From: Haliotis rubra
Lineage: Eukaryota
Direction of reading: 5' to 3'
Length of the DNA stretch: 64,000 nucleotides
Assembly (NCBI RefSeq): GCF_003918875.1
Contig: NW_025765448.1
Coordinates: forward strand, 124,001 to 188,000
The position numbers and the translations under genes were made by a program. Within the stretch, counting starts at the first letter, position 1. Every line of letters starts with the position of its first letter. Positions 1 through 64,000 of the stretch are shown in pieces. The notes beneath the pieces are model-generated. The model had not been told where the DNA came from, ran no database searches, and saw nothing but the letters and a program-made list of their open reading frames with translations.

Positions 1-958
1 GAAGGAATTATCTCTTGTGCCAATCTTATCTTACATGCATATCCTTAACGAAATACGAATGTACATTCTTTACTGAGAGGGTCCCAATTATAAGATATGA
101 CACATATGATCATTTTAGGTGACATTGTGTATTCATAGTTTTCCGCCGTTGGTGTGTGCCAATTTACACTTGTCAGATGGGTACACAAAATTCGTGATCT
201 ACACTACAGATTTACATTTTTATGTCCATACTGCCTTAATTCTATAAGTACTTACGAAATGGTGCCAGGAAGGCCACGAGATACCTGCCATTGGTTTATT
301 TTCCCTATGAGCCTCACTTCTCCCTGAATATTAGCTCCATATACATGTTGGTGGGTATTTACCAAAGTTGTGAAAGTCTACACATGCGACACATACAGCT
401 TTCCTTCCATTTTAAGATGGAAAGCCATGATGACGTGATTCTTAATCAACTCTCTACTCACCAACATGGTCTTTCCGGGTGATATCGCCACGACGTTGAT
501 GCTGATGGTGACGTCGATGGATTTTGGCAGAACGTACTAGAAAGATGTATTGTATTTATGTCCCACAATAATTCAACACCTCGTCATTGTCTTGTCCAGA
601 TTCGATTATTTACACAGCGCAGTCACATAGCTGGTCAATTGCGGAGTTAAGCAACAAGTAACAGACAATCAATATCTCGTTAAACGTATGTTAGACCACC
701 GTTTGACAACAGTACGTTTGGAAGACAAAAAAATATTCGTCTTTTTTTGGTTAGATTTCTACATTCAGGTAGAAAATTATACATCTTATTGGTACATTAT
801 TTGGTTTCATAAGTAAATGTACCACGGCATGATGTACCAGACATCCATGTATAAGCAAATACGTCTTAAATTAACAAACACTTTTCCAAGCACTGATAAT
901 ATCTAAATTGAAGCAAGGGTTGGCTTTCTCATATAGTAGTATATTCTACATACAGCAA
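1..958 (-). pseudogene. Gene A copy 0 (A0) remnant: intron 3, 3' end of exon 3 (462-524), then fused to intron 1 sequence
   Basis: 1-524 aligns to 5200-5673 and 13820-14320; 545-955 aligns to 6795-7225. Exon 2 and most of exon 3 are missing, and exon 1 is replaced by a LINE fragment. Confidence 0.75.
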
Positions 959-959
959 T

Positions 960-1430
960 AGTCTGAAACGTACATTAAGATTCAAATCCTTTTTTTGCAT
1001 GATGTGCAAAAAGCATGGCAACTATTTCACAAAAGAACATTATATTGACCCAAATAACATCAATGAAATTCTATCCCAACAATTATGGTTTATGAACTGC
1101 AATAGGGATTATAAATAATAAGGATATTTGTGATGAAACTGGATGGCAACTACTGACTCTTGGAAAGATACTCTTAACCATTTTCATTTAATACCAGTCA
1201 GGGATTTGAATGTGAACCAATGCCAGATCTATTTAGAAAAACATCAAAAGGCTGCAGGATATTTTATGATAAACTTATTTCCAGTGATATACACCCAAAT
1301 ATTTGTAATAGATGGCAGCTGTTATTTCCTGAAACGGACTTTAATTGGAAACCTATATTAACAGTATACAGAAAAGGATTGCAAGACACAAAACTTATAG
1401 ATTTTCAAAATAGATTTCTACAAGGTGTTA
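960..1430 (+). mobile_element. Degenerate L1/Tx1-type LINE ORF2 C-terminal fragment
   Basis: WQLLFPETDFNWKPILTVYRKGLQDTKLIDFQNRFLQ resembles the region before zf-RVT in L1/Tx1 ORF2; AT-rich and frameshifted. Confidence 0.6.
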
Positions 1431-1811
1431 TTATTTACAAAACGCCGCCATATAGCTGGAATATTGCTCAGTGCAGCATAAAACTAAACTCACTCACTCA
1501 CTATTAAGGAACTAAATTAATTAGTGGTCCTTCTCCCTTTAACAGGAGTTTTAAGGGAGAAGGCGACATTTAGTGGTGAATTGTGCCCGATCCTTTTGTC
1601 TTCTTTTGCAAAATATGTTCAAAACATTAAAAAAATATATTTTTCAATAAAGTCTTTCCTCACAAATTACTGACATGCCACGAGATAATGCTGTGATCGA
1701 AGTTCAAATAAAATGAATGCTAAAATCAACACCAGAATGACCAAGGAATCATTTATTGAACTTCATTGCAAATAAAATGCTTTGAGAGCATCAAAAAGAG
1801 AGAAAATAACA

Positions 1812-2322
1812 TTATCCCCACACCTCGAGGTAGTACATCTTCGAGACTTCGGTGTCCCCGCTCGACGTGCTCACATAGTACGCTCCCTCTAAGGCTTCTG
1901 TAACGTTCTTGAACCGGAAGATCTTTCGACTGCGAAAGCCAGTTCCGATTGAGAACGTTTCCACTTCCGGTTCTGTAATCTCGCGACAGTCTCGAAACAA
2001 CTTCAGGACAGGGCGTTTATAATATAGTATGATTGTGGTTTTCAGTAACACTGCATGCTTATGAAAGTGTCTGAATATGATTGTGATTACAACAGTCTCC
2101 GTGTATGCTTGTGTTTGAATGATACTGCCTGTTTATGACATTGAGTATTATACGATCTTGTTTGAATGGTACTGAGTGTTAATAATGGTGCACGTGTATG
2201 ACTGTGTTTGAATGACTGCGTGCGTATGAGATGGTCTGTGCATGATTGTCTTTTCAACAACACTGGTGCATATGAAAGTGCAGGAGCAACGGGAGCAGCA
2301 CACCGACGCGCACAACCGCCAT
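1812..2322 (-). pseudogene. Gene B copy 0 (B0) remnant: last-exon 3' end (1812-2010) and partial exon 1 (2282-2322)
   Basis: PVLKLFRDCREITEPEVETF...MYYLEVWG matches B2. 2282-2322 matches the B2 signal exon, and the ~2 kb between is replaced by a 270-bp filler. Confidence 0.8.
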
Positions 2323-4330
2323 GTTGATGTAATGATTTTCTCTGTACCTTTGAAGGTCCCCCGTTAGAGCTAGTTCACCGGATGTCGATAATTTAGGCAT
2401 TCAGAGTTGAAATTAAACAAGTGATACTTGATAGTGCTGACATTTGTGTTGAGAGTGTCAACATATCCAGCATGTTATTTTTATTGAACAATTAACATCG
2501 TTGATTAATTATAACGAGGTGTATGAAGTCCGCTGGGTGCTTTACTGTCTGTGACTTGGCTTGAACGTTCACACGCCTGTCTGACACTGCCTGACACAGT
2601 GTTTGTGTGTGATTGTGTTTGAGTGACACTGGGCGTTTATAATATAGTATGATTGTGGTTTTCAGTAACACTGCATGCTTATGAAAGTGTCTGAATATGA
2701 TTGTGATTACAACAGTCTTCGTGTATGCTTGTGTTTGAATGATACTGCCTGTTTATGACATTGAGTATTATACGATCTTGTTTGAATGGTACTGAGTGTT
2801 AATAATGGTGCACGTGTATGACTGTGTTTGAATGACTGCGTGCGTATGAGATGGTCTGTGCATGATTGTCTTTTCAACAACACTGGTGCATATGAAAGTG
2901 TCTGTATGATTGTGCTTGAAGCACACTGAGTTATATTTGTTGTGTATGAGTGTGTTTTAAATGAAACTGTGTGCTTATGAAAGTGTTTCTTCGTGATTGT
3001 TTTAAAATACCAGCATGCTTGTAAAAGATTCTGAGTATTATTGTGCTTGAACTATGGTGTGTACTTATTCGATTAGGGGCATTTGGGTAGCCTAGTGGTT
3101 AAATCGTTCGCTCGTCACGCCGAAGACACGGGTTCGATTCTCCACATGAGTACAATATGTGACTCCCATTTACGGTGCCCCCCGAAGTGATGTTGCTGGA
3201 ATATTGCTATTGCTTATTAAACTCACTCACACACTTATTCGCTTGTGTCAAAATGAAATAGTGTATACAAGTGTTTGTTCATGGTTGTGTTTTCACTTAC
3301 ACTGCCTGCTTATGATAGTTGCTGTGCATGATTGTGTTTGTTTGTTTGAATGGTTGCACACTCAGCACTATTCCAGATATATGGAAACGGTCTGTAAAAC
3401 ATCTTGTCTAGACCAGACAAACCAGTGACCAACATCATGAGCATCGATCTACGCAATAGTAAGTGTTTGAGTGACAAGGCGTGAATATGATATTTCTGAA
3501 TATAAATATTATTGAATGGGTGATCTTGTTCACTGCAACTGCCGCTGTTCCAAAGTGTGGTATATACGAACACTTCACGTTACAATCACACCTATATACA
3601 ACCATAACATCCGTTAGCTATATTAATCAATTTACATATTATGATGTCAATTCTTTTATGAAATGGTAACACTTTTTTGTGAATATATATGCAATTTCAT
3701 AAAATCCGATACATGATAATATATACATACACACACATACGAACACTTCACGTTACAAGCTTATACCCTCTTTGCTAAGTTGTTTGTCCAGGTTAAGAAC
3801 TCGACCCAATACGGGTGCCATCGGATAGCACCCTACATTCAGAGTTTAGTAGGGATTAAGGGGCGGGTTGGTAGGAGTTGGGGTAGAGGTGCGTGCCAAC
3901 TGGTACTTGGTATAACATGTCAACATTTGGAAATGATATTGGGGACAGTAAATGTAAACGTATATTAACCAAATAGCTCTGATCTTGCACTTGACGTCAC
4001 AAGATGCACTGCACTCATAATTGAGTAACCTGGTGATCATATCGTTCACTCGTCACGCCGAAGATCCGGGTTCGATTCCCCACATGGGTACAATGTGTGA
4101 AGCCCATTATGGTGTCCCCCACCGTAATATTACTGTAATATTGCCAAAAGCGGTCTAAAACCTAACTCACTCACTCTTCACTGAGGGCTGTACTCACGGC
4201 TGAAAGTGAATCACAAAAGTTACGAAATATCACACTATGTAATGATCACATGCTCAGTCAAATGCTTCTTCGATCCGATTTATTACCTTGCTGACATTTA
4301 ACTAAATGACATTGAGGACGTTGATATTAA

Positions 4331-7300
4331 TTAAATGACATTGAGGACGTTGATGTTGAAATCAGCATTTGCCCTGCCCGTTCCATTACGTGACTTAATC
4401 TTGGCTACTGCCAGGTACCTCCCAGCTTGGGCCGAAGTCACTGACCGGAACCGGAAGTGGACCTCTCTTTCGAAGTAGCGTTTAACATCAGCAACAGGTT
4501 CTACCTTTTGCCTACTTCTCATGAGCGTGATATTTGGATATTCATACAATGATTCCCTCCATATATCTTCAACCTCACTGCCCCCAAAAGCCTTCAATTC
4601 CACATCGATGTCGCCGCCATTTTCAACATAGTAATTTCTCTCCACCTTGTCAAAAACAACTAGCCTTTCCGCAAACAAATGGGAAACAGGTGGTGGTTGC
4701 AGGAACAGCATGTACGTGACCTTGACCCCCGCAAACAGTACACATGACCTTGTCAAACTGAAGCCATTGGTGACTTTCAGAATGCCCCGGGGTAGGTCAC
4801 CGGATGAATTGTAGTTCACGTTCACACGCCGCACACTGTACCTTGGTTTATCAATAACAAATAACTCATCCAAATTGAGATTATCATCACGTGTAGGAGT
4901 AGTGACTTCAAGGAATTCGGAGTCTGATTCGGCAGTTCTGATCTTGATTCTTGGAGGAGTTATGCAGTCATTGATACTGGTGAACTCCGCTTTAAGGCCG
5001 TGCCATGTACCATGTCCAATGTCCTTTGCTTTGAAGGTTGTGCGGATAAGGATGGGATCTCCGGCGTTGTAGCTGACACGATCCTTTGGAGTCACTTTAT
5101 ACTCGTATTTGGGGATGTACTCCTAGAAGACAAGGACAGGACATAAAGATAACGGGACAGTACAAATCAGGGACAACAATAGTCCATCCTTGAAAAGAAT
5201 GACCTCTTGTGCCAATCTTATCTTATATGCACAGCAATTACCCTTAACGGAATACGTCTCAATTATAAGATATGACACATATGATCATTTTAGGTGACAT
5301 TGTGTGTTCATAGCCTTCGGCCACGGGGTGTGTACCAATGTACACTTGTCCGAAGGGTACACAGACTTCGTGATCTACACTACATACTTACCATTTTATG
5401 TCCATACTACGCGTAATTGTGTAAGTATTTTCGTACAAGGGATTCCTGCCATTGGTTTATATTCTCCATGAGCCTTACTATTCCTTGAATATTAGCCCCA
5501 TATACATGTTGGTGGGTATTTGCGGAAGTGGTAAAGATCTACACATGTGACACATTCGGTTTGTCACATTCCGTGACATAACGTGAATCTGAATCAACTC
5601 TTTACTCACCAACATGGACTTCCCGGGTGATATCGCCACGACGTTGATGGTGATGGTGACGTCGATGGATTTTCCTGCCAACTGGAGCTCAAGTGATTCG
5701 ATTTGGAAGGATCCTGGGATACGTATCGACGCCGTCTGGTACCAGTATTCGACTCCGTTGTGTGCCGTTTCATAACGGAAAATGCAACGTCCGTTCTGAG
5801 ACCATCATCACCATCTGTACAGAAAACAAACGTGTTCTTTTGGCTCAAGCTATCAGGTATGCAACGACTGAACGAACTGTAGCCGCATTGCGACTTTCCA
5901 TGTGTAAGGCGAATAATAGGAGCAAGCTAAACTGGAGCCAGGCTGAACGTGAATCCAACAACTTCTAATCGCCTACCACCCGCTTGATACGCACATGAAA
6001 AGTCAATAAATCATTTTAATCTCAAATAACCTCGGTTGATGGTACAAACGCGAATACAATAATTGTGTATTATTTCATAAAAACCCAAATGAAACAGATA
6101 CATAATAATAAATAGTATATGTAAATACAAAATATATGATGGCTGTAGCTAGTTTATGTTGTAAGGGATGATAGTTTTGATACAAATTTTGATAAATTGA
6201 TCATTTCTTTAGTGTCATAAAGTGACGACCATACACAGATAACTCACCTACACCGAGTTTTCCATTGATCCACCATAACGGGGTCACCTGCCTGGGAGAA
6301 TCATATCTAACGGTGACGTTCACAGCGCCGTTGTCGTTAGCCAAATAAATCGTCTTCGGGTTAAGCCATTGTTCTTGGTATTCTTCGAAGTTTGAGGAAG
6401 ACAGCTGAACAAAGATATTGTCAAATACTGATCGGAAAATCCTATCAAAATTGAGAAAACATTTATTCAAAACTGTACTGAAATATAGCTGCCCTACAAA
6501 ACAAAGTTTATGGAAACTGGATTTGGCTAAATTATGCCATATTAGGCTTGAAACAGTCGCTGAAAACAATTGTCCCAAACACGACTATGATGCACGCAGC
6601 TAACGTAACACCACAGAATAACCGTTTCCTGTTGTTTCATTTTACGCAACTATCAAACATGAGTGTATACTTTCTTTTGCCTGTCAGTATATAACAATGA
6701 TACATATATTCTTGATATATATAGATATTCTTGATCTGGGATAACCCATTAAGACTGTTCAATCCTCCTGGCATAATAATATAAACAAAAGGATTGTTGT
6801 ATTTATATCCCACAATAATTCAACACCTCATCGTCGTCCTGGTCCACATTCGGTTATTTACTCACGGCAGTCACATACCTGGCCAACTGTCGGATGCAGA
6901 GTCAAACAACAAATAAAAATAAACAATATCTCGTTAAACGTTTGACCACAGTTTGACAACGATACGTTTGGAAGACATAAACATATTCGTATGTATTTAT
7001 TTTGTTAGATTTCTACATTCAGGTAGAAAGTATACATTGTTTCCAGACGTGCTTACCATTTTATTGGTATAGTGATACATTATTTAGCTACATAAATAAA
7101 TCTACTTCAGTATGACGGATAAATGTTTCTTATATTAACAAACACTCCTTCCAAGCACTGATAATATCTAAACGGAAGAAAGGGTCGGTTCTCAAATAGT
7201 AGTATATTCTAAATACATCAATATTTTGTACGTGTTTTGAAATGAACATAATGAATTTCATCAGAAATAGCCAATATTCAGGGTATTTTAACCATGTTTT

Positions 7301-7381
7301 CGAATGATTGAAAGTGAAACTTACCCCATGAACGACTGCCAGAAGCAGAGTCAGTTGTAGCGCCACCAGTGTGGATGCCAT
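4331..7381 (-). pseudogene. Gene A copy 1 (A1), frameshifted
   Basis: Exons 7381-7325, 6404-6248, 5814(5994)-5610 and 5122-4331. Exon 3 is 205 nt vs 206 nt in A2 (1-nt deletion near 5780). It also has an AT acceptor at 5995-5996 and TAG at 5927-5929. The last exon is intact, with 8 aa differences from A2. Confidence 0.7.
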
Positions 7382-9024
7382 GATTCCAGATGTGTCCTCA
7401 ATGTCACGCTGCTGCAACTGAGCTCTCACTTTATCAACGAGCGGAAACAACAATTCCAGTCTCAGGCCATGACATTTAAATGCCCTACCATTATGTCAAA
7501 CAGAGGCTGAATTCATTTACCACGATGTTGTGTGAGTCATTGATTTCAGTGTTGACAACACATCGCCATGATACTATTCAAATGAAGTAAAGAAACATGA
7601 ACTGTACATCTTAAAACTGAGAATTCGAAAGACGAGAACTTCTATATGTAGAAGAACACGGCGACGAGGCGACTAACGGGATCGGGTGGTCAGGCTCGCT
7701 GACTTGGTTGACACATGTCATCGGTTCCCAATTGCGCAGATCGATGCTCATGCTGTTGATCACTTAATTGTCTGGTCCAGACTCGATTATTTACAGACCG
7801 CCGCCATATAGCTGGAATATTGCTGAGTGCGGCGTAAAACTAAATTCACTCCAACAGGATGTAGTCATGGATGTATTCGATCTATGCTTTATTCGCGCTC
7901 TAAAACCCCGTAAGGTAATGCACCTCCGAAAGAGATTATGCCAATGATTGCTAAAGCCTTAAAATATGCGAAACCGACCAGAAGATAAACAATGTAGCCC
8001 CCGCGAGCGAGAAACTACTGAATAATAGTAGGAGGCAAAATACGTTAATATTTTTATAACCCATATAAGACCCCCTTATCCACTTTATCTCTTGAACTGT
8101 TTTCATAAATAGTCTCCTGTCTGTCTGTGACTGATATATGTCCCCGGCGGGTAATTGGATATCTGTGCAAACTTCATGTTTACTTTATGTGAAGAGAGTT
8201 TTGCCTTGTATCCCAGAGTCGATAATATCTCGTTGTCAGCCAGATATCCAGTAAGTCGCCATCTATAGTAAAGTACGTTTAAAATAAACACGCTTATAAC
8301 AAAACGACTGGTATATCTGACTATTATTTGCATCCCAGAGTCGGTATCAGTCAAACATCCAGTAAGTCACAATCTACAGTAGACTTTGTTTAGAACAAAC
8401 ACGCTTTTAACGAACCAACTGGTATAGCTAACTATGGTTTTTGTCGATAATACTTCGTAATGAGCCATACATCCATCTACAGTTAAGTACGTTTAAAAAA
8501 GACAAGCTTATAACGAACCNNNNNNNNNNNNNNNNNNNNNNNNNNNNNNNNNNNNNNNNNNNNNNNNNNNNNNNNNNNNNNNNNNNNNNNNNNNNNNNNN
8601 NNNNNNNNNNNNNNNNNNNNNNNNNNNNNNNNNNNNNNNNNNNNNNNNNNNNNNNNNNNNNNNNNNNNNNNNNNNNNNNNNNNNNNNNNNNNNNNNNNNN
8701 NNNNNNNNNNNNNNNNNNNNNNCGGTTGTACATACAACTAACTATGGTTTATTAAGGAACTAAACTTAGTGGTTCCTTTGAGTAAGTTCTAACAGGAGTT
8801 TTAAGGCAGAAGCCGACTTGTGCCTGATCCTTTTGTCTTTTTTGTAAAATATGTTCAAAACAGGCTGAAAATGTATTTTTTAATTGGGTCTGACTCACAA
8901 AATAATGACATGCCACGATACAACGTTGAAATCAAAGTATAAACAAAACGAATGCTCAAATCAAAACACCAGAATGATCAAGGAATCATTTATTGAACTT
9001 CATTGCAGATGCTTTCACTTAACG

Positions 9025-11092
9025 TTATCCCAGGGCGTCAATGTAGTACATCTTCGAGACTACGGTTTCCCCGCTCGACGCGCTCACATAGTACGCTCCC
9101 TTTAAGGCCAATGTAACGTTCTTGAACCGGAAGAAGCCAGTTCCGATTGTGAACGTTTCCGCTTCTGGTTCTGTAATCTCGCGACAGTCTCGGAACAACT
9201 TCAGGACAGGTTTCGGATAACCCATGGCGTCAACCTGGGTGTATGGCCATCTCGTATGAATTACTTCATTGTTGTGTCTATTTTGAGGGTCGTCAACAAA
9301 ATTGACGCTGCTCCAAAATGGGGAACCGTGTCCACGATTCTTCACATACACCCAACGCCTGATTATGATTTTATCAAGAAGGCTGTACGCAGAGTTAACA
9401 CCTAACCGGACCGCAAATTTGACCTCTCCCTCGGTATAAGGGAACGCTGTGTTGATAGACGCCACGGTGCGCTCTATAGTCGACGTGGGGGGTGATGTTC
9501 AGAGGTGGTAAGATGAAAGAATTCCTTCTACGAAACCAGTGATCTTCCAAATATGGGATAGACCGGATGTGAGTTTCTAACGGAGGGAGCGATCTGTAAT
9601 CGAAAGAACTTAGTATCCCCATTGTGAAATCCATCTTAAACGATCCAAGGTTCTCAGACTCTAACGACAGACTGAAGTTAACCCGTTCATTTTCGTCAAA
9701 GTTCACGTGACCATCTGGCTGAGAACGGAACACCAGTTTGTTGATAGTTTTGCGTTCTAAGCGGCTGTTTCGAATATCTCCCTCCTGGAGAACAATTTGA
9801 TTTCGTAGTCGTCTCAATAGATGCAAGTCAGTATTTGTCGTTGAAGGTCTCTACGCCACGGATCTATGACCATATGAAGAGTTGTTTCCCCCTTCCGACC
9901 CCGAGTAGGTGTGGGTTGTGTTATCTAAATCGGAATTGCATTCATACATGGAATATGTCAGTGTTAATTACTTGGAGAGTTAAAACTGAGTATATTAATC
10001 ACACAATCTGGAGACAGATATTTAAACTGTTAAATTGTATCTGGGAATTGTCAGAAAAATATAGTGTTATCAGTATATGGGGTAAGTGAGTGAGTTTGGT
10101 TGTAGCAACTTTTAGAAATATTCCGACAATCTCACGTCGGGGGCACCAGAAATGGGCTTCACATATTGTGCCCATGTGGAGAATCGAACCCGGGTCTGAC
10201 GAGCGAACACTTCAAACACTAGGCTACCCCTCTGTAAATGGAGTGAGCGAGTAGTAGTGGTGTAACGATATACGACGGTACAATATTTTATTACCTACGA
10301 GGGAGAACATATCGGGGTTCATATTTTTCATACGATGCCCTTGGGCAAAAAATCACTTTGTCATGGTGACGTGACGTCATGAACAATGCTATGACGTCAC
10401 GTTTCTTCTGTGACTTTGCATTCAATATGCGGCGACGGTGGGTAGCTAGCCTATGTATGAAAGTATATATTTGGGTTCATTTTCCTCAATTTGACGACTT
10501 CGGTAATAAACAGAATATCATATTCGTGCCCATATCATACTATGTTTACGACACTCGTGCCTAAATATCGGTATATCCCTCGCTCTCGCTCGGGAAATAC
10601 CAACATTTAGGCACTCTCGTCGTAAACATAGTATGACATGGGCACTCATATAATATCCTCTATTTATTGCGATACGTATTGTATCGTCGTATCGTTACAC
10701 GTCAGTTATCTCCTGGCAATAACTGTATCAATTGCACGGAGAAAACCCTTCTCGCAAGAGGTGGGCTTCACACATTGCACAAATGAGAAACAAACTCGGG
10801 CCTCAGGCGTGACGAGCACACGTTTTAACCACAAAACCACCCACAGCCCCTCTGCATTTGGAAAACAGTATTATGCAATAAACTTGATTCAAAGGATGTC
10901 TGGACAATGCATTTTGAGATAACCAGGTTTGGTAGACATTTTAAAAGACTTAGTACTTACGGCTGACAAATTCATCGACCTTCCACAGCACAACAGGTCG
11001 GTTTTCCGCTCCGTACGTCACTGTAATGTTCCGCATGTCCCCTTCAACGGACAACTGGACATCGGTCACTACCGGGACACCTCTACAGACAC
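9025..11092 (-). pseudogene. Gene B copy 1 (B1), decayed
   Basis: Homologous to B2. Exon 1 and intron 1 are deleted (junction ~11110), exon 2 (11092-10961) has a 4-nt deletion, the exon 3 acceptor is lost (~9930), and there are extra bases in homopolymers near 9490 and 9890. Confidence 0.8.
10293..10662. mobile_element. Insertion specific to B1 intron 2, with a ~135-bp hairpin (10520-10656)
   Basis: Absent from the B2 equivalent site (~19610), flanked by TTTATT on both sides, with a long internal palindrome. Confidence 0.6.
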
Positions 11093-12953
11093 CTGGGAAA
11101 GATTCTCGTTAATTATAACGAGGTGCCAGTGAAGTCTGATTGTCGTCCACCTCTGGGTGCTTAACTGTGTGCTTGAATGTTTGCACGTCTGCCTGCTTAC
11201 AAGATTGTTTGTGTATGATTGTGTTTGAGTGACACTGAGTGTTTATGATATAGTACGATTGTGTTTTCAGTAACACTGCGTGCTTATGGAAGTGTGTGAG
11301 TATGATTGTGATTACAACAGTCTCCGTGTATGCTTGTGTTTGAATGATACTGCCTGTTTATGGCATTGAGTATTATACGATCTTGTTTGAATGGTACTGA
11401 GTGTTAATAATAGTGCATGTGTCTGGCTGTGTTTGAATGGTACTGAGTGTTAATAATAGTGCATGTGTATGACTGTGTTTGAATGACTGCGTGCGTATGA
11501 GATGGTCTGTGCATGATTGTCGTTTCAACAACACTGGTGCTTATGAAAGTGTCTGTATGATTGTGCTTGAAGCACACTGAGTAATATTTGCTGTGTATGC
11601 TTGTGTTTTAAATGAAACTGTGTGCTTATGAAAGTGTTTGTTCATGATTGTTTTAAAATACCATAGCATGCTTGTAAAAGATTCTGAGTATTGTTTGCTT
11701 GAACTATGGTGTGTGCTTATTCGATAAGGGGCATTTGGGTAGACTAGTGGTTAAAGCGTGGCCGAAGACCCGGGTTCGATCCCCACATAAGTACAATATG
11801 TGACCCCCATTTACGGTGTCCCCCGATGTGATGTTGCTGGAATATTGCTATAAGCGGCGTAAAACTAAACTCACTCGCTTACTCGATTGTGTTAGAATGA
11901 CATGGTGTTTACAAGTGTTTGTTCATGGTTGTGTTTTCACTTACACTGCCTGCTTATGATAGTTGCTGTGCATGATTGTGTTTGTTTGTTTGAATGGTTG
12001 CACACACAGCACTATTCCAGCTGTATGGAAACGGTCTGTAAAACATCTTGTCTGGACCACACAAACCAGTGATCAACATCATGAGCATCGATCTACGCAA
12101 TAGTCAGTGTTTGAGTGACAAGGCGTGAATATGATATTTCTGAATGTAAATATTATTGAATGGGTGATCTTGTTCACTGCAACTGCCGCTGTTCCAGAGT
12201 TCGGTATATACGAACACTTCACGTTACAATCACACCTATGTACAACCATAACATCCGTTAGCTATATTAATCAATTTACATATTGTCATGTAACTCATTT
12301 TATGAAATGGTAACACTTTTTTGTGAATATATATGCAATTTCATAAAATCCGATACATGATAATATATACATACACACACATACGAACACTTCACGTTAC
12401 AAGCTCATTCCCTCTTTGCTAAGTCGTTTGTCCAGGTTAAGAACTCCACCTAATACGGGTGTAATCGGTAAGCATAATACATTCAGAGTTTTGTAGGGAT
12501 TAAGGGGCGGGTTGGTAGGAGCTGGGATAGAGGTGCGCGCCAATTGGTACTTTGATGTGTCCGTAACATGTCAACATTTGGAAACGGTATTGGGGACAGT
12601 AAATGTAAATGTATAAGCAAACAGTTGTGATCTTGCACTTGACATCACAGGATGCATTGCTCCCTTTACTGAGGGTGCGGTGGGGTAGTCTCGTGCACAC
12701 GTCACGCCGAAGATCCGGGTTCGATTCCCCACATGGGTACAATCTGTGAAGCCCATTTCTGGTATGCCCCACCAACATGATATTGCTGGAATGTTGCTAA
12801 AAGCGGCCTAAAACTAAACACTCACTTTTTCACAGAGCGCTGTACCCACGGTTGAAAGTGAATCACCACAGTTACGAAATATCACACTATGTAATGATAA
12901 CATGCTCAAGCAAATGCTTCTTTAATCCGGTTTATTACCTTGCTCACATTTCA

Positions 12954-15900
12954 TTAAATGACATTGAGGACGTTGATGTTGAAATCAGCATTTGCCCTGC
13001 CCGTTCCATTACGTGACTTAATCTTGGCTACTGCCAGGTACCTCCCAGCTTGGGCCGAAGTCACTGACCGGAACCGGAAGTGGACCTCTCTTTCGAAGTA
13101 GCGTTTAACATTAGCAACAGGTTCTACCTTTTCCCTACTTCTCATCAGCGTGATATTTGGATATTCATACAATGATTCCATCCATATATCTTCAACCTCA
13201 CTGCCCCCAAAAGCCTTCAATTCCACATCGATGTCGCCGCCATTTTCAACATAGTAATTTCTCTCCACCTTGTCAAAAACAACTAGCCTTTCCGCAAACA
13301 AATGGGAAACAGGTGGTGGTTGGAGGAACAGCATGTACGTGACCTTGACCCCCGCAAACAGTACACATGACCTTGTCAAACTGAAGCCATTGGTGACTTT
13401 CAGAATTCCTCGGGGTAGGTCACCGGATGAATTGTAGTTCACGTTCACACGCCGCACACTGTACCTTGGTTTATCAATAACAAATAACTCATCCAAATTG
13501 AGATTATCATCAAGTGTAGGAGTAGTGACTTCAAGGAATTCGGAGTCTGATTCGGCAGTTCTGATCTGGATTCTTGGAGGAGTTATACTGTCATTGATAC
13601 TGGTGAACTCCGCTTTGAGGCCGTGCCATGTACCATGTCCAATATCCTTTGCTTTGAAGGTTGTGCGGACAAGGATGGGATCTCCGGCGTTGTAGCTGAC
13701 ACGACCCTTTGGAGTCACTTTATACTCGTATTTGGGGATGTACTCCTAGAAGACAAGGACAGGACATAAAGATAGCGGGACAGCACAGATTAAGGACAAC
13801 AATATGGTATCCCTGGAAAGAAAGATCTCTTGTAACAATCCCAGCATATCCTTAACGAAATACGACTGTACATACTTTACTGAGACGGTGCTAATTATAT
13901 TATATATAACATATGATCATAGTAGGTGACATTGTGTATTCATAGGATTTAGCCGTGGGTTGTGTGCTAATGTACACTTGTCAGAAGGGAACACAAAGTT
14001 CGTTATCTACACTACAGACTTACATGTTTGAGCTCATACTGCGTTTAACTGTGTAAGTTAGGAAGGTCACGTGATATCTCCCATTGGTTTATATTCTCCA
14101 TGAACCTCACTTCTCCCTTGAATAGTAGCCCCTTATACATGTTGGTGGGTCTTTTCCAAAGTGGTAAAGGTCGACACAAGCGACACATACAGCTTTCCTT
14201 CCATTGTAAGATGGAAAACCATGATATAACGTGGTTCTTAATCAACTCTTTACTCACCAACATGGACTTCCCGGATGATATCGCCACGACGTTGATGGTG
14301 ATGGTGACGTCGATGGATTGTCCTGCCAACTGGAGCTCAAGTGATTCGATTTGGAAGGATCCTGGGACATGTATCGACGCCGTCTTGTACCAGTAATCGA
14401 CTCCGTTGTGTGCCGTTTCATAACGGAAATAGACAATGTCCATTCTGAGACCATCATCACCATCTGTACAGAAAACAAACGTGTTCGTTTTGGCTCAAGC
14501 TATCAGGTATGCAACGACTGAACGAACTGTAGCCGCATTGCGACTTTCCATGTGTAAGGCAAGTTCTAACTGGAGCAGGCTAAACTGGAGCCAGGCTGAA
14601 CGTGAACCCCACAACTCCTTGTCGCCTTCCACCCCCTTGATATGCACATGAAAAGAATATCAGCACGACTGTTTCCCATACAAAGATAAGTGAGTGAGTG
14701 AGTTAAAATGTCACCTCGCCAATATTTCCGCAATATCGTGACGACCATACACAGACCATAACTCACCTACACCGAGTTTTCCATTGATCCACCATAACGG
14801 GGTCACCTGCCTGGGAGAATCATATCTAACGGTGACGTTCACAGCGCCGTTGTCGTTAGCCAGATAAATCGTCTTCGGGTCAAGCCATTGTTCTTGGTAT
14901 TCATCGAAGTTTGAGGAAGACAGCTGAACAAAACAGATTGTCAAATACTGATCGGAAAATCCCATCAAAAGTGAGACAATATATATCCCAAACAGAACTG
15001 AACTATAGCTGCCCTACAAAACAAAGGAGTTAGCTAAATTATTCCCGCTTTATCGAAACGATATTAGGCTTGAAACAGTCGCTGAAAACAATTGTCCCAA
15101 ACACGGCTATGATGCACGCAGCTAACGTAACACCACAGAATAACCGTTTCCTGTTGTTTCATTTTACGCAGCTATCAAACATGAGTGTATACTTTCTTTT
15201 GCCTGCCAGTATATAACAGTGTTATATGCGAATTGTATCATCTTGTATGTTCTAGTGTTCTAGTCATATATATACATGTATGTATGTACGTAAGATATAA
15301 ATGTCTGTATATATAACGCCTGTGGGAGACAATACTAGACTGACTAACTGAGTTTGGTTGCGCTGGTCAGACCAAAGTCAGCAACGATAGGGGTTGACGG
15401 GGGTTCACATGACGTTATTTTGGGGGGACTATAGTCTCTTATAAAACAAGTTAGAAATTCATGTTACAAAAGTATATATAAGTCTACTATTTACGCCGCT
15501 TTTAGCAATATTCCAGCAACATCACGGCGGGGAACACCAGAAATGGGCTTCACACATTGTACCCATGTGGGGATTCGGACGCGGGTATTTTGTATTCGTT
15601 TGTATTTTGTTAGATTTCGACATTGAGATTTAAAAGTGTACATTGTTTCCAGACGTGCTTACCATTTTATTGGTATAGTAGTACATTTTGTAGCTACATA
15701 AATAAATCTACTGCAGTATGACGCAACAGCATACATTTCTTATATTGACAAACACTTTTTCGAAGCACGATAATATCTAAACGGAAGAAAGAGTCGGCTC
15801 TCAGATAGTAGCACATCAATATTTTGTACATGTTTTGAAATAATCATAATGAGTTTTATCAGAAATAGCCAATATTCAGGGTATTTTAACCATGTTTTCG

Positions 15901-15979
15901 AATGATTGAAAGTGAAACTTACCCCATGAATGACTGCCAGAAGCAGAGTCAGTTGCAGGGCCACCAGTGTGGACGCCAT
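12954..15979 (-). CDS. Gene A copy 2 (A2): 4-exon gene for a ~403 aa secreted protein with a C-terminal Cys-less Ig-like domain; open only via an internal acceptor
   Basis: Exons 15979-15923 (MASTLVALQLTLLLAVIHG, phase 0), 14923-14767 (phase 1), 14463-14258 (acceptor tttgttttctgtacag, phase 0) and 13745-12954. Phases are compatible with no stop. The C-terminal FRFRSVTSAQAGRYLAVAK resembles Ig E-F strands. Confidence 0.65.
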
Positions 15980-18301
15980 GATTCCAGATGTGTACCCGAT
16001 GTCACGCTGCTTCAACTGAGCTCTCACTTTATCAACGAGCGGGAACAACAATTCCAGTCTCAGGTCATGACATTTCAGTGTCCTACCATTATGTCAAACA
16101 GAGGCTGAATTTATTTAACACGATGTTGTGTACCATCAGTTACCTTGTAGATAGAAACATGAATTACTTTAATATGATAGAAGATTACAGTGGTAAGAAT
16201 GGACCTTAGATTGAGTACGATACCTTACGTTTGTGTTACATATTGATAATGAAGTAGTGGTTGAGGTCTGTGATATGCGTAATGCTATTGATTAGGTATG
16301 AAACAATGGAGTATTTGGTAATATGGATAATAATATAATACTATTTAAAGCAGTGAGGATTTAAGTGAAACGTAAAATGCCTTTATCAAATAAATGACTC
16401 CCATATATTTTAGGTTTAGTGCAGGATGAAGATGAATCCCCGTCATAGTGATTCTCATCGTAGGACTGACGCCTGGGCAATTGTCAAGTAGTAGTTAAAT
16501 GCATACATCTATGTTTTCCTCCAGTCACTACATTTCTTTGATAGGACAACGCTCAAATATTCCATATTCCAACATCGGGATATATCAAAATGTTGATTAG
16601 TTATTTCAGGGGACGTTACCTTCCCTTCACAGATATCCACTGCGTTCAGTGGTGCTAACTCTGAGTTCTACGTGGACGTGAGTTGTTTATGTTCTTCTTT
16701 CGCATGCGGGTGAGGGTTGTTACCTTCAGACCGTGGATGACGGTCGCATTCTTCTCGTCTCTCGCTCGCGGGGGCAAGATTGTTTATCTTCTGGCGGGTT
16801 TCGCTTACCTTAAGTACTCATTAGCATAAGCTGTTTCGGAGGTGCATTACCCTACGGTGTTTTAGCTCAGGTAAAACGTGACGACAAAACATACTTGATA
16901 GTTTGTACATGCCCCGCATAGTCCCTGGGCGACATTCCCGATGTTGACAACTTGGCCCGATAAATCTCTAAAACTGTATTTTCGTCGTTCTTCTTGGTTC
17001 AGCTCATCCCAAAATTGTAATTAACCTCTTTATTCTTATATTAGTTTGTGTGTGAACTTGCAATGTGGAGTACATAAAGTTTCAGAGTATATTCTTACTT
17101 CTTCTTCGGCGGAATGAAATAAAAAAAGACTAAGAATATACCCCGAAATGTTCTCAAAATACAGAAGTTGACATCCATAAATGTGTATAGATTCTTTTTT
17201 AAAACTACTCGAAGTGCTTACGACTATCAACCTGTGCCAAAACGTCTACTTCTGTTAAACGTGACGCCAAAGCACATTAAATAGTTTGCACGTGCCTCAT
17301 ACAGTATCCTGGTGACTTGTAGCGATAAGTGTATTTTCGTGAATTGTCTTGGTTCTGCTCATTAGAAAATTGTAACTAACCTGATGTATTCTTTGCTTGT
17401 ACATGTGGAGAGTTGAGTTTGCAATCAGGTCTACGGTCTATTGCTAGGCTTTAAACTGACAGACCTCAATGGGTTCGATGTGTCCGGGAGTGTGATAGAA
17501 CACTGTGTAACAGGTGCCCCAAAAATCTAATAGGTTCCGGACAGACTCTATTCAGCACGCCCCTGGTAAACAAGTGTCCAACATGCTACATGCTACATAT
17601 TTTCAACATGCCACTGGCGTCAGAGTTACAGGTCAGACTGTGAGAAATCGTCTGTGCCATCCACATTGCCACTGTATACTAGGCATATAAAGAAACTGTG
17701 CATACAAAAATTTAGATTCTAAATTTATCAAACCTGTGTAGACACATAAGGATTTAAACTTAGAGATTAGTGACATGTATCCAACATGCATGCGCGTGCC
17801 GCGTTCCGTGACAGCAGTGGGTTCGTCCTTGAGACGTGCAGTACGTTGCTGCACGTGCATTCCGGGGAAAGAGAAACAGAGCAAATGAATGCCACACAAT
17901 ACTGTCACTTTGAAAAGCTCAACCCCTACCCTTGCGATCGTTCAAAAAGTTAAACGGCTATTGAAACGCATAGCATGCCTGTATCATTATAGATACAAGG
18001 ATCTACGGTTATTAAGAAACTAAACTTAGTGTTCACTGCGTTACAACAGTTTTAAGGGAGAAGGCGACATTTAGTCGTGACTTGTGCCGAATGTTTTTTT
18101 GTGCTTATTGTAAACAGGAAAGAAATGTATTTTTCAATTGGGTCTTTCCTCACAAAACACTGACATGCCACGATAACGCTGTAATCAAAGTTCAAATAAA
18201 ATGAATGCTAAAATCAAAACACCAGAATGATCAAGAAATCATTTATTGAACTTCATTGCAAATAAAATGCTTTCAGAGCATCAACAAGGCAGAAAGGAAC
18301 G

Positions 18302-20626
18302 TTATCCCAAGACGTCAATGTAGTACATCTTCGAGACTTCAGTGTCCCCGCTCGACGCGCTCACATAGTACGCTCCCTCTAAGGCTTCTGTAACGTTCTT
18401 GAACAGGAAGATCTTTCGGCTGCGAAAGTCAGTTCCGATTGTGAACGTTTCCACTTCCGGTTCTGTAATCTCGCGACAGTCTCGGAACAACTTCAGGACA
18501 GGTTTCGGATAACCCATGGCATCGACCTGGGTGTACGGCCATCTCGTGTGAATTACATCATTTCTGTGCCTGTTTTGAGGGTCGTCAACAAAATTGACGC
18601 TGTTCCGAAAGGGTGAAAGGTGTCCACGATTCTTCACATACACCCAACGCCTGATAATGATTTTATCAAGAAGGCTGTACGCAGAGTTAACATCTAAACC
18701 CACCGCAAATTTGACCTCCCCCTCGGTATAAGGGAACGTTGTGTCGATAGACGCCACGGTGCGCTCTACAGTGGACGTGGGGGTGATGTTCAGAGGTGGT
18801 AAGATGAAAGAATTCCTTCTACGAAACCAGTGATCTTCCAAATATGGAATGGATCGTATGTGAGTTTCTAATGGAGGGAGCGCTTTGTAATCAAAAGAAC
18901 TTAGTATCCCCACTGTGAAATCCATCTCAAACGATCCAAGGTTCTCAGACTCTAAGGACAGACTGAAGTTGACGCGTTCAGTTTCGTCAAAGTTCACGAG
19001 ACCATCTGGCTGAGAACGGAACACCAATGGGTTAATAGCGTTGCGCTCTAAGCGGCTGTTTCGAATATCCCCCTCTTGGAAGAACAAGTTGATTTCGTAG
19101 TCGTCTCCATAGATGCAAGTTAGTATTTGTCGTTGAAGTTCTCTACGTTCCGGATCTATGTACATATGAAGAGTTGTTTCCCCTTCCGATCCCGAGAAGG
19201 TGTGGGTTGTGTTATCCAGATCTGCAAATCATGTGATGTAATCTGAATTATAGTCATACATGGAACATGGCCGGGTTAATTACTTGAAGAGTTAAAACTG
19301 AGCATATTAATTAAACAATATGGAGACAGATATTTGAACTGTTAAATTGCATCTCGGATTAGTCAGACACATATAGTGTTATCCGTACATGGGGTGAGTG
19401 ATTGACTTTAGTTTTAGCAACTGTCAGCAACATTCCGACAATATCACGTTGGTGGCCACCAGGAAATAGGCTTTACATATTGTGCCCATGTGGGGAATCG
19501 ACCCCGGGTCTGACGAGAGAACACTTTAACCACTACACTACTCTACCAGTCTCTGTCAATGGAGTGAGTGAGTAGGCGTGGTGTAACGATACCACAATGC
19601 AATATTTTATTTCGATACGTATTGTATCGTCGTATCGTTACACCTCTTTTATCCCCTAGCAATAACTCCAGCAATTTCAGGGAGAAAACTCTTCTCGCAA
19701 GAGGTGGGCTTCACACACTGTACAAATGAAAAACGTCCTCGAGCCATACGTTTAAACCGCAAAACCGCCCACAGCCCCTCTGCATTTGGAAACCAGTATT
19801 ACACAATACAATTGATTAACAGGATCTCAGGACAATGCATTTTAAGAGACTGGGTTTGGTAGACGTTTTTACTTACGTCTGAGAAATTCATCGACTTTCC
19901 ACAGCACAACAGGTCGTTTTTCCGCTTCGTACGTCACTGTAATGTTCCGCATGTCCCCTTCAACGGACAACTGGACATCGGTCACTACCGGGACACCTCT
20001 ACAGACACACACCTGGGGAATAGCAAATTCTCGTTCTACTCGGCTTTAGGCAATATTCTGTCAAACATACGACGAGAAGCACCAAACACACATGCTTCTA
20101 CACATATACCTGTGAGGAACCGAACACGGGCTTCGGTGTGACGAGCGAACACTTTATCCAAATGTCCATTAAAAGACATTAAAACTTAGATCATCTTACA
20201 AAGTGCTATTTTGAACTTGGAATTCTAACCACAACATATGTAGAGTGGTCTTAAACTAAAGAGGTATGCATTAAAAAAGGTTACGCTTTAACCAGTGTAA
20301 TCATTCTTCACACTTAACTTTGAGAATAACATTAAGCGTATAAAACCGACTACAAAAGGCATCAAGCACGACCCTGCCTATCCCAAAATACCCGACTAAT
20401 TCGGGTCGACCTGTCCGTCTCTGTAACTTGAGTGTTGAGTATTTTTCTCGACATCGTGTACAGTCAACATTTCCCTATACCAGCTTAGATCAATTGTTGT
20501 CCCGATGAATAAATGAAACCGATATGCAATTTATTCTTAAAGTTACTGAAAATCTCGACATGCATCACTTACCGTCTGTAGCACGAAGAGCAAAGGGAGC
20601 AGCACACCGACGCGCACAACCGCCAT
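18302..20626 (-). CDS. Gene B copy 2 (B2): intact 3-exon gene for a 369 aa secreted protein with a C-terminal Cys-less I-set-like Ig domain
   Basis: Exons 20626-20573 (MAVVRVGVLLPLLFVLQT signal peptide, phase 0), 20012-19877 (phase 1) and 19221-18302, all GT-AG and in frame with ORF 18302..19165. The C-terminus VDAMGYPKPVLKLFRD...FKNVTEALEGAYYVSASSG matches the I-set strand pattern without the B/F Cys. Confidence 0.8.
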
Positions 20627-22876
20627 GTTGATGTAATGATTTGCTCTGAACCTTTGTCAGTGCTGGTTCACCGGATGTCGATAATTTAGGCATTCAGAGA
20701 TGAAATCAAGCAAGTGACACGTGATAGTGCTGACATTTGGGTTGAGAGCATCAACATATCCAAAATGTTTTTTTTATTGAACAATTAACATCGCTGATTA
20801 ATTATAACGAGGTGATTATGAAGTCAAATTGTCGTCCACCTTTTGGTGTTTAACTGCCTGTGGCTGAGCTTGAACGTTCACACGTCTGCCTGCTTACAAC
20901 AGTTTGTTTGTGTATGATTGTGTTGAGTGACACTGGGCGTTTATGATATAGTATGATTGTGGTTTTCAGTAACACTGCATGCTTAAGTCTCACTAACTTT
21001 AATTACTCGCAGGTGCGATGGGGTATACTAGTGACAGAAGCGTCGATGAACCAGGTTCGATTCTCCACGCTCGTACAATGTAGGAAGTTCATTTATGGTG
21101 ATCCCCGCCGTGATATTGCTGGAGTATAGCTAAAACAGCGTAAAACCATACTCACTCACTCACCCATTCACTCACAATGTACATGGTGGGTTGGAATTGG
21201 TTCAAACCTTGTCCCCAAAATATGAAGTCTTAGGAATTTACTTTTATATGTATATCACAATAAGGTAACATACCATGCAAACACTTAAAACAACATTTAC
21301 AGAATGACCACCAAGTTATGTCTGCGTGCTGCTTTACTCATCCTTGTTCTCAAATAAGCAACTAGATACCATCACCTGCTGCTTCTTATGCCATATCATG
21401 CGGTACTATTGCAGGAACTATATCTCAAGTCCCATGAGACCACAGTGCCCTTGACTTTGTCTTTGTCTGCAATATATTGCATGTTTATGCACCAGGAAGT
21501 GACTTAACCAACAGGTGATCTGGTCAAATGAAGACATTGTTTTCGTTGACACTTCAACTATATAACTTATTTAATGACTTCAGAGTGTCACGACATATTC
21601 AGGAGGGCGGCGATGATTCCCGTGCAGGGACGTGTCCCAACCCCGTCTTCAAAATATCACTTGATCACCAGTCACGAGACATTGCACTCCGTTAGGTTCC
21701 ACTTGCAGCATTAGAGTATAAGCTATCCTAGGATAGATCCCTCCAGATCACGTGATCCCAGAACTGAAACCCTCCAGAGTGAAATTATCCTGGGATGGAA
21801 ACACACCCCTTCGAGCATCAAACCACACCCCTCAGGATAAAACCAACCCCTTTGAATAAAATAATAAAGTAAAGGGGTACAATATGCCAGCTATTCGGTC
21901 TGTAAATAATGGACCAGATAATCCAGTGATTGGCATCATGAGCATCGATCTACGCAGGTCATCGAGCCGGAAAGGTAAAGGGAAATATTTGCAATGATGA
22001 CACTGACTTTGATAGCAGTAAGAGCAACGGGACTCAGTTCAGAGAGCCAGAGTGCGGAAAGTAGATCATTAATATTTTCTGAATATACCATAAATGTGAC
22101 AATTGCCGATGTATGTACACAGATGATGATGCATATATACTTGAAGAACAAAAAACATGTTTTGTAAACGAAATTGTGTCTACACGTTGCATGACGAATA
22201 CTTCAACTGAATTCAACGAACATATAGTTTTAGCAAAATATCTCGCCGGTGGGCAAGAATGGCTTCCTTAAAAGTCAAGCTTTAGGGGTTGTGTATGACT
22301 GAAAGTGAGTCTGTACAGATCATGACACAAAACTGAACCTATTTTGAAAAATTAAAATATCCCGCCCGTAGGCGATGGCAGTTAGGTCCATGGACTAGAG
22401 TATTCACCATTGCTCGAAGCTCAAAATGCTTGTTTTGGGGCTGCATATTATGAAAGAGCCTCTTCAGGCATAGTGACACAGACGGCATCGTATTTGAACT
22501 AATTAAGGTTATTACATTTTTAAAAAATAAAATAAAATAAATAGATTATGAAAAGTAAAATAAAATAAATGTATTATAATATCTCGCCTATGCTGAAACC
22601 AAAACGAGGGATTCGATGGGATTCCCCCTAAAACCCGTAAAGTCCTGTGCCTGACTGAAATGTTATTCGATATTCTATCTGGGGGGAGTTATTCATACCT
22701 AACCCTGGAGACAAGGAACAAATTTCTGGAGTACCTCTGTGATTTATCAGATACATTACTTACTTAGTGATATCAACATCATTTGAGATTTCTTCCTGGT
22801 AGGTTGGATATACAAGATCAATATATAGCTGATTTGATTGGTTAAGAAACGTTGATGCCATGCCAAACTGTACACG

Positions 22877-22932
22877 TATATAAGATGAAAAGGTCTGCGG
22901 GCATTTGCCAGAGGCAAGACATCGACCTGCAG
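22877..22932 (+). promoter_or_regulatory. Candidate TATA box and short non-coding first exon of the receptor gene
   Basis: TATATAAG at 22877, donor-like CAG|GTAGGA at 22932, and acceptor tttatttcaag at 23266 just before the ATG. Confidence 0.35.
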
Positions 22933-23272
22933 GTAGGATGGCAGCATGATCACAATCTGTGTACCTACAGTCACCTGCTCACAAATACGTTTGCCTGTGT
23001 GTCTTCGTGTACGTACCCTTCCGTTTGTCTGTGTTTCTTCACGTACGTACCCACACGTTTGACTGTGTATCTTCACGTACGTACCAAACCATTTGTTTAT
23101 GTGCCAGCATGTATGTACCCGCCCTTTGGCCTGTGTGCCTTCATGTACGTGCCTCTTTTGTCTCTGTGTCTTGATATGCATACCCACCCGTTTACCTGTG
23201 TGTCTGCATGTGTGTCTGTGTGACTAACTATGTTTCCCTGTACAAACATGAACCGTTTATTTCAAGAACAAG

Positions 23273-23371
23273 ATGGTGAAGCCACCATGGCCAGTTCTGC
23301 TGTTGGGTTTCCTTCTCCTTGTCCTGGCAACTCCCGTCAACGTCAGTCAAATCTCCGACATCTCCGACCTT
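23273..23371 (+). CDS. Receptor exon: signal peptide
   Basis: MVKPPWPVLLLGFLLLVLATPVNVSQISDISDL|gtaagt, phase 0. Confidence 0.7.
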
Positions 23372-26300
23372 GTAAGTCTTGTTGGTTATTCATCACACGG
23401 TTTGTGATATACTGGGAGTAAATGAATCTCTTTCCCTTTGTTTGACACAAGGACACAGGCTTGTGTTTCATTTCAGTTCCCATTTAATAAGCACAGAAAG
23501 GGAAAGGTGGTTTAAGGATGGGAACACCAGAAATGGGTTTCACATGTTGTACCCAGCTAGGGAATCGAACCCCGGCCTTCAGTGTGACGAGCGAACGTTT
23601 TAATTACTAGACTAATCCACCACCCCTGTTCATGAAACTGGTCGGTGCGTTATTGATCCTTTGTCAAATCAACTATTCAGTCCGAGGTCACTCAGGTGGT
23701 CATTTGATTTAAAACCTCTGATTACATGTCGAATCCAATATTATCCTAATTCATGATTACATAATAACTGAATAAAGGGTTGTTTTGTATTACCTACAGA
23801 TATCATGGACTGACACGGACGAGTAGGTCGACATGAATATACGTACAGCTGTCTTCACACAGCACCACCCTGTTAACCCAACATCAGTTTTAGGAAAATT
23901 TATATGAGGAAATTCTGCGTGTTCTGTATACACGTGACATTATTTCATACAGATGTTTGCTCAAGTTGAACATTCAGTTAACAGCAGCATGATGACGTTA
24001 CTGGTAGAACAACAGGTTTACTGCCCTTAGGAATGCAGACTGAGTCAACGTTGTTCCTATATCCATAGACTGATGCTTTGTATCTGAATGTATATCGTTG
24101 CGGTTCCTGATACGGACATTGATACATCTAACCTTAGCGTTGTTATGTGAAATGTCACAACGTTTAGATTTCAGGTCCTTACACAAACTAAAATGCCTGA
24201 CAAAAGTGTGTTTCTGTTATTTATCAGATTGTCAACTACCAACTGTATAGAGATTCCACGTGTGTTCTGGAGGGGAGGAGCGACGTCATTGAACGCTGTG
24301 TCATACCTGTTGACGGGCAGATGGTAGCTGCTGAAAATGACTTAGTTCGTTTCCCCAAACATTCCAGCTGCAGACTAAGGGGCGATAACACCGACACACC
24401 AAGGTGTATCACGTGTTTAAACAACGCTTGGAAAACAACAGCTTGCCATGAAGGTATGGTTGTGTGATGCTTGCTATAGGGATATAACAGACCAAATAAG
24501 GATTAACGATTGCGTTTAACGTGGCCTTTGTAGGTTTACAAATTTGCCCCGATTGTGTGTACCCATGTAGCTAACTAATCTTTTTATATGTAACTAAACT
24601 TGTATACGAATGTATTCCTGCGAGAACGGAATCAAGTGTATATCTGAGAAACATTGGACTGTCGGACATTGTGTAAAGAATATTTCACGTCGTACGGTTG
24701 GAATTAAACGACTCATTTCGGGTCTTCTTGTGTGTTGTTCTACTTCTTTTGAGTTATATATTTTATTCGTGCCCCGGAAATGCGTGTGTAATTGCATATG
24801 TATCATCTTTCAGGCCTTCAGCGAGAGAAACGATTTTTTTTAAGTTTTATATTGGGAGCTGCAGCTTGTTTCTTCTTCTGTTCTCGGCGCAGCGGAGGTG
24901 GCAGCGAGAGTGGTATGTACCGTACGCTCACCGTGCATCATTATTATGCAGCGTAGTATGTACATTCTGTTATTACCAGACTTGAACATATTCGCTACTC
25001 AAAGCTTCGTCTAGGAAATGGCGTCACAATCTCTGTCATTAACTTATCCCATTATGTCTCTCACAGTGTATATTATATGTTGAATCACTACGTTGGCGGC
25101 CTTGTGGTTAAAGCGTTCGGGCGTCACGCACAACAGCCCGCCCATTTCTGGTGTCCACCGTCGTGATATTGCTGGAATATTGCTAAAAGCGGCGTATAAC
25201 AGACATCACTCACTCACTACGTTGGTTTTGTGTTAACTGTCTACAATCATGTCATTGCATTTGTGGGGGATGGATAGACCAGTTGTGTGAGATACTGTAT
25301 TTCTGCTGTTCAGTGGTCCCTGGGCATGCCAGTATTCCCAAATTATAGGGGCCACTCCTGGCTCAGTCTGGTTTTGTTGCCGGATGTCTTCAGAGACCTC
25401 TATTACTTCGGGCTTTCCTCCCACATAAAGCTATCACGTCGCGATACTGGAGTATCTGTATTAAACCCATTCACTAACTAACTCGCAGTATGTTTAGCTT
25501 TCTTTCACATGAGTTATTGAGTGAATATGGTTTTACGCCGCTTTTAGCAATATTCCAGCAATATTACGGCGGTGTCGACAGAAATGGGTTTCACACATTG
25601 TACCCATGTGGGGAATCGAACCCAGGTCTTGTGTGTGACACGCGAACACTTTAACCACTAAGCTACCCGAAAGTAACATCGTTGAATGATGCAATGAAAA
25701 CATTGCATGTAGGGAATTAACCTTTCGAGGTTAAAACGCCAAAATCAAAAGGGCTAGTCTTTGGTGCCTTAACAGACTACTGACTACCAACCGCACGAGT
25801 TGTCTGAAATATACATGGAAGAATATATATTATCGTAGAAATCTTTTAAGGATAAGGAATAATAGATGAATTTATTACCTTTTTCACGCAAATCTCGTCT
25901 GAGGTACTTGTGTTATCATCTCGCGCGAATTGTATATCTTACTTACAGGGATTGTTTGCTCACATGAAACGCTCTATACTTACGTGCTGAATGTTCTTCG
26001 TGAATACCGTCCTAGAAACAGAAATATCTTTTCACGTCAATCGGGTCTTAGATACTGATCAGATACCTTTTTAATCTAACTTTATAACACATATGTGTTT
26101 CAAGAATGTCTCACCTGTTTTTATAAAGACTATAGCCCCCCCAAAATGACGTCATGTGAACCTCCTGGGACCCCTATCGCTGCTGACCATGGTCTGACAA
26201 GCACAGCAGTCACGTGGACAATCCCGTCGGCTGTTGACGGAAAGGGCAACTCCATAGCGTAAGTGTCAGTCGTTATATCAATTATATCTATCTAAAGTAC

Positions 26301-29300
26301 TCTCCTGTATATGTTCGAACAAGACTTAACTCACAGCACCAGTGTAAACTGAATCTGCTCATTACAGCTGGGTTTGTTCAGAGCGGAGACCATTGTTTTC
26401 ATCTTAACCACTCATGTCTGCCGCGAATCACTGATATTCTGCCCGTTCGCCTGCACCTAGACGCTTGCTGTTTGGCATATCTCACTACATACTAAACCCG
26501 TGAAGGTGCGGGTACCAATTGGTCTTCAGCAAGGCGACTAAAGGGATCGGGTGGTCAGGTTCGCTGACTTGGTTGATACATGTCATTATATCCCAATTGC
26601 TAAATAGATGTTCATGCTGTCTACACTGCATTGTCTGGTCCAGACTCGATTACTTACAGACCGCCGCCATACAGCTGGAATATTGCTGAGTGCGGCGTTA
26701 AACAACAAACAAACAAACAAACAGTAAACACTGTATACAAGGACATGGCGACAAACACGGCGACACCTCATCCAGCTTACGCTGATAATTCTAGGTTTGC
26801 CCCGAGAATGACTCTGTAAAGGTTACCACGGTAACACCCTCATGGCTCTGTAAAGGTTACCACGGTAACACCCTCTATCACACCGTCATGGCTCTGTATA
26901 GATTACCTCTATAACATCCACTGGCTCTGTATAGGTTATACCACTATAACACCCTGATGACCCTGCATAGATTACCATTATAACACCATCATGAATCTGT
27001 ATAGGTTACCTCTATAACACCCTGATGACCCTGAATAGATTACCATTATCACACCATCATGGCTCTGTATAGATTACCTCTATAACATCCTCATGGCTCT
27101 GTATAGGTTATACCACTATAACACCCTGATGACCCTGCATAGATTACCATTATAACACCATCATGACTCTGTATAGGTTACCTCTATAACACCCTGATGA
27201 CCCTGCATAGATTACCATTATAACACCATCATGAGTCTGTATAGATTACCTCTATAACACCCTGATGACCCTGCATAGATTACCATTATAACACCATCAT
27301 GACTCTGTATAGGTTACCTCTATAACACCCTGATGACCCTGAATAGATTACCATTATCACACCATCATGGCTCTGTATAGATTACCTCTATAACATCCTC
27401 ATGGCTCTGTATAGGTTATACCACTATAACACCCTGATGACCCTGCATAGATTACCATTATAACACCATCATGACTCTGTATAGGTTACCTCTATAACAC
27501 CCTGATGACCCTGCATAGATTACCATTATCACACCATCATGGCTCTGTATAGATTACCTCTATAACATCCTCATGGCTCTGTATAGGTTATACCACTATA
27601 ACACCCTGATGACCCTGCATAGATTACCATTATAACACCATCATGACTCTGTATAGATTACCTCTATAACACCCTGATGACCCTGCATAGATTACCATTA
27701 TCACACCATCATGGCTCTGTATAGATTACCTCTATAACACCCTGATGACCCTGCATAGATTACCATTATCACACCATCATGGCTCTGTATAGATTACCTC
27801 TATAACATCCTCATGGCTCTGTATAGGTTATACCACTATAACACCCTGATGACCCTGCATAGATTACCATTATAACACCATTATGACTCTGTATAGGTTA
27901 CCTCTATAACACCCTGATGACCCTGCATAGATTACCATTATCACACCATCATGGCTCTGTATAGATTAACTCTATAACATCCTCATGGCTCTGTATAGGT
28001 TATGCCACTATAACACCCTGATGACCCTGCATAGATTACCTCTATAACAACATCATGAGTCTGTATAGATTACCTCTATAATACCCTGATGACCCTGCAT
28101 AGATTACCTCTATAACACCATCATGACTCTGTATAGATTACCTCTATAACATCCTGATGACCCTGCATAGATTACCATTACAACACCATCATGACTCTGT
28201 ATCGGTTATACCACTATAACACCCTGATGACCCTGCATAGATTACCATTATAACACGCTGATGACCCTGCATAGCTTACCATTATAACACTATCATGACT
28301 CTGTATAGATTACCTCTATAACATCTTTATGGCTCTGTATAGGTTATACTACTATAACACCCTGATGACCCTGCATAGATAACCATTATAACACCATCAT
28401 GACTCTGTATAGATTACCTTTATAACAACCTGATGACCCTGCATAGATTACCATTATAACACCATCATGACTCTGTATAGGTTATACCACTATAACACCC
28501 TGATGACCCTGCATAGATTACCATTATCACACCATCATGACTCTGTATAGATTACCTCTATAACATCCTCATGGCTCTGTATAGGTTATACCACTATAAC
28601 ACCCTGATGACCCTGCATAGATTACCATTATAACACCATCATGACTCTGTATAGGTTACCTCTATAACATCCTCATGGCTCTGTATAGGTTATACCACTA
28701 TAACACCCTGATGACCCTGCATAGATTACCATTATAACACCATCATGACTCTGTATAGATTACCTCTGTAACACCCTGATGACCCTGCATAGATTACCAT
28801 TATAACACCATGATGACTCTGTATAGGTTACCTCTATAACACCCTGATGACCCTGAATAGATTACCATTATCACACCATCATGGCTCTGTATAGATTACC
28901 TCTATAACATCCTCATGGCTCTGTATAGGTTATACCACTATAACACCCTGATGACTCTGCATAGATTACCATTATAGCACCATCATGACTCTGTATAGAT
29001 TACCTCTATAACACCCTGATGACACTGCATAGATTACCATTATAACAACATCATGACTCTGTGTAGGTTACCTCTATAACACCCTGATGACCCTGCATAA
29101 ATAACCATTATAACACCATCATGACTCTGTATAGATTACCTTTATAACACCCTGATGACCCTGCATAGATTACCATTATAACACCATCATGACTCTGTAT
29201 AGGTTATACCACTATAACACCCTGATGACCCTGCATAGATTACCATTATCACACCGTCATGGCTCTGTATAGATTACCTCTATAACATCTTCATGGCTCT

Positions 29301-32300
29301 GTATAGGTTATACCACTATAACACCCTGATGACCCTGCATAGATTACCATTATAACACCATCATGACTCTGTATAGGTTACCTCTATAACACCCTGATGA
29401 CCATGCATAGCTTACCATTATCACACCATCATGGCTCTGTATAGATTAACTCTATAACATCCTCATGGCTCTGTATAGGTTATACCACTATAACACCCTG
29501 ATGACCTTGCATAGATTACCATTATAACACCATCATGACTCTGTATAGATTACCTCTATAACACCCTGATGACCCTGCATAGATTACCATTATCAAACCA
29601 TCATGGCTCTGTATAGATTACCTCTATAACATCTTCATGGCTCTGTATAGGTTATACCACTATAACACCCTGATGACCCTGCATAGATTACCATTATAAC
29701 ACCATCATGACTCTGTATAGATTACCTCTATAACACCCTGATGACACTGCATAGATTACCTCTATAACAACATCATGACTCTGTATAGATTACCTCTATA
29801 ACACGCTGATGACCCTGCATAGATTACCTCTATAACACCATCATGACTCTGTATAGATTACCTCTATAACACCCTGATGACCCTGCATAGATTACCATTA
29901 CAACACCATCATGACTCTGTATCGGTTATACCACTATAACACCCTGATGACCCTGCATAGATTACCTCTATAACACGCTGATGACCTTGCATAGATTACC
30001 ATTATAACACTATCATGACTCTGTATAGATTACCTCTATAACACCCTGATGACTCTGCATAGATTACCATTATAACACCATCATGACTCTGTATAGGTTA
30101 CCACTATAACACCCTGATGACCCTGCATAGATTACCATTATAACACCATCATGGCTCTGTATAGATTACCTTTATAACACCCTGATCATCCTGCATAGAT
30201 TACCATTATAACACCATCATGGCTCTGTGTAGATTACCACTATAGCCGTGTTACTGTTCATAGCCGTGATCTCACTCTCGAATCCAAACTATTTCATTAG
30301 GATAAGGTGTACATAAGGGATAAACGGCAATGGTATAAAGGCAGATGGTTAATGAGTTGTAACCTTGTAGCCCAACACAGACACAGGGGCTTGAACCAGG
30401 CAGTGAATTTCAGCGAGGATATCACACAATTTCCTACAAAGCGACAGACAGCAAAGGTTTTTCCGACTACTGCAATTTCGCGTTTGAAGTGAGAGGTAAG
30501 ATTTACACACTTATCAGCACCCTGCAAGAGCAATCCATACATCGGCGACCGTTCTCGGCCGCTCTTGTAGCAGATACACGAGTTTGGTTTCCATTTCAAA
30601 CGATTAGTTAGCAATTACGGAGGCGTTCGTTTCGGTTTAAGAGGATATCGTTGCAATTTTGGAAGTTTATTTTCCTATTTTGGTGATATGTGGTCTGTTT
30701 TGGCGTATATCAGTTCAGTTTTGATGATTTGTTCGCCGTTTGTATGGTAGGCCTGTACATGTACCTACCAAACACCGATCTGAGAAACAGGCTAGCTATT
30801 CTCGAAATGTTCGTAGCCCTAAGAACTTCTTAAGCCCATTCTGAACACATTGGCTACGATCAAAGTTAAGAATTCTGTGAAGGGCTACGAGGGATCGTTT
30901 CGTACTGCCTCCCTCTCTCTCTCTACGAACGTTTCGAGAATAAGTGCCCAGATCGTTTAGGGGCCTACGAACACTGAAAAAGGGAAAACGGTAGCCGTGC
31001 CAATTTTAACCTAGAATCTGTGCTTTACTGAAACAGTGTAATCCCAGATATAACATAAATTTTATGTTTACAAATTCTATAATTTAGACTTTTTAGGCAC
31101 ATCTGTCACCTAAATCGCTTCACCGTTCCTTTTGCCTTTTTGGATGTATTCGGTATTGGTATCAAAACTTCGGTCATCGTCTAACAATATTCCCGAGCTA
31201 ATCTGTACACAACATATAATCAAGACTAATAAGCGGTTTAAAAATATGAAGTCTTCTTGCTGTGAACTCACACGGAGTATAGTCGTTAAAAAGAAAACAA
31301 TCAAACTTCGGGGGACATCATTTCATTGTAGTGTACATTTTCTGTTGAGCATATATACTTACAAGGCTAGATTTGATTATACAATCACTGAACCTCACAA
31401 GTATATGCATGTGGTGTAGCCTGAAAGGGTCTTTGCACGCAAACTGTCTTGATGACTCACATACATAAGGCAAACAATATCAATACTTACGTGACTAAAA
31501 CTTCCTTGTTAATGAATACCAAAGAACGAACTTCATTGTATTTCTTGATGAATTCATATATTGTTATGAAAGACATTGCTATTGGATGTAATTATGATTA
31601 TTTCATATCTTTAAATATCAGTTCCCACGTGTTTCATGCACTGGGTTCGTCACGCGTCACGCGTGTGTGATAGCGGAGAGCTCATCCACGGGAAGAAGTG
31701 CCAGCTGATCTGTGACGACGGGTATGACCTTGTGGGCGCTGCAGAGGTCACATGTCAGCAAGACGGTTCCTGGAGCAGTGACCTGCCCACGTGTAAACGT
31801 AAGTGCCATTCTCAGCAGTCGTTTGTTCCAAGTAATGATAGTCAGCGAATGATTATTGATTGCGTCATATTTTGTATGCCTTCAGTAACGGTTATCTCAA
31901 ACAGAATTATATCGCATTGACACGACCGGATCTGATAGTGTACGAAACTAAACCTGTAAAATTAGAACTCACAATTAAAAGTATAAATACCCACTCTCTC
32001 AAAAAAGAAACGCAACCCTTGTTTTTTTTGGTAATGTTTATATCAATTTTAACTGGTTATTACATTTGTATTTTTAAAGATAATGCCATGAAATTTGACA
32101 TGGTGAACCTTAGGTCAGCACGGTATAAGGTAACAGTTAATGCAGGTCAGTATCGAACTCTCAATTTACGCTAGGGGGCGTTGTCTTCAGTATCTCGTTG
32201 TAGAGCCACGAGCTCTAATCACAGCAGTGCACCTCCTCGGAACAGAACGAATCAGACGGCGGATGTTTTCCTGGGGATTGCTCTCCACTCTTCCTGGAGT

Positions 32301-35300
32301 GCTTCGGCCAGTTCAACCAACGTGCGGTTGTGGTGTACGTGCACGAACACGACGATACAGCTGGTCCCACAGATGTTCGATAGGATTGATGTCTGGCGAT
32401 CTGGAGGGCCACGGCATCACGTTGACGTTTGAATTCTGTAGGAATGCCACTGTTGCACGAGCTGTATGAGGGCGGGCATTGTCATGTTGAAACAACTCCC
32501 TCTGTTGGTCGATTATCGGCAGAAGATGTGGCTGTAAAGACGTCATCAATGTACCGTTGTGCCGTCAAATTGCCACGAATGATGACCAAGTCTGACCGTT
32601 GGTTGTAAGACATGGCTCCCCATACCATGATGCTTCCTCCTCCAAATCTGTCGACCTGTCGATCGCAGTTCGGTGCAAAACGTTCATTTGCTCGTCTATA
32701 GACACGTTGTCTACCGTCACGTCGTTGAAGAAGAAAACGAGACTCGTCACTAAACCAGACTCTTCTCCAGTTTCTTAGGGTCCATCTCCTTACGTTAGTA
32801 CACCACCTGAGACGTTGGCGTCGATGTTGGCGTTTCAAGACGGGCCCAACAACTGGTCTTCTTGCACGTAAATTTGCCTCATGTAAACGGTTCCTGATGG
32901 TTTGGGCCGATACTCTCCTCAAACCTGGCACCTGTGTTGCAGTGATGGTGGGTGTGGCATGTCGATTACGTAGGTGGCTGAGTCGAATAAAGCGATCCTG
33001 AGCCGGTGTGGTGATCCTAGGTCTACCGCTCCTGGGACGATCTTCAATTGCATGGAACTGTATTGTAACGATTCCAAAGTCGTGAGATTGTTGTTTTGTG
33101 TACGTTTAGATGACGGGCAACTGTTCCAAAGCTTCCCCGGCCTCAATGCGACCAATGGCAATATTTCGATTTGCTGTACTCAAACGGGGCATTTTCGAAC
33201 TTGTTTTGCAGAGCAAATTATGAGAGAAAAATTACAAACTACGCGTGCTTTTAAAACCCTCTACATGAACTGTGTTTTCAACGATTTGCACGTGCAACAG
33301 GCTTTTAGCATTTTGTACATGACAATTTCGCACTTTCTCAAATAACACGGATACAAAGGTCATCATGTGTGAAAATGGTTCCGTTTGGGAGCTTATACTG
33401 ATCAGATGGGAACGTATTAACAGTATTTTGAAGAAAATTCTAATTTACATTCACCATCTTTATTCTAGAAATGATGTCAGATATTTAGATAGGGGTTGCG
33501 TTTCTTTTTTGAGAGAGTGTAGAAGTGCAACTAAAAACTAAAACTAGAACGAAGTTTGATTTAACGCCGATTTGAAGAATATTTCACTTATCACAAGGGT
33601 GTCGGGGAGGCAGTCCCGAAGTGATGCAGATCTTAAATACTTTACAAAACAATAAACAAGATTCTTACCAGAATAAAGCATGGTCATTGTTGTTACCTGT
33701 CTGACATTCAGCTGTGGTGGATACGACGAGGACTGGTAGACTCGGAGCTCGTATACGCTGTTGATGAGAGATAAATAGTTTATTAATGTGTCACGCATAC
33801 AACTCAGCATTTTGTTACACTATAAGAGCGCAATATAAGTTTAAATGTCCAGCCAAATTGGCTTATGAGACATAGAACTGTTTTAAAACATAGTAGTACC
33901 ATAAAAAATATATATATATGGTATAGAGCATAAAATGCATGTTATAAAACGAAAGAAAGGATTAAATCACATGTTCCTTCTTTAAACATTAGAAGGGTAA
34001 CGTAAATGGTTATGGTTAAGAATGTAACTAAGTATAGAAGCACTATCCATATAGATAAAACCTGGAATGTTTTGTTCAGCTGCTAAAACTAACTTATATT
34101 TCAAATCCGAGTAAACGTAACAATCAATAAGAAAGTGTGTTTCATCTTCTACAGCAGCTTGTCCTATTCCTGTACAGAACTGGCATATTCTGTCGTTCAG
34201 TGCGGTAGGAGACTTAGGGTATCTTCCTGTCTCAATTGCTAAGTGGAGGTTACCACATCTGAACTTAGATAGGATACGTTGTTGATCCCGACATTTGACT
34301 GTCCGAACGTAACAACTTGTTTTAGGTTCAGTCTTGAATGTTCTATAGGTTCGGACCTTGTTCCCGTTAGGTTTGTTGTGGTCGTTTCATAATTCACGTG
34401 TCCAGTCGTTGATATCGCATTGAGTAAAAGAGTCTTTAAATGCATCCATTTTTGTCTTACTTGGCATATCTGTGTCGATTATATCTGTAGCACCATGGTT
34501 TTCCAACAACAATCTTTTTTTCCAAGATGTTGGCTTTGTTTTTCCCCACTCATGTATTATACGGACGATTCTATCGCTTTTCATCTTGTTCAGTCTTGTT
34601 AGGAGTCTGCAAACCTCCATGCGCTGTGTCACTGTCACTATGTTGGAGCTAGGTTGGAGTTTTGTCCAGTTCTCAGGAAGTATTTGCAGGCTCTGTTCTG
34701 TACTGTCTTCACCTCTCTGTACGTGTTGATTCCCCAGATTCCGGCTCCATAAAATAGCACTGGCTCTACAAAGCATGTATAACTTTGTATATACATCAAA
34801 GGACATACCTCCAGCTCTGTTAAACTTGGTATACAGGGAAGAAAGTGCTATCAGTCATATCCAAGTGTTCATTTAACCATATACCAAGATATCGATAGCA
34901 GTTGGTATACTTAACAGACCTATCTCCGCAAGTAAACTTGAATTCTCTCCTCTCCCTTGATGGCATACGAAAGTGAATCACTTTAGTCTTTCCAATATTT
35001 ATGTCAAGTTTCCAACTGCTACACCATTCCTGCAGAACATTTAACATTTTCTGGAGAGATTCTTCGTCCGGGGCGATGAGGGCGATGTCACATCAGTGAC
35101 ATCGACTCCGCAATCTAGCTTTTTTATCTCTTCCGCTATGTCGTTGGCGGAAATGGAAAAAAGAGAGGGGAGAGTTTACAACCTTGTTTTACGCCAATGT
35201 CAACTTTAAAACTGCCAGTGATATAGTCATTGATACGTAATGAGCAACTGACGTCGTCATACAAAGATTGCACTGCGTCGATAATTCTCCCTGACATCCC

Positions 35301-38300
35301 CGTCCGCATCAGTTTCTACCAAAGATATTTCCTATCTACCGTGTCAAACGCCTTACGGATATCCACAAAGCATAAAGTTGATTTTTTCTTCGTTTTGCTG
35401 TTGTTGATTAGACTATACAGAGAGTATGTGTGATCTTCACAGTTCCGGTCGGAGGGAAAGCCGTTCTGTTCCTCTGCTAGCAGCCTATTCCTTTCTAACC
35501 ATGCTTGAATTCGGACATTCAGGATATCGGCGTACACCTTGCAGGGTACAGATATGAGCGTAATACCTCTGTAACCAAGCGGCTCCAGAGGGTCACTTCC
35601 GTCCTTTGGTATAGGTGTAATGATGCCCGCGCACCATGCGGTCGGGCTTACACTGTTTTCAAAACAAAAGCTTATTATGCGGTGAAATAACTGGATGCAC
35701 GTTGTATTGCTTGATGTCTGCTTGTCCAATCAAACCGTCATTAGACAAGTTCAAACAGCACGAAAGGTCACGAGACAAGCGATGTAATCTTCAACCCCAT
35801 TTCACTTTCCCTCACCATCATAGTTTTCCTTTCAAAGCCAAAACGTGCCCCGACCTTAGCAACTTCACCTGCACTGACAACTACAACTACGGCAGTATCT
35901 GCTCCCTGTCCTGCGACACCAGTGTCGGCTTCAGCGTCACCAACCCCAGCATCACTATATGCTTGAAGACCGGGCAGTGGTTCCATCCCGTGCCACAGTG
36001 TATAGGTGAGGGGTCAGAATTACATGCACATTGTTGGTTTAATTACCTATAAGTAGAATTTATTATTGCCAGTAGAATTTATTATTGCCCATCTGCAGTA
36101 ACACGACAGAGTTCACAGTGTTGCAAAGTCCGAGACGAACTTACGAGAGTGCTCGCTTAAACCACAAAGTTATTGTCCATAAGGAAGGAAGACTATTACA
36201 TTAAGATCTAGTCCACGAAATGAACATATTTTACCGATAAAAGGGATTTTCAGGCTTGACACCCATTCTAGACTTGCATAGGCTGTTCTGGGTATATATG
36301 TTTCTGGGTTTGTAAAACAGACAAGAAGATATTAGTNNNNNNNNNNNNNNNNNNNNNNNNNNNNNNNNNNNNNNNNNNNNNNNNNNNNNNNNNNNNNNNN
36401 NNNNNNNNNNNNNNNNNNNNNNNNNNNNNNNNNNNNNNNNNNNNNNNNNNNNNNNNNNNNNNNNNNNNNNNNNNNNNNNNNNNNNNNNNNNNTCCATGTC
36501 AGATGACACAAAGTTTCTGTCCATCAGATACTGCAGCGCCAGTCTTCGACAACTGTCCCACCGAGAGTCTCATGTTGTTTGCGGACCAGGGCTCAACTCT
36601 GACAGCAGGAGTGTGGGGCGACATCACAGCGACGGACAACTCCGGGAACGCTTCCGTAACACAAGTCGAGGGGTTGCCGCAAAGGTCGATGTTTCCGTCA
36701 GGGTCGTCAGTCGTCAAGTACAAGGCTACTGATCCGTTTGGCAACGAGGCTATGTGTACATTTAACATTGTGGTCCAAAGTGAGTGAGATGTTCTCGTTG
36801 CCCGTTTTCACAGAGTTAAGTTCACTCCACTAATTCTGATAATGCATGTGCTCCACGAACAGAAGATTCAATGCTTCTGTCTCATAAGTGAGTCTTCAAA
36901 CCGAGGCTGGTCGACCTGGAAAGGCGCCATATGGACAATAAACCTAATATAACATAATATGACCTGGGGGGGGGCTCAGATACAGTGTTCAAAGTGTATA
37001 GAATTAGGGTAAAGCGAGCAAACCGATCTCAGTCTCACTCAACGTCAGTTGGTCACGTCTTCTGTAGAACTGAATCCAGAGATTTCATCGTTCATCACAC
37101 TCGTCTTCAAGACAAGTGCATTAAAGGCAATGGTTTTACCTTCATAGAGCCTCAATAAACTTCTAGATTTGTGAGTTCGACGTCTTCAACGCTATGATGT
37201 TTGGTTTGTCAGTACCATACCTCTGATTCTGACATACGTGAACAACGTGCATCGGTTTCTGCACCTAGTTAACACATCGTCTAATACCTCCGACTATTGT
37301 ATTGCAATATAGTTCGAACTATATATATTAAGGATTTGAGCAATTAACACATTTTTCAAGGATTAATCCTCCATCCTAAATGAGGTTTTAAGGTTCGTTA
37401 TATTTCAGCCCTGACCTGCAGTCCTCCATCCGTCACAGCCAAGATGTGGTTTCAGTGTACCAATGACTACATGTATGGATCCGAGTGTGCTCTTGGGTGT
37501 ACGGGAGCCTTACTGAATGGATCCAACTTGATGGCATGCGCGAAGAAGAGCACATCACCACCTGGCACCTACTGGGAATACAATGGCACCCCAGCCCTTC
37601 TGCGAAGGTAAGCCTTTAACTACCTTGTGACTTTCTCGCCATGGCCTGTATCTGTGTATGAAGTCTGTCGCCATTTTCAACAATGTTTGCCTAACTGAAG
37701 CGACAGAAAAACTGTTGAGTAAATCATTGTCAGTGTGCTGAATGGTGATGGAACATAATATCATTCGAATGTACAGAGTCGGACCCGTCCTCACAATTGT
37801 TCAAAAGAAGAGGACCAGATATCTGGTGATATTGTACATGACTCATCAAATATCGTGCAGTAGGTTTGCGCCACGTGTCAAATACATCTGGTATCACCGT
37901 TCGGGCCACGATCATAGTCGTTCAGACAGGTGTCATCACTCTACTGATCACTGTGCTGTTTGTATTTTCAGATGTTCAGGACACCTACGACATGATCATT
38001 TGAACGCTAACGTGTTTTATCACCTTTAGCGTGCACACTTACTTCGGCATGATCAACAAACTAATACCGCTGGAATCAATATTTTTATCATTTTATGTTT
38101 TCGTTTTAGCTGCATTAGAATGGCAGCTTATAATTAATTCGGTCAAACATATTTGGCTTCTGGAAAAAGGGGAAACAAGTTTGAAAAAAACACTGCTTTT
38201 GGAGCATGGGAAAAGATGAAAATATTCTCATAATTAGTAATGCTATTTCAGAAAGGCCCTGCCCCGACCTCGAACCGCCACAGAACGGTGCTCTTGCTTG

Positions 38301-41300
38301 CGACGCTAACTTGGCCAGTTCCTTCTGCAGTATGCAGTGTAACGACAAATATGACGTACCATACAATGTGGAGCCTTTGTACGCTTGTGCCTACACAACA
38401 GGGCTGTGGAAGCCATCTGAAGACTTCCCCGACTGTACCGGTGAGTTTGTTTGTTTGTTTGTTTGTTTGTTTGTAAGCAATATTCCAGAGTTATATATCG
38501 GCGGTCTGTAAATAATTGAGCCTGGACCAGACAGTCCAGTGATCAACACATTTGGGATACGATGACATAAGTCAACCAAGTCAGCTAGCCTGAGCACCCG
38601 ATCCCGTTAGTCGCCTCTAAGCATGATTTACTGAAGACCAATTCAAACCTGGATTTTCATAGGTTGAACCAATCTCACTCTCTATATTTATTTGCTCTCT
38701 TTGCCAGTCAAAGCCAGGAATCAGTTTACTTTATCGAGTTGCAGTATTAATAGTGGTATAATCATGGATGACTTTCTACACCACCTCGGGTGTTACAGAA
38801 TGTATACGATTCTGTTTATCGGTATACGATAGATTGTGTATTTCGTCCCACCACAGTACTATTTGATGGAACTGTATGTCTGTCAACATTTGGACTCAAT
38901 ATGGTTTTACAGTCCGTCATCGTCCTGGTTCGGCAAAACAGCTGTCGGAGATGTTGTACTACACGGGGGAGTGCGAGGATGAGGAGACGCTGCTACAGAT
39001 CAAGGAAAACCATCTCAACACCATGCAGAATTCAACCTTTAGCGATGTGTGTTTAAAGGCACAGTGTTCGGTGGATAACGTTGAAGTCACTTGCGGGGAG
39101 CTTGGAAGGAAGAAACGCGACACAGACAACAAGTATGGAGTAAGTTATGGAGCTGGGTTTAACGTCCCTTTCAACGGTATTCCAGCTGTAGCTCGGTGTG
39201 TCAGCTTGTTGTGAGAGTATGTGAGTGAGTGAGTCGCATAAGCAATATTCCAGCAATAGCAGGGCTTGGAACACCAGAAATGGGCTTTCACACATTGTAC
39301 CCATGTGGGAAATCGAACCCGGGTCTTCGGCGTGACGGGCAAACACTTTAACCACAAGGCTACTCCACCGCTGTTACTTCGAAGGGTCAAGCTATATTCT
39401 ATTTATAATATCATGTTGCTGTGTGGTAGCCTAGCATATAAAGCGTTCTCTCGTCACGCCGAACATCAGCATTCGATTCCCCACATAGGAACAATTTGTG
39501 AAGTCATTTTCTGGTGTCCCCTGCCGTGATATTGCTGGAACATTCCTAAAAGCGGCATAAAACTAAACGCATTCATAATATCGCGTCAGTGGAAACCATA
39601 ATGAACGACCTTTGCACGAGCTATCATTTCTATTTAGACAGACCCAGAAACGTACAACCTGACCACGCAGAGCAGGAAGCGCCGATCAACAGTAACCGCC
39701 GTTATTGTCAAATGGGACATCATCATACCATTCGACTGTGAAGAAATGTCGAACAATGATTGCATAGATCATCACCTGGCTATTCTAAACTCGTTATCTG
39801 CCTCTATTACCGAGATGGCAAACAACGGTGACTTCCAACACCCAGTGCCCGGATATGAGACCCGCGTCGACGAATCGTACTATCCGGGTGGAATAGACCT
39901 GGTGTGTGGGGAGGGGATGTGGGGCAATGCACAGACTGCCTCTTGTGGTGAGAGAAATAAAATATACTTAAAAAAACTTTCTATACGAGCGTAATCATAA
40001 GACGTTTTCCTTGTTTGTTTGTTGTTTAACGCCACACTCAGCAAATATCAGCGCAATATGTCGGCGGTCTGTAAATAGTCGAGCCTGGACCAGACAATCC
40101 AATGATCAACAGCATAAATGTCCATCTGCGCAATTGGGATACGATGACAAGCGTCAACTAAATCAGTGAGCCTGTCCTCCCGATCCCGTTAGTCGCATCT
40201 TACGACAAGCATCCTCTGCTCAAAGCGTTACGCGTTCATCCAACGTTAAGTGTCACACGTTAGTGTTATTCGGTCTTTTCAGCCGTGTGTCCAACCGGAA
40301 CGATGTACAATGCTACGTTAGATGACTGCAGCACGTGCCCAGTGGGATTCTATCAGGATGAAGACCACAGCTTCTCATGCAAGTCTTGTCCTCAAGGTTC
40401 AACGACTCTCAAGGAAGGGTCACGGTCACGGAATGACTGTCTCGGTAAGTACTTGTCATTTTTGTATTTTCTGATCGAGAACCACTCAGTAAAGCTCCAT
40501 CTTTAATGTGATGACCTGTAAATTATGTGAGGACCCCGAACTGATATTATCAACAACAACCGAACCTGACAATACGTTCTAGCCTTACACGAAAGGTCAG
40601 TCTTATTATTAGGTGACACAGACTCCGTTGGGTGAAATATATAAATGAGTGGTAAACTGATAACCACAGGTGACACCAGGTTTTCGCAAAAAGAGTTGGG
40701 ATATCCTGCTCAAAGTAAGTGACAAAACCCTTTCCGTCATCACAGAAATGTACTACATGAAAAGTAAGGGATATTCCATTTTGGAGCGATATTATTAGCG
40801 AATCAAGTTGCATTATTGCATAGGGAATTAGAAAACACGCCAATTCCGTGCAAGCATTTATAGAACGTCCAGAACGTATTGGGACGGCCCAGTCATGGTG
40901 CAGGGTGGGATCACTGGGACTGGCGGAACATATTTACAGGTTATTCTCGGACGTGACCCTGGGTAGTACTACCGTGACAACGTCCTGCAGGCAGACGTGG
41001 AGCAATTTACGCGGCGACATGGACGTCGTTACGTGTTTGGGCATAACAACGCAAGAGCTCACAGAGCATTACCCCCCTACAATGACTAGCGCTTAATCCA
41101 CACTTGTCACCCGTCGTCAGGGATATTCGTATACGGCGGTCACATCTTACGGACACGCACGCAGTTGACCGTGGATGAACGTAGTAGACCGTATTTGACC
41201 TTAGTTAAAAGCAGTTAGACGTATTCAAGTGTAGTCCAACGTAGATCACCGTAGTTATGGCCGTACTTTGAACTTCAGCAAATCCATGATTTTGCCGTGG

Positions 41301-44300
41301 TTAGACGAAACAATTTTCAACATGTTCAAAATAGCTCTACGGTTAGCTTGAATGCCAACACCCTATTGTTACCGTAGTGTGAACGTAGTTGACCATAGTT
41401 CTCCCTAGTAGACGTAACTGACACTACTGCACCGAGATGTTGACCGTAGTACACCGTGGTAACATGGCACTACGATCGTGTTGACCGTAGTACACCGTGG
41501 TAACATGGCACTACGATCGTTTTGACCGTAGTACACCGTGGTAACATGGCACTACGATCAAACTACGGTTTACACCGTTAATCACTACAGTCCAGTAGAA
41601 CAACGTTCGTGACCGTAAGATGTGACCGCGGTTTTAGACAGTGCGTTTGAATTTTCATGGTGAATGTTGTGATGGGCAGTAGTCGGCTTTGGCCAACCAA
41701 AATCTATGGCCCCCTGACGTTCAAATCTCAATCAGATGTTTCCGTTGCACTATTTATCTCATTAAAGATATGAAATAGCAATAGTTGTGAGGCTGTTGTA
41801 TTGAATATCCCCGTCTTTTCAATGATAAATCATCGACTATATTCAGCCTTTGTGATAAGCGTGTTAATGCATCACTACCAAAACTTGAATAACTACCATA
41901 TCAGGTGTTAGAGATGTCACATGGCGCTTATCGGTTACTTCCAGCCTACTGCACACCTGGACATGTTTCGCTTTACGGCGTGGAGCCCTGCGCCCCCTGT
42001 CGGATAGGGGAGTATCATCCTGCAGGGGACGGAACTGAGTGCTTCACGTGCCCACCGGGAACGACGACCCAGACGACTGGGGCTACCGACTCACAACAGT
42101 GTCTGTGTAGGTAGTCGCTTGGTCACATGGTTATCCTGTCATAATGTATTGGTTACTACTCAAACACTACTCACAACAGTGTCTGTGTAGGTAGTCGCTT
42201 GGTCACATGGATATCCTGTCATAATGTATTGGTTACTACTCAAACACTACTCACAACAGTGTCTGTGTAGGTAGTCGCTTGGTCACATGGATATCCTGTC
42301 ATAATGTATTGGTTACTACTCAAACACTACTCACAACAGTGTCTGTGTAGGTAGTCGCTTGGTCACATGGATATCCTGTCATATTGTATTGGTTACAACT
42401 CAAACACTACTCACAACAGTGTCTGTGTAGGTAGTCGCTTGGTCACATGGATATCATGTCATATTGTATTGGTTACATCTCAAACACTACTCACAACAGT
42501 GTCTGTGTAGGTAGTCGCTTGGTCACATGGATATCCTGTCATATTGTATTGGTTACAACTCAAACACTAATTTTATGACAGAATGAGAACAAAATTAACA
42601 CTAGGGCCTCGTTTTACAAAGTTATCACAGCGCTACGACTGTCGTAATTCTACGTTACAGTATAGGAGGTACGACAGTCGTAGTGCTACGATAGCTTTGT
42701 GAAACGGGGCCCTTACGTTTAAAAACAAACAGACATATTTGATGGTTCACCAATCATATCCAACCATATGCAATACATAAAACGTATTGTTCATATCTTA
42801 TAATTATACTTTGACTATTTTAAGACGGGTGTTAATATATGTTAGCTAGTCGAGCCTGGACCAGACAATCAAGTGATGAACCATTAGCAGTGATCTACGC
42901 AATTGGGATACGATGACATGTGTCAACCAGGTCAGACAGCCTGACCACCCGATCCCGTTAGTCATCTCTTACGACAAACATGGGTTACTGAAGATCAATT
43001 CTAACCCGGACTATCCGGAATAGGTTTTGCTCTATCATCATAATACGAAAACACAGTTTTCACGTAGGTGAACTCAATAACAGTTTGAATGTGTTGTTTA
43101 TCTGGTAGAGTTATATGAATCGACCTTTACTTTGCGTACCTTTCCCCCATCTTTGCAGCTTATGAGATGGCTCTTGAAGGGCCTTGCAGTTTGACCACAG
43201 ATAATCAACTTACCGACTCTACGAATGACTTCACTTTGACCATGTGGATGAAGATGAAATCAGAGGTCCAGATGTCCATCAAGGTTACAGAGGCTTCGGC
43301 TGGAGATCAGCTGGACATGAACATCGGAAACGTGATTTCTGTATCTCTTCACGGGTGAGTGTTCAAAGTTATGCTTGCAATGTTTAACGATAAGGAAACT
43401 TATAATTTAAAACTTATAGAAATTATCAATTATTTCTTGGCCGACATCCTTTATTGGTTAAATCTGGTAATTTTTTAGCATTTCTTTGAGTGGCATTTTC
43501 GAAGTTGGTGTCACTAGAAACTTTAATGATGACAACTTCTTTTATTCCGTGAAAGTGACGTTTTGATACAGACATTTGTACAATAAAATGAAGTCCACAA
43601 AGTTTGTCAACAATTTTAGCATGTGTTTATTGTCAATTATGCATACATGCTGATCGAGCCGAACAAATTGAGTGTTACGCAATTGTTATTTCCAATTAGG
43701 GGAAAAGATGAGCAAATGGTCCAACGTGTTGCAATATAAACTTTACAGATTCTGTGCTATGATTACGTTCTGGTGTCAAGGCACATGTCTCCACATTAAG
43801 ACGTCTTGGGATGGCAATATGTCGTTTGTTATTTCCAATTAGGGGAAAAGATGAGCAAATGGGCCAACGTGTTGCAATATAAACTTTACAGATTCTGTGC
43901 TATGATTATGTTCTGGTGTCAAGGCACATGTCTCCACATTAAGACGTCTTGGGATGGCAATATGTCATTTGTTTATCATTCTAAATACCATGCATGTTGC
44001 TCCTATTTGTCAATTTATAGTACAGAGGTCATGTCTGGCATCACCATGGAAACAGGGGTATGGGCATTCTTAGCCTTGACCTTCACTGGTACCGACAGTA
44101 CGTTGAGGCTCTCATAAGGGAGACAAAGAAGCGTCAGTGATGGCGATGGGATCCGTCACTTCCCCAGTTGTAGCGGCGGCGTCATCGATGGAAGTGAGCC
44201 TCGGCGATGCAGAAGGTAATCACTCTCCGTGTACCAGATTCGAAACGGTCGCAGGATCAATCTTACTTGACATGCGCGCTACCATACCAGCTAACGATAT

Positions 44301-47300
44301 GTGATAAGCCTCATAGATTAGATTCAGTGGTGTAGCTGTGTCAGAGCTCTCAATCCCCTTTATTTGTACATGCCAATATACCCTTATGGTTTAAAAGTTG
44401 GGTCATCGCAAGGAGACCCCTGGGTTCGATTCCGTTCTTGTGTCCCACGCCACCATTGCTGAATTTGAGGCGTAAAACAAACTTCACTCACCATACAGTT
44501 TGTGTTTCAGGGGCAACAATCCGAAGCATGTACCTGTTAAAAGGACACTTCTACCAGATGAAATATCAACAACGGCGGCCACGTGTGACGAGACTTATGA
44601 CGCCGATGTCGTCTTTTCCTTAGGAAGTATGAGTTCCACAACACCAGACAGGGTCGAGGTCCTAGCGCCAAGTTCATGCACAAGTGGGTTGTACATACGA
44701 TAAGACCATCTGATAATTATCGTGTCCTTCATTCAGTCACTACATATAATACATGTATAACATGTATCGTAGGTTGGCCATGGGGAATACAAATCTATAT
44801 CAACACATACAAGATTGTATTAATGCAAAGAGGGTTAGAACCGGTCCCACAGAAGCCGGGCTTATAAGAGGCGCCTCACCAGAATGGGTGGACAGTTTCA
44901 CAGACTCGACTGAGGCATGACCTCGAAGTCCAACTGTGTGTGTTGATGCTCATGATCTCAATCACTGGATTGTCTGATTATTTACAAAACATTAAAAGCT
45001 GGTCAATTGACACAAATAAATGTAAATACCAGATGAAATAACATCGGAATATTGTAAATACACTTAATTAGGAGTAGACTCATATTTTGTTGAGGATTTT
45101 CAAAGTGCCTCCAGAAACAATCATGAGATAGATACCGTTTCATTAATATTATACTGAAACTGATATGTTAACATAGCAAAAGTAACGTGGTTTCCGCAAT
45201 GCGGAAACCTGATAGAAAGTGGACTGAAACTTTACTTTCAACCTAGAATCCACTGAGTTACCATTCTATAAATTGAGTTTCCGCAGAAACGGAAACTTGC
45301 AATTAACCACTTTCTAAGGGTTTTCGCAAGGTATCCGTTACCCAGACTCCAACAGGTTTTAATTTTAAAGTAATACCAACATTTCATAGTTTATGTCATG
45401 TCAGAGACGGCAACTCCGTCCCAAACTCACTTATTCAGTCACACTTCATTCAAGGAAACCGTGTCTTGAATTTAATCAAAAAATGAACCCTAGAATGTGT
45501 ATTAGATGACTCGTTTTGCTGACCCGGGTGTTTTCGTATTTCACTGATTGCAGCCATTAACCCATGTGACCCGACTCCGTGCAACAACCACTTGTGTGTC
45601 ACAAACGGCTCCACCTACACCTGTGTATGTCAGAACGGCTTCACCGGTGAAGACTGTTCCGTGCCCCCAGACTTCTGTACTGACAACCTGTGTGAGAACG
45701 AGGCGACGTGTGTAACGGGGACCAGCAACTACTCCTGCATCTGTGCCCACGGGTATCAAGGAATGTTGTGTGGGTCACACATTGGTAGGTGACAGTGTTG
45801 GGCGTGGGTGTAAAGGGTATCAAGGAATGTTGTGTGGGTCACACATTGGTAGGTGACAGTGTGGGGACAGTGGGGTGTAAAGGGTATCAAGGAATGTTGT
45901 GTGGGTCACACATTGGTAGGTGACAGTGTGGGGCGTGGGTGTAAAGGGTATCAAGGAATGTTGTGTGGGTCACACATTGGTAGGTGACAGTGTGGGGCGT
46001 GGATGTAAAGTGTATCAAGGGATGTTGTGTGGGTCACATATTGGTAGGTGACAGTGTGGGGGTAAAGGGTATCAAGGGATGTTGTGTGGGTCACACATTG
46101 GTAGGTGACAGTGTGGGTGTAAAGGGTATCAAGGATGTTGTGTGGGTCACATTGGTAGGTGACAGTGTGGGGTAAAAAATGGGTAAAGGTATCAATGAAT
46201 GTGTGTCTCACACATTGGTAGGTGACAGTGTGGGGCGTGGGTGTAAAGGGTATCAAGGAATGTTGTGTGGGTCACACATTGGTAGGTGACAGTGTGGGGC
46301 GTGGGTGTAAAAGGTATCAAGACATGTTGAGAGGGTCACCCACTGGTAGGTGACAGTCAATGAACTGCTGGAGGGATGTTCGGGTCATGAATTGTTGACA
46401 ACTGACCAATGCCTGTTGATTAAGAAGGGTCGATGACCAGGCCGGTCGTGGGTCCCTGCTACAATTGTAGAATACTCACTGGTTGCTGTGATTATAAATA
46501 TAATATTGCTGATCTCCCTGTTATAGCGACACTGTAGTTGGTGTAGGCCACACATGGGTCAGCTTAGGCGCAGCGCACCTTTATTTCTGGCGTCAGGACA
46601 AAATGTCCACTTTTCTGTACGTGTGACAATTTTACTGGCGTGACATTTTCATAACGTGTGACATCGCTTTATCTCCTCAGTGAACGGAGGATATTCAGAG
46701 TGGTCCGAGTGGAGCACGTGCTCAAAGACATGTGGAGGAGGGGAGACAACTCGGTCCAGGGCTTGTGACAGCCCGCCACCGGGTGTTGATGGAGACAGCT
46801 GTGTGGGGGCAGACATGGAATCAGCCACATGTAACACAGAAGATTGTCAAGGTAACCGCACCTGTATTAGGGTTTAAAATCAAAGCTCTGACCATTAACA
46901 ACAAAAATATTATGCTCTTGCAAAGTCAACTTGGAATGACAAAACCATTCAATTCCTATGTACCGATTGCAACTTTAAAATAAATCCGTGTTAGCGTTTT
47001 ATTGAGGTTGTTTTGAGTTGACCTCATTTCATTGTTTCGCTTCACTGGAAGTGATATGATGGTTTTAATGTCTCTGAACAATAACATATATATAACTCTG
47101 AGAAGACTTTGCACGCACTTCCGTCCTGAACAAGATCCTAGGCCACCAGTTGCCCCTCAACCTGGGCCGTCCTGGTTCTACTCTATTGTAATAGGCGGCC
47201 TTAAAATCATGTCACTAATTCACTCACGAACGAACGATATCAGAATGACACACCCACTGTCATAAATACATATGACTATTGTAAGTTTAATTTCAATATT

Positions 47301-50300
47301 TGTCTAACAGGTGTGACACCAGACGTTATGAAAACTCAAACTTCTTTTTCAGAAAACCATTCAGATTCATTTATAGGGTGATTCTAAATATATCTAGTCT
47401 CAAAGAAAATCATATGGGCACGGTGAAAATGTCAAGCATTTGGTTGAAATTAAAACCAGATGATGACAAATAGTGACTTAAATACGTAAATGCAACTCAT
47501 TTTGACACGTAACTGAATGACTGGTGTGACATATTGTGAAGCAGCTTCTCTTGTTTTCATGATCCTCTGAACCCGTGAAGATCAGGGTTAGAATTGATCT
47601 TCAGCAACCCATGCTTGTCGTGAGAGGCGACTAACGGGATGGGATGGTCAGGCTCGCTGACTTGGTTGACACATGTCATCGTATCCCAATTGCGCAGATC
47701 GATGCCCATGCTGTTGATCACAGGATTGTCTGGTCCAGACTCGATTATTTACAGACCGCCGCCATAAAGCTGGAATATTGCTGAGTGCGGCGTAAAACTA
47801 AACTCACTCACTCTAATCACATACAAACGGACACTGAAAGAGTGCAATATTTGGATGAGATAAAAACAAAACCGATGATTCCGAAATGGTGACTTAAATC
47901 CTTAAATCCGAAATGATGTAAAGCTCCTTCTCGTGTTTTTATGGTCCTCTGGGTTTCTTTATAATTAACCTGTAGGTTGTGTGTTTAGTCTGCAGTGTAA
48001 GTCAGCTCCGTCTCGGCAAATACAACGATCCGTCCGGTCCAGATTGTAACAGTACTGATACAGAGATGAACTGTAGCGTCGCCTGCCTCCCTGGCTACTT
48101 TACATCCACCGTGCAGGTTACTCGCTTTACCTGCAAGGAGGGGGTCTGGACGCCGAGTCTCACCCTCACGTCGTGTACAGGTGAGTGAGTGAGTGTGTAT
48201 GGTTTTACCCGCTTTTAGCAATATTTCAGCAATATCACCCATGTGGGGAATCGAACCCGGGTCTGCAGCGTGTCGAGCGAATGCTTTAACCACAAGGCTA
48301 CCCCACCGCCCCAGTGTACAGCTGAGGGGATGCAGTTGGAAAAATCACAATGAGGAAACTCGACGAATATATATTTCCATGTTTTTGTTTATTGGTTCGG
48401 GGTCTTTTAAAGCAATACACCCAACAATATTACATCTCTCAGACAGTAGGCTGTAGATATTCGGGTCGGGACCAGAACATCTAGTGATTGACATCATGAG
48501 CATCGATTGTTTGTTTGTGTAATGTGGCACTCAGCAAGATCCCAGCTGTATGTAAACAAACGACTTTGGACCAGATAATCCAATGACTGACATCATGACT
48601 CGTGACAGGGATCTTCAGTGGATTCATGTCTAAAGCATCAACAATGAGTTTAGGGTGGTTATAATGTGTACAAGTATGTTCAGGTGACAGGGCTGTTTTT
48701 GTCTACTTTTGTGCATGTTCGCACTCAAACTGGAATACATGTTAACATGTATTTAAATATTTAGGTTTAATTTTACTGCAGGGTAAATCAACATACACAC
48801 GTTTTACAGCCAACCACAAACCTAGTGGCGACGTCGTGCCCATTTCACTTCTTGCCGCCTTTCTCTTGATTTAGCGACCTCAAGGAGGTCAAACCTTGGA
48901 CATAACATATCTTATATGGTATGGTCTGGCAATAAACTAGAATATGCTCACCCCAGTCAGAGGAACAATTGTGCCTAAAATTGATGCATTTGAAATCTCT
49001 CCAGACGTAACGTCTCCTTCGGCCTTGACCTTGGTTGCTGACGTCAACTATACCAGGGAGGGATGCCTTTCCGCATCAGAAGCCAATGGCCTGAAACAGC
49101 AACTTGAACAGAACATCAATTCGCTGCCTTGTGGTTCCGACCCTGATTGCAAATCCACGGTAAATGTCCCAGATTGCACTTCTGTAAATCCGGAGCCTTC
49201 TGCCAGAGTGGATTTAACCTTTGACCTACCGGAAGGTGATCTTGACCTTGCTGGCTACATAAGGACTAATACGGGTAAGCTGTCTCTGCGTGAAAACAAC
49301 TGTTTTAACAACGATGTTTTTGTGTATCATGATAAAATCAATAATTCTATATTCATTGTTTATTCGTGTTTATTTGTATTGGTTTTTTCAGCGTCTGTTG
49401 GACTTCAACGTGTCATCAGTGCTATAGAGATACTGGAAACATCAGGAGCCGAGCTTCAGGACAGAAGTGACATCTTTCAAGCTACATCCAACAACATCGT
49501 CTACATTCCAGGTCAGGTGGTCAACGTGATGGCCATGGCCGAGTGCCCGGTAGGGTCTGTCGCTGATAGTGGTTTCTGTGGTAAGAGCTAATTGCTGCAT
49601 TCAGGATTTACGGTACATTTGTCATAGTCCCTTTTTAATATCTTTTAGTTTCATATCCGTTTCCGTATCTTTTGTTAGCTACAACATTTATTCGTCCGAT
49701 GTTGGGTATACACCATACACTACATTGTAACACATGTTATCTTGGGTTCCTCACCCAATATACGAGCAGCCTCGTCTATATATGTAGCTGCAGTGACCAA
49801 ATTACCCATCCGATGATAGATTCGGACAATGTCAAAGAGGCCTTGTCAATGTTATGTAACAATGTGCATTTTGTTGAAATGATGCTTGTTGTCTGGGGCA
49901 TGAAACATGTAGCGTGCCTACCTATCAGCAACGCTTGTCTCCTTGGTCAGTTTGGGGAAATAATATGTCATTCCATGCCCGCAGAAGCGGTGGGGTAGCT
50001 AAGTGGTTAAAGCGTTCGCTCGTCACGCCGAAGACTCGGGTTCGATTTCAAACAAGGGTACAATGTGTGAAGCCCATTTCTGGTGTCCCTCGCCGTGATA
50101 TTGCTGGAATATTGCTAAAGCGGCGTAAAACCATACTCACTCGCTCATTCCATGATCTCTATTATCTGCAAAGGTTGGGTATATTTGAAGGGTGGGCATG
50201 AGAGTTAAGCGGTTAAGCCCTAAGGGTCGGTTTGAACATTAGCTTATACACAAATTACAGCTTAATGTCGAAAGAAAGGACGAATTCCCAGGGGTAGGTA

Positions 50301-53300
50301 AATATTGCGAACACTTTTAACCAGATCAGCGGTCATTCAGATTCAGGGAGAGTGAGTGAGTGAGCATAGTTGTACGCATTTTTTTAGCAATATTACAACA
50401 ACAGCACGGCGGGGGACACAAGAACTGAGCCTCACACATTGTACCCATGTTGGGAATCGAACCCGGGTCTTGGGCGTGACGAGCGAACGCTTTAACCACT
50501 AGGCTACCCCTCCAACCCCAGACTAAGGGAGAACGTAAGATCACTAGGCCACAGCTGAACTATTCACATACCGCATCGTTCATCAAAGGTGAGAATTTGT
50601 GGATGTCAACCTCGACGTTTGGGAGTATATTCTTACTCCTACATTAGGTGAATGAATAACTTGGAAGCAGATAGCAATAAGTACATGCGAAACAACAGCT
50701 GTGCTAAGACAAGATAACAATGATGGGCACTAAACAAGGGAAGCCAGTGGTCAATTGGCGCTGATTGGTCATGTCATTGAACAAATAGAAGACAGGAAAT
50801 AATCCAGGCATAAATAGTCCCATGGGTGATCAAACGCTGATGGGTAATGGACAATAATAAAGAAGTTGACATCCATAACGACTTCCCTTTTTTTGTGTTT
50901 TCTAAACGTCTTTCAAAGACTTAACATAGGTCTTCACATGTCCAGAAGTGATACTTGTGAAGGAATCATGGTGCCCCTTGTCATGTTCCCAGGATTCTGT
51001 TCCGCGGGTATGTACTACGAACAGAGCAGCAAAATCTGCCGTTTCTGTGGCAAAGGGACATATCAGGACCAAACAGGACAACTCAGCTGTCAGCCCTGTC
51101 CCCCAGGGAAGACCACGCCCTATCTTGGCGCGACACTCCTGGAGGATTGTCATGGTGAGTATGAAAGAAAGATCAAAAGAAGGACAGGAAGTAGACAGAA
51201 AGTAAGAGAAAGAGGGAGATAAAGGTAAAGAGAGAGATAAAAAAAAACGTTTCAACGTCATAAAGGATTTACCACATTTAATCAGACAGGTGCGTAGGTA
51301 GATAACATCTAAAGTATACTTATAGATAAACAAGTTACATAGATACGTAGGGATAGAAATTAGTGTTTTCATGTATCAAACCAAGATTATATGCTGTTTC
51401 ATTATGTTTCAGATACAGAATCAGATCCTCAACCCACAGAGACAAAGAATAACCAAGAAGGTAATTACTTTACACTATTCCAGTAGTCCTGTCACTACTT
51501 CCACCTAGAATATTATTCCCGTGTAAGACATGTTGAGTTTTCATGGAAGCAACGAAGGAAACGAACGATGAAACTGAAGCCTTGGTATGGCTGGTTGTCT
51601 GTGAAGGATATACTCGACAGGCAAAAAACTTAGGTTCGAAGTCCGTCTTTTTGTGTCCCTGACACGATATTGCTAGAAAATTGCGAATCACAGAAGGGCC
51701 CTTGAAATCTTGATCCTCAAGAAGGTCTTGTTGGCGATTTCACATGTTACTAATCCTAATGGATGGTAGTCTTGAAATGACCTCGAGTCGATGTCGTTTA
51801 GAATTTGAATTTGACAAATTTAGGGGCATAGTCAAGATGGTTTCTGAAATAGGTACACGTGTATTACGGACCAGGTATATAAATTACATGTTTTCCGCCG
51901 CTGGTGTTGTCACTGGTTTCCAGTGGTCCGTTCACGTGATATACACAACTGTTTATCCTTTGTAGTAAATGGTGTTAGTCTGTTGGTTGTTCTCATGAAA
52001 AGACGTTCTATATTTCCAGAAAGTGGACTGACTCCAAACTCTGCTGAAGCCACACCGACGAGGTCCTCCGGGAATGTCGATACCAATCTTGGTCAACCAG
52101 GTCAGTTGCAAACATTTGTTGTTACAGATAACTTTCTTTATCTCTCAGACATTGGCAAATGTGTCACGAAAAATGTGTCAAGTTACGAGAAGAGTAAAGT
52201 TTTGAGACCAACTTGAATGGTCGATGGCGTGAGATGTTTCTCAGAATATCAATCAGTGGTTTGTCTGGCTCAGTTATTTGCAGGCAGCAATGATATAACT
52301 GGAATATGGCTGACAAAAGACTAAAGAGGACAACTAAAAAAGCTCAAAACTAGTTCAGAAAATAATTTGGTACTTTTGACATTTTCAAAACCAAATACAT
52401 ACGTGTGTTGGAATCATGACAACATCAACTATGATGTTTGCTGTTGCCACAGGCTCCACCTCGCCAAGTAAGGAGAAGATCTCGGGTACGACTATCATCA
52501 TGATAGTGGGTTCTGCTGCTGCTCTCGGTGGTCTTGGAATCATCATCGCCTTCTCGGTCGTTATCTACAAGAAGCTCTCAGGGTAGGTGGACCTCCTCCA
52601 AGGATTTGGTTTGGTTGATGTTATCGCCACACTCAGCAATATTTCAGCTACATGGCAGCGGTCTGTAAATAAACGATTCTGGACCAGACAATCCAGTGAT
52701 CATACGATGACATGAGTCAACCAAGTCTGACCAAGACTGACCACCCGATACCATTAGTCGCCTCTTACGACAAGCATGGTTTGCTAGAGACCAATTCTTA
52801 CCCGGATGTTCACGGATTCCTCCAAGGAATGAGCATCTGCCCGAAGAGTGAAGGGTCAGTTGTTCGCTTCCGGCTGCTTAAAACATGATACTTGTTGTTA
52901 CCCTGTCTTGTGCTCGTCTTTAACAGTTTAGGTCGACTCGAGGTCTTTCAACAGGCCTCCACTTGAAGACCTCAGAGATGTATTTTCACCGGAAATAGCA
53001 GATGTTGTCCATATAGTCTAAGACCAAACCAAAAGATGTTGAAAACTGTACTTCTTGGCCCTCAGTATTGGTGGGAATAAACCATGGCCGGTCGGCTCGG
53101 GATTATGGTACTGTGTTTGAGTAGGGTATTTAAACAAGGGCATGGTTACTCAGTGGGCTAACACTATTAGACTGGTAGTAGTCATTTACAATGAGGGAGT
53201 GAGTATGGTTTTACACCGCCTTTAGCAATATTCGAGCAATATCACGGCGGGGGACACCAGAAATAGGCTTCTAATATTTTACCCATGTGGAATTGTACCA

Positions 53301-54330
53301 TGGGGAATCGATCCCGGATCTTCTACGTGACGAGCGGGTCCTTTAACCACTAAGATACCCCACCATATACCATATACACCTCAGGGTGAAGGAAACCTCG
53401 GTATTCCGGACAGTGAAATATCTAGATTAACAAATATCCTGATAAACGAATTGTAGGTAAGAGCATTGATTAATATCATATTTACAAGGTGTCGATTAAC
53501 GGAATAACTTGTCTGAGTATTATGGGCAGTATATATCCTCGAGAAGCATCTTTAATTTCTTAATCTGATAATTGCACGTCAGTGAAATCTCATTATACCG
53601 GAACTGATAGCCCGGAAACCACGTCTTACAGATTATCACTTCCGAGATGTACAAAGGAACATTATTCTATATCCTGACTACAATCCAGACATTTGCAAAT
53701 GCAACAGATGTTACAGAAAGGCGCTATAGCCCATACTCACACGTTCCATTATCATATGGAATTTAGAAAGTGTGCTACAGACTTCGAATGAATTTTGGAC
53801 TGGTAGGGTAGCCGAGTTGCTAAACTCGTCGTTCGAGATGCCGAAGACCCGGGTTCGATACCCCACGAGATTACAATGTGTGAAGCCATTTCCGGTGTTC
53901 CCCGCCGAGTTATTGCTTTAATAATGATAACAGCCGCAGTTCAAATCCATGCTCACTGACATACACGCCCGAATGAATTTCTTTCATAGTTATCATAAAA
54001 ATTTATTTCATAAAAATGAAACACTTTTTTTCCAGAAAATCCACCAAGGTAACAAGTATCAACAAACGCCACACAAACGGGACAAAGAACATGCAAACTG
54101 GCCACCTGAAAGTACGACCATACCAACGTCCTCCCGAATATTTCGATGACCCATATCGCCCGGCCAGTTCATCAGCGGTGTACACAGATATAGAAGACGA
54201 GGTGTGCAACCAGGAAGGGATATACTACACCCCTATAGGGGCAACTGGTTTTGCCCCGTGGTCACCCAACATGACCCCCGTGTCGCACCAGACCCGCCCC
54301 AAGGCCAAACTTCCAGGGTCATATTTCTAA
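23273..54330 (+). CDS. SVEP1-like single-pass receptor (sushi/HYR/GCC2-GCC3/pentraxin-like/EGF/TSP1/TM), 26 coding exons, ~1585 aa, with 3 apparent single-base frame disruptions
   Basis: GT-AG exons with compatible phases from the signal peptide exon 23273-23371 to the stop at 54330; exons are listed separately. Frame breaks at ~37590, ~44113 and ~44540. No vWA domain seen, so it is not called an SVEP1 ortholog. Confidence 0.8.
24228..24453 (+). CDS. Receptor exon: Cys-rich N-terminal module
   Basis: IVNYQLYRDSTC...CITCLNNAWKTTACHE, phase 0/1, open frame. Confidence 0.7.
26129..26258 (+). CDS. Receptor exon: HYR domain 1, first half
   Basis: DYSPPKMTSCEPP...VTWTIPSAVDGKG, phase 1/2. Confidence 0.8.
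26808..30245. repeat. Intronic satellite of 34/36-bp monomers (~100 copies) with higher-order structure
   Basis: Monomer types TAACACCCTGATGACCCTGCATAGATTACCATTA, TAACACCATCATGACTCTGTATAGGTTACCTCTA and a 36-bp variant. Confidence 0.95.
30371..30495 (+). CDS. Receptor exon: HYR domain 1, second half
   Basis: GLEPGSEFQRGYHTISYKATDSKGFSDYCNFAFEV, phase 2/1. Confidence 0.85.
30790..30949. mobile_element. Small degenerate MITE-like inverted repeat
   Basis: TATTCTCGAAATGTTCGTAG ... CTACGAACGTTTCGAGAATA. Confidence 0.5.
31622..31798 (+). CDS. Receptor exon: sushi/CCP domain
   Basis: CQLICDDGYDLVGAAEVTCQQDGSWSSDLPTC, phase 1/1. Confidence 0.9.
31992..33519 (-). mobile_element. Tc1-family DNA transposon (DD34E), full length but frameshifted
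   Basis: TIRs CACTCTCTCAAAAAAGAAACGCAACCC at both ends, with TA at the right flank. The transposase spans ~33192-32187 (MPRLST..., FSDES, FQHDNARPH, SPDINPIEHLW; 34 aa D-to-E) and is split over several frames. Confidence 0.92.
33545..35790 (-). mobile_element. 5'-truncated degenerate non-LTR retrotransposon (RT domain and 3' end; CR1/L2-like group tentative)
   Basis: YRGITLISVPCKVY, EEQNGF, FVDIRKAFDTVDR, KTKVIHFR and YRYLGIWL motifs across broken frames. Confidence 0.85.
35838..36005 (+). CDS. Receptor exon: sushi/CCP domain
   Basis: YGSICSLSCDTSVGF...ICLKTGQWFHPVPQC, phase 1/1. Confidence 0.9.
36528..36779 (+). CDS. Receptor exon: HYR domain 2
   Basis: DTAAPVFDNCP...ATDNSG...YKATDPFGNEAMCTFNIVV, phase 1/1. 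Confidence 0.9.
37409..37607 (+). CDS. Receptor exon: sushi domain with an extra C near its end
   Basis: LTCSPP...CTNDYMYGSECALGC...YWEYNGT[+1]QPFCE. Confidence 0.8.
38252..38440 (+). CDS. Receptor exon: sushi domain
   Basis: CPDLEPPQNGALAC...CSMQCNDKYD...GLWKPSEDFPDC. Confidence 0.9.
38913..39139 (+). CDS. Receptor exon: linker module with furin site RKKR
   Basis: LYYTGECEDEETLLQIKE...VEVTCGELGRKKRDT, phase 1/0. Confidence 0.85.
39638..39947 (+). CDS. Receptor exon: second furin site RKRR and helical module
   Basis: TDPETYNLTTQSRKRRSTV...LVCGEGMWGNAQTASC, phase 0/1. Confidence 0.8.
40283..40444 (+). CDS. Receptor exon: GCC2/GCC3 (ephrin-receptor-like) Cys repeat
   Basis: CPTGTMY...CSTCPVGFYQDEDHSFSCKSCPQGSTT. 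Confidence 0.9.
40530..41095 (+). mobile_element. Degenerate Tc1-like transposon fragment
   Basis: Residual motifs VMV.GGIT, YYRDNVLQ and F.HNNARAHRA at 40890-41070. Confidence 0.5.
41132..41633. mobile_element. Non-autonomous TIR element (MITE) with an internal 41-bp tandem repeat x3 (41438-41560)
   Basis: Ends GCGGTCACATCTTACGGACACG and CGTGACCGTAAGATGTGACCGC are ~30-bp inverted repeats. Confidence 0.7.
41945..42106 (+). CDS. Receptor exon: GCC2/GCC3 repeat
   Basis: CTPGHVSLYGVEPCAPCRIGEYHP...CFTCPPGTTT. Confidence 0.9.
42089..42569. repeat. 80-bp minisatellite x6 spanning an exon end and splice donor
   Basis: ACTCACAACAGTGTCTGT|GTAGGTAGTC... with period 80. Confidence 0.95.
42604..42712. 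mobile_element. 109-bp palindromic MITE, PIF/Harbinger-like
   Basis: GGGCCTCGTTTTACAAAG...CTTTGTGAAACGGGGCCC with 3-bp flanks CTA/TTA. Confidence 0.65.
43159..43354 (+). CDS. Receptor exon: pentraxin/LamG-like domain, part 1
   Basis: NDFTLTMWMK motif, phase 1/2. Confidence 0.75.
43683..43973. repeat. ~143-bp tandem duplication x2
   Basis: TTGTTATTTCCAATTAGGGGAAAAGATGAGC at 43683 and 43826. Confidence 0.9.
44021..44215 (+). CDS. Receptor exon: pentraxin/LamG-like domain, part 2 (frame break ~44113)
   Basis: GVWAFLALTFTG...LRL then TAA; the +1 frame is open to the donor. Confidence 0.7.
44511..44683 (+). CDS. Receptor exon: pentraxin/LamG-like domain, part 3 (frame break ~44540)
   Basis: GATIRSMYLLK[-1]RTLLPDEISTTAATC. 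Confidence 0.7.
45554..45784 (+). CDS. Receptor exon: two EGF-like domains
   Basis: YTCVCQNGFTGEDC and YSCICAHGYQGMLC. Confidence 0.9.
45751..46357. repeat. ~58-70-bp minisatellite, ~10 copies, spanning the EGF exon end and donor
   Basis: GGGTATCAAGGAATGTTGTGTGGGTCACACATTG|GTAGGTGACAGTG repeated. Confidence 0.95.
46681..46851 (+). CDS. Receptor exon: thrombospondin type-1 repeat
   Basis: GGYSEWSEWSTCSKTCGGGETTRSRAC. Confidence 0.92.
47571..47812 (+). mobile_element. SINE-like family 2, representative copy
   Basis: ACCCGTGAAGAT...GAGGCGACTAACGGGAT...GCTGGAATATTGCTGAGTGCGGCGTAAAAC(ACTC)n. Other copies near 7665, 26495, 38445, 40011, 42848, 44860, 52606 and 56931. Confidence 0.85.
47989..48180 (+). 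CDS. Receptor exon: sushi-like domain
   Basis: CSVACLPGYF...FTCKEGVWTPSLTLTSC. Confidence 0.85.
49005..49274 (+). CDS. Receptor exon: membrane-proximal linker module, part 1
   Basis: DVTSPSALTL...LAGYIRTNT, phase 1/1. Confidence 0.8.
49392..49580 (+). CDS. Receptor exon: membrane-proximal linker module, part 2
   Basis: ASVGLQRV...AECPVGSVADSGFC, phase 1/1. Confidence 0.8.
49987..50150 (+). mobile_element. tRNA-derived SINE family 1, representative copy
   Basis: A box TAGCTAAGTGG, B box GGTTCGATT, (ACTC)n tail. Other copies near 3076, 4043, 10086, 11728, 12676, 15490, 19394, 21015, 23520, 25095, 25518, 39219, 39420, 44375, 48181, 50350, 53193, 53800, 54352 and 63665. Confidence 0.88.
50350..50518 (-). 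mobile_element. SINE family 1 copy
   Basis: Reverse complement of the family consensus. Confidence 0.85.
50993..51154 (+). CDS. Receptor exon: GCC2/GCC3 repeat
   Basis: CSAGMYY...CGKGTYQDQTGQLSCQPCPPGKTT. Confidence 0.9.
51413..51460 (+). CDS. Receptor micro-exon: stalk
   Basis: 48 nt, DTESDPQPTETKNNQE, phase 1/1, strong splice sites. Confidence 0.6.
52020..52100 (+). CDS. Receptor exon: Ser/Thr/Pro stalk
   Basis: 81 nt, ESGLTPNSAEATPTRSSGNVDTNLGQP, phase 1/1. Confidence 0.65.
52453..52582 (+). CDS. Receptor exon: transmembrane helix
   Basis: TIIMIVGSAAALGGLGIIIAFSVVIYKK, phase 1/2. Confidence 0.85.
54036..54330 (+). CDS. Receptor last exon: Tyr-rich cytoplasmic tail
   Basis: In frame after a phase-2 intron; ends ...KLPGSYF*. 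Confidence 0.8.
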
Positions 54331-56269
54331 CAGAATTTCTGCGGCTCTTTTGGGGTGGTTGGATAGCCTGATGGTTAAAGCGTCCGGGTCAGATGGCCCA
54401 CATGGGTACAATGTGTGAAGCCCATTTCCACTGTCCATGAAACTGCTGGAATATTGCTAAAGCGGCGTCAAAGTATATTCACTCACTCACTTCGGCTAAT
54501 TTTCAATGAAACAGATGCATGGAACATTCTTTTACTGTACACAACATTTCATATCTTAGAGGATATAGTTGATAAACAATTTTGGTATGTTGATTTTCGA
54601 ACAATGTCTATTGTTTTGACAGCTTCAATCGGTGTTGACGGCTCACAAAGCATTTGTCTGTTGACATTCCAGACTGAAACGTTGATGATATAACTAATCT
54701 GTTGGAATTATTCGGATCAGATATTGGGAGTGAGATTGGTTTAGTGGCCCTTTGAATTGTATCTTAAATTAAGGGGTACCAGCTTTATGCAATGTCGCTA
54801 ATCTTCATAATCTTGTGTAACCTGTGAGCTAACAATCCTTGAAACATTACGACGAACCGGGACAGGTGCCTGGCAGTTCAAAGGGAGGCAACTCTGTTCA
54901 ACAGCCTTCTCAATGCATCTCGGTTGATGAATTTACAACTCTGTCTATATAAGGGGCTATAATTCCAGTGACGAATGTGTATAACTGTAACAAATGTGTA
55001 ACTAACCCTGAGTCAAAATAACTCAGGTGTATTCAGTGTTTTAAGTGACATTTTAGAAGTTGATATGACAAAGACGAACACGTTTTATGGACAGACAACT
55101 TTCTTTATTGCAGTGGTGATCACTTGCTTGATAACGGTGTTAGCATCTACACTGAAACGTCGCATCTACTGCAATACAGAAGTTTCTGTCCATTAAACTT
55201 ATTCGTCTTCGTCTTATATTCGATCTGTCACGCCTTAAATATATTTCACACCCTGTTGTCATTCTACTGTAGTGTACATGCCATTGTGTGTATATATATA
55301 TATAGCCACATGCTGACACAATTATCATACGGCACTCACGTGTTTAGTGAGTTTAGCTTTAAGCCGCACTCGGCACTCACGTGTTAAGTGCGGACCCTTG
55401 TAAACAATGCCGTTTCCTTGACAACGAGCATTATATCATTTAATGAAATATGACGTTATAGCTAATTCTTGTCAAAAGTGTTGTTTGTTTATGCTTTGTT
55501 TTTTTCTGTGTTGATTTTGTTTTGTTTCTTTTTTAGTTCTTTTAGTGACTTTATCATGCTAAGGATGAATCAATCCCGAGAGCCCTCGGTCTGTTCAGCT
55601 GGTCTCCTATGTATGGCAATGAATGGACGTCTTGTACATAAATGATGCCCTCAAAAATAGCGTTTCGAATATCCTTTGTACGTTCTTAGCACCGAAAGCA
55701 AATTGTATATGTATATATATATATATATTAAATCATTTTCGAAATGAATATTCTCATAAGTATAAATATCTTTGTGGAGATGTTGAAGATACTGCTCTAT
55801 AAATGTTTGGATTGCATGGTGTCTGTGGCTACTGTTGTCTCTGTTATTGCAGCGTGGATGTAACGAAGTAAAATTGCCCTCAAACTGTTACCCCGTGGGG
55901 ACAAAGGGTGGAATCTGTCCCCAGCATTCCGTTGCTAGTCTTAAGAGGCGACTGGCTTGGGCAACCGGTTTGCTGTGGGTTGAATCCCTCTGTCAATGAC
56001 AGAAAGAAAGGGAGTCAGGTGCTTGAGGGAACCGAGGCCGGCTATAGTGTCCCCTGCAGTCGAATACACCACTTTGACCCTCCCTGCCTAGAATTGTAGA
56101 ATGGCCTCGGTTTGTTGATTCGGCTGCTCATACCGAGCCCACTGTGTAAAACATATATTTTGTTTCGTCTTAATCAAAAACTTTATGCTATCAATGTTCC
56201 TAGAGGCGTTTGTCACAATGCTCAGGGGCCAAACTGGTGATGATGTTTTTTGTTGGTTTTTTTTCAAAA

Positions 56270-56800
56270 ATATTTCTATTCAGTTCAAGAGTATACATAT
56301 ATTAACATAGGCTTTACATACACCACATTAATTCAATCTAGATACATTTAAATGTCAAATATCTAAATGTCAAATACATTTTCACATGTTTATACCAAAA
56401 GATATACTGAGACTGGAACTATTGAAGCATACCCACCAGTGGTCTCCATTTTTGCCCAAATTTATGTTCTTTATTGTTCTTTGTTACAGTACATCTTTCT
56501 GTTTTCAATTTCTCTTGAAGAGATTTCTTGAAGCTCCAAAATACAGGAATGTTATTTTTTATGCTCATATTATGTATGTATTTCTTGGCTAGGAGAATAA
56601 TATGATTTATAAGAATCTGAGTACTGGGAACCAAAAGAGAATATGTTTGTTTCAAAATTCTTCTTATGGGCTGAACCAACACTGCTTTTTAACCATAGTT
56701 GGTGAAGTAGATCATCCCTGTATCCCTTGTGTTTGCACGTTGGATATCCAACGGATTGGCCTTGAAGCAGAGATGCTGATTCACTTTCTTTCACCATGTC
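56270..56800 (-). mobile_element. L1/Tx1-type LINE 3' fragment
   Basis: LINHIILLAKKYIH...FKKSLQEKLKTE...KFGQKWRPL is typical of an L1/Tx1 ORF2 C-terminus. Confidence 0.7.
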
Positions 56801-56930
56801 TCAACAATACTCTGGGGGCAGTCTAGCCTAGTGGTTAGAGTGCTCGCTCGTCACGCCTGGGTTCGACTGTGAGAGCTGAAGACTTTGACTTGTTGAGTGC
56901 TGGCCGTGCAACTGGTTTGCTGTCTAACAA

Positions 56931-57227
56931 AGTGAGTGAGTGAATGAGTTTAGTTTTACACCACACTCGGCAATATTCCATATATATGGCGGCGGTCTGT
57001 AAATAATCGAGTCATTCGAGACATTCCAGTGATCAACATCATGAGCATCGATCAAAGCAATTGGGATACGATTACATCTGTTGACCAAGTCAGCGAGTCT
57101 GACCACCCGATCCCGATAGTTGCCTCTTACGACAAGCATGGGTTACTGAAGATCAATTCTAATCCGGATCTTCACGGGGGAGACACGCATGGGTTACTGA
57201 AGATCAAGTCTAACCCGGATCTTCACG
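56931..57227 (-). mobile_element. SINE-like family 2 copy with a duplicated 5' end
   Basis: Reverse complement of 47571-47812; the ~40-bp GCATGGGTTACTGAAGATCAA...CTTCACG block is present twice. Confidence 0.8.
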
Positions 57228-58314
57228 TGTCCACAGAAAGAAAGGGAGTCAGGTGTCACGATCATGTCCCAAACGTGAGTTATAGGGTAAAGATCGGGAA
57301 TTAGAATTCTGGTGATGTTTTGCTGCAGGTGATAGTCAATTGCAACACGTGCTCGGTAGTTATCGAGCGTTATCGAGTCTTAAGGACACAACAGCATAGC
57401 ACTAACGATACACCTACTGGTACCAGTATGTTGTCCTCGCTAGTTATGCCCCGCGACCTTTCCATTGGCAATATGAAGTGGCTCCGACCAGTCGCCACCT
57501 ATCATACAATCTGCCAGGTCGTCTTACCGCGTATCCAGAAATATCCAGAATGATTCTCGTCTCTTCTGAAACCTTAAACAAAACCATCGGCATTTTCCCC
57601 AGTGTCTACGGTCTAAACCCATTGGCCTCTGGCTGGAATATGTAGATTTGTTATGGTGGTTAAGTGGTCACCGAGATTCGCTTGTGGTCAGTAACCTGAC
57701 CTCCGGTGGCCTTGGGCAACATGTTGCTACACATCACATAACGAGTCATATTCAACAGATTGGCTACCTTTCGCTTGTTCTGGTGTGAACCATGCCACTT
57801 GTCCTCATTCGTTCGTGACAATCAAGACGATACATTTCTAATTCTTATCTGTTTACAAATTGGGCATGAGTATTCAGTTTTGAGAACAAACGGGCTATAA
57901 AGATCTACAATACTTACAACAAGCAAAGAAAGTCAAAATTCTCCAAAGCGACATTTGTCGCAAGATCGCATTGTCGTGAAATCTGACTGTTGTTTTTTGG
58001 TTGTTGTGGTTGTTTTGGTGTTTTTGCAACAACATCCCTTCTAGGATTCCATACTTTTTCCATAAAAGCAGCATATTCTCTTCAAATAGGAAATGATTTC
58101 TTTCTGAATATTCTTTTGCCAATATACCGAGGCATAAGGTTGGCTGTTATAATATTGTGCGTAAAAGTCGCGCCTTGAACACATTCAGATTTCAATAATG
58201 TTGATAATTCTGCAGATCTGGTACACCCGCTGATCTCACCACCTATCATTGTTATTAAAATGTCATGTAAATAGGAAAACCAGATCTATGGTGATAAATT
58301 AAAATGATCACTAT

Positions 58315-59008
58315 CACCCCTTTATTTAACTCACAGGTACCTGATATGATTCCCCGGCCACCCTTATTTAACTCACAAGTTTCTGATATGATTCCCCGAC
58401 CACCTCTTTATTTAACTCACAGGTACCTGATATGACTCCCGGACCACCCCTTTATTTAACTCACAGGTACCTGATACGATTCCCCGACCACCCCTTTATT
58501 TAACTCACAGGTACCTGATACGATTCCCCGACCACCCCTTCATTTAACTCACAGGTACCTGATACGATTCCCCGACCACCCTTTATTTAACTCACAGGTA
58601 CCTGATACGATTCCCCGACCACCCCTTTATTTAACTCACAGGTACCTGATATGATTCCCCGACCACCCCTTTATTTAACTCACAGGTACCTGATACGATT
58701 CCCCGACCACCCCTTTATTTAACTCACAGGTACCTGATATGATTCCCCGACCACCCCTTTATTTAACTCACAGGTACCTGATACGATTCCCCGACCACCC
58801 CTTTATTTAACTCACAGGTACCTGATACGATTCCCCGACCACCCCTTTATTTAACTCACAGGTACCTCATATGATTCCCCGACCACCCCTTTATTTAACT
58901 CACAGGTACCTGATATGACTCCCCGGCCACCCCTATATTTAACTCACAGGTACCTGATACGATTCCCCGACCACCCTTTATTTAACTCACAGGTACCTGT
59001 TACGATTC
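58315..59008. repeat. 44-bp minisatellite, ~16 copies
   Basis: TTTATTTAACTCACAGGTACCTGATACGATTCCCCGACCACCCC. Confidence 0.95.
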
Positions 59009-59634
59009 ATCACAGTAGTTATCGGGTGTACTCCTCCCTGGACGACTACCCCAGGCCACTTGCCCCAAGAACACTGCCCACCCAGGACAACTGAAATTCA
59101 AACCGACTGTTCCAGTTATCTAATTAGATCTAAAGTACAAGGAGAAATAGTGTGGTAACGGCGAAAAACATTCGGATGTAAATCAAAGAGCTTGTTTGAC
59201 CGTTGAAGATATAACAAGTGATTCCACAGGACGCTTGTGCCATCAAGAAAATCACTTACGCCAAGCCAGGGGCCTTCAAACCAATTAGGCCCATGAAAGA
59301 GGCACTTAGTTTTTCCAGTAGATCAGCATAGGATTTATGTAAATATGAACACAAGGCTGAAAAAGGACATGTTTCAAGGGTATTGACATGTCACTTAAAT
59401 CCTGAGGGCCTGACATTGACATTTCAAATGTAGAATAGATTTTTCAAATTACCAGTGTCACATGAAGCGGAAGGTTTTATCCATGCTTGACTTCTGGCAT
59501 TGTAAGTTAGAGTCCAGTTCAGTGAGGTCCAAGTTGGGTTTGTTGTTTTTTAGGATGACAAGAAATTTAGGCTACGTTTAGAGAACTATTTTTATTGTTA
59601 CTTAGCTTAATGGAGTGACGTGCAGCTTGATCAC

Positions 59635-60065
59635 TACTTTCTCAATCTCAAAACCCACCCAAAGTTCTCAAATATGAAACATACCCCTACTTTGTGTGAT
59701 TCGAAATATATTCCTGCATTCACCAGCTTGAAACGCATCGCTACCTTCTAAACCTCAAAACTCAACCCTACTATCTCAAACTTGAAATAAACCCCTACTT
59801 TCAGAGTTCATTAACTTGAAACGCGTCTCCACATTCTCAACCTCAAAAATCATTCTTACTATCTCAAACTTGAAATTAACCTCTACTTTCTGTGATTTGA
59901 AACACATTCCGACTTTCACCAACTTGAAACGCATCACAACATTCTCAACATCCGTACTTTCTGAAACTTGAAACATATCCGTACTTTCTCAAACTTGAAA
60001 CATATCCCTACTTTCTTAAACCTAAAACATACCCCTATTTTCTGTGATTTGAAACACATTCCTAC
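59635..60065. repeat. Degenerate ~30-bp tandem repeat
   Basis: CTACTTTCTCAAACTTGAAACATATCC-like units. Confidence 0.7.
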
Positions 60066-60322
60066 GAATACATCTTATGGATGTCAACTTCCTGATTATG
60101 AGGAGCACAACGTTACAGAGTACTTACGCTTTCATCAGGTACATACTCCGAAACCTTGTGTTCCTCATAATAAAGACGTTGACATCCATAAAATCCTCTT
60201 TCTCATTTATATGATAGTATTTTAAGTCCTTCCACAACATCAACTATTACCGTTGCTACCATAACTAATGCAGCTTCTACGAATGCTATACTTCCATTGC
60301 TAAAGTCTACAACAAACTATTG

Positions 60323-61770
60323 CTACTGATGAATATTATAATGTTCCTGTGACTAATGAATATTATAATGTTCCTGTGACTAATGAATATTATAATGTTC
60401 CTGTGACTAATGAATATTATAATGTTCCTGTGACTAATGAATATTATAATGTTCCTGTGACTGATGAATATTATAATGTTCCTGTGACTGATGAATATTA
60501 TAATGTTCCTGTGACTGATGAATATTATAATGTTCCTGTGACTGATGAATATTATAATGTTCCTGTAACTAATGAATATTATAATGTTCCTGTGACTAAT
60601 GAATATTATAATGTTCCTGTGACTAATGAATATTATAATGTTCCTGTGACTAATGAATATTATAATGTTCCTGTGACTAATGAATATTATAATGTTCCTG
60701 TGACTAATGAATATTATAATGTTCCTGTGACTAATGAATATTATAATGTTCCTGTGACTAATGAATATTATAATGTTCCTGTGACTAATGAATATTATAA
60801 TGTTCCTGTGACTAATGAATATTATAATGTTCCTGTGACTAATGAATATTATAATGTTCCTGTGACTAATAGTTATAATGTTCCTGTGACTAATGAATAT
60901 TATAATGTTCCTGTGACTAATGAATATTATAATGTTCCTGTGACTAATGAATATTATAATGTTCCTGTGACTAATGAATATTATAATGTTCCTGTGACTA
61001 ATGAATATTATAATGTTCCTGTGACTAATGAATATTATAATGTTCCTGTGACTAATGAATATTATAATGTTCCTGTGACTAATGAATATTATAATGTTCC
61101 TGTGACTAATGAATATTATAATGTTCCTGTGACTAATGAATATTATAATGTTCCTGTGACTAATGAATATTTTAATGTTCCTGTGACTAATGAATATTAT
61201 AATGTTCCTGTGACTAATGAATATTATAATGTTCCTGTGACTAATGAATATTATAATGTTCCTGTGACTAATAGTTATAATGTTCCTGTGACTAATGAAT
61301 ATTATAATGTTCCTGTGACTAATGAATATTATAATGTTCCTGTGACTAATGAATATTATAATGTTCCTGTGACTAATGAATATTATAATGTTCCTGTGAC
61401 TAATGAATATTATAATGTTCCTGTGACTAATAGTTATAATGTTCCTGTGACTAATGAATATTATAATGTTCCTGTGACTAATGAATATCATAATGTTCCT
61501 GTGACTAATGAATATTATAATGTTCCTGTGACTAATGAATATTATAATGTTCCTGTGACTAATGAATATTATAATGTTCCTGTGACTAATGAATATTATA
61601 ATGTTCCTGTGACTAATGAATATTATAATGTTCCTGTGACTAATAGTTATAATGTTCCTGTGACTAATGAATATTATAATGTTCCTGTGACTAATGAATA
61701 TTATAATGTTCCTGTGACTAATAGTTATAATGTTCCTGTGACTAATGAATATTATAATGTTCCTGTGAAC
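60323..61770. repeat. 27-bp satellite (~54 copies, with 24-bp variants)
   Basis: ACTAATGAATATTATAATGTTCCTGTG, nearly perfect. Confidence 0.97.
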
Positions 61771-62433
61771 TAACATAAGACGGATGCCAGCATTGATAAA
61801 GACAATACTCAGTACACGATTAACTCCGTTCTTTCATACCATGTCAGTTACCACACACACATACCACAGTCTGGTTCAATAACGCTGGAAATATATAGTC
61901 TTAATTAATAAAAAGAGTCATAATTAGAATATATGAACCGACTGTGTTTCCGTATCATTAATATCATATATTAGGAATACAAATTATATTATGCAAGCCT
62001 CCATTACACGATAAATATTCATTAAAAGCTAATAAATTATATGCTTTCGATTCCATTCATTTTGTCCAAATGAAAAAAAGGAATGTGTCTTAAGATCTAC
62101 AGGTACATTGTATAATGTATACGAACGCTTACAGAGGCTATAACGTTGGAAAACATAAGTAACAAGTTTACATAACCGAATATTGATTTCATTGTAGTCA
62201 CAATCATTATGCTTGGTTAGTGCTGAATAGTTTTAATCAATCACAGTTTACCCTCTGGATATAATCAGTATAATGTGATAACGTGAACACTCTGATGTGT
62301 CCGCGGGCTCTTCCCAGCTCACCCTCAATTGACCCACCCTGTACATTACCTCACATTACGTGTCATTCATTGACTGGATGATCATTCTGCTTAACATTAC
62401 GCAATCAGTAACTAGCATTTACTGTCGAGTTCG

Positions 62434-62441
62434 TATATAAG
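62434..62441 (+). promoter_or_regulatory. TATA box of the F-type lectin gene
   Basis: TATATAAG ~55 nt upstream of the ATG, which is in AACATGG context. Confidence 0.55.
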
Positions 62442-62489
62442 CCCTCAGTTTACAGATCCAAGCATCATTCGCTCTCCATCTCATCCAAC

Positions 62490-64000
62490 ATGGTCTTCCT
62501 CGTGTGTCTTGCAGCTCTTGTAGCACTGGCGGCTGCCAATAACTTTGGTAAGTAGGAAGTAAAGTGTTTGGTATAATATAATAAATGTAAGATTTACATG
62601 GAGATTAGTTGACTCTGTTGTACGAGTGGCATGTGGGAGAGTACATATCAACATGCCCTTAGTACATATAAGTACATCGAAATACTTTGTTAAAGCCGTT
62701 GTTGTAGTTCCCAGTGAGATAGTTCGAATTAACTAATGTCCTGATTCAGGAATCAACGGCCCTAGTAACATCTCGGAATATCCATTTAATTATGTTTTCA
62801 CTTATTTCAATATTTATTTGCTGATACGGAATTAATTTATGGTAAAGCTATGCGTTTTAACACTAACTGTCCCTTTGAACGTTTAGGCCAAAACATCGCA
62901 CAGAATCGCCCCACCGGCTCCAGCAGTGTCTTCGTCAACGGTGTTCCTCCCCTCACCGCCAGTTCAAACCTCGCCGTCGACGGCAACTTCAACTCCAACT
63001 TCTTCTCCGGCTCGTGTTTCTCCAGCGATGTTTCGGCAAATGACCCCAACCCCTTCTGGTACGTGGACCTGGGGTCCCGCGTCTATGTGTCCGGCGTCAC
63101 CATCACCAACAGAGGCGACTGCTGCGGTAAGTTTTTGTGATACCTTGTGTCTCGAAATACGACTTATATCGAAGATTATCAAATATCAGTCCAAATCTCG
63201 ATTCTAGGTTTCGGCAGTTTCAATTAGGACATGACAAATATACATATGCATTATATATGAAACGCATTTAATCTTGACGATAACGTTCCGCTTGTCATAC
63301 CCATTCGTAATTTATAATTGGATTGGGACAAACGGGGAACTAAATCGTCTTCGTCCGGACGAACCAGCAATCTGTGATCGTAGGTTCGAATCCCGGCCTG
63401 ACTGTGTTTCTATCACAGTAGTCACCCAATAAAGGCCTTCGTATTTCTCTTAAATGGTAATCATCTGGTCTCGGGTTGGTTCGGGTTTTCCCCCCATTCA
63501 AAACTAAACTGTGATATAACCGAGAAAGTGTATAAAGCGGAGTTAGGCTAAACCAGCCCATTCACTGTAATGCGAACAGACAGTAACTTGGCCTTTCATT
63601 ATACTATCCACGAAGCACAAGTCGAAGAATACCTCCGGAAAGATAAACCCTCAGTCAGAAAATAGGGGTAGCCTAGTGGTTAAGGCTCGTCACGCCGAAG
63701 ACACGGGTTCGATCCCCCACATGGGTACAATGTGTGAAGCCCATTTACGGTGTTCCCCGGTGTGATGTTGCTGGAATAATGTTAAAACTGGCATAAAACC
63801 ATACTCACTCACTCCCTCAAAAAGGATGGGAGTTCGTGTCATATAAACTGCCGGAGACGTGAATGCACTTGAAACTTGACAGTCACCTGAAGTGTATTTA
63901 CTTACATTTCTTTTTAATATTGCAGCTGACAGACTGAGTGGTTTGAGAGTTGAGGTTTTCGAGTTCAATCCAACCACGAGCGCTGAGACACCTGAGCTGT
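62490..64000 (+). CDS. F-type lectin (fucolectin/tachylectin-4, FTP domain) gene, 5' part; runs off the window
   Basis: Exons 62490-62547 (MVFLVCLAALVALAAANNF signal), 62887-63126 (NIAQNRP...LAVDGN...PFWYVDLG...ITNRGDCC) and 63926->64000 (ADRLSGLRVEV); phases 1/1. Confidence 0.88.
63665..63815 (+). mobile_element. SINE family 1 copy in lectin intron 2
   Basis: Same head and tail as 49987-50150. Confidence 0.85.

What the first reader, a model, noticed from the sequence alone, without database searches (positions are those of the whole stretch)
4331..20626. Uncharacterised paired family of secreted, cysteine-less Ig-like proteins (genes A and B) amplified together as a tandem unit
Seen: two different genes alternate A-B-A-B-A-B. 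Both have an 18-19 aa signal exon (phase 0) and a short exon 2 (phase 1). The exon 2 peptides align (A: NVTVRYDSPRQVTPLWWING; B: NITVTYEAEKRPVVLWKVDE), and both proteins end in an Ig-like domain lacking the canonical B/F-strand disulfide. Neither has a TM segment. Inference: A and B are ancient paralogs that now duplicate as a pair, as expected for subunits of a heteromeric secreted product or a fast-turnover recognition family (mucus, egg coat, shell matrix or immune). I do not recognise either as a named gene.
Basis: partly seen in the sequence, partly recalled or inferred. Interest (0 to 1): 0.72.

Follow-up and report, generated by a model that had tools for sequence, protein, structure and literature searches.

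The report
Abalone secreted three-Ig gene pair array
This stretch of blacklip abalone DNA holds repeated copies of two neighbouring genes for secreted proteins built from three antibody-like (Ig) domains; they are distant relatives in an unstudied snail-only family, about half the copies are decayed, and their function is unknown.

Summary
On the minus strand of Haliotis rubra contig C558, two multi-exon genes alternate B-A-B-A. There are four units, and the array runs about 24 kb to the left of the window. Both genes have an 18-19 aa signal exon (phase 0) and a short exon 2 that ends in phase 1.

New here:
- A and B are homologous along their full length (hhalign probability 95%, E 4e-8) once distant relatives of A are added to its profile.
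- Both fold as three tandem Ig-like domains with a C-terminal I-set domain (Z about 13, rmsd 1.8-1.9 Å). They lack the canonical disulfide but are not free of cysteine.
- The family is not confined to abalone. Relatives of A occur in Gigantopelta, Batillaria and Nucella.
- A third abalone paralog, C, passes Pfam's I-set threshold.
- Inside the finding's span only A2 and B3 are intact. A1 has a 1-nt deletion in exon 3, and B2 lacks exon 1 and has frameshifts.
- The N gap lies between genes.
- Paralog dN/dS is about 0.3, and no domain is hypervariable.

The heteromer and fast-recognition ideas remain untested because no RNA or reads tool was usable. My verdict is a real but ordinary birth-and-death tandem array of a divergent, unannotated IgSF subfamily. 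The scan holds no earlier report of this family on other DNA.

The parts
456..523 (-). A0 pseudogene: the last 62 nt of exon 3. Its exon 4 lies just left of the window (C558:123140-123933) and carries two 2-nt deletions. Exons 1 and 2 are absent.
1808..2328 (-). B1 remnant: the first 39 nt of exon 1 with its 5' flank (2328-2284) and the last ~200 nt of exon 3 (2012-1808). The rest is deleted.
4331..7381 (-). A1 gene copy: exon 4 4331-5122, exon 3 5610-5814, exon 2 6248-6404, exon 1 7325-7381. A 1-nt deletion at position ~30 of exon 3 shifts the frame; everything else is intact. Exons are 95-98% identical to A2 and introns 78-84%.
   Evidence: truncated 265-aa model P0006
8520..8722 (.). Assembly gap (N) in the spacer between the B2 stop and the A1 start. 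It lies in no exon or intron. Homology to unit 2 resumes just to its right (8726-8775 against 17987-18034).
9021..11097 (-). B2 pseudogene: exon 3 (~9025-9930) with +1, -1, +1 and -15 nt indels; exon 2 (~10961-11092) with a 4-nt deletion at the acceptor; exon 1 deleted.
12954..15979 (-). A2, the intact A gene: exon 4 12954-13745, exon 3 14258-14463, exon 2 14767-14923, exon 1 15923-15979 (signal peptide MAST...IHG). About 403 aa.
18302..20626 (-). B3, the intact B gene, which is RefSeq LOC124270243 (P0010, 369 aa): exon 3 18302-19221, exon 2 19877-20012, exon 1 20573-20626.

Best explanation
The region is a tandem, birth-and-death array of a two-gene block in the blacklip abalone (Haliotis rubra).

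Shown. Each block carries B then A, head to tail on the minus strand. Both genes encode soluble proteins with a signal peptide and several N-glycosylation sequons. Each protein is built from three tandem Ig-like beta-sandwich domains, the last a clear I-set domain, and the canonical B-F disulfide is missing. A and B are very divergent paralogs, about 15% identical. They belong to a gastropod-restricted, uncharacterised branch of the immunoglobulin superfamily. That branch also includes a third abalone paralog C (LOC124262960, on another contig) and single proteins in Gigantopelta, Batillaria and Nucella. The block has been copied repeatedly by segmental duplication: an older 'type 1 / type 2' split that is seen in the Californian species, then a recent amplification to four units in H. 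rubra. Most surplus copies are decaying. A2, B3 and B0 are intact. A1 carries one frameshift. A0, B1, B2 and probably A(-23k) are pseudogenes.

Inferred. The proteins act outside the cell as non-enzymatic binding modules, in soluble adhesion or recognition in the manner of other secreted multi-Ig proteins. Purifying selection on the intact copies means they are in use. The ligand, the tissue, and whether A and B work together are all unknown.
For: Species and genes. B3 is XP_046561237.1 and B0 is XP_046561248.1 of H. rubra, on a contig of 1,859,519 bp, which is the length of C558.

Array..

Copy status..

Secretion. There is an N-terminal hydrophobic signal only, no later hydrophobic stretch, and 4-5 NxS/T sequons.

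Fold.
- The AF2 models have pTM 0.75 (A ortholog P0007) and 0.77 (B3 itself, P0010).
- Foldseek's best hits for both are three-Ig tandems: titin I67-69, DIP Ig1-3 and PTPdelta Ig1-3, at E about 1e-8.
- VIA-align gives the C-terminal domain of B Z 13.2 at 1.9 Å over 96 residues, and that of A Z 13.2 at 1.8 Å over 92 residues, both against I-set domains.
- The ESM Atlas neighbours of both are soluble three-Ig receptors.

Homology chain.
- The A profile finds Gigantopelta at 1e-46, Batillaria at 5e-22 and Nucella at 3.5e-20.
- A against C: probability 99.4%, E 9e-22, full length.
- A against B: probability 95%, E 4e-8, 325 columns.
- C passes Pfam I-set with 39.8-43.8 bits against a cut-off of 23.7.

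Shared gene structure. A, B and C all have the signal exon and the phase-1 intron at the same place in domain 1.

Selection. dN/dS is 0.29-0.41, and A1 against A2 shows exons far better kept than introns.

Pair duplication through time..
Against: - That the genes are transcribed rests only on RefSeq models here and in four congeners.
- Pfam finds nothing in A or B themselves.
- The structure models are of medium confidence (mean pLDDT 72-74) and rest on shallow alignments of 8 and 16 sequences. Parts of domain 2 are poorly modelled.
- The A model is of the H. asinina ortholog (88% identical in exon 4), not the window's own protein.
- The A+B grouping in the tree has weak support (50/83) and B sits on a very long branch, so the age of the A/B split is open.
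- An assembly gap lies inside the array.
- The binding function is inference from fold class alone.
Confidence: 0.75

Rival explanations
1. A and B are obligate partners. They form a secreted A/B heteromer, and selection keeps them adjacent and duplicates them together to hold the dosage balanced.
For: A-B adjacency is implied in four Haliotis species by consecutive RefSeq identifiers. The two genes have the same orientation and short spacing. The A and B trees have congruent 'type 1 / type 2' topologies. All H. rubra units contain both genes.
Against: Tandem paralogs are adjacent by descent, and a segmental duplication copies whatever lies in the block, so no selection is needed. Intact copies are unbalanced in H. 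rubra, with 2 B against 1 A. H. rufescens has three B models against two A, and H. cracherodii three B against one A. The relatives outside Haliotis surfaced only as A-like proteins, and no B-like protein was hit. No complex model could be run.
Confidence: 0.12
2. The family is a fast-evolving recognition system, immune, mucosal or gametic, under diversifying selection, and copy-number turnover supplies new specificities.
For: Orthologs are only 63-73% identical between H. rubra or H. asinina and the Californian species. Amplification and loss are lineage-specific. Secreted multi-Ig proteins serve in mollusc and insect immunity: MDM, hemolin and FREPs (review PMC11999971).
Against: Pairwise dN/dS between paralogs is 0.29-0.41, which is net purifying. 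Divergence is even over the three domains, with no hypervariable domain. Extra copies mostly decay rather than diversify. I measured no baseline rate for other abalone proteins.
Confidence: 0.2
3. The repeated units are an assembly artefact: haplotigs or a mis-joined scaffold, not real tandem copies.
For: A 203-N gap lies inside the array, at a point where homology between units breaks. A RefSeq model (P0026) mixes residues of two copies.
Against: The units differ by 10-20% in non-coding DNA and each carries its own private deletions, insertions and frameshifts. That is far more than allelic difference. Several A and B genes are also annotated in H. rufescens and H. cracherodii.
Confidence: 0.04

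Closest known systems
I-set immunoglobulin domains in tandem (titin I-band/M-band Ig, Drosophila DIP Ig1-3, sDscam Ig1-3, PTPdelta Ig1-3)
   Same: Both A and B model as three consecutive Ig beta-sandwiches. The C-terminal domain superposes on I-set domains at Z about 13 and rmsd 1.8-1.9 Å over 92-96 residues. The F-strand motif G-x-Y-x-x-x-A and the B-strand/Gly-Pro pattern are recognisable. Like titin Ig domains, they lack the B-F disulfide.
   Different: Sequence identity is 8-18%. Pfam I-set does not reach threshold in A or B. The proteins are soluble and secreted, neither intracellular like titin nor membrane- or GPI-anchored like DIP, IgLON, Dscam and PTPdelta. Domain 2 has long, poorly modelled insertions.
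Soluble invertebrate immune IgSF proteins: insect hemolin and Lymnaea molluscan defence molecule (MDM)
   Same: Secreted proteins made only of Ig domains, with no transmembrane or catalytic part. These are the nearest functional analogy in molluscs and insects (review PMC11999971).
   Different: Hemolin has four Ig domains and MDM five, with canonical cysteines; that is my own knowledge, and the review says only 'multiple Ig-like domains'. Here there are three domains without the disulfide. No sequence match to them surfaced in any search, and I have no data on hemolymph expression or induction.
Biomphalaria FREPs (IgSF + fibrinogen domain) and related gastropod VIgL proteins
   Same: Gastropod secreted proteins with divergent IgSF domains, encoded by multigene families that expand and diversify.
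   Different: A and B have no fibrinogen, lectin or other C-terminal effector domain. I saw no sign of hypervariability.
Soluble three-Ig decoy or accessory receptors (poxvirus OPG204 interferon-binding protein, IL-1RAcP ectodomain, PDGFR-like protein)
   Same: These are the top language-model neighbours of both A and B (scores 0.89-0.93). They have similar length and three Ig domains. 3oq3_B also appears among the structural matches of A.
   Different: This is similarity of class only. No alignment or E-value supports kinship, and scores at that level also occur by chance, as the tool's own note warns.

Membership tests
Immunoglobulin superfamily, I-set domain (Pfam PF07679, clan Ig) | Ig-like beta-sandwich of the I-set topology | tested here: met
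   The C-terminal domains of B3 (res 269-369) and of the A ortholog (res 309-420) match I-set domains at Z 13.2 with rmsd 1.9 and 1.8 Å over 96 and 92 residues. Whole models match three-Ig tandems.
Immunoglobulin superfamily, I-set domain (Pfam PF07679, clan Ig) | Sequence match to the family HMM above the curated threshold | tested here: not met
   A and B give no Pfam hit, even at E up to 1. The feature is met only indirectly. Paralog C scores 39.8-43.8 bits against a cut-off of 23.7, and C links to A at probability 99.4% and A to B at 95%.
Immunoglobulin superfamily, I-set domain (Pfam PF07679, clan Ig) | Conserved B-strand and F-strand cysteines forming the intradomain disulfide | tested here: not met
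   The F-strand position is V in B (GAYYVSAS) and A in A (GRYLAVAK). Paralog C keeps only the F-strand Cys (GRYICTA). Absence of the disulfide is known in bona fide I-set domains such as titin, so it does not exclude membership.
Immunoglobulin superfamily, I-set domain (Pfam PF07679, clan Ig) | Invariant Trp of strand C | tested here: inconclusive
   In domain 1 a Trp (W56 of B3) is invariant in all 16 aligned sequences. In domain 3 no column is an invariant Trp; my reading of that alignment puts Phe or Leu at the equivalent position. I assigned strands from the alignment, not from coordinates.
Hemolin / MDM-type soluble immune IgSF | Four to five canonical Ig domains, hemolymph protein regulated by infection | tested here: not met
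   Three domains here.
FREP / VIgL (IgSF plus lectin-type effector domain) | C-terminal fibrinogen-related, C-type lectin or galectin domain after the IgSF domains | tested here: not met
   The proteins end with the I-set domain, and no such Pfam domain is found.
IgLON / DIP-type three-Ig cell-adhesion molecules | Membrane attachment (GPI signal or TM) after three Ig domains | tested here: not met
   There is no C-terminal hydrophobic tail. The highest Kyte-Doolittle windows lie only in the signal peptide.

The most novel reading that the evidence does not exclude
A and B are the two chains of a gastropod-specific secreted Ig heteromer. The genes co-duplicate as a unit and the copies turn over between species, giving abalone a lineage-specific soluble recognition system, mucosal-immune or gamete/egg-coat, built on disulfide-free Ig domains.
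Probability: 0.1. Interest if true: 0.6.

Novelty: new member of a known kind. Interest (0 to 1): 0.3.

Why it matters
The result gives a fold and a family context to proteins that RefSeq lists only as 'uncharacterized' in five Haliotis species and three other gastropods. They form a snail-restricted branch of the immunoglobulin superfamily that Pfam misses in two of its three abalone lineages. It corrects local annotation: which copies are intact, a truncated model, and a model that mixes two copies. It also offers a clean small example of two diverged paralogs duplicated repeatedly as a block, with most copies dying. Secreted multi-Ig proteins are plausible players in abalone immunity, mucus or reproduction, all relevant to aquaculture, but nothing here shows such a role. 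The finding is useful rather than surprising.

Tried and rejected
- Pfam on the large exons and on full-length A and B gave no hit.
- The PDB sequence search gave only a marginal titin Z1Z2 hit for the C-terminus of B (E 0.0014) and nothing for A.
- Direct tests of A against B were inconclusive: BLASTP E 0.1, and hhalign with Haliotis-only profiles probability 3%. Homology showed only after the A profile was enriched with distant gastropod sequences.
- The HMMER search of 1.84 billion representatives with the A profile did not retrieve B.
Those proteins start at internal Mets of the last exon and say nothing either way.
- Literature searches by LOC and XP numbers found nothing. General searches found only broad IgSF and shell-proteome papers.
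Exons were searched by reference. For folding I used proteins returned by the searches: P0010, which is B3's own RefSeq product, and the H. asinina A ortholog P0007.
- The positive-selection idea was checked only by pairwise Nei-Gojobori dN/dS on paralogs. No ortholog CDS was available.
- The tree cannot date the A/B split. The A+B side of a branch has support of only 50/83, and B is on a long branch.
Full report
**What is there.** The window is C558:124001-188000 of a 1.38-Gb genome. The best protein matches are RefSeq proteins of Haliotis rubra encoded on a contig of 1,859,519 bp, which is the length of C558. Self-comparison shows direct repeats offset by about 8.6 kb (2779-7533 against 11430-16131) and about 9.3 kb (8869-10292 against 18123-19611).

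Six-frame searches of the whole genome with the two large exons place four A copies and four B copies, alternating, all on the minus strand of this contig. In window coordinates, and in the direction of transcription, they run as follows:
- B3: 20626-18302
- A2: 15979-12954
- B2: about 11097-9021
- A1: 7381-4331
- B1: remnant at 2328-1808
- A0: from 523 to about -869, straddling the window's left end
- B0: about -4660 to -8578
- A(-23k): about -21000 to -23690

**Gene models.** I read these directly from the sequence and checked them by script.
- A2 has four exons. Exon 1 is 15979-15923 and encodes MASTLVALQLTLLLAVIHG, in phase 0. Exon 2 is 14923-14767 and ends in phase 1. Exon 3 is 14463-14258 and ends in phase 0. 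Exon 4 is 13745-12954.
- B3 has three exons. Exon 1 is 20626-20573 and encodes 18 aa. Exon 2 is 20012-19877 and ends in phase 1. Exon 3 is 19221-18302.

All donors and acceptors are canonical. B3 is exactly RefSeq XP_046561237.1 (P0010, 369 aa). B0 is XP_046561248.1 (P0001).

Exons were searched by reference, and full-length proteins used later are ones the searches returned.

**The gap.** The N run at 8520-8722 lies between the B2 stop (9025) and the A1 ATG (7381). It is in no exon or intron of any model. To its right, homology with unit 2 resumes at 8726 (against 17987). To its left, the spacer is unrelated to unit 2 apart from an inverted repeat fragment. The gap does not affect any reading frame. 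It does mean the order and number of units rests on a scaffold join.

**State of the copies (measured against A2 and B3).**
- A1: exons 1, 2 and 4 are intact and 94-98% identical, but exon 3 has a 1-nt deletion near its position 30 that shifts the frame. A 265-aa database model (P0006) accordingly starts at the Met near the end of exon 3.
- B2: exon 1 is deleted, exon 2 has a 4-nt deletion at its acceptor, and exon 3 has +1, -1, +1 and -15 nt indels. It is dead.
- B1: only the start of exon 1 and the last ~200 nt of exon 3 remain.
- A0: exons 1 and 2 are gone and exon 4 has two 2-nt deletions.
- A(-23k): exon 3 has a 59-nt deletion, exon 4 has in-frame indels, and exon 1 was not found. It is probably dead.
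- Intact copies: A2, B3 and B0.

A1 and A2 are 95-98% identical in exons but only 78-84% in introns, and dS in exon 4 is 0.04. Either both were under constraint until very recently, or their exons are homogenised by gene conversion. The A1 frameshift may even be an assembly error, which I could not test.

**What the proteins are.** Pfam finds nothing in A or B. The PDB sequence search gives only a marginal titin Ig hit for the C-terminus of B.

The word-based protein search finds only 'uncharacterized' Haliotis proteins, from rubra, asinina, rufescens and cracherodii.

The full HMMER search with the A profile adds these relatives:
- Gigantopelta aegis, E 1e-46
- two unnamed ENA proteins
- Batillaria attramentaria, E 5e-22
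- Nucella lapillus, E 3.5e-20

The A lineage is therefore gastropod-wide.

A profile search of the H. rubra genome also finds a third paralog, C, at C2702:411-414 kb (LOC124262960). The C-terminal domain of C passes Pfam's I-set threshold (39.8-43.8 bits against 23.7).

C aligns to the A profile over its full length (probability 99.4%, E 9e-22). B aligns to the enriched A profile over 325 colinear columns (probability 95%, E 4e-8). With Haliotis-only profiles the same A-B test had failed (probability 3%).

A, B and C share the 18-19 aa signal exon and a phase-1 intron at the same place in domain 1.

**Fold.** The AF2 models are of medium quality. P0007, the H. asinina A ortholog, has pLDDT 72 and pTM 0.75. 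P0010, which is B3 itself, has pLDDT 74 and pTM 0.77.
- Foldseek's best matches for both are three-Ig tandems at E about 1e-8: titin I67-69, DIP Ig1-3 and PTPdelta Ig1-3.
- The Foldseek-independent aligner superposes each C-terminal domain on I-set domains at Z 13.2. The rmsd is 1.9 Å over 96 residues for B and 1.8 Å over 92 for A. It aligns two to three domains with tandem-Ig chains.
- Language-model neighbours of both are soluble three-Ig receptors.

Neither protein has a hydrophobic stretch after the signal peptide, and both carry 4-5 N-glycosylation sequons.

The canonical B-F cysteines are absent. The proteins are nonetheless not cysteine-free. B3 has C99 and C312, plus two cysteines that probably go with the signal peptide. 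A has an invariant Cys in domain 2. Most family members outside H. rubra and H. asinina A end in a Cys.

**Evolution.**
- In the tree, B sits on a very long branch. A and B fall on one side of a weakly supported branch (50/83) against C, Gigantopelta and the caenogastropods. The A/B split predates the Haliotis species sampled, but its upper age is open.
- The best tree places a Californian 'type 2' lineage outside the rest in both the A and the B clade, with weak support.
- H. rubra keeps only a stop-ridden type-2 B fragment on contig C286.
- Consecutive RefSeq identifiers suggest A-B adjacency in H. rufescens, H. asinina and H. cracherodii. This is inference, because those genomes could not be read here.
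- Paralog dN/dS is 0.29-0.41, and divergence is even across the three domains.

The pattern is repeated duplication of the block, purifying selection on survivors and decay of the rest.

**Function.** Nothing here shows function. The supported statement is structural: these are soluble, glycosylated, non-enzymatic three-Ig proteins. By analogy with other secreted multi-Ig proteins (hemolin, MDM, FREP Ig regions; review PMC11999971), I infer extracellular binding or recognition.

The heteromer idea has only adjacency in its favour, and copy numbers are unbalanced. The diversifying-recognition idea is weakened by the dN/dS values and the lack of a variable domain.

Note s1-325416 proposes rescue of a damaged A2 exon 3 by a cryptic acceptor. 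I find A2 exon 3 (14463-14258) to have a normal acceptor. It is equal in length to the H. asinina and H. cracherodii exon and is used unchanged by a RefSeq model. The damaged exon 3 copies are those of A1 and A(-23k).

**Verdict.** This is a real but ordinary tandem birth-and-death array of a divergent, unannotated IgSF subfamily restricted to gastropods.

Noticed in passing
window 12954-14965 and C558:123140-123933 (left of window): RefSeq XP_046561247.1 (P0026, LOC124270254, 398 aa) matches A2 exons 2 and 3 at 100%. It starts at an ATG inside intron 1, so it has no signal exon. Its last ~60 residues carry the five residues typical of the A0 pseudogene copy, not of A2. It looks like a gene model confused by the tandem copies.
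   Followed up: partly
window 4331-7381 vs 12954-15979: A1 and A2 exons are 95-98% identical while their introns are only 78-84% identical, and dS of exon 4 is 0.04. This suggests exon-limited gene conversion or recent constraint on both copies.
   Followed up: partly
L005 (C2702:408001-418000) 2895-5710, + strand: Third paralog C (LOC124262960, 377 aa). It has three exons with the same signal exon and phase-1 intron, its C-terminal domain passes Pfam I-set, and it keeps the F-strand Cys and a terminal Cys.
   Followed up: yes
L004 (C286:74001-84000) 4882-5563, + strand: B-like fragment with two stop codons. It is closer to the Californian 'type-2' B proteins (65%) than to H. rubra B (51%), so it is a dead remnant of a second B lineage.
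   Followed up: partly
window 26767-30000+: Large satellite of about 34-bp units, more than 3 kb long, with strong negative GC skew.
   Followed up: no
window 60307-61776: AT-rich satellite (GC 0.29) with a unit of about 33 bp. It gives long spurious ORFs on both strands.
   Followed up: no
window 35636-36052, 48944-49591, 50866-51222, + strand: Exon-like ORFs with sushi/CCP-like and ephrin-receptor-like cysteine-rich motifs. This is probably an unrelated multi-exon extracellular gene downstream of the array. I judged it from the translations only.
   Followed up: no
window 32482-32931 (-), 35316-35729 (-): Fragments that look like a mariner/Tc1-type transposase and a reverse transcriptase, read from the ORF translations only. 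Many tRNA-derived SINE copies lie in the introns and spacers of the array (repeat families D5, D11 and D13).
   Followed up: no
window 2008-3012 and 11193-11696, 20891-20965: A local 620-bp tandem duplication (2008-2392 against 2628-3012, 99%) and a minisatellite-like repeat of about 115 bp lie just upstream of the B genes. In B2 this region replaces exon 1.
   Followed up: no
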